Shown: one piece after another, positions 1-60,000 of the stretch
Layout of the letters: each line of letters opens with the position of its first letter
Position numbering within the stretch: the stretch's first letter is position 1
Source: Botryllus schlosseri
Taxonomy: Eukaryota
Assembly: GCA_051294905.1 (NCBI GenBank)
Contig: CM119371.1
Coordinates: forward strand, 19,346,001-19,406,000
Direction of reading: 5' to 3'
DNA length: 60,000 nucleotides
Notes under the pieces: generated by a model
The model's input: the letters and a program-made list of their open reading frames with translations, nothing else
Told to the model about the DNA's origin: nothing
Database searches by the model: none
Program-made: the position numbers and the translations under genes

Positions 1-2
1 CG

Positions 3-377
3 GACGATAAAGCGCTAGAAGCGTTGGCAGCGGCCGAACTGTTGAAGGAAGCTAAACGTGGGCGAGAGAGAGAGAAAACGTTGGGAACGGAAGGATGGAA
101 GAAGCCGACCGGCCGTCCGAACAAACTCTTCATAGGAAGATCGGTAGCGAGTGCTATGAAGCAGACTCGGTACCAAGACGAAACAAGACGCAGTAAAAGC
201 TCAAAATCGAGCCAAGACTCACGAGATAAGAAGCGCTCTCGAGCGTCTCCAGAGAAAACGCATACAAGCAAGAAAGACATTGAGGAAGCTGACTCTCGAA
301 AGAGAAAACGCAAGCATTATGATATGGATTACGAGAAGAAATTTAAAGATAAGAAGCGAAAGTCTGAACGGCGGTAG
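3..377 (+). CDS. POLR1D: POLR1D isoform-2-like protein, 5'-truncated by the window edge
   Basis: Frame open from base 3: DDKALEALAAAELLKEAKRGREREKTLGTEGWKKPTGRPNKLFI resembles human POLR1D isoform 2 (EDQELERKAIEELLKEAKRGKTRAETMGPMGW...TNKRFL), followed by a K/R/S-rich tail; stop TAG ends at 377. This is not the AC19 polymerase-subunit isoform. Confidence 0.75.
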   Translation, partial: DDKALEALAAAELLKEAKRGREREKTLGTEGWKKPTGRPNKLFIGRSVASAMKQTRYQDETRRSKSSKSSQDSRDKKRSRASPEKTHTSKKDIEEADSRKRKRKHYDMDYEKKFKDKKRKSERR

Positions 378-539
378 TCAGGAGGGAGATTCGAAATCCG
401 TTAGGCGCCTTCGCAGAATTTGTTTGCTGTCGGTACTGTCGGGGGGAAATAGAGTGCAGCATTCAACGCCTAAACCGTCATGCTTTTACACTGCTCGACT
501 TGCAGTTGTGAGCAAGGTTTATCAAGCATATGCACTGTG

Positions 540-843
540 TAGGGTTACCATATTTTGGAAATCTTAAAAGAGAACACTTTTTCAGAATTTTGAGACTTGC
601 AAAACCGGAGGAAAATCCCGAAAAAATGATGAAAAAAAATCAAAAAAACAAAAAGAAGGTCAACTTTCAGGCTCAGCTCCCGAAATACCCGCCGCAGCGT
701 ATTTACGGCATATCAGTCGAATTTGACCGTAAATTTGACCAAAATTCTCAAAAGAGAGGACAAAAGGGCGTTCTCCGAGGACGCTTTCAAATAAGTCGAA
801 AAAGAGGACAAATCCTCTTTCAAGAAGACGTACGGTAACCCTA
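540..843. mobile_element. hAT-type MITE (TAGGGTTACC termini)
   Basis: TIRs tagggttacc...ggtaacccta; perfect 8-bp TSD gcactgtg at 532-539 and 844-851; related copy at 57536-57881. Confidence 0.9.
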
Positions 844-1046
844 GCACTGTGTATACTGCACGGTGAAGAGCAAATTTTGCGCCAAACTTTCGGTTGCAGA
901 TTATTTATGCGTTTGCCTTTTCCAAAACATTTTCGAGAGTAGATATAGGCTACTCTTATGCATTAAATGTGCGAAGTGATGTACGAAAGTGTTTATTCTT
1001 TTCAATTGCATGCACTTTATGCTACATTACTTTTAAGTGGTATGCC

Positions 1047-1481
1047 GAGGGTTGTAAGCAAGTCACAAGTCAATTACGGTAGACTTTTATAGTTTTGACT
1101 CGAGTCAATTTGAGTGATTTTTAATTCACTACCGAGTAAGTCCAAGTCCAATTTCGGGAGCAAAGGGATGAGTCCGAGCGTTAAGACTCGAGTTCAAGTC
1201 ATAGTGGTAACTGTTCAGTATCTAGTTCCAGTCAAGTTCAACTTACTCCTGTGAAACTCTTGGGTGATATCGCTGACCTCGGATTCATAAATATACTCAT
1301 GTTATCTCACTCTAGACATGTTTATTCAAACTGATAAAAGACAGCTTCTGTGCCTATTTTTCAACCGTCGGTCTTGAGATAGGAGACTTGAATAAGTGAT
1401 ATAGAATGTGTCGAGTCATGCTCATTGACTCGAGTACAAGTCGAGTCAATACACAAACTGACTCAAGTCATTACCACCCTG
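1047..1481 (-). mobile_element. GACTC-rich hAT-type MITE family copy (CAGGGTTGTAA termini)
   Basis: Similar to copies at 15252-15696, 16331-16874 and 49074-49646; many GACTCGAGTC subterminal motifs. Confidence 0.75.
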
Positions 1482-1681
1482 GGCACGCAATTCATGCAGA
1501 TATATCAAAAGGTTACCGGGTTAAAAATGTTTCAGAACAGCTGCCATAGACAATGGCTAAATCAGCACTGAATATTTATTGAGTTTGTTTTAGTACTGAT
1601 ACTTAGTCCCTTAATTCACAATGCAAAACTTTCACCCATTTTAACTCTTGTGTGTTTCATCCTCACAGCGTTAGGACTTAG

Positions 1682-1991
1682 ATGATGAGTTTTGACACGT
1701 ACCGCGAGTTTGAGGCGTCCTTGCAAGCGGCCAGGGAAAGAAGAAAAAAGCCGAACGTCAACAAGAGAGTGCTGAAAAAATTCATACTGAGCACGGAAGC
1801 CCACAATCGGAATCAGGAAGAGCAGGAGATGTGGACGAAGCATTTTGCGTCGAAAAATAAAAACTCTGAAACGTCGCAGTCGTCATCGGACGAGAGACAC
1901 AAGAAAAAGAAGAAAAAGGCGACAAAAAAGGAGAGAATTGACGAGAAAAAAGAACAAAAGAAACGCTACGACGATGACAGCTTGTCTTCAG
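1682..1991 (+). CDS. NKAPD1: NKAPD1 (C11orf57) homologue, coding exon 1
   Basis: VLKKFILSTEAHNRNQEEQEMW resembles NKAPD1 [23 protein letters not shown]; acceptor-like tttcatcctcacag ends 1668; donor G|GTAAAG after 1991 (phase 1). Confidence 0.85.
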
Positions 1992-2256
1992 GTAAAGAAA
2001 TCGAACCTGACATTGATAAATATCTGCGACAAAGTCAGACTTTTACAAACTACTGGATTTTCAAATTGCGCCACTAGAAGTAGAACTAGAACCACTCACG
2101 TATTCAAATCTGCACCTAGAACTAGAACTGCGGTACCGGTAGTCACTTTTCAAAATTCGCAATGCGATCTAAAACTAGAACTACCGTAATTTTCCATGTA
2201 GACCTGCAATACGGTCTGTGGACATATGAGCATGCCCCTTTTTATTTTATATGACA

Positions 2257-2408
2257 AGATAGCGTAATGCTGAAGCGTCCAGCTTCTTGAACGGTAGGTC
2301 GTGGGTTCGATCCCCGATCGGGTCAGACCAAAGACCTGATTGGTAACACTGGTATCCATGACTTCCCTGCTTGGCGCTCATGCATTACTGGAATAGCATG
2401 GAGGGGTG
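2257..2408 (+). mobile_element. tRNA-derived SINE (partial)
   Basis: A-box-like tagcgtaatg and B-box gggttcgatccc followed by cgggtcagaccaaagac; homologous to the full copy at 55905-56180. Confidence 0.75.
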
Positions 2409-3538
2409 GTGCATGAATTAGAAAGCCGCAAAGGCTATATCTGCACTTCCTTGTCCAGCGGCATATGCACATCATACACTCATGGTATCCACATGCACAA
2501 ATCGTGTGTATGTGTATCACGAGTCGGTGTATATGCCGCACAAAACATCAAGGACAAAAATAAACTACGTCCTTTCCTTAATTGAAAAAGTCGATATATA
2601 TATATAGCATGCGACACTTGAGCTTGTGGGTTAAATTACGGGTCATGGGTTGGATTTATGGTTGGGTTAGGGTTAGGGCTGGGTTAGTATGCATATGAGG
2701 GTTAATATCATGTTATGTTTCGGTAAGTTTTGGGTTATAAACTCACAAGCTGAAGTGACGCATGCTCAAGTGTCCCATGCTGAATTGTCGTTTTCCATTG
2801 TGTCGCATGCTCATATGTTGGGCCACCGTATAATACACCCCCATGTATATTACGCACCCTTAAAATGGCATGTAAACTCTAGGAGAAAGCCTGTAACCAT
2901 GTATACTACGCATCCTGCGCGAGCAGTACATGCATACTGCATAGTAGATGCGTAATGCTGGTAATACCAGCTTCTCATGTTGACAAACTTGCACGTATAA
3001 ATGTTGACAAACTTGCACGTATAAGTTACCAGCGATGGTTATGCTTCTGTATTAGCGGAAACCGGTTACGCTCTTTGAAGTCTGCTTGCGGTAATTCGAT
3101 CGATGTCATTCTGTTTTGCGATGCCACTCTTGTACAATCGTGACTTAACGATTGCTAATCATTATACACTTAACGGCATTGTCTATAAACGATAGTAGAT
3201 AGCAGCCAAAGCCTGTGAGGCCCGAGACTTCATAGTTCAGTCAAGCGATGATATTCTGTGCACCAGGCCTATTGCTTGGGCCAACGATGATATCGTGCGC
3301 ACAAGGCCTACTGTAGATGTGATTGTTCATACCAGCGTGACCAGGCCTGTTGCAGATGCGACATAAGACACTGCTACTTGCAGTTTTTAGGGAAAAACAC
3401 CTACGGAGGCGGTCAATAATGCAGTACTTCTACTTTTTTGGAGTACTGAAGTAGGTTTTGAACTTGCACTGGCTAAAGTGGTTTGGTTTTTAGGCACAAA
3501 AAGAAACCCTATGTTGATAAAGATCTTGTCTTTTCCAG

Positions 3539-3894
3539 GTGACGATATTGGTCCTGACATTGATGAATACATGAGGCGTTGCACGGCGAAATGGGGTCAC
3601 GATGGGTATCAAGAGCTTTATGGGCACTCAGCGGGTTCAGACTCTGAAAAAGAGAAGAAATCAAGCACAACAAGCAAAATAACAAGTCACCGCAGTCGCG
3701 AAGATCGCAAAACCTCTGAAGTCAATGACAAATTTGATGTTGATTGTGAAAAACGAAAACTTGCCAACGGCAAAAAACGCTACCGCGAAATGTCCAGCGA
3801 CAGTTCAGATGTAGTCTGCACGAGTAGAAAAAAGGCGAAAAAATCTAAACGGAAAAAGTCCAAAACAAAGATGGAATGGGTTGAAAAGACGTAG
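3539..3894 (+). CDS. NKAPD1: NKAPD1 homologue, coding exon 2
   Basis: Acceptor ttttccAG ends 3538, phase compatible with exon 1; KWGHDGYQELYG resembles NKAPD1 RWGHSGYKELYP; K/S-rich C-terminus; stop ends 3894. Confidence 0.85.
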
Positions 3895-5848
3895 CCGGTC
3901 ATGTGCGGTGCGGATTGGATTACAAAATCGCGATGGCTTGTCATCGTACCTGACGCTGAGTCAAGTTACCCCAACTCGGCCATTGGGTATAGAATTATCG
4001 AGTATGTGGAAGTGCTGGATGGGTCGTTGCAAGCCAGGCATTTGACGGTGAATTGGGCCTACAAGACATAGAACGGAAAGCAGGCTGAGTAATACGTTAC
4101 AATGTGCCGACTGAGGTCAGTTGTGTGGATTGGAATTACGCTTTTTGACCCTTTGATTGCTGCATTGGCAGGTTTGGAGCCATCCTCAATTCGAATTTAA
4201 GTAGCCGTTAGTAGATAAAGAACTTTAGCAATCTGAGATCAAATCTCAAATTTTCTGCACAGTCAGAAATTTGAAGTGTTCTACGTTATGCTTGGAGTCT
4301 CCTGGACACTTTTGGATTTTTCAAGCATACCTCAAAGAGACGGGATTCTGTTTCTGCCGAACGTTCGATTGGAAGACCCTGTGCCCCTCCGAATTTCGGC
4401 ATAGGAATTACGGCTGAAATTTACATCACGTGGAAAGAAGAGAACCCGCTCACCAATTTCTGAGTAACTAGACTCTAATATTTATGAGATATCACAATTT
4501 GAAAATTTACCGAACGAAACCCTACTCATTGAAATGTTTTTAATAAATGAACACCCTATCTAAATGTGGATAATAAATGATCAATGGCGTCTCTTCGCTA
4601 CTGTTTTCAATCCTTGCTGCGCAAAAATACCAAAGTTAGAGGTAATAGATTAACCACTTCAATCTTTACTATATTTGCTCACCAACTCACGTGACAGTTG
4701 CACTTTTTTGCGCTATTTTTAATTCTAATGAAAGGCATGCGTTTGATATGTAGATGTAGGCATATTTATGGCAAATTTCCATGTTTTATCTATCTACCGT
4801 ATCATTTGAATTGTTTTAGCTGCTTAACGTAAATATTCGTTGTGGTTGTTAAAGTTATCGGTAAAGTTTGGTGGCTAAATCGTCACAGATTTAGGTACCG
4901 TGTGCAGATGACTACTTCTGATACGCAATTAATTACAGCACCATATGAAATGCAATAGCACTATTATAGTGCTATAGAGCAGGCCTACACAACACTTATT
5001 CCAGACATTCTTTGCTTTTAACGAATATTGAGTCATAATACCACAGCCACTTGAATCCGAACAGATATTTGGATTGTTAAGAGCTGAGAGGCCTTTATTT
5101 TGAAATTCCTTGAGTTTAATCCCGAATGATTTTGATTACTCATGATCACAATGAATCGGTTTCCGCTCCAACCCTGTTACTTTTGGGTCAGCAGTCTGAG
5201 TCGCGATTAATCATTATTGATTTCATCCCTAATATATGATTTGTAACAGTTATGAAACTGCCCAGATTGATTTAGCATTTATCAGCTTTGCGATTCCAAT
5301 GTCGCCAGTTGCGTTGTTAACTTCCTGAAAGCCTCAGAGCTGCCCATTGCAAAAGATATGCATTTGGCAAGGAAATTACGTTGCTGCATTTGGAACTTTA
5401 CTGGTAAGTGACAATGACTGCATCCGTTCTGGGCAGTATAATAGATATGGGATATTTAAAATCAGCAGAGCTGTCTTTGTAGTGAATTTACTGCAAACTC
5501 TGATCCTACGTTGATAATTCCTTTATAATGATAATGCCTCATATCAGCAATGTTGATGGTATGGACGTATGGTATTGCTAAACAGCTCATGTGTCATAGT
5601 GTTTACTAGATGTCAGCTGATAGGAAGTGGTGAAAATACAGCCGAGCTATCACCACCACCACGTTATTCCGCCTTGTTAATAAAGCCAGTTCTGTGATAA
5701 TTCGATCTTGCTGCAATTATCATCATTAACATGCATGATTGCTTTACTATGTCCTATCTAATTGCTCTGTATTGTAAAGTGTTGAGATTATTGCAACACT
5801 TAATGAGGCGAAGGAATTACAGGAGATGTAATAACACCACCAGGAGTA

Positions 5849-7175
5849 GGGAGAGTGGGTAGGTATGGGCCACTGTTGAGGTGTGGGCCACTGCCATATC
5901 TGGTGACTGTGACATCACATATGCTTGTCAAGCTCTGTGATTGTTAGAAAAAGGCTCCAGACTCACCCATGTTACTCACAGCCATGAGGCCAGCGGAGTT
6001 TTTGACTCAGCTAGAGATATATAATTTTTGCGGTCTAAAGTAAATTTATTTGAAAATAGGGAATTTGGGTTTGAGTCCACATATGTGCATGTTTGGATTA
6101 GACTTATTTATGGTGTGAAAGCTATTGAAATATGCTATCTATAGAGTATAGTTTTAATGCTTTGTCAATCTCTCGGATCTTGAAATTGTGGTAAGAATCC
6201 CCAAGATGGCGTGTTTGAGGTATGGGCCTTTTAGCAGGTTGGGGTATGGGCCGGCCCATACCTCAATAGGCTGAAGTATGGGACAGCATAACATATACCT
6301 GAAATCAATATTTGAATGATCCTATTAAATATATTTATCTCTAGAATTCAGAAGGTGTTGGTCTTATCCCTCCCATATACAATCACTTGAAAGTAAATCA
6401 TGAAACCCATAAAAAGGCCAGTTTTCCGAATCAGATCTGAGCTTGGCAATATGAAACGTTAAAGCATGGGAGGTATCAAAAAGAGAAGCATGCCGTCAGT
6501 ACAAAATTGGTAGAGCTACATTAAACAGGTATATAGAAAAACAGGGGATGAGTCTCACATGAAAAAGATTTCAAAATCGTTTTCCAATACTGTCTTTAAT
6601 GAAGAGGAGAAAAGTTTGTTATAGCACAGTAGGCTATGTCATCATATGCTCAAATATGTATCGTGGTTTGTCACTCCCACTTAAATAAGATATAGGGCTG
6701 TGACATTTGGATTTGATGGGGTGGTTGAGGCGAAAGAAGCATGATTTGTTAGTGATTTTCATGTTACATATTTTTAGTTATGCGTTATGGCTTACGATCA
6801 ATACCGGAATTGAAATATATGAATTGTCCACTTCCAGCCCAGCTTTATATCAGTATATACAAACTGTTGGTAACTGTGACAAGAGTTGAGGTTTGTAGGA
6901 TATGAATGGCATTTATTGATTCAATACAGACAGCGGCCCATACCTCACCACCCCCCGGCCCATACCTCACAGCCTATTTTTTATTTACAAAAATGATGTA
7001 TTGTTACAAAATTTGATGTCACTTTCAAATGCAAGGGTATTTTAGCTTAATTCTACCAGTAATAGTTAGCCATATAACTAATGATCGTCTATACCGAAAT
7101 TTAGTAATATTAGACCAAGTTTGGCCAAGTTATAGCTTTGTAAGATTTGGTGGCCCATACCTACCCACTCTCCCC
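5849..7175 (+). mobile_element. Decayed pogo/Tigger-like (Tc1/mariner) DNA transposon
   Basis: TIRs gggagagtgggtaggtatgggcca / tggcccatacctacccactctcccc flanked by TA; internal ~6470-6750 relic VSKREACRQYKIGRATLNRYIE (psq-type HTH) and TVFNEEEKSL (CENP-B-type HTH) with stops and frameshifts. Confidence 0.75.
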
Positions 7176-9661
7176 TAATGGTGTTTTAACATAGCCTATT
7201 GAGGCTTTACGCACTTTTGCTAGGAATTTTCCGTTCAAGTTGCTTCGCCTCAAGTCTATAGGATGAATTATTGATAATGGAGTATGTTTTCAAAGACTTA
7301 ATTTTTGATGGCTATGGGTTGTGGTAGTTGATGTACTTTCGGTTAGTGTTTGACTGATATTTGGTGTCTGGGTGTATTGGTTTATCACTGATTTTGAAAG
7401 CTACTAGGCCTTTATATGACCATGCAAGCTTTATTCCGTTAAGATTACCAGAACAGCAATTACGGTATATGCTTTGTGTGAGCTTTCTTATTGCTTATTC
7501 ATCTTGCGCTATTCCCATCTCTACCTTCAATTTTCACTAATTACGAAAAGTCAGACACTGCCGCAAGAATGATATAGTTATTCGACAATCAATACTTCAG
7601 ATATTGCAGCTCCTGTTTGTAATGTTGTTGCGCTTGCTTGCACTATAGGGCCAACAGACATTAGTCATCACATGTATTTCTGGTTTCATTTCATAGGGAA
7701 CAATGCACACTGGGTCTGATTACAGTCTTAACTTGAAAAGCCACAGCCGAATTCCATCGATATTTTTGATATGATTTTATTAAGCGAGATAAGGTACCAG
7801 TGTTCTGCTTGGTAATAGGCTTACTAGTGTCTTGAATGAGTGTATGCATGTATGTATTATTGTATTACTAATATAATTCCAACTGTGATAGATATGTATG
7901 TAAGATGTACATCACAGAAGATTTTTCAAGTGAATAGAGCTAAATTTGAAATAAATCCCGCTACAGACTACTTGGAAACAACCAAATGGAGCTTGCACGC
8001 CGGTGTAAACAAGCTGCCTATTTCATATGACGATTTCGCAGCATAAACTTCCTTCAGAAGTCGGCATTTGAATGCGAATCTTTCTTGTGCGTAAAACTCC
8101 TAGTTGTTTTGACACAGTCTTCCTCTCTTTCATGGTATCGCAGTCTTGTGTTGTATTGAAATGATGAAATTAATGGAATGTATTGAAACTACAATAATTG
8201 CATGCTCACTGTAATTGCATAGGTATGTTGCATTTGAAAATGTTGGAATCGACAATTATTCAGTTGACCAACCCATGTTTTTTGTTCATAGTATGTTGTC
8301 TGTCGTTTTTAGTTTTAGCAATGCCATAGTAATAGCCTACATTATACTGTGGTCTGTGAAACATCCAGAATTTGCCAAATATTATAGTAGCAATCAGTTT
8401 GCCATAGTTGCTTGCAGACGTTCTCTTTTTCATTTAAATCAGTGCTTCCTAAACTTTTTTGGCTTGTGGCACTCTAGAAAAATCATAACAACTCGCGGAA
8501 CACTTACAAGAAAGTTGCTTTTAAAACAATTGCAATGGTTGTGCTTATTTATATGAATATATACAAGGCTGAAACGCGGTTGTATTGTTGACAAACGTAC
8601 CCTCAATTTGTTGTCAATTTCCAGCAGTCTCTCTCATGTGCAACTGTGTACGGAGTAATTATTTGTTTATGAGTTGATGCATCAGGAGCGTGAAACGAAC
8701 TAAACACTCTTCAACATATAGCAGCCCAATTATAACGTATAATGCCATGATTGGTTGTGGTTCCATTGTAGCACATGCGCTTACTTTTCAGCTATGTGGC
8801 AGTTGGAGCGCTTTCAAGTCACATATGCATGCCTCATTTTTACAGATTTATGAACTTGTATTCCAGAATTACAACAATATCGGCGGTACAGAGTTTGGGA
8901 ATCACTGATTTAATTGTTCTTGAATTGAATGTACTTCGTTTTGTCTTGGGAATATTTCGTTGGTGTTTTGTTGTTACCGTATTTGGTTATTCTTATAGCT
9001 GAATTTGTCTCTGTTAAACAGTTTCCTGTGCGTTGTTATAAGCCGACAAAATCTTGACCAACTGCATTTAGTGACGGCTGCTCCTGATGAAAGTCAGTCG
9101 AAGCTTATACTGGAATTTGGCAATAGGAACATATTGTTTGTTGCGATATTGAAGTTTTGTACCTGGAGGAGCCATTTTATTCGTAATAGAGAATTGTTTA
9201 TGCAATCTTTCGAGGGCCCAGCAGTATTGGGTCACTGTGCATACGCCCTACGTCTTTTGTAATCAGCATCGAATGATTTGTTCTTGTTTTAACAGACTAT
9301 ATCACGGATGTAGTTAGCTTGATTGAACAATTCTGTGTTTTCTTCGTTATTCCGAAGTATGCATTACAGTGTGGCTGGTAATGTGACAAAAAGCGTTTCG
9401 TGAGTTTGGCTCCCAACCAGAGGTGGTCAGCAACAAGGTACGGTGGTTCTCTCTTTTCGTGGTACTTAAAGTAGGTATAGAAGTTATGATAAGCGAAATG
9501 TAAGCAGTAACGCAACAGCGGTCGAACATCATTCGTTTTTTATGATATTGAGATTGGTATAATAGTCATTGATATTATTTTCGTTCATGCGCACGACTGC
9601 GCGTTGCACATTTTTTTTTCTTTTTCAAATATAATTGAATAGTATATCCATATTGAAATGA

Positions 9662-9695
9662 ACCCGAATATTTTCGGCTGACACTCGTCAGGGGT
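9662..9695 (-). ncRNA. Minimal type I hammerhead ribozyme motif
   Basis: - strand ACCC-CUGACGA-G-UGUCAGC-C-GAA-AAUAUU-C-GGGU: complete core, palindromic stem III, UUC cleavage triplet, ACCC/GGGU stem I. Confidence 0.8.
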
Positions 9696-9926
9696 AATCG
9701 TCAGCAACTGGTAGACAATTGGAAAGAACATCGTATATCAACAATCGTATCACCAAATATGATGTCGTCAGCGTGAAATCTCGAATGAGAGAGCGTTCAA
9801 TGTACTATCTTTAGGTGGTACACCAACTTCTTTTGTAGACAGAGTTTTGGTTGCTGACGTCATATTTTGTGATACGATTGTTGATGTACAATGTTCTTTC
9901 CAATTCTCTACTAGTTGCTGACGATT

Positions 9927-9960
9927 ACCCCTGATGAGTGTCAGCCGAAAATATTCGGCT
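9927..9960 (+). ncRNA. Minimal type I hammerhead ribozyme motif (one stem I mismatch)
   Basis: accc ctgatga g tgtcagc c gaa aatatt c ggct. Confidence 0.7.
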
Positions 9961-10347
9961 TCATTTCAATATGAATACACTGTTCAATTGTATACTGATG
10001 TTCTGTACCTACAAGAAGTTTTTCAAATGTCTGTCGGTGAGTCTTGGTCGCAATTAAGTTATGAACACAGACGTAACAATGAACAATTTTCGGAGGTATG
10101 CAATCATTTTGAAAAATCGAAAGTAGGATCATTGTTATGGTTATGGCAAAACTGGCAAATGGAAATCTTGAAAACAATTTCAATACCATAATTGGAAATA
10201 TCCACACCATACCATACTTGCACATTACCCTATTCAATACCGAAATTTCGTTCCATGCCCTGACTTTAACTTCTACTTCGGTAGCAAAGTCAATCACTTG
10301 GTCTTTGCCCGCCCCCAATCTTAACTCATCGAACTTGTGACAGGAGC

Positions 10348-10522
10348 ATGGCTGCTAAAAAAACGAAATTCGAAGAGTTCATCAGCGACATGAAGTCGAT
10401 CACGCAGATACCGATGTTCACGTTGTCGCCGGCCAAGAAAATTGAGAGAGAAGACGGCGACGGGAAGAAAGACGAGAAGGTGAAGACCAAGATTCTGGAG
10501 GCGTGGAACAACATCAGATACG
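10348..10522 (+). CDS. ATG4: ATG4C/D cysteine protease, exon 1
   Basis: DEKVKTKILEAWNNIRY resembles ATG4C DKLKTKFISAWNNMKY; donor G|GTTTGT. Confidence 0.85.
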
Positions 10523-10600
10523 GTTTGTTGAGTTGGTGGCTACCTTTAATCAGTGTGTTGGCGAATTAAACGGTGTTACTAAATCGGATTAGAATTTGAA

Positions 10601-11415
10601 TTACCGTCATTTTCCATGTATAATGCGCAAAATTTTACCGATTTTTTGCCTTAAAATAGGGGGTGGGTATTATACATGGGTACAGCAAGCCTTGAACAAA
10701 ATTTCGCTCGCTCAGAATCTTGAAATCACACCTTTCGTCATGTTTGTTTCCAATCGCGCATCACCTCTAGCCATTGGGCCCCGTAATTCGTATTATAGAG
10801 TGCAACGCGCTGCCAAATGGAGAAGCATGTTGCCAATTAACGAAAAGCGTGTTGCCAATTAACCGTTTGTAGGCGAGCGAAATTAGGTCGCTGATTGCTA
10901 CTGGCGTCCGCGGCAATCCTTGCCGATTCATCCGGCAATCCTTGCTGACTCATCGCGTCAACAACAGGCCTCAACAATCACATACACAAGAGGTCATGTG
11001 CGCAAGATATAATCGCTTGCGTAATCAGTCGCATCTCCAACAGGACTGGTGCGCCCGGCATAACCGTTGGCCTGAGAAATCGCATCTGTAATTGTAATAG
11101 GCCTCGTGCGCAAGATGTCGTGTGTCGCTAGCCTGAACTATCGCGTCGCCGGCCTCGTAGGCTTTGGCTACTATCTGCTATCGTTTAGAGACAATGTCGT
11201 TAATTGTATTATGATTAGCGATGGTTATGTCACGATTGTTCGACAGTGACATCGCTAAACGGAACAACATCGCGTACTAAAACACAACTAGTCGGGTACT
11301 ACGAATGCAGGGTGCGTACTATACATGGGTACAGGCTTTTTCACAGAATTTACACGCCATTTTAAGGGTGCGTATTATACATGGGGGCGCACTATATTCG
11401 GTATAGCTACACAGT
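10601..11415. mobile_element. Tc1/mariner-like non-autonomous element
   Basis: Begins taccgtcattttcc; its 3' part is the reverse complement of 2826-2940 and it shares internal sequence with 13760-14700. Ends approximate. Confidence 0.5.
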
Positions 11416-11538
11416 TTTTTTCGAAATCAGATTACAATTAGAATTTCGGGATTCGCAAAAACTTGGAATTTGAAATTAAGTTCCGAATTAAAATGAAATA
11501 CAAGAAAGATCAAGTTTTGATTGCCTGGTATCGTCTAG

Positions 11539-11643
11539 ACTTGGGACCTATCGCAACTTTGAAGAAGGACATGCCAATATGGATTCTCGGCTTGTGCCAT
11601 CACTGGAGGTCGTCAACGACGGATTTGTCGGACAAGCTCGAAG
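11539..11643 (+). CDS. ATG4: ATG4C/D exon 2
   Basis: AG/GT boundaries, phase 1-1; DLGPIATLKKDMPIWILGLCHHW (cf. SPVLLLGKCYHF). Confidence 0.85.
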
Positions 11644-11717
11644 GTAACTTTCTGCCATTAGCATCAAGAAATAGACCCAATCACAATAATTACTCGTGCA
11701 TAGGCAAGGGTGGTCAG

Positions 11718-12467
11718 TAGGGTTGTTCAAAAAAAACTCTTTTTTCCAAATCTCACTCGCCTAGTGACTAAATCGTCAGGTTGTCCAAGAAAACGATGCA
11801 CACCAAATTTGACTCAATTCCAACCAGTAAAGGCCGTGCAATCTTGAATTGAAATTTTTAATTTATTATTGAAAATTAAAAAAAAAATTCTCGAATTTTT
11901 CTGTCAACCCCATGAAATTGTTCAGCTGTCTTCAAAGACGATGCAAAACAAATTTGGGTCAATTCCAACCAGTAAAGGCCGTGCAATCTTGAATTGAAAT
12001 TTTTAATTTATTATTAAAAATTAAAAAAAAAGTTCTCGAATTTTTCTGTCAACCCCATGAAATTGTTGAGCTGTCTTCAAAGACGATGCAAAACAAATTT
12101 GGGTCAATTCCGACTTGTAGAAGCAGAACTATTTGAGTTTTTTGTTGAAAATCCCCGGATCAAGGATAATCCGAGAATTATCATCGAAAAATGCGAATAA
12201 CTCCGCTTCTACAAGTCGGAATTGACTCAAATTTGTTTTGCATCGTCTTTGAAGACAGCTCAACAATTTCATGGGGTTGATAGAAAAATTTGAAACATTT
12301 TAAAAAAATTTTTTATTAATAAATTATAAATTTCAATTCAAGATTGCATGGCCCTTACTGGTTGGAATTGAGTCAAATTTGGTGTGCATCGTTTTCTTGG
12401 ACAACCTGATGATTTAGTCACTAGGCGAGTGAGATTTGGAAAAAAAAGTTTTTTTTGAACAACCCTA
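11718..12467. mobile_element. Palindromic (foldback) MITE with TAGGGTTGTTC termini
   Basis: Near-perfect inverted arms over most of its length plus an internal ~145-bp tandem duplication (11815/11960); relatives at ~19940-20482, 23529-24001 and ~28760-29049. Confidence 0.85.
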
Positions 12468-24714: not shown

Positions 24715-25169
24715 TTGAGTCGACTCGAGTCAATTTTTGTATTGACTTAACTTGTACTCTAGTCATTGTGCATGACTCGAACCAAGTTATATGATTCTTG
24801 ATAAGGACGGCCAAGACAGTTGTTTCATTGTAACTTCGAAGAATAGTAAAGTCACCACATTGGTATTTCGTCTATCAGTCCTGATACTTTGCAAAATAAG
24901 GCCAGATACTGTTAGGACTGAGAAAATTTTCGAAATTAATAATGCGAGCCATTCTACATCCCTCGAGCAGAGTTGAGAAAAGTTGGTTGAACCGGATTGA
25001 GATCAAAACTGAACAGTGAAAAGAGTGACTTGGACTCGGACCAGATTCACAACACTATTACTCGACCCTCGATCTATTCACTGACTTGGACTCGGACTTG
25101 ACTCGAGTCAAATATATAAAAGTGAGATTGACTTGTGATTCGGAACCTGGTGACTTGGTTACAACCGTG
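24715..25169 (+). mobile_element. GACTC-rich hAT-type MITE copy
   Basis: Colinear with 15252-15696. Confidence 0.75.
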
Positions 25170-26541
25170 CTTCTTAGCTTTTCCAATTTTCACCAGCAAA
25201 TCTTGGATCGGCGAAACACAGTTGTATACTGAACCTTTCCACCCTACCCCCACGGCCCCCTATCGACCGAAATTTGGGGCTGCAAAGTAAAACAGAATGA
25301 AAAATTGCAACTCCAACGGCACTAGTAAGTCACTTGGACTCAGCTCTTGCTCTGTCTCCACTTTTGGCTACAGAGTAGGACTATTGTCAGCCTCCTTGTG
25401 ACATCATCATTGACAGGTAATGTCACAATACTCTAACTTACGAGGGCTTTGCTACCGACAGGGTCGTTTCGTGGATCCCGTTGTGAGGTCATGATTTACT
25501 GCTGACGTTGTAACGTTTAGAAATCTTCAACGCGCCTGTGTGCAATCTGCTGGGTCGGCCTCTACAACTTTTCTGATTAATTAATTTTTCGTGTCTGATA
25601 TGTTTTTCTCGCTTGGTAGCCATTATTTCTAGTTTGACACGCTCTTGTGCATGCAATTTTCGCAAAGGCGGTCGGTGACAGTAATTCTACTATTTTTGGA
25701 GCACTCAAGTAGGTTTATTTCTGCTTGATCTGCATACTCAAAACTAGGCCTAGAATACATAATTGCTTACCTTGGAGTCGCTACGTACCTTGGGTTTACC
25801 AACTTCAACTCGGCAATACATTCCTCAGAATTTGTAACATTCAGTGCGATTTATCATGCATAGGTTGATAGTAGGCTATCATTACTCTAATTTCTGCTGG
25901 TTTGTTTTCGGTAACAAGGTGTCAGGTGATGAATTGCGTGAATGTGTAGCTGTCACTTAGTCCCGCTAATCTGCTGACGCTGTCTCGCCTGATTTTCTTT
26001 GATGTCAAGTTCGGTCTGGGCTCATATTGCTTTACCTTACGTGTCGGAATCGATCGTGTACGTCTGCAGTGTTCTGTTTTGTGCACTGTGATGGGCTGCT
26101 TGTTGTTTTTCTTTCTCTGTTTTACGACTATTGCTGCGGAATGAATAAATCACATGCAAACAGCACTTTGTAATAGACGTACGAAGGTAGTGGGCTTGCC
26201 TGGCAACTGTTATCATAGCTCATTCTTGAGTCGGCGGGTCAGAACATCGCCGTAGTGTAAAAGAGATGTACTTATCGATTTTTGCTACTTCCCTTACTTG
26301 CACTGGAGTGGTTACGTTTGAGACCAGGGGTTCTCAACCGCCGGTCCGGGCAAATTTCCTGTCGGTTCGCCAGATATAAGAAATTGTTTAACAGCTGCCT
26401 ACAACTCGTTTCGGTTATGTTTTACACGAAAGCTACGGAGACTTAAACAAACTTCGGTAAATCCCGACAGCACAATGAAGCGACACACTACACAGCATAA
26501 TAGGATGCCGAACAATACTTGAACAGCTATTCGTTTTAGAA

Positions 26542-26711
26542 CAGTGGTTCCCAACGTGGGCGATATCGCCCCCCAGGGGGCGATTTGGCGATCTAGGGGG
26601 GCGAAAATGACGAAGGGGGCGATAGGGGGGCGAAAATGGACAAAGGGGGCGACGGGGGGCGAAAATAGCGAAGGGGGCGATAGGGGGGCGATGACGCGTC
26701 AAAACGGCTGA

Positions 26712-26745
<34 letters not shown>

Positions 26746-26950
26746 TCATCCACCTAGCAATACGGAGAGAAAAAACGTTATTTGCAGCTCTGAGCGGAGA
26801 AAGATGACCTTTTTTTTTTTTTTTTTTTAGTCAACCCGCCGGTGATTACAGTCTGTATGCCCAATTATCGGTGCACAAAATTTTGGGGGGCGATGATTGG
26901 TGTTGACCTTGAAAAGGGGGCGATGGGTCGAAAAAGGTTGGGAACCACTG
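26542..26950. mobile_element. hAT/Charlie-like MITE with GGGGGCGA repeats and poly-T tracts
   Basis: TIR cagtggttcccaac / gttgggaaccactg; perfect 8-bp TSD ttttagaa. Confidence 0.9.
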
Positions 26951-27284
26951 TTTTAGAATGTCATTTTGGAGAAGTGGGGATTACTCTTACGAGCGAAATT
27001 TTCATCAGAATCGCGCGGAATAGTCACTGCGTGATATCTTTTCGTACGTTGCATGCACCGCACCTATTTACGGTGGCATCTGTCATTTTGCGTAAGATAT
27101 ATAGAAATTTCGAACTCGAAGCCACTTTCGCGAGTGACTGCCAAATCTATGCGACGCAGCTACCAAATCTTCTTACTGCGGTGCTTATCGGAGCCATCAT
27201 TTTCTCCTACTGGAAGTAGCTTGACATGTGTCGGAAATAGCTTTTACTAGTAAATGTGTAGAAATTAATGGCGTTACTTCTACT

Positions 27285-27753
27285 TGAGTCAATTTTGTAT
27301 GGACTCGAGACTAGGTCTACCAAGACAAGCATTTCATTGAAATTTCGAGAATTAGTAAAGTCATCATACTATTATTATTTCGTCTATCAGTACCGGTTCT
27401 TGAATATGCTTCCAGAAACTGTTGAAAGTGAGGAAAATTAGTCTATTATGAATGCGAAGCATTCGATATCACCGAGCAGAGTAAAAAGTGGGCTTCACAT
27501 GACATTATGTCGGAACGGAACAGCCAAACACGATGACTTGTACCCGGACTCGAGTCAAAACACTATGACGACTCGGACTCGACATACTCAGGGATATATA
27601 GAACTATAGAACTATATATCCCTGGACATACTACCTCTGTGACTTGGGCTTGACTCGGTTGCGAATTGAAAATGACTAGACTTGACTCCAGTCAAAACTA
27701 TAAAAGTGAGATTGACTTGTTACTCGGAACCTTGTGACTTGGTTACAACCCTG
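27285..27753 (+). mobile_element. GACTC-rich hAT-type MITE copy
   Basis: Ends ttggttacaaccctg; colinear with the family. Confidence 0.75.
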
Positions 27754-29339
27754 TCGGAACACCACGATGGCAGCAACTACTGAATTTCTGCACGGCGACT
27801 TGGATGAATGTCCGACTTGTCCGTGTTTTCGTTCTTACCCCACTGCCTTTTTGTACTGCGGGTTTTCGTTGTGTTCTTCGGCGATCTCCGCATATACAGA
27901 TTTCAGTAATTGCGCCATTTTCGCTGGTGGATTGATGGAACAGTCAGTGAAATGCTACCTTATGACCCACAAAGACTTTTGGTTCAGATTCATATTGAAT
28001 TTATTTCATGTTTCAATTAGCTCTCACGAACCGGCATTTCTCGAGTAAAGGGCGTAGGCTATCTGATGTTGTGATAAACATAAGTATTGATATCAATGTT
28101 GGTCCTTAGAAATTTTTGAAAGCAATTTACAAGCACTGCAGTAGTCGGATATAATGAAGATAGGGTGTTGACACAAATCATCATCATTGGTTTATAAGCA
28201 GTTTTCATCAGTTCAATAGGCCTACACCACACAAATGCAATACAATGAAAAGATATAGGAAGATGTCGAATTGGGATGGTGTTTAGATCAGTCACCTCTT
28301 GGCTAAGAGTAGCCGATGTCAATTAAGAGGCATGTACAATTGTGAATGCACAAGTTGTACACTGGATGAAAAGTAAATCCAACATGTAGCATAAATGGAC
28401 AATTTGGCTCCTGGTACAGAAATCGAGGATTATAGCTCCCATCACCATATCCATCGTAACAATACACATATTCAAATAAGACTTTTAAGTTGTCTAATAT
28501 TATAACGAGCGACGACAAAGACTGTTGACATGTGTCGGTAGCGGCAGTCGATATACGTCAGATCGCGGTCCGTTAACACCGAGGGCCGACTCGTATTCAA
28601 CATCCTGCGACAGCAGTTGAGCAGTATGTCAAATATGATAACTATAACACTGGTCAACAAAATGAAGAAAAAAAATTAGGCAGAACATTTGAGAGCCGTT
28701 TCTGGGGTTTTTGAGGTTGCTGATTACGAATATCACATTAGTTTTGTCAGATTGGCTCTTTGTCAGAAGAGATCCCCCGATCAAGGATAATTCGAGGATT
28801 ATCATCGAAAAGCTCACATGACTCCGCTTTTACTGGTCGAAATTAGCCACATTTGTTTTGCATCGTTTAGATTTTTTTTTCTTCCAATTTTCCCTAATAA
28901 ATTAAAGATTTCAATTGGATATGCGGAGTCTATTTATACTTGTTAGAACTGAACCATATTTGGTGTGCAGTGTTTTTTAGGGTAACCTGACAATTTAATC
29001 AGTGAATGGCTGGAATCCGGGAAAAAAACGTTATTTTTGAACAGCCCTAATGGTCATTGGTCAGTTTATCATGAACATTAGGTGTCCAGGTAGTTCATTG
29101 CGACTGTGTCCTGGTATGCGGTCGTAGGCCACATAAGTAAGTAATCGAAGTGCCCCCGTGAATAGCAGAAAGTTGGCCTTCCCTGCAGAAAAACGGCTGC
29201 ATACATTACATTTGGGGTTGGTTTCAATTTTTTAGGGTCGATCGGTCCGCCAAATATCTTTTGAAATTTTGCCGGTCCCCGAGGTGAAAAAGGTTAATAA
29301 CCACTGGCCTACATCACCGTTTGATGGACAGTCCGCGTT

Positions 29340-31130
29340 ACTAACGATACCGCATTGTTTGCTTCAAGCTTCAAGCTTCCAGTAGCCTACTGACACGATG
29401 ATATAACACAACACATAATCAAGTAACGAGCTGTATTGCGTGGACATAAGAATCATGAAAATGAAATGAGATAAAATTCATACAGTAGTGCGTTCATTCG
29501 TTCGTATGAGAAGATCAGCAATTTTTGCCGCCTCCATCTTTAATTGGAATCGCTCCCGTTCGATATGTAGCAATTCCGTCTGCACCAGATGCTGCGCTCT
29601 CAGCAAATCCATCTGGCTAGGCGGGCGTCGGCATGTATGCGTATGGTTCTTTCTACGAAAAAGACAGGATCTTGTTGAACCACAGTTAAATCAGAAAGTC
29701 CACGGTCCCCGTGCATTTACAGCATAAAAACATCGAATATGTTGTTCAACCGATCTGTAATTTCGTTTCAGATAGCTAGATAGAACTTGAACAAGTTTAC
29801 ATGTTATATTTGTTACGCGAATTCTCTCAATCAATGTAGGCTATGTTGTAGGCCTATAGGTTATATTTGTATAGCCTACTCCGTATTATACGCCATCAAT
29901 ATCCGCACAGAAGACATACGGAACTAATTAGCCACGGTCCATTCTTATGGCCCCGTATTCACTACAAATGGTCAGGTCAAGTTCATATTAGGCTACGCCC
30001 TTTTAATTCACGTTTTCAGGGGTTATGAAGCATTTCGAACTGCGGAGACCCCATGGATTGTTAATATAGGTTTGCTGGATACTCAACTCATGCGTTACAC
30101 GCACCGTACCAGTAGCCAGCACCATGCCAGTGCCAGTATATGGTATATGCCAAGTGAACTCGTCCGTCTTCGCGTATCGCGCCATATACAACCGCGTACA
30201 GCCGTATATTCATTATTAGCTCCTTGAACTCATTTCGTTATCCACTCTATATCAAATCGATTAATACATAATATCGGAGGCAAGCCGTAATTAGGCCTAC
30301 TATTGTAGGCTATTTGTCCACTACTATGTTGGAGATGCCAGGAAGAAGCGTTACGCGGGACATATCTCCATCCGACGCCAATGCTAAGTTGAGTGTATGT
30401 ATTGTATATATAATTAGGCCATAACTTGGGAAATTGGGCTTACTACTGTAGCACGTTATCAAGCAACAGCACGCAAAGTAAGGATGGAATCAGCGAGGAA
30501 GTCGATATGTACTTTTTACAGACATAATTGATAAATAATAGGATATAGACCTATAGATTTTATTTCAAGCAACACCGAGCGCACGCTGTTCGCGTGAAAG
30601 GAAGACGACGGAAAAGTATTCTCTGCAAAACAGATCTATCACTATCACATATATAGAATAAATCTGTGATCTTCGTATCTGGTGCTGCTTCCGTAACATT
30701 GGAAACGAGCTGCTATGCCAGAAGAATTTATAGTTCTAGTTCTGGATATCCCTGTCACCCAATTAACCTACATATCAATCATATACAACAAATCATACTT
30801 GATATTTTTCAAAGCATTGAGGTTAAATCTTCTAAAACTTTCATACCGACGTGCTACGTCCTACGCATACCTATTTTTCGGTTTATTTCTCGTTATTGAC
30901 ACCGCCCGGGATTTGATGATCTTCTTCCGTAGAATCTGATGCCATTTGTCCTTCTCATTTCTTTTTGTTCCTTCACGGCTACTGTATTTCATTGTTTGCT
31001 TGTGAATTTCTGTCGTCCTTGACGCAGGTATAACTTAATTGTAAGCTGCTTCTGACTGAGACGCTGAAAAGTGTATGGAAGCTGCTGTATTCCGGCCGTG
31101 ATTACGTTCGGTGTGATGATTACCCCAAGT
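29340..31130. mobile_element. Possible decayed PIF/Harbinger-like element (duplicated at ~38205-40000)
   Basis: - strand fragments KRNEKDKWHQI (Myb/SANT-like) and QMDLLRAQHLVQTELLHIERERFQLKMEAAK (coiled-coil tail); no termini identified. Confidence 0.3.
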
Positions 31131-31789
31131 GAAAAGTGGTTAAACTAAATTAACAATCATGAGATCATTGCTAATTTGGTTTCGAGATTCCCACACTCAG
31201 TAGACTGGACTCTCAGTTGACATACACTTTGGCAAGCACAAGAAAATCAGGAATATTTTTATTATTCATTTAAAGTGCTTTTTTATCGATTGCCCTCACT
31301 GGTCGTGGTCATGGTCATGTATTGTTCGCCCGACGTTTTCTCGTAGTTAATTTCACGAGCCGAAGCGCGCTGCATCGCTTTTTCCGCTATCGTTTTAGCT
31401 TCATACCTTCGATGTTATACGGAGTACGTGGACCTACGAACTATGGCACATTCTAGAAATGGACTCCCAATCCAAATCAGCCCTGATGAGGCCAGGTTCT
31501 GGAATCATGAGCATGAGCATGACCCCATCCCACTCCAATAAATCAATCATATACCCAATATCAGTATCATCGATTCAAAGCACCACAAGATTGCCTAACG
31601 AGGAAAATATAGGAAGGAGTAGAAACGATTGAGTGGTCTTTTAATCAGACACCTACACATGCTCCCAGCTAGAAGATACAAAAAAGACGCATTTCCACTG
31701 AATGAAAAGCAACATAATTTTGACTTGAATGTGGCTAGAGAAGTGGTCAAAGCTAATAAGCTACACCCCTGCTGGCCATACATCATGAA

Positions 31790-32090
31790 TCTCATTGTCA
31801 CGGGGCCTGCATGAGAGTTAGTAAGCGTTGCTACTCAATTCTATGCCTATGCCGTTTGCTGGTAGCTGAACGACGACTTCCACCTAATCGGCCATCTAGT
31901 GCGGCATCAAGACGAGCAATGAGCTGCCGCCATCATCAACCACATTCCCGCGGAGCAATGGCGCAGAGGTGGCTGGAATAGAACAACACGGCGCTCGACC
32001 ATGGAGACCGATTTGGCGCAACGCGGACTGTCGCTCGAAGACGCCCACGACCGCCTACGCTGGAGGCGCTTAACACGAGTCCGAAACTGA
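31790..32090 (+). mobile_element. RTE-clade LINE 3' fragment (second copy ~40655-40957)
   Basis: RRL/LIGHLVRH...RRGG..RTT....ETDL...AHDRLRWRRL* with a frameshift and a stop, typical of an RTE ORF C-terminus. Confidence 0.7.
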
Positions 32091-32716
32091 TTCTCTTGAT
32101 GTTCTTTTGTTTCCTGCTTTCTTTTGCCCTTTTTATTCAATTGAAAAGTCGATATATATATAAAGCAGGTTAGAGACTATGTTTGACTATCATGATAATG
32201 GGGCCATTTCACGCATCTACTCTGAAAATTTCACGCATAAAATGCAGCGAACTTATCTCAAAACTACTTTCTGCGATTTGCGAAATCCGAAATGCAAAAA
32301 GTAAATATTTTGCCACAATAATTTCAAGTAGAAGTAGTTTAAAATCATAGCCATTTGAGTATAGGTAGTATAATTATCCAGAACCTACTTGAGTATTTGC
32401 CGATCCGAGCGAGATAATGTAATGGCGATGCGTCCTGCTTCTCGATCCGTAGGACGTGGGTTCGATCCCCGGCCGGGTCAGACCAAAGACTCGAAAACTG
32501 GTATCCGCAGCTATCTTGCTAATCAATCAATCAGGTTTAATAATATTTTCATCGTTTCAAAACATCACAAGACTGCTGCGATACAATGAAAAGATAGGAA
32601 GGTGTCGAAACAACTCGGAGTAGCCTTTAAGATCAGACACCCACCGTAGCCTAGGCGAAGTAAAGAAGACGAGGCATGCACATGCACACTGAAAGAAAAG
32701 TAATGTAGACAAAAGG

Positions 32717-33661
32717 GGGGAGATGTGGTACCGATGAGACACTGGGACCGAATATACTTGAAAAATTATCTATGCTAATCCCATTATTACAGTGCGATAC
32801 TTTGTCTACAATGGCATGGTGGCAGAATCTTTCCTCACATGCAAAAAAATTCGACCTGCGTGAGTTATGGGGTCTGTGACAAATGATGTACATTTTAGGG
32901 GTTGTAATATAAATTTGGATCAACATATACATTTTTCAATATCACCTTCCAGACTAACAATCCCGCAGTAATTTGTGATGTGAAGTATAGCGCTCGTATC
33001 AGGTTGTATGATGGCACATATTTTTGAATCAATTGAATTACATAATTTATAGGGTGGGGGACCTATGGCACCATAGCCAAATCAAGCAAAATAGTTGAAC
33101 CAACTAATCACTTGACAACAGAAACACGCCGCCTACATATATAGAGGCTGTAAATCATAGTTGCCCGTGGTGTTTTATCACTATTACGAGGTATTTTAAA
33201 GTCAAAATGTCGATTTTCGGGTAATATGTATGTAGCATTAATTTTGTAAGTTTCAGCAGAAATCAAAACGTGATTTTATCCCAACATTTGAGTTGATATT
33301 TTCTATTTTATTCCCGAAGGTGGGGAGGAAACATTCTTCATTGGCTTGCTGTAGCTTAGATTATAGCACACAATAAAACAAGTTGAAAAAATTTGAGTTT
33401 TGAGCGTATGTCTCTTGTCTCATAGGTCCCATGCTCATGTGCCATTGGACCCACCGGGTGGGGAGCGATATGATACGATCGAGCAACAAATTTTAAACGT
33501 TTCTAAATATTTTTGGAAAAGGAGGATATCCATGTAAATGTCCGCGATAGGTAGAGCTTGTATCAAAGTGTTGAGAGAGCAAAGATCTTCTATTCTCGGC
33601 TGAAGATTTGAGCGCCAGAGATCATTTTGCAATTTTTCATCCATCGGTACCATATCTCCCC
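32717..33661. mobile_element. Non-autonomous TIR DNA element
   Basis: ggggagatgtggtaccgatg ... catcggtaccatatctcccc. Confidence 0.7.
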
Positions 33662-33754
33662 GATAAGACGCAAGCGACAAAATGAGGTGGCATGTGGCGG
33701 AGGGCGGGGTCGATGGTAGGTCGTGATCCGGTAATCCTGAAGGCTGGCTAGTAT

Positions 33755-34039
33755 TCATTTAGAAGAAATTGCTTGTATTTCGACTTGAATGCGGACATGC
33801 TCGACGACTGTCGGATAGCCGGCAATTAATATGCTGTTCCACAATTGGGGTCCCGCATACTTGATAGAGCAATGCGTTTTCTTGTATTCCGTCCTGCTCA
33901 TATGATAGTTGTTCTTCGTTGACGCGCGTGTGCTGTACTTGTGCGCTGTGGTCTCCGATGTGAAGTAGTCGTTGAAATTTGAGGGACATTGACCGCAATG
34001 GAACTGATGCATAAACCTGGCAATTTCTAGCTTCCTCAT
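33755..34039 (-). mobile_element. CR1/L2-type LINE ORF2 C-terminal fragment (second copy 42621-42905)
   Basis: HKYSTR...SIKYAGPQLWNSI motif; its 3' UTR recurs at ~28140-28640 and ~51660-51940; (TTGA)n tail near 32522-32533. Confidence 0.75.
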
Positions 34040-35042
34040 ATCTTTTATGTTTGTTTAGCTAGGCGCTCAGCGTCCGTGGATAGCATGTAGGAGAAAAACA
34101 CGGGGGCGAAGACTAGGGGACCTTACGGTCGTATCGCATCTCCGACGTCAAAGCATCTCGATGGTGCAGTCGAAAAAGAATATCATATCTCTATTTGGAA
34201 AAAAGTAGTATTTTGTTACCTGTCACCTCTGCCGCAAGGTGCTGCGCGTGACTCACATGCCAGCACGAAATAACGCTACTGGACCCCTACGCCCTACGGC
34301 AGGGGCGGGCAACTTCTCCAGTCGGCGGGCCGGATATAGCAAAATTAAGTACTTGGAGGGCCGGATTGCTGAATCGACACATTATTCGCCAATTTATCCA
34401 CATACACAAGGAATAAATCGTATTTAATGAATGTATTTTAACGACAGTAATGGCACTTCAAAGCCAGTTCTCGCCGATAATGACGAGGATATAATGTGGA
34501 TTTGAGAACAGCATTGTCATACAGGCGCCGCCATGTCTGCTTCTCTCTGATCATAGTGTCCTATATAGTGTGGACACAAGCAAATCTCACGGCTCAGTGA
34601 AATTGGTCTACGTCAAACTTTCCATTTGGTCAAAGGCAATTTGACGGTAGTTTTTGACCGACTTGCCGGGCATTAAATTTGATCAAACGGGTATCAATCG
34701 AAAGCTACCGCGGTGCTGGTTGCAAAAATATAAATTCTATTCTGCTCGAGGTTCTGGAACCCCCAAAATCAGCCTTGAATGTTGCATTGTAACGGAGTTT
34801 GGTATTGTGACGCAGCCATGCCGTCTGAGCAGCTCAGGAGCAAGCGCGCACGAGAGTAAGAGTGTGAATGCTCAATCGGTTGCGCAACAATGGCTAATAC
34901 GCTTGCGGTTTACTCTGCTCCTCACCTGCTCCCAGACGGCATAGTTGCGTCACAATACCAAACTCCGCTACGATGCAACATTCGAAGCTGATTTTGGGGG
35001 GTTCCAGGACCACGAGCAGAATAGAATTTATATTTACGCAAT

Positions 35043-36759
35043 CAGGGCCGTAACAGCACTTCGTCAGCCCCCCCCCCCAAAAAAAAGTTGGTCTTGGGCC
35101 CCCCATATGGTGATAAACCGAACTTCTGGTTCGCCCCCCAGACCCCCCTTTGGCAATCCGATCTTTGCCGCTACTTGTCATCTAAATTGGTTGTCCGTTT
35201 AGTAAGTCGGATATTCCCGTCTGGACGCGCGAAGCGCGAAAAATTTATATAATTCATGATTGAACCGGTCAATATTATCGGGCGTACACCCGTTGGCAGG
35301 AATGAAACAGCACTTCGTCAGCCCCCCCAAAAATATTGGGTCTTTGGCTCCGGTAGGGTGATAACCCGCCCTCTCCCCCATCACGTTGTTCGCTTTTGTC
35401 ACGAAATTAGTCGTACTGTCTAGTGAGCCAGCGCTAAGCGCGAAAATTTTCGAAAATTCATGATTAGGGCTGGGCAAAATCGAGTACCTGAGTGATTCGA
35501 TTATGAATCACGTAATATGCTTCGAGTCGAGTCGAGTAATCGAGTATCACCCATTATGACGCCATGACATAATATAATACGTCAAAGTTCAAATATCTGA
35601 ATCTTATGTCACCACAAATAATTTAATGCCTGTTATCCTTCTCATAAATGATACTTTGGTATTTTTTCGACCATACGGATTTCATTTCACTTGGTGATGA
35701 TGTTGTGGGATAATCATGACTTCGGAAATGTGCTACATCCAGTAACCTTCGTAGCTTTGTAGCCTACCATATGTTTCGTATGCTACGATACAGCCAATCA
35801 AGGTTCCAAGGCTTCTACAGTGAAAATGAGTATCGAAACTATTATTCTCGTTGATAAATTAACATTCATTGGCGAGAAGAGTACAATTTCAGTACTCGAA
35901 AAAATCGTGCTTTACTACTCGACTCGAATCATTAAAATTAATACTCGATTCTGATTCGAGTACTCGAATCATTGTGCCCAGCCCTATTCATGATAAAGGC
36001 AGCCAATAAGATCTGGAATTGCATATATATTGCTATCAATTTCTTGTCCTCTCTGCTCACGTTATCAGATTTACCGGAAACTGTAGGGTCCGTAAATAAT
36101 AATTAAACATCTTCGGACGGGCGGACCCGTTGGTATGACTTCGTTACATGATGTGACGTGACGTGACCTCCTGTCTGCTATATCAAAAAATATAGAATAG
36201 CCCAAACGTACTAAACTAAAAGACGCAGACGATTTCAAATTGATATTTCTTCACTGGCATATAATTTTTCCCTGCGGGATGGTATTTTTTGTCTTCTGAG
36301 GTTCAGATTGCCAAGACAGGAACATTTGGCGCCAGTCATTTAGGCGCCTATTGACAATTAAACCAATATGTATTTTGTATATATAACGAAGTTTTCGGAC
36401 TGCGTAAGGGTGGTCCTTTTCGGCCAAAGTTTTCGCACTGCCGATCGTTCTGGAACACTACCTGGAGTCGCATATAATATGTCCTAAATCGTTATATGTC
36501 TTGGTGCGGTAATGGCCAACGCCGATATGTCTATTTCTATAAATCTTGCGTGTTTTTTCTTGGAGGAAGAGTAGGCTACAAATATTGAACATGTTTGGTA
36601 GCTTGACATCGCGCACAGCGCGAAAATTTTTTTAAAAAGTTGCATAAATTTTTAAAAAATGCTCTTTAATTTATGCTAATTCACGAAATAATTTTGGGCC
36701 CCCTTCGAGCTCGCCCCCCCCCCAATTGAGGGGTTTGGGATGCGGCAGTTACGGTGCTG
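35043..36759. mobile_element. hAT-type element (nest level 3)
   Basis: cagggccgtaac / gttacggtgctg; TSD tacgcaat at 35035-35042 and 36760-36767. Confidence 0.8.
35465..35986. mobile_element. hAT Ac-like MITE (nest level 4)
   Basis: tagggctgggca / tgcccagcccta; TSD ttcatgat. Confidence 0.9.
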
Positions 36760-39700
36760 TACGCAATTAATACCGCGATAGCTTTCGATTGATACCCGTT
36801 TTATCAATTTTAATGCTTGGCAAGCCGGTAAAAAATTTCCGCCAAATTGCCTTTGACGAAAGGGAAAGTGTGACGTAGACCTATTTCACTGAGCCGTGAG
36901 ATTTGCTTGTGTACACACCTTATAGGACACTATGCTCACGGCGCAATCCCTAATTAATATTTCAAGGTGTTCGATAAGACCGGTACCCCAAATTTACCAA
37001 TATATCAATTCATCAGGGATGAGTAGGTGATGAGATAGCGTCGTTGTTCAACTGTGTGACCTATTTTATCTCGATATTAAATTCATGCGGACCGCGGCAT
37101 CTACGAAATTTGAAAAGCGGCCCACGACCCGTTTTGAGTTGGCGTCCCCTGGCATAAGCGGTGTCTTACAAAAGCCTACAAGTGTGCCGTACTACAAGTC
37201 GGCGGTTACGGAATCAAAAATTAGAAATATCGGTCTGGTCTAAATGACCATTGTAGTCTACCAACACCATGATTACCACAAACGATATTAGGGTTGAGTA
37301 CATCATAAATGCCGATAATGCAAGTCTTCTCGCTTCGACGAACTTACGTGCAAGCTCCACTCGCACGCTGCGCATACAAATAACATACAGTCACTAAAAT
37401 TTGACGTAGTAAGCAAGTAGCGGGGTATCTCGGCAGACTGTAGCCGCGGGCCACATTATCATATAAGACGGAAAACTGTCCGCGGGCCGGACAAAATCCC
37501 TTCGTGGGCCGGATCCGGCCCGCGGGCCGTATGTTGCCCACCCCTGCCCTACGGCATTTCGGAATCTGATGGACGTTACAAAGGCAGCTAGTGATTTGCG
37601 TATGCTGTATTATTCTAATTTAGACATAATTCGTTGGATTGCTAAAACATCATCATCTAATGATTAGGATCTAATCGCTTATCGTCTTTCACGACCGAAT
37701 CTACAAACGCACCGGCGATCGCTGCAATGTAATGTGCAGCAAAGCGTGCAACCCGGTAAATTCGAAAGTAAACTGAGGATAAGAGGAGTGATCATAATAA
37801 TGCTTTCAATGTCTTGTGAAAAGGAATGGACTTGTGAAGTATGTGGAATGAAATCTGAATCAGGAATCCACCCCAAATGCTTTTCCATGATAGCGTGGCA
37901 CTGTGAGTGTAGCGTGTATGCCTGTTTATATTTGTAAAAGTCCTCATAATTTTGGTGCTATAGGCCTACTATTGTTTTCAGGAGTTGACAAATATCAGCT
38001 GCTGGGTAGAGGTTTTCAAGGTTCCCGACTGTTGCAGAAAATTGGCCTTCCCTGCAGAAAAACGGCTGCATACATTACATTTGAGGTTGGTTTCAATTTT
38101 TTAGGGTCCATCGGTCCGCCAAATATCTTTTGAAATTTTGCCGGTCCGCGAGGTGAAGAAGGTTAATAACCACTGGCCTACATCACCGTTTGATGGACAG
38201 TCCGCGTTACTAACGATACCGCATTGTTTGCTTCAAGCTTCAAGCTTCTAGTAGCCTACTGACACGATGATATAACACAACACACAATCAAGTAACGAGC
38301 TGTATTGCGTGGACATAAGAATCATGAAAATGAAATGAGATAAAATTCATACAGTAGTGCGTTCATTCGTTCGTATGAGAAGATCAGCAATTTTTGCCGC
38401 CTCCATCTTTAATTGGAATCGCTCCCGTTCGATATGTAGCAATTCCGTCTGCACCAGATGCTGCGCTCTCAGCAAATCCATCTGGCTAGGCGGGCGTCGG
38501 CATGTATGCGTGTGGTTCTTTCTACGAAAAAGACAGGATCTTGTTGAACCACAGTTAAATCAGGAAGTCCACGGTCCCCGTGCATTTACAGCATAAAAAC
38601 ACCGAATATGTTGTTCAACCGATCTGTAATTTCGTTTCAGATAGCTAGATAGAACTTGAACAAGTTTACATTTTATATTTGTTACGCGAATTCTCTCAAT
38701 CAATGTAGGCTATGTTGTAGGCCCATAGGTTATATTTGTATAGCCTACTCCGTATTATACGCCATCAATATCCGCACAGAAGACATACGGAGCTAATTAG
38801 CCACAGGGTCTATTCTTATGGCCCCGTATTCACTACAAATGGCCAGGTCAAGTTCATATTAGGTTACGCCCTTTTAATTCACGTTTTCAGGGGTTATGAA
38901 GCATTTCGAACTGCGGAGACCCCATGGATTGTTAATATAGGTTTGCTGGATACTCAACTCATGCGTTACACGCACCGTACCAGTAGCCAGCACCATGCCA
39001 GTGCCAGTATATGGTATATGCCAAGTGAACTCGTCCGTCTTCGCGTATCGCGCCATATACAACAGCGTACAGCCGTATATTCATTATTAGCTCCTTGAAC
39101 TCATTTCGTTATCCACTCTATATCAAATCGATTAATACAGAATATCGGAGGCAAGCCGTAATTAGGCCTACTATTGTAGGCTATTTGTCCACTACTATGT
39201 TGGAGATGCCAGGAAGAAGCGTTACGCGGGACATATCTCCATCCGACGCCAATGCTAAGTTGAGTGTATGTATTGTATATATAATTAGGCCATAACTTGG
39301 GAAATTGGGCTTACTACTGTAGCACGTTATCAAGCAACAGCACGCAAAGTAAGTATGGAATCAGCGAGGAAGTCGATATCTACTTTTTACAGACATAATT
39401 GATAAATAATAGGATATAGACCTAGATTTTATTTCAAGCAACACCGACCGCACGCTGTTCGCGTGAAAGGAAGACGACGGAAAAGTATTCTCTGCAAAAC
39501 AGATCTATCACTATCACATATAGAATAAATCTGTGATCTTCGTCTCTGGTGCTGCTTCCGTATCGTTGGAAACGAGCTGCTATGCCAGAAGAATTTATAG
39601 TTCTAGTTCTGGATATCCCTGTCACCCAATTAACCTACATATCAATCATATACAACAAATCATATTTGATATTTTTCAAAGCATTGAGGTTAAATCTTCT

Positions 39701-42700
39701 ATAACTTTCATACCGACGTGCTACGTCCTACGCATACCTATTTTTCGGTTTATTTCTCGTTATTGACACCGCCCGGGATTTGATGATCTTCTTCCGTAGA
39801 ATCTGATGCCATTTGTCCTTCTCATTTCTTTTTGTTCCTTCACGGCTACTGTATTTCATTGTTTGCTTGTGAATTTCTGTCGTCCTTGACGCAGGTATAA
39901 CTTAATTGTAAGCTGCTTCCGACTGAGACGCTGAAAAGTGTATGGAAGCTGCTGTATTCCGGCCGTGATTACGTTCGGTGTGATGATTACCCCAAGTGAA
40001 AAGTGGTTAAACTAAATTAACAATCATGAGATCATTGCTAATTTGGTTTCGAGATTCCCACACTCAGTAGACTGGACTCTCAGTTGACATACACTTTGGC
40101 AAGCACAAGAAAATCAGGAATATTTTTATTATTCATTTAAAGTGCTTTTTTATCGATTGCCCTCACTGGTCGTGGTCATGGTCATGTATTGTTCGCCCGA
40201 CGTTTTCTCGTAGTTAATTTCACGAGCCGAAGCGCGCTGCATCGCTTTTTCCGCTATCGTTTTAGCTTCATACCTTCGATGTTATACGGAGTACGTGGAC
40301 CTACGAACTATGGCACATTCTAGAAATGGACTCCCAATCCAAATCAGCCCTGATGAGGCCAGGTTCTGGAATCATGAGCATGAGCATGACCCCATCCCAC
40401 TCCAATAAATCAATCATATACCCAATATCAGTATCATCGATTCAAAGCACCACAAGATTGCCTAACGATGAAAATATAGGAAGGAGTAGAAACGATTGAG
40501 TAGTCTTTTAATCAGACACCTACACATGCTCCCAGCTAGAAGATACAAAAAAGACGCATTTCCACTGAATGAAAAGCAACAGAATTTTGACTTGAATGTG
40601 GCTAGAGAAGTGGTCAAAGCTAATAAGCTACACCCATGCTGGCCATACATCATGAATCTCACTGTCACGAGGCCTGCATGAAAGTTAGTAAGCGTTGCTA
40701 CTCAATTCTATGCCTATGCCGTTTGCTGGTAGCTGAACGACGACTTCCACCTAATCGGCCATCTAGTGCGGCATCAAGACGAGCAATGAGCTGCCGCCAT
40801 CATCAACCACATTCCCGCGGAGCAATGGCGCAGAGGTGGCTGGAATAGAACAACACGGCGCTCGACCATGGAGACCGATTTGGCGCAACGCGGACTGTCG
40901 CTCGAAGACGCCCACGACCGCCTACGCTGGAGGCGCTTAACACGAGTCCGAAACTGATTCTCTTGATGTTCTTTTGTTTCCTGCTTTCTTTTGCCCTTTT
41001 TATTTAATTGAAAAGTCGATATATATATAAAGCAGGTTAGAGACTATGTTTGACTATCATGATAATGGGGCCATTTCACGCATCTACTCTGAAAATTTCA
41101 CGAATAAAATGCAGCGAACTTATCTCAAAACTACTTTCTGCGATTTGCGAAATCCGAAATGCAAAAAGTAAATATTTTGCCACAATAATTTCAAGTAGAA
41201 GTAGTTTAAATCATAGCCATTTGAGTATAGGTAGTATAATTATCCAGAACCTACTTGAGTATTTGCCGATCCGAGCGAGATAATGTAATGGCGATGCGTC
41301 CTGCTTCTCGATCCGTAGGTCGTGGGTTCGATCCCCGGCCGGGTCAGACCAAAGACTCGAAAACTGGTATCCGCAGCTATCTTGCTAATCAATCAATCAG
41401 GTTTAATAATATTTTCATCGTTTCAAAACATCACAAGACTGCTGCGATACAATGAAAAGATAGGAAGGTGTCGAAACAACTCGGAGTAGCCTTTAAGATC
41501 AGACACCCACCGTAGCCTAGGCGCAGTAAAGAAGACGAGGCATGCACATGCACACTGAATGAAAAGTAATGTAGACAAAAGGGGGGAGATGTGGTACCGA
41601 TGAGACACTGGGACCGAATATACTTGAAAAATTCTCTATGCTAATCCCATTATTACAGTGCGACACTTTGTCTACAATGGCATGGTGGCAGAATCTTTCC
41701 TCACATGCAAAAAAATTCGACCTGCGTGAGTTATGGGGTCTGTGACAAATGATTTACAATTTAGGGGGTTTAATATAAATTTGGATCAACATATACATTT
41801 TTCAATATCACCTTCCAGACTAACAATCCCGCAGTAATTTGTGATGTGAAGTATAGCGCTCGTATCAGGTTGTATGATGGCACATATTTTTGAATCAATT
41901 GAATTACATAATTTATAGGGTGGGGGACCTATGGTACCATAGCCAAATCAAGCAAAATAGTTGGACCAACTAATCACTTGACAACAGAAACACGCCGCCT
42001 ACATATATAGACGCTGTAAATCATAGTTGCCCGTGGTGTTTTATCACTATTACGGGGTATTTTAAAGTCAAAATGTCGATTTTCGGGTAATATGTATGTA
42101 GCATTAATTTTGTAAATTTCAGCAGAAATCAAAACGTGATTTTATTCCAACATTTGAGTTGATATTTTCTATTTTATTCCCGAAGGTGGGGAGGAAACAT
42201 TCTTCATTGGCTTGCTGTAGCTTAGATTATAGCACACAATAAAACATGTTGAAAAAATTTGAGTTTTGAGCGTATGTCTCTTGTCTCATAGGTCCCATGC
42301 TCATGTGCCATTGGACCCACCGGGTGGGGAGCGATATGATACGATCGAGCAACAAATTTTAAACGTTTCTAAATATTTTTGGAAAAGGAGGATATCCATG
42401 TAAATGTCCGCGATAGGTAGAGCTTGTATCAAAGTGTTGAGAGAGCAAAGATCTTCTATTCTCGGCTGAAGATTTGAGCGCCAGAGATCATTTTGCAATT
42501 TTTCATCCATCGGTACCATATCTCCCCTATAAGACGCAAGCGACAAAATGAGGTGGCATGTGGCGGATGGCGGGGTCGATGGTAGGTCGTGATCCGGTAA
42601 TCCTGAAGGCTGGCTAGTATTCATTTAGAAGAAATTGCTTGCATTTCGACTTGAATGCGGACATGCTCGACGACTGTCGGATAGCCGGCAATTAATATGC

Positions 42701-43060
42701 TGTTCCACAATTGGGGTCCCGCATACTTGATAGAGCAATGCGTTTTCTTGTATTCCGTCCTGCTCATATGATAGTTGTTCTTCGTTGACGCGCGTCCGCT
42801 GTACTTGTGCGCTTTGGTCTCCGATGTGAAGTAGTCGTTGAAATTTGAGGGACATTGACCGCAATGGAACTGATGCATAAACTTGGCAATTTCTAGCTTC
42901 CTCATATCTTCTATGTTTAGCTAGGCGCTCAGCGTCCGCGGATAGCATGTAGGAGAAAAAACACGGGGGCGAAGACTAGGGGACCTTACGGTCGTATCGC
43001 ATCTCCGACGTCAAAGCATCTCGATGGCGCAGGCGAAAAAGAATATCATATCTCTATTTG

Positions 43061-43464
43061 AAGAGCTTCTTGGAGGTACAGAACTTCAATATACAATTAA
43101 ATAGTATATTCATATTGAAATGAACCCGAATATTTTCGGCTGACACTCGTCAGGGGTAATCGTCAGCAACTAGTAGAGAATTGGAAAGAACATTGTATAT
43201 CAACAATCGTATCACAAAATATGACGTCACCAGCATGAAATTTCGAATGAGAGAACGTTCAATGTACTATTTTTAGGTGATACACGAACTCCTTTTGTTG
43301 ACAGAGTTTTGGTTGGTGTATTTTGATAAAAGTTGATTCCAAGGCACACAAATGGAATTGTGAACGACCGCGACCTACGATTCGAAATCGGTCGTCTCGA
43401 TAATTATTCGCACAAATCGGATTATCCAACAGATGTTTGCCAATGGCAGAATTAATGGCCTTTG
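43061..43464 (-). mobile_element. 5'-truncated Penelope-like retroelement (GIY-YIG C-terminus, 3' pLTR, hammerhead)
   Basis: 11-bp TSD atctctatttg; absent from copy A; 43462-43259 reads KAINSAIGKHLLDNPICANNYRDDRFRIVGRGRSQFHLCALESTFIKIHQPKLCQQKEFVYHLKIVH* without interruption. Confidence 0.88.
43124..43157 (-). ncRNA. Minimal type I hammerhead ribozyme motif
   Basis: ACCC CUGACGA G UGUCAGC C GAA AAUAUU C GGGU, identical to 9662-9695. Confidence 0.82.
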
Positions 43465-46400
43465 ATCTCTATTTGGAAAAAAGTAGTATTTTGTTACCTG
43501 TCACCTCTGCCGCAAGGTGCTGCGCGTGACTCACATGCCAGCACGAAATAACGCTACGGGACCCCTTCGCCCTACGGCATTTCGGAATCTGATGGACGTT
43601 ACAAAGGCAGCTAGTAATTTGCGTATGCTGTATTATTCTAATTTAGACATAATTCGTTGGATTGCTGAAACAGCATCATCTAATGATTAGGATCTAATCG
43701 CTTGTATAGTCTTTCACGACCGAATCTACAAACGCACCGGCGATCGCTGCAATGTAATGTGCAGCAAAGCGTGCAAGCCGGTAAATTCGAAAGTAAACTG
43801 AGGATAAGAGGAGTGATCATAATAATGCTTTCAATGTCTTGTGAAAAGGAATGGACTTGTGAAGTATGTGGAATGAAATCTGAATCAGGAATCCATCCCA
43901 AATGCTTTTCCATGATAGCGTGGCACTGTGAGTGTAGCGTGTATGCCTGTTTATATTTGTAAAAGTCCTCAAAGTTTTGGTGCTATAGGCCTACTATTGT
44001 TTTCAGGAGTTGAGAAATATCAGCTGCTGTGTACAGGTTTTCAAGGTTCCCGACTGTTGCAGTACAGTTTTACTTAGGAATTCAAATGAGCGCATTGTGT
44101 TATCAAATATTCAGATTTCCCCCAGGGTGAAGGTTAAGCATGCATATTGAATACGCGAATTACTACTATAAAATTCATAAATTATAAGGCAATGGCATGA
44201 AATATTTATAATGCTTCATTGAATATTTCAGGGCTGGCATGAATTATAGCTAGCCTGTATAAATTACTATTTGATGTCCTCACAATTTTGTGTGTCCAGA
44301 ACTCTGGAACATCCCATATTGAGCTTGTTATACATATTTATGCAGTAGGTCTTGTGTTGATGTTTGTTGTTTTATTGAAATTCGGACTTTTGAATTGTCT
44401 CGAAGATATATTAGTCAAGGATTATATTTATGACAATTGGATCGATATCTGAATACGGTTATCTTACCTGGACCTGGAGATATAGCCTATACATTTTTAG
44501 AAAAATAATTTATGAGACAACGCATGATTGGAGCTATGTTGGTCATTCTTGGGTATTTATCTGGAGGCTATTATGTAGAAAGTGATATTGGTCAAAGTCA
44601 AAAAAGGAATTTACTGCTTCAGTTGTGCTTTATCGTGTTTTGAATTAGCCGGATTTTGGATACCGGTAATCTGTTTTGATTTTCCTGTTATAAATCTCAC
44701 AAATAATTCATGAACAAGGCATTAGCTATTAGTAGGGTATTGAATTCAAATTCTGGCATATATCCATTAGGCTGTTATTGCAACAACGCCGATGTAATCC
44801 CGATTAAGCCTAATATATTATTATTTTAAAATACTGGTACCATACTATGATGTAAAAACATTATAGTCATTGTGAATTTTCTTTTCCCGTGGGCCTTGGT
44901 CAATAATTGGATTAATATAGTTGTTGCATATTTTATAAACTTGAGCACTTGAATCTGATACAGGTATGGAGAGTAGTATACAGAGTATGGATACCGGTCT
45001 AGTAGACCATGAGGTTTCCATACTAGATCGAATTTCCGTAGCTGACACATTGCACGAATTATCAGAGTGCAGTAGATTAATGTTTTACTATTTTTAGGAA
45101 TTCAAATCGTAAAACATTGTACGTCGAAGTAAGGTAGCTCCTTTTAAAGTAAATAACAATCTTTCATGGAAGGTGCAAGGTATTCTGGGTCTGAGTTATT
45201 GTCAAAGGTTTAGGAATACAGGGCAGTCTGAAGCCTATTTTCCTGTTATTTAAGAATGCCCGATTCAGTTATTACTTATTACCATGTTTTACAATCATGA
45301 ATTTGGACAATTACTGGAGCGCATGACTCACCCTAGCATAATAGGCTTTGCAGGCATGTCATTTTATTGACCCTAATTTCACATTTATTCTGATGTTGGA
45401 GGGAATAGATGGAATTTTGGCATTTTCATGGGCATCCGTTTGCTGCGTCAATCAGAATCTTTACTGTAGGCCTACCAAGAGTGTGGAAGCCCCGCAAAAG
45501 ACTGATACTTTGATAGTATTTGTTCTATTTTTGAGTGCTGTGCTCGATTTAATGTGTTTGAAGTAATCTGCGGTGTTGTGAATCATCGTTGATTGATACG
45601 TTGGCTTGGCTTCCATTAGTGTTTATGATAACATTGCTGAATTAGGAATAGGCTATTTACAATGCCTGGTGGAGACTGCCGTGTTTAAATCGCAAATTTC
45701 TTAACATAAGAAGAGATAGAAGTTTATTTTGACACAAAATTAATTTATGACTGGTATGGATGTTATCAGGCTATTTGTCTTCAATTTTTCATTTCTGCTA
45801 ATGCCCCATTTGCTTATTCACGACTATCAGATTGTTATAATATAATTTCTGTCAGCCGTGGATACATTTAGGTTACTTGGTTTTAATTCCAAGGTTTACA
45901 AATTGAATTAGTTTTCCCTCGCTAAGACAACGTCTCTGTCTGTGTTTAGCGTCATCACTAGAATGCTTCACTTAACAAATATTCAGTGGCATAAGAATCA
46001 GAGACCTATTTGACTTATGTATGTATATTGCCAGACAGCAATGTGTACATTGTGCTGTCATGTGTCAAACCAATTTTATGCTAGAGTTGACTCGGTTGTA
46101 GTTTTTCATGGTTGAATTTGTACCTCAGGGAATGTCACCATGACTTGTCCATAAAACTATGTCAGACCGGCTGATGAAGAAGGTGTGTGACCATCAAACG
46201 CTTTTGGCATTTATCTATTCCACTAACTCATTGTTTAACTTTCCCTCAAGTGTGGCCGTCTACTTTGAAAGAGATGACATCTCAACTCTATCTGCGGCGC
46301 TTTGAGTCCACTTGAGCTGTATTTGTAACCACAATTAGGGTATCTATTGACTTTCAAAAATAGGACTCCCTTTGTGCCGCATTGTCGGATTGGGACGCAC

Positions 46401-48829
46401 CTTTTGTAGTGTAGGATTTCGTTCAGCTTGATGGTTATTTATATTGCTGAGCAGATCTCCACCCGTGTAGTGACAGCGTATGATGAATTAGTCAGGGTTA
46501 TCTTAGGTCTGTTATCTTGGATGTACACATTCCTTGTGGAATTGATGAAGAGAAGTTTATTAATTATGATATGTAGTTTCACTTTAGCTAAGCATAATTG
46601 TGGAAATATTGTATAGACTAATGTATTCGGTTTGGAAGGTTACTGATTTCTGAGATAAGCAACAAGATTGAGTTATTACTACATGTCAATAAAGCAGTCA
46701 ACACTGTGAGGCAATGAATATCTGATTTTGTTGGTTTTTATTTGGATAAGGGCAGTGTTGTGATTCTTGAAAGGGAAAATTAATAAGTAAGCCTTGGCTT
46801 AGTATGCGATGTCTCTGTCTGTCTTAGTATTCTTTTGTCGCATTTGATCTCTCTTTATTAGGCCAACTACATTTTAGTGGGACAGAAACCATACCATATT
46901 GCAGTGGTGTCAAAGTAACTTATGTCCAGTTTTCAAATTTTGAAGGTTCGCCTTTAAAACTTGAAAATTTTTCAATTTTCTTTCGGCCCTGTCTTGGCCA
47001 TGGTTATGTGTGCTTCATTATTTCAAAGTAAATCGGGACCAAAGATAAAAACTTGAAGTTAATTTTGTGAAAATGTATAAAATGGATATGAGATACTTTA
47101 ATACCACTGCGGCGATGTATTGATATATAGGCCTACATGACATAATATGAACCTGAAAGCATAAGATCCTACACTAGTTTGTAGCATAACGAAAACTTAT
47201 GAATCCTGGATAAATTGTCAAGTCATTTACTTTACCACCTTATGAATTGGTTATGTAGGCCTACTTAGGCGGTTAAGCGTATTTTCTTCTCATACATTTG
47301 TATCGTACTTATAGTGGTAGCATTTTACCGAGGTTTAACCTGGAAAAATAACATTGACATCATAGTGCAAACGACTACCATATGACTATTTATCACCTAG
47401 TGTCGTTTGACTCTGAAACGACAAGCCTAGCATTAATCTGATTCCCCTTGGCATGTGCACAGCAATTGTTTTGTTCCAGCACTGTAGCCTACATAAATGT
47501 AAGAGTAATTTGTTTCTTATGTTAAAACGACAAGTTTTTCGTTTGTATTTCATCCTTAGAAAGCTGTGTGCAATAGCCTGTTATAAGCAGCTTTAATTCA
47601 ACTGGCGTCCATCAGAAGTCTTGACATGTTTCAGATGTTCTCACTGTTTCTCCACTTGCACTTATTCAAGTGATTTTATTTGTACAGGCGGGTCAAATTA
47701 CTTAAATTCAACTTGTCCTAATTTTGTCAGATTGAAGTAGTCTTAGGATACGGTGTGGGATGGATTCACATCATTCCTACAAGTTGAATAACTTGAAATA
47801 CAAGAAGTAGTTACTCTTCAAAACCAGTTGAAGTAGAGATAGAGTAGGTCTATCCTAAAAGTAGTTGAGTTGGAGTTTGCAGTGTAATTAGACAAATCCC
47901 ACTTGAATACTTCAAAACTGTCTTTAGTGAATCTTTGAAGTTGCTAGTGTGCTTGAATTCCAAGACTTCCTTGTTCAGTTTTACTTCAATTAGTAATGAA
48001 AATAGGTACTTTTGCACAAGTTGAATATATGACTACTCAGCACATCTCTGAATTTGTGTCAAAACATCGTTGACCTACTTAGCGCTGCACGAGATTCTAC
48101 CACTTAGCCCCAATGAGATTGTCTGAAAAATAGTAAGTAATCACAGTTGAGGTTGCTGAATGAATTGCCACTCACCTTGATGGCCTGCTGATCTGCATAA
48201 TCTACAGGCCTACTTAGTTAAACTTGGCCGTTAATCCTACGAATTGCTCACGGTAACAATGTTACCTTCAAGCATCCAATTGAATAAAGTGCATTGCTCG
48301 AACTTATTATCATGGGCTGTTTTATTCGGTCACCTATTGCAGGTTTGAAATTTTGTCTTGAAATTGCTGATTATCCATTTTGGATTTGATCGAAACAAAT
48401 TTTTGTGGCAAATTTTTATACCAAAATTTGAAAAGCAGAAATGTAATGATTTACAAGTATGAGCAAATGAGCAGCTCAAGTGAAGGGTAGGCCTCTGTTG
48501 CAAGTTCTTGTTGTTGCCAGATTGCGTTGAAATTAGTTTTGTCCATAGTTGTTGCTCAAAATCATATCTTGTTTATGAAGTTTCCATAACCAATTGACTT
48601 TTTAGGTCATGCGGACTTTTATGACCTACAGGTGTAATTTGGTAGACTTTCTGCATGATGGTCGTCTAGTTCTTCAACAACCATATCAATGTAGCTGTAT
48701 CGCTAAGCACTGGCAGCCCCACACTCGAGACAAACCGAAAAACTTTCTTTGTCTCTGTTTCTGTCTCTCTCTCTCTCTCTCTGAATCTCATCAATATCAA
48801 CTTTGATCGGTTCGTGGACATGAGCATGC

Positions 48830-49731
48830 GACACTTGTCATGATTGGAGTCATGACTTGACTCAACTTGTACAAGAGTCATTTTGTATGACTCGAAACAA
48901 GTCATATGACTCGAGACTAGGACGGTCAAGACGGACATTTGATTGTAACTTCGTAGAACAGTGAAGTCGCCCCATTATTGGTATTTCACCTATCAGTCCG
49001 GATACTTGGAAAATAAGGCCAGAAACTGTTAGGACTGACAAAGATTAGATATTATGAATGCCAGACATTCTATCAGGGTTGTAATGACTCGAGTCATGAC
49101 TCGACTCGAGTCACGATTTTATGATGACTCGACTTGGCTCGAGTCATTTCTCAAAATATGGAAATGACTCGACTCGACTCGATTCAATCTGTGTATTGAC
49201 TCGACTTGGACTCGAATCATTGCGCATGACTCGAACCAAGTCATATGACTCGAGACTCAGACGGCCAAGACCCTGCTATTTCGAAGAATGGTAAAGTAAC
49301 CACACTATATGGATTTCGTCTATTGGTACTAGTACTTGAAAATGCGACCAGACACTGCTAAAATGAGGAAAATTAGTTTATTATAAATGCGAACCATTCG
49401 ATATCACCAATAGAGTTATAAAAAGTGGATATAACAAGACTTTAACTGGAAACTGGTCCGTCAACACAATGACTTGGACTCGAATCGAGTCATAATACCA
49501 TGACTCGGACTCAAGCCTCTGCTTGCTGACTTGGACTCGGACTTGACTCGGTGGTGAATTGAAAATGACTCGACTTGACTCGAGTCAAAACTATAAAAGT
49601 GAGATTGACTTGTGACTCTGAGCCTTGGGACTTGGTTACAACCCTGCATTCTATATTACCCGAGCAGAGTTGAAAAAGTGGGATGAACCGGAGTGAATTC
49701 AAAACTGGACCGTGAACACAATGACTAGGAC
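48830..49731 (+). mobile_element. GACTC-rich MITE with a same-family copy nested inside (49074-49646)
   Basis: Inner copy cagggttgtaa...ttacaaccctg with perfect TSD cattctat. Confidence 0.88.
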
Positions 49732-50676
49732 TGTAACAGGCCCAACTGTTTCATTATGTTGCGTGCTCTAATGTCGGGCTATCACTTTGACCACCTCTCC
49801 TGTTACCCTTTGAAATGTAACAAATCGTTCAAAGTAACTCTATCCTTATGAGAAAACTCATGAATTGTGTACGTTCGAACCTTTTTTTTTAAGATCAAGG
49901 ATTTGTAACCTAGGGTACATGGACTCCATGAGAATCCCCATACAAGTTTTCAGGAGTCCATGAAAGGCCAATGTTGGAAACTATGAAACTATAGAAGGTT
50001 AACATATAATGGCAACGACCGATCTTGCAGCTTTGTTCCGCTCCGCTGAGGCTGGAGTGGAGAAATGTTTTGCGTAAGCGACTGTAGGATTTCTGGCAAT
50101 CCAAAAGTTATCTTCCAGAGCGTAGAATTTACTGAATCTGGTCTCGATCGAAAGCTATTGTCGCACTGATTCAAAAAATATGAATAAAAATATTATCACG
50201 CTCCAGACTTCGACGAATAATCACCATCAACATCTGACTCCCCGATTCCTCAAAGCTGCAAAATCGGTCGTTGCCATTCCATGTTTACATTCCATAATGA
50301 AACTACATTTGTCCTTACTTATAAGATCTACTCTAATTTTTAACTTCTCCTCATATTTTGTCTCGTGAAATGATGACGTTTTTTAAGTCGCCAGGCCCGG
50401 AAATACGTGTTTAGGGGGTCCACGCAACAACCCATAATAATCTAGTCGGGTGCACCGATGCTAGAAAAGAGCTTGAAATCCATGCATTACATCTTTTGCA
50501 TTTTTGCGCCCCCTAATTGTGTCACATGTAGTCTATAGAATATGTTGTGAATGTAGGCTAATGCAAGCTGTGCTTCTATCTGTTTCCAGACTACCTTATT
50601 GTAAATATACTCGGCAGACCTGATAAGCAAGGATCGTTATTCATTTGAAGAAGCCGTGCACGGAATTTCAAAGAGC

Positions 50677-50719
50677 ATGGGCAACGCACCTACAAAAAAG
50701 GGCGAACAAGCGGAAAGTG
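50677..50719 (+). CDS. PRKACA: cAMP-dependent protein kinase catalytic subunit, first coding exon
   Basis: MGNAPTKKGEQAES followed by a phase-1 donor G|GTGAGA, the same sequence pattern and intron position as PRKACA/B exon 1 (MGNAAAAKKGSEQES|V); acceptor tgtttccAG ends 50589. Paralogue assignment is not possible. Confidence 0.85.
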
Positions 50720-53700
50720 GTGAGACTGTTTGCATTGATATGACCTGACCGCGGCTCGTCTATGACTCGAGTCAAGTCCAGTCCTTTCAAAACTGTTCAA
50801 GCCAAGTGACAAGTCAGCTCAAGCAAATTTTCAAAGCATGACTAGTGAGTCGTCATAATATCATCTGAAAATTTCCGAGTTTGAGTCAATTTCAAGTCGT
50901 TTAACTGTCATGTTCGGATGCATATGTATGATTGAATATAGAGATACCACACCAAACTGGTCAAACATGCCAATTTTAGAGTACTAAAACGATTAGTCAC
51001 TGCGGTTATTTATGTAAATATGTCAGAATTCTGCCCACAGGGCATGCCGCATTCATTATGGGAGTATAATTCAAAATAAGAGATATTTATGCTGTTGAAG
51101 GCTATAAAGGCAGTACTGATCTCATATAATATATGTGTGTAGGAAAAATAATGTCCAGGCGTCCTGAAGAATTTTTTTACCAAATTTAATAAACATTGCC
51201 AAGAAAAGGCCAGTTTTCATTCTTTTGCTGCTGACTGAGTATATTTACACATGGTTCTTATAATACTGTAATGCCAGGAAAGGGCAAGCTGCAGCTGATA
51301 TGACTGTGATGTCAGTGGTGATGGAAGTCACCACATCCAAAGCATTGATGGAAATGGTATACAGTAAATATAGGATTAGTATTGATCACTTGGCTTTGCA
51401 AGGGGTAAGATATTTGATGATTTGAAAATTAACTCGAAATTGTGTATCCGAGTAGCGAGTCGTTCCATATTTTTCAAACGTCAACTTTGAGTCAAGTCGA
51501 GTCATTTTAGGGCAATGACTCAAGACATTCAGAAAACTCCAGTCTGCCTCCATCCATCCACTCGTCGCAAAACTATTCCAGTCAATAATCTAGCCTTTTA
51601 GCCTAGACCAGTGGTTAATAATTTAACCAATTAGCTCCCTATTCCATTCAATATACTGCTAACAATCTCATCATTTCAATACAACACAAGACTGCGATAC
51701 AATGAAAGACAGGAAGGTGTCGAAATGACTTGGAGTAGTCTTCGAAATCAGACACCCACCTGGCTTAGCCGATGTAAAAAGGAGGCATGCACATTGAACA
51801 AAAAGTCAAAGATATTATAAATGGACAGGCGACAAAAAGAGGTGGCATGTGTCGAAAGGCGAAATCGATATGTCAGGTCGTGGTCCTGCAAACCAGAGGG
51901 CTGACTTGTATTGGTTGTGGACGCAAAGCTGGCAAATATCATGACGATTGTATTATATGTGTCCTAGCTGTCTTGTAACATGGTTTACATTGAGGCATGA
52001 TTAATTATTTTACATACATATTCTATTCACCCACTGCATGCAAAGGGTAGCCTATATGGCCCTTAAGCCTTACTTGATTTTAATAATATGCAGTGTAATT
52101 ATGCGATAAATTTCACTGCCGCTATTTCTCTTGTGTGTGTTGTGGCCTCTTGATCTGCATCACTATTCGATTACATTATAATATCCTCTTCCATGACCTT
52201 GCTCATTAATATTTATGACCTTTGGAGCATTCCGCTAAGCAAGGAGGCTCTGAATTTTATTTGTCGGACTAGCTTGGTTTCATATTTTGATTCTTATTTT
52301 GTTGTGTTTAGTGCATTTCGTGCTGTATCAAAATCATGGCAAGCGAGCTAGCACTTCTGAAATAGAACAACCCTTTTCTGCAACGCCAGTGACTACTCAC
52401 ACCACATTTGGCTACTGAATCCATTTTCCGTTAATGACCGTTGATCGAACAAAATTTCAGCTCTTTCAGCCTAAACTGGAACTGTTTTGGAGTCAAACCA
52501 CGGACTTTTGCAACACGTATTTTTACAAAAGAAAGAAAATAGTCCTTGGGTAGATGAGCAATGCAAATTGTACATTGTTATTAGTGGGATTGTCATATTG
52601 AGCGGTCGATGGAACTATGGTCTTAACACTAACAGAACACAGTTTTGAAAAGCTCTTTTAGGGTGCCATTAGTCGTTATGTGATAGTTGCAAAGATGTAT
52701 CTTGCAATGTTGAAAACACCAGTGATTGACTAACTAGCTTTGTCTCAGAGTGCTTACTCGGTAATTTTTTTTACCTGAAGGTTTGTATTCTGCTCTGAGC
52801 TGTATGTACAATTGTACATTGTGCATTGTACAACATGTGTTGAAAATCTTCCTCATCATGCATCACTACCGTGATCGTTGCCAATCAGCCATCTAATGAC
52901 CATCTTCGTATCACGATCGACTTTGTCCAGAGAACGCTGTTTCTCTCTGTTTACGTTTTACTATTGAACACGAGATGGCGCTCCAGCGCAGATGCTTTCT
53001 GTGTTATTTCAGCACTGTCCCGGAGTTAACGTTGAGTCAGGTAAAATTTCATACTCTCAACCAGCCAGCGGGGTTCTCGTTGTCTTCGTCGCGTACGAAA
53101 TTGACCAATTACTTATTATTGGTTCTGAGATCATGTGAGTTTACTAACTAAAGTTTTCCGATGAGTGCGTCTTTCCGGAAGTTTCGTGCCGATAAAAATG
53201 TGTAAGAGCAGTCCGTTGCGGATACGGCTTCGAGTAGACCGGGTTGCTAAAGTTTTAAATCGGATTTATAACCGTATTCGGTTCGAAAGCTCCTTCAATT
53301 TTAGTTGCTCTGTTAACAGCAAATCCGAATAAGTTTTCGTATTGCATCCAGTAAACTCACTATGTCAATGTTTTAGTCAGCGCAGCCACAGAACAAGACT
53401 GCCACGTAGTGAAGAGATAGAAAGGAGTCGAAATGACTTGCTGAAGTCCGCCAATCGAAGTGAAGTCGGTCACGACACAAGACCAAAGATCCATTGAAAC
53501 TGCAGTTGCGCACGCTAGAATACGTAAACCAGTTATGTGTGTGCTTGACGCGCTCAGCAAATACATCACTATTTTGAGGTATTAGCGGCATATTTCAGTG
53601 TTAATAAATAATTGAAAATCACCATTTCAATAGAATGTGCTGTGGATGATGTGTCGTAGTAGGATTGTGCAAACATTTTAATGAGCGGGTCAGGGGTCAG

Positions 53701-55904
53701 GTATAGATGACACAGTGGAACTGTGTGCCCATCTGCAAGGCCCGTCGTTTCAATGAAAGTTGGTAATGGTGATGAGGATGACGAAATTTACCAATACATT
53801 CAATATCGGACTACACATAAAAATTACACCACGACCTTGGTTTTGGTACTGGTACTAGTGGCGCTGTGAGGTCGTTTGCTGCTACATCCCACATGAATTC
53901 GTCAACTCTGAATCAATGTAATTAGACTTTAAAGCAGTGGTTCCCAACCTTTTTGGATGACGCAGGAGCCGCAGTTAAAACTTCATAGTACGTGTGGAGC
54001 CGCATCACAACACTCTAGTGGGCTACTTGTAACGAAAATTTAAAGGTACCTAGCCTACTTCTAGATCTCACCATCCAGCTAATTCAAAGGCAGGCACAGA
54101 GAGTTTTATGGATTCTATATCGGTTATTTTAGCATTGATAGGTGCAGATTGGCGAGTGCTATACATTGAAATAAACTGAAAATGCATATCATTACTACAA
54201 CATACTATTATGTCGTTATGTGATAGCTCTTCACTTCATACATTCCACCACTTAATGCACAAGTTTGCGGTGGAATATACGCCGAGTAATATTGGACTTA
54301 TTTCAATTCATACTTGACTATGAGCTGTTATTTGGATGTTAGTAAAATTGTGTCTAAATTTACACTTCACAGGGACGATATATAAAGGTGTGCGACTAGC
54401 GTTTGACGATAGCCTGCAATAATTCTCTCTCCCTGTTTTCAAAAGCGACCTTGTACGGCTTTAGACATATCCATTAATATCCCTCATTCCTAGACAAACA
54501 ACAACTGCCGCAAGAAGGCACTGCTTTCGAGCGATTTCAGCTGTACCTCAACCGCCAGCAAAACTACACACTTTTACGATATACGTTTTTATAAATAGAA
54601 AGTAGCCCTTGGAAACTGACTTAAATAACTACATAGTTTATTTGTGTAATCAGATGTAATTCTAATCTAATGTAATTCTAATCTAATTTGTGAGATGTTT
54701 CTTTTATTCGAATCTAATTTCTGTTTTTTTTCTCCTAAAAGTGCTACAGGTGAACTGTACCGTGCGAAACGAACCAAGGCAATATCATTCTCCAGCTTGC
54801 AAGAATAAATTCAGATTTCATATAGACTGAACCTGATTTTTGTTGATTTTTTTTTCAAATATTAATTTCATCCAATTTTCAAGTTTTCTCGAATTCATTA
54901 ATTCTTATCTAGTTTTTCAAAAGATAGTGTGACTATAAATGTAATCTAATTTGGAAAAGCTGAAAATAATATAGTTTTGTCCGACTCTTTCTTGAAAAGT
55001 GGTGCATTGCAGCATTGTGGATTACTGTAGTGAACGGGCCACCATACACAAATTTATGCAGTAAGCGTGTGTATACTGTATATTGTTAAGTTAGAAAAAT
55101 TTGCGTTCTGGCGCTTAGCCGTAGTGCGGTTCATCTCAAAAAATCTACATGGCTCTGGCTCAAAAAATCTACATGGCTCTGGCTACGTTGCATCAGTCCC
55201 TGACGCTGCCAAAAACGAGATTAATCGATCTCCGACGAAAGAATGCTGCGCGACAGGTATCGTTGCTGCGAGTTGCTACCCTGTTATTCCCGCCTTTACT
55301 CGAATCAAAACCGGCGTCCAGCTAAACACGGCTATCTTGCTCGAGAAACTATCCGCTAAATCGTCCCCCGGGATGGCAGAGCGATCGATTCCAATCCAAA
55401 ATGGACCGATAAGGTGTCTTATCGGCGCAAAGTACAGCGAGCGTACATGCTGTATATTTGTTTCTGAGATAACAATTCTGGTTGCATTAGTGGTTTCGTG
55501 CGATGCGGCAAGGTAACGAAAGGAGTGGAGTTTAGGACTAATAGGGTTGGATTATTCTACAAAGACACTCGTCATTGCGTATGAAATGTTACGTTTCTAG
55601 ACGTTGGGCAGCGGGAATTATGGCTCCAATCAAACCCGACGAATCTTGAGGTGATTTGCAGAATGAAGATGCAATCAATGTACTTTTATAAACCAGTGTA
55701 GAGTGACATAGCTTGTGTGTGTGTAATAGAGATTTAATGGTCATATGTTTTTTGGGATCCGGATCCAATCCAGTTCGGTTTCGGTTTTAGTCTTTGATGT
55801 TAGAATCCGGATAAAAGAATCCTGTTCAAGGCTGAGCATGAGCGATGAGCATCTACTGCCGCTGTCAATAATTTTCTATTAGCTCGTCACCGGATTGAGG
55901 TTTC

Positions 55905-56180
55905 ATATTCCACACAGAGAGAGAGAGATATGATAGCCTATTCTTTTTCGCCTGCACCATCGAGATGCTTTGACGACGGAGTTGCGATACGGCCCCATGA
56001 GGTCATCTAGTCTGCGCCCCCGCTTTTTTCTCCTCCATGCTATCCGTGATTGCTGAGCGCCTAGCAGGATAGCTGCGGATACCAATTTTCGAGTCTTTGG
56101 TATGACCCGGCCGGGGACCGAACCCACGACCTACCGCTCGAGAAGCCGGACGCATAACCATTGCACTATCTCGCTCGGTA
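55905..56180 (-). mobile_element. Full-length tRNA-derived SINE
   Basis: A box tagtgcaatgg, B box gggttcggtccc, body and (TC)n tail; homologous to the copies at 2257, 32405 and 41270. Confidence 0.85.
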
Positions 56181-57535
56181 CAACTAGAATATATATGAAT
56201 TTGTGGTGTAATGCAAAATCTACGCAGTGCAAGTTTACTCCAAAAAGTCGCACAACACTGACGAAAAGTTCATACAAAATACCGTAGCTCACTGACCAGG
56301 ATCCATTTCTCTGGAAAAATATTAATCCGGATCCAGTCCTGTTTCATAAATTCTTGCCGGATTTATGTCCGGTTATTATCCTAATCCTGTACAGTGTACA
56401 ACTGTACATATATGAAGTGTAGCACGCAGGTCATCAATGTGTTGTCATTTTAAGCTCGAATTTCTAAAATTGAAGAGAAATTATAGTAATTATGGAATAC
56501 GAGATGTACTTAATGGCTGTAATTGGAGCGCTTCGAATGTAGACGAGTTTAGAAATTGCCAAATGACTGGGATGGTATACCAAATATTCACCTATGTATA
56601 GAGATAGTGACTTCCTCTCGTTATTCTGAAAGAAAGACCCGCGGTAATCGGATCAGAATTCGTTCCATTGCGTCTTCAGTAAGACCAAGCTAATGATACA
56701 CGCACTGAATGCTGCATATACTGTATGTATACCGAGACGCTTCCACATTTATGTAGTGTACAAAATTAACATGAATGGCCAATATGCATCACCGAAATAG
56801 GAGATTACCATACCGGGCAACAATGTTATTACCCACTGCGTGACAATATGTACAAGTTGGCTGTAATATTTTTGAGGAACATAAGTCTGGATGTATCACC
56901 GTAAATTCCTGTCCATGTGACTTCGCGCCGCTGTAGAATCTAGCCTTGGAATCGGTTCGACTGCGAGCGACGCCACACAGGAAATACAGGCGGCAATATT
57001 GTGTACGTATTCTTACCTAGAAAAACGTGCACTTGCGGGTCATCACCTAGCGACGTCCAGACTGTAGTGTTGCAAGCACTGACTCCGGAATTTTTTTTTA
57101 TCATTGCTTCAATAAGCAGCCTGTGGTAGCGGCGTAGCATGTTGGAGGTGATTATAACCGTTCTGAGTGCTGTTGAACCGTTATTATGGAGAACCCGGAT
57201 TCACGGCTTAACTGTGGACCAAACTTGTACAAACTGCAAATCTAGTTAATTGAACTTCTACTACTGGATTGTGAGTAGTTCTAGTTGCTGATTTTGAAAA
57301 GTGAGTAGTTCTAGTTGCGCATTCAAAAATTAGTTGTAAAAGACAACTAGAAAACACGAATGTCGGCATGGACAACTAGAAAACACGAATGTCGGCGTGA
57401 ATCGTGATAACTGATAACAGTGTTCTGTTGTGTGACGTTATTGCAGCTATAACCAGTTCAGAGTGATCACTACGAATAGTGGCGTCGCCAGGATTTGCTT
57501 TTGGGGGTTGAGACCCCTCCCATTTCATGCTAATC

Positions 57536-57881
57536 TAGGGTTACCATACGTCCTCCTTTGGGAGGATCTGTCCTCCTTTTTCGGGTTTTTGAAAATGTTC
57601 TCCGAGGACGCCTAAATGTCGTCGTTTTTGAGATTTTGTCCTCTTTTTTAGGAGTTTTGGTCAAATTTATAGCAAAATTCGACTGAGATGCTGTAAATCA
57701 GCACCGAAGTGACGCTCCGGCGGGTATTTCGGAAGCTGACCGAAAGTTGACCTTTTTTTTAGTCAACCGACTACGAAGTGGTAGAAATTTGCCACTTTTT
57801 CAGATTTTTCCACCGGTATTCTGTGGTTGAAAATTTTGAAAAAGTGCCCTCCTTTCCCGATTCCAAAATATGGTAACCCTA
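57536..57881. mobile_element. hAT-type MITE, same family as 540-843
   Basis: tagggttaccata / tatggtaacccta; TSD tgctaatc / tgctaatg. Confidence 0.85.
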
Positions 57882-60000
57882 TGCTAATGTTCGATTTATA
57901 TGGGAATGAACCCGATTCCGATTAAATAAATATTAACGAGTTGCGTCAGAAACGAATCTAGATGGTTGTGTTTTAGATCGTTAGTTAGCTGCAGATTTTA
58001 AAAGGTCGTTAGTTCTTGTTGCGAGTTTTGAAAAGTGAGTAGTGCTTGACTGCTTGTTCTCTAGTTCTACCTGCGCATGTTAAAAATCCAGTAGTTTGTA
58101 CAAGTCTAATCGCGAAGCAGTGTAGCGCCGTGCAAGCGCTTACTACATAGCCTGCAGCGTGTGATATCCCAGCTGGTGAATGACACAGCGCGGTGGTAAT
58201 TGTATGTAAGGTAACTAACGCTGTATCTGACATCATTCCGGCTACACGTTGTCACCCGTTGGGAACGTAAATTTGGCACAGGTGATAGCCGTTAGAATGC
58301 GTATTGATTGTAAGTCTGTTTCAGGAAATTGGCATTAAGTCAAAATAGTCAGAGTTGGGATGGATAAGAATTTCGTTAAATGTCAGAATTACGCAATTAT
58401 TTCATTCTATATTTTTTTGGTTAAAAAATTACTGTATTCAATATAGTTAGTAAACATCGCGTTAAGTGACTGCAAAGTTCGGATTTGTAGTTCGACAGCC
58501 TCTAGCCATCTGATATTTCGCAGTCATTACGTTCTGTAGTCTGAGGCAAGAGAGTCACTAAGTCAGAGATCAGCAAATATCATATTCAGACCCAGGGCTC
58601 GAAAAAAACGGATGTAAAAGCTGTGATCGGGTTCGGATCAGATTTATATATGCTATATGGGACTGTGATTGTGTCTGTGTGCTGTGGAATATGGCATGAT
58701 CTGAAATCTTAATACGGCATCCGATCGAATCGGAGTCGATGCCGACAGTGGACTCGGATTCTGACAAGTGGAATAAATTACGGATTTAAAATCTTTTAAA
58801 GAGCTTATCTAGACGAAGGGCAATATTGAGGACCAAGGAAAGATATGTTTGGGTGCGGAAACGCGTGATTATCGTGATCGGACTCGTCTGAAAGTTACAT
58901 CGTGCAGCAAGAAACTAGAACCGATCCCGTAGAAATCGTAATAATTTTTACTTTATTTGGCGAAATTAGTGTCCGTATATTATCAGGAATTGAGCTTCTA
59001 CGTAATGTGGCTGGATTCAGATTGATATCCATTTTGTGTGGAATAATTAGAATGGGAATAATCTGCAGGACTACGCCATACTCGGAGGCGATCAAGGTAG
59101 TCGGCGTTGCTCCTAAAGTAAAGGTAGAAATTGCGACGTAACACAAATAGTAGTAGCGATAGAGTGTCAAAACTACTGTAAGCCTACTAAAGTACGGCAG
59201 ACTATCAAAAGTCTGGAAAGTACGTGACAGAGAAACGTCACGTTTATTCTCATCTGCATCATCGAGATGCTTTGACTAGTGCAGAGGTCTCAAACTCAAA
59301 TGTGCTCGCGGGCCAATTTCCTAGTTCTTGATGACACCGCGGGCCGCAGCATCAATAATAGGGATATTCAATGTATAATATTCAAGTAGGCCTTATTTGA
59401 CGGAACCTTGCAGACAGGCATTCCACAAACACCGTGGAAATGTAATTTTCTATTGTACTATCCACGCTTGACACGGAAAAAATAACATTTTCAAATATTT
59501 GAATAAAGTTTTTTTTGTGCCGGGCATAATTTTTTCAATTAGTGAGTTATCGTCATAGACATCATGCGAGAGAATGCATCATAACATCGTAATGCAGCTA
59601 GTGGACTTCTGACGCGCCACAATTTTATGTTTAATATTTTAAAATCTACTGAAGATTGATCTGATATCAGAGCGTTTTATCGATGTAGCCTAATCCTGGT
59701 TTTGATATAGTCGTGATAAGTATCGGCTATTGTTACAGTCATTGCCCAAGTCAAATTAAATCAGCGTTAGATTTTGCCATCGATTATTTATTATTGGAAC
59801 ATATCAATAACAACTTGAATATAATCATTATTGATCCATAGTAATATCATTGCTTCTTAACCTTTTTAGCCATCGTACCCTTTGCGCTTCCAATGCGATT
59901 TATTTCTCGTAGCCCCTGTCCATTTTCAAGACAAATTCTGATGGTATCTGTATTAAAATCAGAAAGCCCATTCACATAAAATCGCGCGTAGCTCGAAGAC

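Follow-up and report, generated by a model that had tools for sequence, protein, structure and literature searches.

The locus studied here is a 404-bp insert at positions 43061-43464 of the window, the 60,000-nucleotide stretch of Botryllus schlosseri DNA that was analysed. The insert is present in copy B of a duplication and represents an already known type of element, namely the 3' terminal part of a Penelope-like element (PLE) from a very young and very abundant family. It matches base for base the last 337 nt of a coding unit and then 67 nt of the next unit, and has three parts: the end of the endonuclease frame (67 codons), a hammerhead-type motif preceded by a spacer of 92 nt, and the start codon plus 17 codons of the next unit. 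The insert and its target sites show the following features:

34187-34197, no strand: unfilled target site in duplication copy A, a single ATCTCTATTTG (exact match and flank comparison)
43050-43060, no strand: left copy of the 11-bp target-site duplication (TSD), ATCTCTATTTG (sequence repeat and unfilled site)
43061-43464, minus: 5'-truncated PLE copy of 404 bp, unit position ~2356 to 2692 plus 67 (collinear with the unit)
43262-43464, minus: C-terminal half of the GIY-YIG domain, 67 codons at the end of the RT-EN ORF (frame, longer copies and fold model)
43261-43259, minus: stop codon of the RT-EN ORF
43222-43229, no strand: palindrome TGACGTCA in the pLTR spacer between stop codon and hammerhead (kept in families A and B)
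43061-43113, minus: ORF of the next unit, start codon (43113-43111) plus 17 codons and 2 nt, MNILFNCILKFCTSKKL (homologue starts and unit collinearity)
43465-43475, no strand: right copy of the 11-bp TSD, ATCTCTATTTG (sequence repeat and unfilled site)

An earlier note on this DNA had described the insert as found in copy B only, with an 11-bp TSD and an empty site, and the intact unfilled site in copy A bears this out. Both flanks joined through one TSD give a predicted unfilled site that occurs once in the window, at 34179-34208 with 0 mismatches (0 expected from shuffles, n=100), and the flanks of copies A and B are identical at 588 of 605 positions. PLEs have target-site duplications that vary in length; the 11 bp given here refer to the window insert only. 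The element had been thought to end after the hammerhead; this view has to be given up, since the final 53 nt belong to the next tandem unit, as its start codon and 17 codons. The outermost 24-37 nt or so of this part make up the optional 'tail'. That the palindrome TGACGTCA acts as a promoter is a guess.

We also looked at DNA reads over the site. One contig in each of two runs (depths 18.9 and 2.8) connects 43049 with 43465, so that 415 nt (the insert and one TSD) are passed over, and then runs 436 nt into the downstream flank of copy B with zero differences, on upstream anchors of 19 and 21 nt that fall under the 31-nt rule. The depth-18.9 run additionally holds a 49-nt unitig (depth 8) across the filled left junction, and two further DNA runs have no contig crossing the insert site. 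These contigs are a hint, not a finding, of an unfilled copy-B allele, through polymorphism or heterozygosity.

Element family and encoded protein

Between its two stops (43259..43468) the minus-strand frame in the window is 69 aa long, 67 of its codons lie within the insert, and the peptide (SAIGKHLL...LESTFIK...PKLCQQKEF) reads as first claimed. Longer copies in the same genome carry this frame on into an 848-aa ORF with RT and, at the C terminus, a GIY-YIG domain. The tandem unit has a period of 2692 bp; the 848-aa ORF is open in 2 of the 3 units of one array, and ORFs of 845 aa are open in two diverged families.

The RT assignment comes from sequence profiles, with RVT_1 matching the 848-aa ORF at E 7e-9 (36 bits, cut-off 29.6) and the DKG motif of PLE-type RTs present (...ITKPDKGSGV...). 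The same layout is common to 884 homologues at E<=1e-3, and those of full length (826-866 aa) start with M..ILKFCTT..LFKYFRKRY, in agreement with the ATG placed here. The endonuclease domain is not called by sequence: Pfam gave nothing at E<=10 on the 69-aa peptide, Pfam and NCBIfam found RT only on the full ORF, and a PDB sequence profile on the ORF found RT and telomerase only. For this reason a fold model of the last 177 aa was built (mean pLDDT 85.8). It aligns with the I-TevI catalytic domain over 88/94 residues (Z 8.8, rmsd 2.7), and with UvrC GIY-YIG and T4 EndoII at Z 7.8 and 7.3. In Foldseek, the top 7 rows, and 9 of the top 10, are chains deposited as GIY-YIG (UvrC) domains and rank 8 is T4 EndoII, with top-row E-values of just 0.07-0.49. 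Among the matches listed, PF01541 is precomputed for 2/120 homologues. The CCHH motif of canonical EN+ PLEs, in which two cysteines fall between GIY and YIG (PMC8557442), is present (VVYEYRCHCDCGYVGRT), and C60, C62, H81, H120 and C127 are invariant in 26 sequences. The longer-copy ORF, the RVT_1 match and the I-TevI alignment together support the reading of the peptide as the C-terminal half of a PLE GIY-YIG endonuclease.

The linker, inspected by eye, has one Cys in the ~60 aa before the GIY motif and shows no CX2-5CxxC zinc finger, the lack of which marks Penelope/Poseidon as against Neptune/Nematis. The pLTR-forming tandem units are shared with the EN+ Penelope/Poseidon-type PLEs (Evgen'ev and Arkhipova; Arkhipova 2006; Craig et al. 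2021, PMC8557442), as are heavy 5' truncation, adjacent inverted 5'-truncated copies and an optional ~24-37 bp tail (PMC8557442). A hammerhead beside the ORF start and an A/T-rich nick site containing ATT are further likenesses. The placement in the Penelope/Poseidon clade is tentative, being made from motifs and not from a phylogeny.

A first look at the genome gave at least 2172 matches to the 404-bp insert, and the 40 that were scored are all at least 99% identical to it. The window copy differs from each of 10 other copies at 2/404 positions and has 2 private changes in 404 when compared with all 29 other best copies. By the former measure the family is young. A first look of this kind gave only 62 candidates for the element's 5' 301 nt, against at least 2172 for the 3' end, and the points of 5' truncation vary among the 30 best-matching loci. 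A 609-bp 'full-length' unit was discarded as an artefact, since the query was itself a truncated copy.

Two other origins of the insert can be considered. Two paralogues alone do not fix the polarity of an indel, and the 404 bp could have been deleted from copy A rather than gained by copy B. We give this almost no credence, because the segment belongs to a dispersed family that has its own ends, because the 11-bp direct duplication on either side of it is present exactly once in copy A, and because the divergence of the insert (2/404 private changes) is lower than that between the flanks (17/605). It might alternatively be a non-autonomous retrozyme or a SINE-like hammerhead element instead of a piece of an autonomous PLE, as it is short (404 bp), hammerhead-bearing and highly repeated, and as animal retrozymes are thought to derive from PLE pLTRs (bioRxiv 10.64898/2026.07.22.740005). 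This too is very improbable: the insert is collinear with the coding unit over that unit's last 337 nt and continues with 67 nt of the following one, the 5' ends differ between copies in the manner of truncations, and none of the 30 best-matching loci has a small tandem array of the insert. Animal non-LTR retrozymes are small non-coding tandem repeats that carry a hammerhead and have a defined unit length, and here we find a single copy with a TSD that is collinear with coding sequence.

The hammerhead-type motif and its relatives

The motif is located on the minus strand and, together with its upstream pseudoknot partner, occupies 43166-43124:

43124-43157, minus: hammerhead-type motif (sequence pattern and related-family alignment)
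43162-43166, minus: CUGAC, 5' partner of a predicted pseudoknot with loop II (alignment and complement counts)
43157-43154, minus: helix I 5' strand, ACCC
43153-43147, minus: core CUGACGA
43146-43138, minus: stem-loop II, GUGUCAGCC, with loop GUCAG at 43144-43140
43137-43135, minus: GAA box
43134-43129, minus: palindromic helix III, AAUAUU
43128, minus: C17, with the predicted cut between 43128 and 43127
43127-43124, minus: helix I 3' strand, GGGU

The window motif has the CUGANGA and GAAA boxes, G10.1-C11.1, A15.1-U16.1 and an H at position 17. The hammerhead string, its core and the palindromic stem III stand as first described, but the single G-C stem II with a 7-nt loop does not, and gives way to a stem of 2 bp, a loop of 5 nt and a predicted pseudoknot. 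The motif is identical to that of units with open ORFs; it had been called intact, which is right in this sense and says nothing of cleavage. A loose core pattern has 4 matches in the window against 2.77 expected, and 30/100 shuffles reach 4. This is the level of chance, and it is family membership and covariation that raise the motif above it. A covariance-model search had been proposed, and Rfam returned no hammerhead over the whole window at the gathering score or at E<=10; the 8 weak rows at E<=10 lie elsewhere in the window and are miRNA/snoRNA-like chance matches. Since the motif has no helix III hairpin, the absent match was to be expected. Nested energy folding prefers two competing hairpins to the hammerhead, CUGAC/GUCAG over the core and CCGAA/UUCGG over the cut site (-12.2 kcal/mol).

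Judged from the alignments, the hammerhead core, helix I, helix III, the 2-bp stem II and the 5-bp pseudoknot covary across related PLE families. The pairing count is based on 21 distinct sequences; one row, ending after GAAAA at a junction, was excluded from the alignments. In this count 90.8% of cells pair, compared with 81.9 +/- 1.1 when shuffled (0/500) and 24-48% when slid, and 9 of the 14 pairs change on both sides. Helix I is found as ACCC/GGGU, CAUACU/AGUAUG and GUCCC/GGGAU, helix III as AAUAUU, AAGCUU, AACGUU and AAAGCUUU, and the core pair 3-8 as C3-G8, U3.G8 and U3-A8, with the family C relatives having mostly U3.G8 and not a Watson-Crick pair. G10.1-C11.1 is present in 20/21 distinct rows and A15.1-U16.1 in 21/21. 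The pseudoknot occurs as CUGAC/GUCAG, CCGAC/GUCGG and CUAGC/GCUAG; 94.3% of its cells pair, 3/5 of its pairs have changes on either side, and 18 of 24 sequences form it perfectly where 0.135 would be expected, all of which is to be read in the light of alignment rows cut at the best upstream complement, a choice that favours the pseudoknot columns. In the window's young family A a U/C mismatch takes the place of the second stem II pair (6/21 distinct rows), which leaves that family one Watson-Crick pair in stem II. The CUGANGA/GAAA core is retained in diverged families, as the earlier note's reading would have it, and distant relatives at 29-36% aa identity have textbook minimal hammerheads with a long stem II at the same location. 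Families A and B are 77% identical over the 130-nt spacer and 66% over the ORF.

The motif shares a number of traits with the minimal hammerheads of PLEs (PMC4209133), which are likewise of type I, with CUGANGA and GAAA boxes, G10.1-C11.1, covariation of C3-G8 with U3-A8, a short helix I, a loopless palindromic helix III that suits dimer pairing, and dual motifs on opposite strands 100-700 bp apart. It differs from them in stem II, which has 6-8 bp and a bulged base after A9 in the published examples but here has 2 bp at most in a 9-nt stem-loop, and in its loop II, which is predicted to pair with an upstream segment. In the pseudoknot-braced hammerheads of Perreault et al. 2011 (PMC3088659), the sides of stem II and stem I are linked by a base-paired tertiary contact of ~5-6 bp, and a construct with a 1-bp stem II, very short as here, is compatible with fast cleavage. 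Those examples are for the most part of bacterial, phage or intronic origin, and monomeric, whereas our predicted motif, of type I and part of a retroelement, would have its pseudoknot partner in the 5' tail, with a loopless palindrome as helix III.

The PLE literature that we searched, which left out Lunse et al. 2017 on small PLE hammerhead variants, does not describe a variant with a 2-bp stem II and a pseudoknot, and two of the three supplementary files of PMC4209133 contain neither the stem-loop II strings nor the word 'pseudoknot'. We tentatively raise the possibility, without holding it to be probable, that there is a sub-clade, made up of the three open-ORF families here and metagenome relatives down to ~48% protein identity, in which a 2-bp stub stands in for the usual long stem II, its 5-nt loop is taken up in a covarying 5'-flank pseudoknot, and the motif lies exactly 14 nt upstream of the start; its youngest and most prolific family would have lost the second stem II pair.

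Probable insertion route and other copies in the window

The other family members in the window are older than the insert or decayed:

9624-9856, minus: older truncated copy, 91% to the unit, ending at +43 with no tail; left arm of a head-to-head pair, hammerhead motif intact
9852-10028, plus: right head-to-head arm, 92% to the unit, with tail; core CUGAUGA, one mismatch in helix I (GGCU)
15173-15254, minus: decayed 82-bp fragment, 84% to the unit, core destroyed (AUCACAA)
20585-20698, minus: one arm of a decayed head-to-head pair, core CUGACAA, AAAA replacing GAAA
20701-20776, plus: the other arm, a sixth family fragment with no core

The CTGAYGAGTGTCAGCCGAAA string of the window motif recurs at 9672-9691 (minus) and 9931-9950 (plus). 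The arm at 20585-20698 carries GUGUCGGAC with CCGAG upstream, which is an older version of stem II and pseudoknot. The count of five hammerhead-bearing copies given before holds, those at 9662, 9927 and 43124 being intact or nearly so and those at ~15212 and ~20615 having broken cores.

Inverted pairs like those at 9624-10028 and 20585-20776 are not peculiar to the window. An inverted partner is found within 1.5 kb at 10/30 loci, ending at query positions 367-384 of 404 and thus 20-37 nt short. Twin priming of the L1 type does not account for these pairs, as both arms hold the same 3' sequence. The arrangement agrees with the published PLE layout, which includes a pLTR, an inverted 5'-truncated copy and a tail of 30-40 bp (PMC8557442).

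In all copies examined the sequence passes through the predicted cut site and goes on for the first 30-67 nt of the following unit. As both sides of the cut site are joined in them, their templates were evidently uncut, and the start of the next unit at the insert's end makes it likely that RT began inside an RNA longer than one unit, the signature known from published PLE 'tails'. The architecture also agrees with the published internal initiation of RT (PMC11167929). At 15 of 28 distinct loci the sequence goes on like the next unit for at least 4 further bases, and at the window insert these microhomology bases pre-existed in the target. Comparison with PAc of Anolis (Frangieh et al. 2024, PMC11167929) shows several differences. 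The RT start sites are ~30-43 and ~67 nt into the ORF here and 111-118 in PAc; the ORF of PAc starts inside stem II, whereas here the hammerhead lies wholly upstream of the AUG, with the cut 14 nt before it. The frequent target-template microhomology of 4-9 nt is a further difference from known PLEs.

We conclude, with a probability of about 0.9, that the insert is a 5'-truncated, dead-on-arrival copy of a canonical EN+ PLE, likely made by target-primed reverse transcription of a longer-than-unit transcript, with a motif for which self-cleavage is predicted at a point 14 nt upstream of the AUG. The endonuclease would have nicked the plus strand after ...CTATTTG, so that the left TSD copy is the 3' end of the presumed primer. 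The last 6 bases of this primer (TATTTG) could pair with CAAAUA in the RNA, 68-73 nt past the cut site; cDNA synthesis would then start within the ORF of the next unit and halt after 404 nt, and a second nick 11 bp off would produce the target-site duplication. As regards the ribozyme, the sequence is compatible with a type I hammerhead fold in which helix I has 4 bp and stem II 2 bp. The stem II loop of 5 nt may form a pseudoknot by pairing with a segment that lies 4 nt upstream of helix I, and the palindromic helix III could pair between two copies. The motif would cut read-through or tandem transcripts to give an RNA starting 14 nt before the AUG, and the template RNA must, on this model, have remained uncut at its 3'-proximal motif.

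Does the motif cleave, and what would it mean?

The motif is predicted to cut itself. Raw RNA reads, with a depth of ~100-215 over the motif, show no pile-up of ends or starts at the predicted cut, in a library not designed for such ends. The reads are equal in both directions and 96% of them continue into unlike sequence, which suggests that the RNA signal is mostly passive read-through of dead copies. A further RNA run, labelled as another organism, gave no reads on the sequence.

It is possible, if rather doubtful, that the hammerhead-like segment is kept for a non-catalytic role, without cleavage in vivo, for example as a recognition site for protein binding or reverse transcription, as a translation element in the 5'-UTR, or as part of the pLTR promoter. 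The higher identity of the 130-nt spacer (77%) than of the ORF (66%) between families A and B, the predominance of U3.G8 in the family C relatives, the U/C mismatch in stem II of family A and the RNA ends that are not piled up at the cut site would all fit such a role. Published PLE hammerheads cleave poorly in vitro (PMC4209133) and are dispensable for insertion in vitro, where HHR mutants of a lizard PLE insert normally and no reads end at the cut site (PMC11167929). However, covariation is seen in all three helices (I, II and III), the bases at positions 3 and 8 change in step (C-G, U.G, U-A) as a hammerhead predicts, and G10.1-C11.1 and A15.1-U16.1 are present in 20/21 and 21/21 distinct rows. 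Relatives at 29-36% aa identity have textbook minimal hammerheads in the same place, and the lizard PLE motif does cleave when protein is present (PMC11167929). Pseudoknot-braced hammerheads are active, including one with a 1-bp stem II (PMC3088659).

At the level of the genome the insert falls under the routine annotation of repeats. The assembly is being shaped by a very young PLE family, of which there are thousands of dead tail copies and a few tandem arrays whose ORFs are open; it inserts in older repeats, and in segmental duplications after their formation, and a possibly unfixed insertion at the locus would serve as a marker. The copies spanning the cut site extend across thousands of natural insertions the in vitro finding that RT starts in unprocessed, longer-than-unit RNA, which they support, and the natural insertions add frequent target-template microhomology to that picture. 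The short pseudoknotted stem II is a compact natural variant for telling apart dimer, monomer and protein-assisted models of cleavage. If the pseudoknot makes the ribozyme competent as a monomer or gated by protein, it would separate cleaved, translatable RNA from uncut template RNA, and the long-debated hammerhead of PLEs would gain a testable role.

The insert, its target site and its surroundings

The earlier note had described a 404-bp Penelope-like (PLE) insert with an 11-bp target-site duplication (TSD), an empty site and a minus-strand frame of 67 aa, and all of these were recovered. When the flanks are joined with one copy of the flanking 11-mer, the resulting string has one further occurrence in the window, without mismatch, at 34179-34208 in copy A of the segmental duplication (0 matches expected in 100 shuffles), and the insert itself lies in copy B. 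The minus strand encodes the residues that had been quoted, in a stop-to-stop frame of 69 aa of which 67 lie within the insert. The duplication copies are identical at 588/605 positions around the insertion site; set against these 17 flank differences in 605, the 2 private changes in the 404 bp of the insert place the insertion after the duplication.

Features of the insert and related copies in the window
43061-43464, minus strand: 404-bp PLE insert with direct flanking repeats
43050-43060 and 43465-43475: 11-bp TSD ATCTCTATTTG flanking the insert
43464-43259, minus strand: 67 codons and stop, first segment in sense order
between stop and hammerhead region, minus strand: 92-nt spacer with the conserved TGACGTCA, second segment
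43222-43229: palindrome TGACGTCA in the spacer, kept in PLE families A (that of the insert) and B (a diverged one), at loci L046 and L047
43166-43124, minus strand: hammerhead and its upstream partner, third segment
between hammerhead and ATG, minus strand: 14-nt leader, fourth segment
43113-43061, minus strand: beginning of the next unit's ORF (ATG, 17 codons, 2 nt), fifth segment
9624-10028 and 20585-20776: two head-to-head pairs of copies

Repeat finding and mapping to the family unit confirmed all five copies previously counted in the 60 kb and added a sixth fragment, without the core, at 20701-20776. The string CTGAYGAGTGTCAGCCGAAA is found at 43134-43153 (minus), 9672-9691 (minus) and 9931-9950 (plus). 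A loose hammerhead core pattern occurs 4 times in the window against 2.77 expected, which is no excess over chance.

The insert sits in repeat-rich DNA, and no Pfam families were found in the frames neighbouring it. Open frames of 99 and 116 aa adjoin the insertion site (42621-42975, minus). They yielded no Pfam match and look like a LINE ORF2 C-terminus, and the PLE copy may have inserted into an older repeat here. The two arms of the duplication (29165-37979 and 38034-44004) are 97-99% identical. Copy A has ~3.2 kb extra between ~34301 and 37546. Part of this extra DNA is enclosed by inverted repeats of 176 nt (34548-34723 and 36763-36938; related arms at 21455-21673) and looks like a TIR-type insert in one duplication copy only. 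Four repeat copies that are 85-91% alike (2257-2335, 32412-32490, 41278-41356 and, inverted, 56062-56178) look like tRNA-derived SINE pieces. A hairpin-rich dispersed repeat family occupies 12721-13178, 15260-15697, 24717-25170, 27302-27754 and 48832-49647; weak miRNA-like Rfam rows in the last of these (49079-49250, E 2.5-5.9) are probably chance matches.

The parent element and its family

Matches to the insert at a spacing of 2692 bp revealed tandem arrays. In one of these, at locus L046, the units are 99.3% alike and an 848-aa ORF is open in 2/3 units; two more diverged families of this genome also have open ORFs, of 845 aa. The 848-aa ORF gave a Pfam RVT_1 match and has a DKG motif, and its C-terminal domain (...VVYEYRCHCDCGYVGRTSRRLQDRINQH...SAIGKHLL...LESTFI...) contains the residues of the window peptide. 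Sequence profiles called no GIY-YIG domain on either peptide or ORF. The last 177 aa, modelled by AlphaFold with the aid of 25 homologues (mean pLDDT 85.8), match the I-TevI catalytic domain with Z 8.8 and rmsd 2.7 over 88/94 residues, the UvrC GIY-YIG domain with Z 7.8 and T4 EndoII with Z 7.3, and the top Foldseek rows are also GIY-YIG domains, with weak E-values of 0.07 and up. By this model, the 67 aa of the window are the C-terminal half of the GIY-YIG fold. Longer copies extend the frame of the peptide into this ORF, in support of the proposed origin in a PLE with a reverse transcriptase (RT) and a GIY-YIG endonuclease (EN). A large protein collection holds 884 homologues at E<=1e-3, the best 64% identical and the full-length ones 826-866 aa long; a coral 'reverse transcriptase' is among the few named rows.

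In the L046 array the next unit's frame opens within the hammerhead, with the first ATG 14 nt past the predicted cut. Homologues in other organisms share this start position and its initial residues (M..ILKFCTT..LFKYFRKRY), and this ATG is therefore the real start codon, which in a tandem array yields the order of the insert: ORF end, spacer, hammerhead, leader and ATG. The spacer as a whole is better preserved between families A and B (77%) than the ORF is (66%). The TGACGTCA palindrome, which both families keep ~60-75 nt before the hammerhead, resembles a CRE site and may with the spacer be part of a promoter in the pLTR (the inter-ORF spacer region of tandem units). In the RNA run X22, 12 reads at L046 4230-4321 have a joint going back 92 nt, with ~22 other letters between, which points to expression of a variant whose spacer has an internal duplication.

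The genome searched (495.5 Mb in 219 contigs, the window included) gave at least 2172 first-look candidates for the 404-bp query. The family is young, as had been proposed: all 40 full-length matches that were scored are >=99% identical to the insert, and 10/29 other best copies have just 2 differences from it, a uniformity that is overstated because the sample consists of best matches. Both differences are private to the window copy, one being a CpG to TpG change. Most other copies are longer than the insert, with many different 5' end points, and only 62 first-look candidates came from the 301 nt at the 5' end of the longest copies; this is the gradient expected of 5' truncation. Two DNA runs, with one contig each, join across the insert and continue for 436 nt without difference into the downstream flank of copy B, and one of these runs also has the filled left junction. 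Since the upstream anchors of the contigs are just 19-21 nt long, this is only a hint of a copy-B allele without the insert.

The hammerhead motif

The sense-strand motif, CUGAC-gauu-ACCC-CUGACGA-GUGUCAGCC-GAA-AAUAUU-C-GGGU, is identical to that of units with open ORFs. We compared it with the other copies in the window, with two diverged families of the same genome (ORF nucleotide identity 66% and 85%) and with 80 metagenome loci holding relatives at 29-63% aa identity. In the core, in G10.1-C11.1 and in the palindrome the motif agrees with published minimal hammerheads, but it lacks their long stem II. In the metagenome relatives at 29-36% identity, the corresponding place holds a PLE minimal hammerhead of the classical form, with a stem II of 5-7 bp, an ACGU palindrome, C3-G8 or U3-A8, and an additional base following A9.

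A close clade (~48-63% identity, by aligned loci) has the 9-nt stem-loop II in common with the window motif. Within it, helix I is wholly different in sequence and keeps its complementarity (ACCC/GGGU, CAUACU/AGUAUG, GUCCC/GGGAU), and helix III is always a palindrome (AAUAUU, AAGCUU, AACGUU, AAAGCUUU). Positions 3/8 are C-G, U.G (metagenome loci L060, L068, L077 and L104) or U-A (L075 and L076), which looks, from these sequences, like a compensatory path via a wobble pair. At the second pair of stem II the clade has U-A or G-C, except for the window's family with its U/C, a mismatch that leaves stem II with one Watson-Crick pair. Every 5-nt loop II has its complement in a 5-mer that lies 8-11 nt before the core, and the pairing exists as CUGAC/GUCAG, CCGAC/GUCGG or CUAGC/GCUAG. 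In the window, the decayed copy at 20614-20658 has GUCGG/CCGAG and therefore descends from an older subfamily.

For rows that are related, that supplied the structure themselves and that were trimmed to start at the best complement, a perfect upstream complement is found in 18/24 sequences (0.135 expected from shuffles), and in 21 distinct rows 90.8% of cells are paired in the named structure, against 81.9 +/- 1.1 in shuffles (0/500 reach 90.8%) and 24-48% with slid partners. Both-sided changes affect 9/14 pairs, including 3/5 pseudoknot pairs. Pseudoknots between stems I and II are a common feature of hammerheads. Against activity speak the U/C mismatch, the preference of the window motif in nested folding for two competing hairpins, and an Rfam search of the window that returned no hammerhead. 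We regard the motif as a true hammerhead under selection, of a kind with a pseudoknot and a short stem II, for which cleavage is predicted. Acting on read-through or tandem RNA, it would create a 5' end that lies 14 nt ahead of the AUG.

In the RNA run X24, of which ~6% was read, the final ~200 nt have a raw depth of 100-215 in both directions, with 96% of reads running into unlike sequence; depth falls to 5-28 in the ORF and to zero beyond the RT start. The X24 reads list no place where many molecules begin or end, in a library design unsuited to showing a cut. Given the depth in both directions, the run-on reads and the lack of an end pile-up, most of this signal suggests passive transcription of dead copies, and nothing in it points to a cut. 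All copies join both sides of the cut site, and their templates were therefore uncut. The cleavage that has been published for PLE hammerheads is weak and takes place in dimers (PMC4209133; review PMC6765202), and one PLE motif cleaves only with the protein of the element and is not required for in vitro insertion (PMC11167929). For self-cleavage in vivo we would give about even odds.

Insertion and the place of the element among PLEs

The first cDNA strand would be the plus strand of the window, and the primer would then be ...ATCTCTATTTG-3', with its last six bases complementary to CAAAUA, after +67 (nt past the cut site) in the RNA. These bases pre-existed in the target, since the unfilled site already has them. 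Among the best-matching loci (L001-L030, 28 distinct insertion sites), 15/28 have 4-9 bases after ...CTCTT that match the next unit (CAAATA...), where the chance of >=4 is ~0.4%; the excess means that microhomology is favoured either by the nick site or by priming. A second nick 11 bp away would lead to the duplication. The resulting copy is truncated at 404 nt and dead on arrival.

Copies end at +67, or 20-37 nt earlier in inverted partners, and older window copies end at +34 and +43. An inverted, head-to-head partner with a shorter end lies within 1.5 kb at 10/30 loci. A published account of PLEs describes the same layout: partial tandems give rise to pLTRs, a 5'-truncated copy lies adjacent in inverted orientation, and one end has a 'tail' of 30-40 bp (PMC8557442). 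For an Anolis PLE the tail was traced in vitro to two adjacent internal RT start sites (PMC11167929).

All tested defining features of canonical EN+ PLEs are found in the window's family, and by its lack of a CX2-5CxxC linker the family would be of the Penelope/Poseidon type, a clade read from motifs only. Among the texts searched, we found no description of a short-stem II pseudoknot variant in PLEs. The insert is a real, well-supported and ordinary finding: its element is a PLE of an already known kind, with a ribozyme variant of modest interest.
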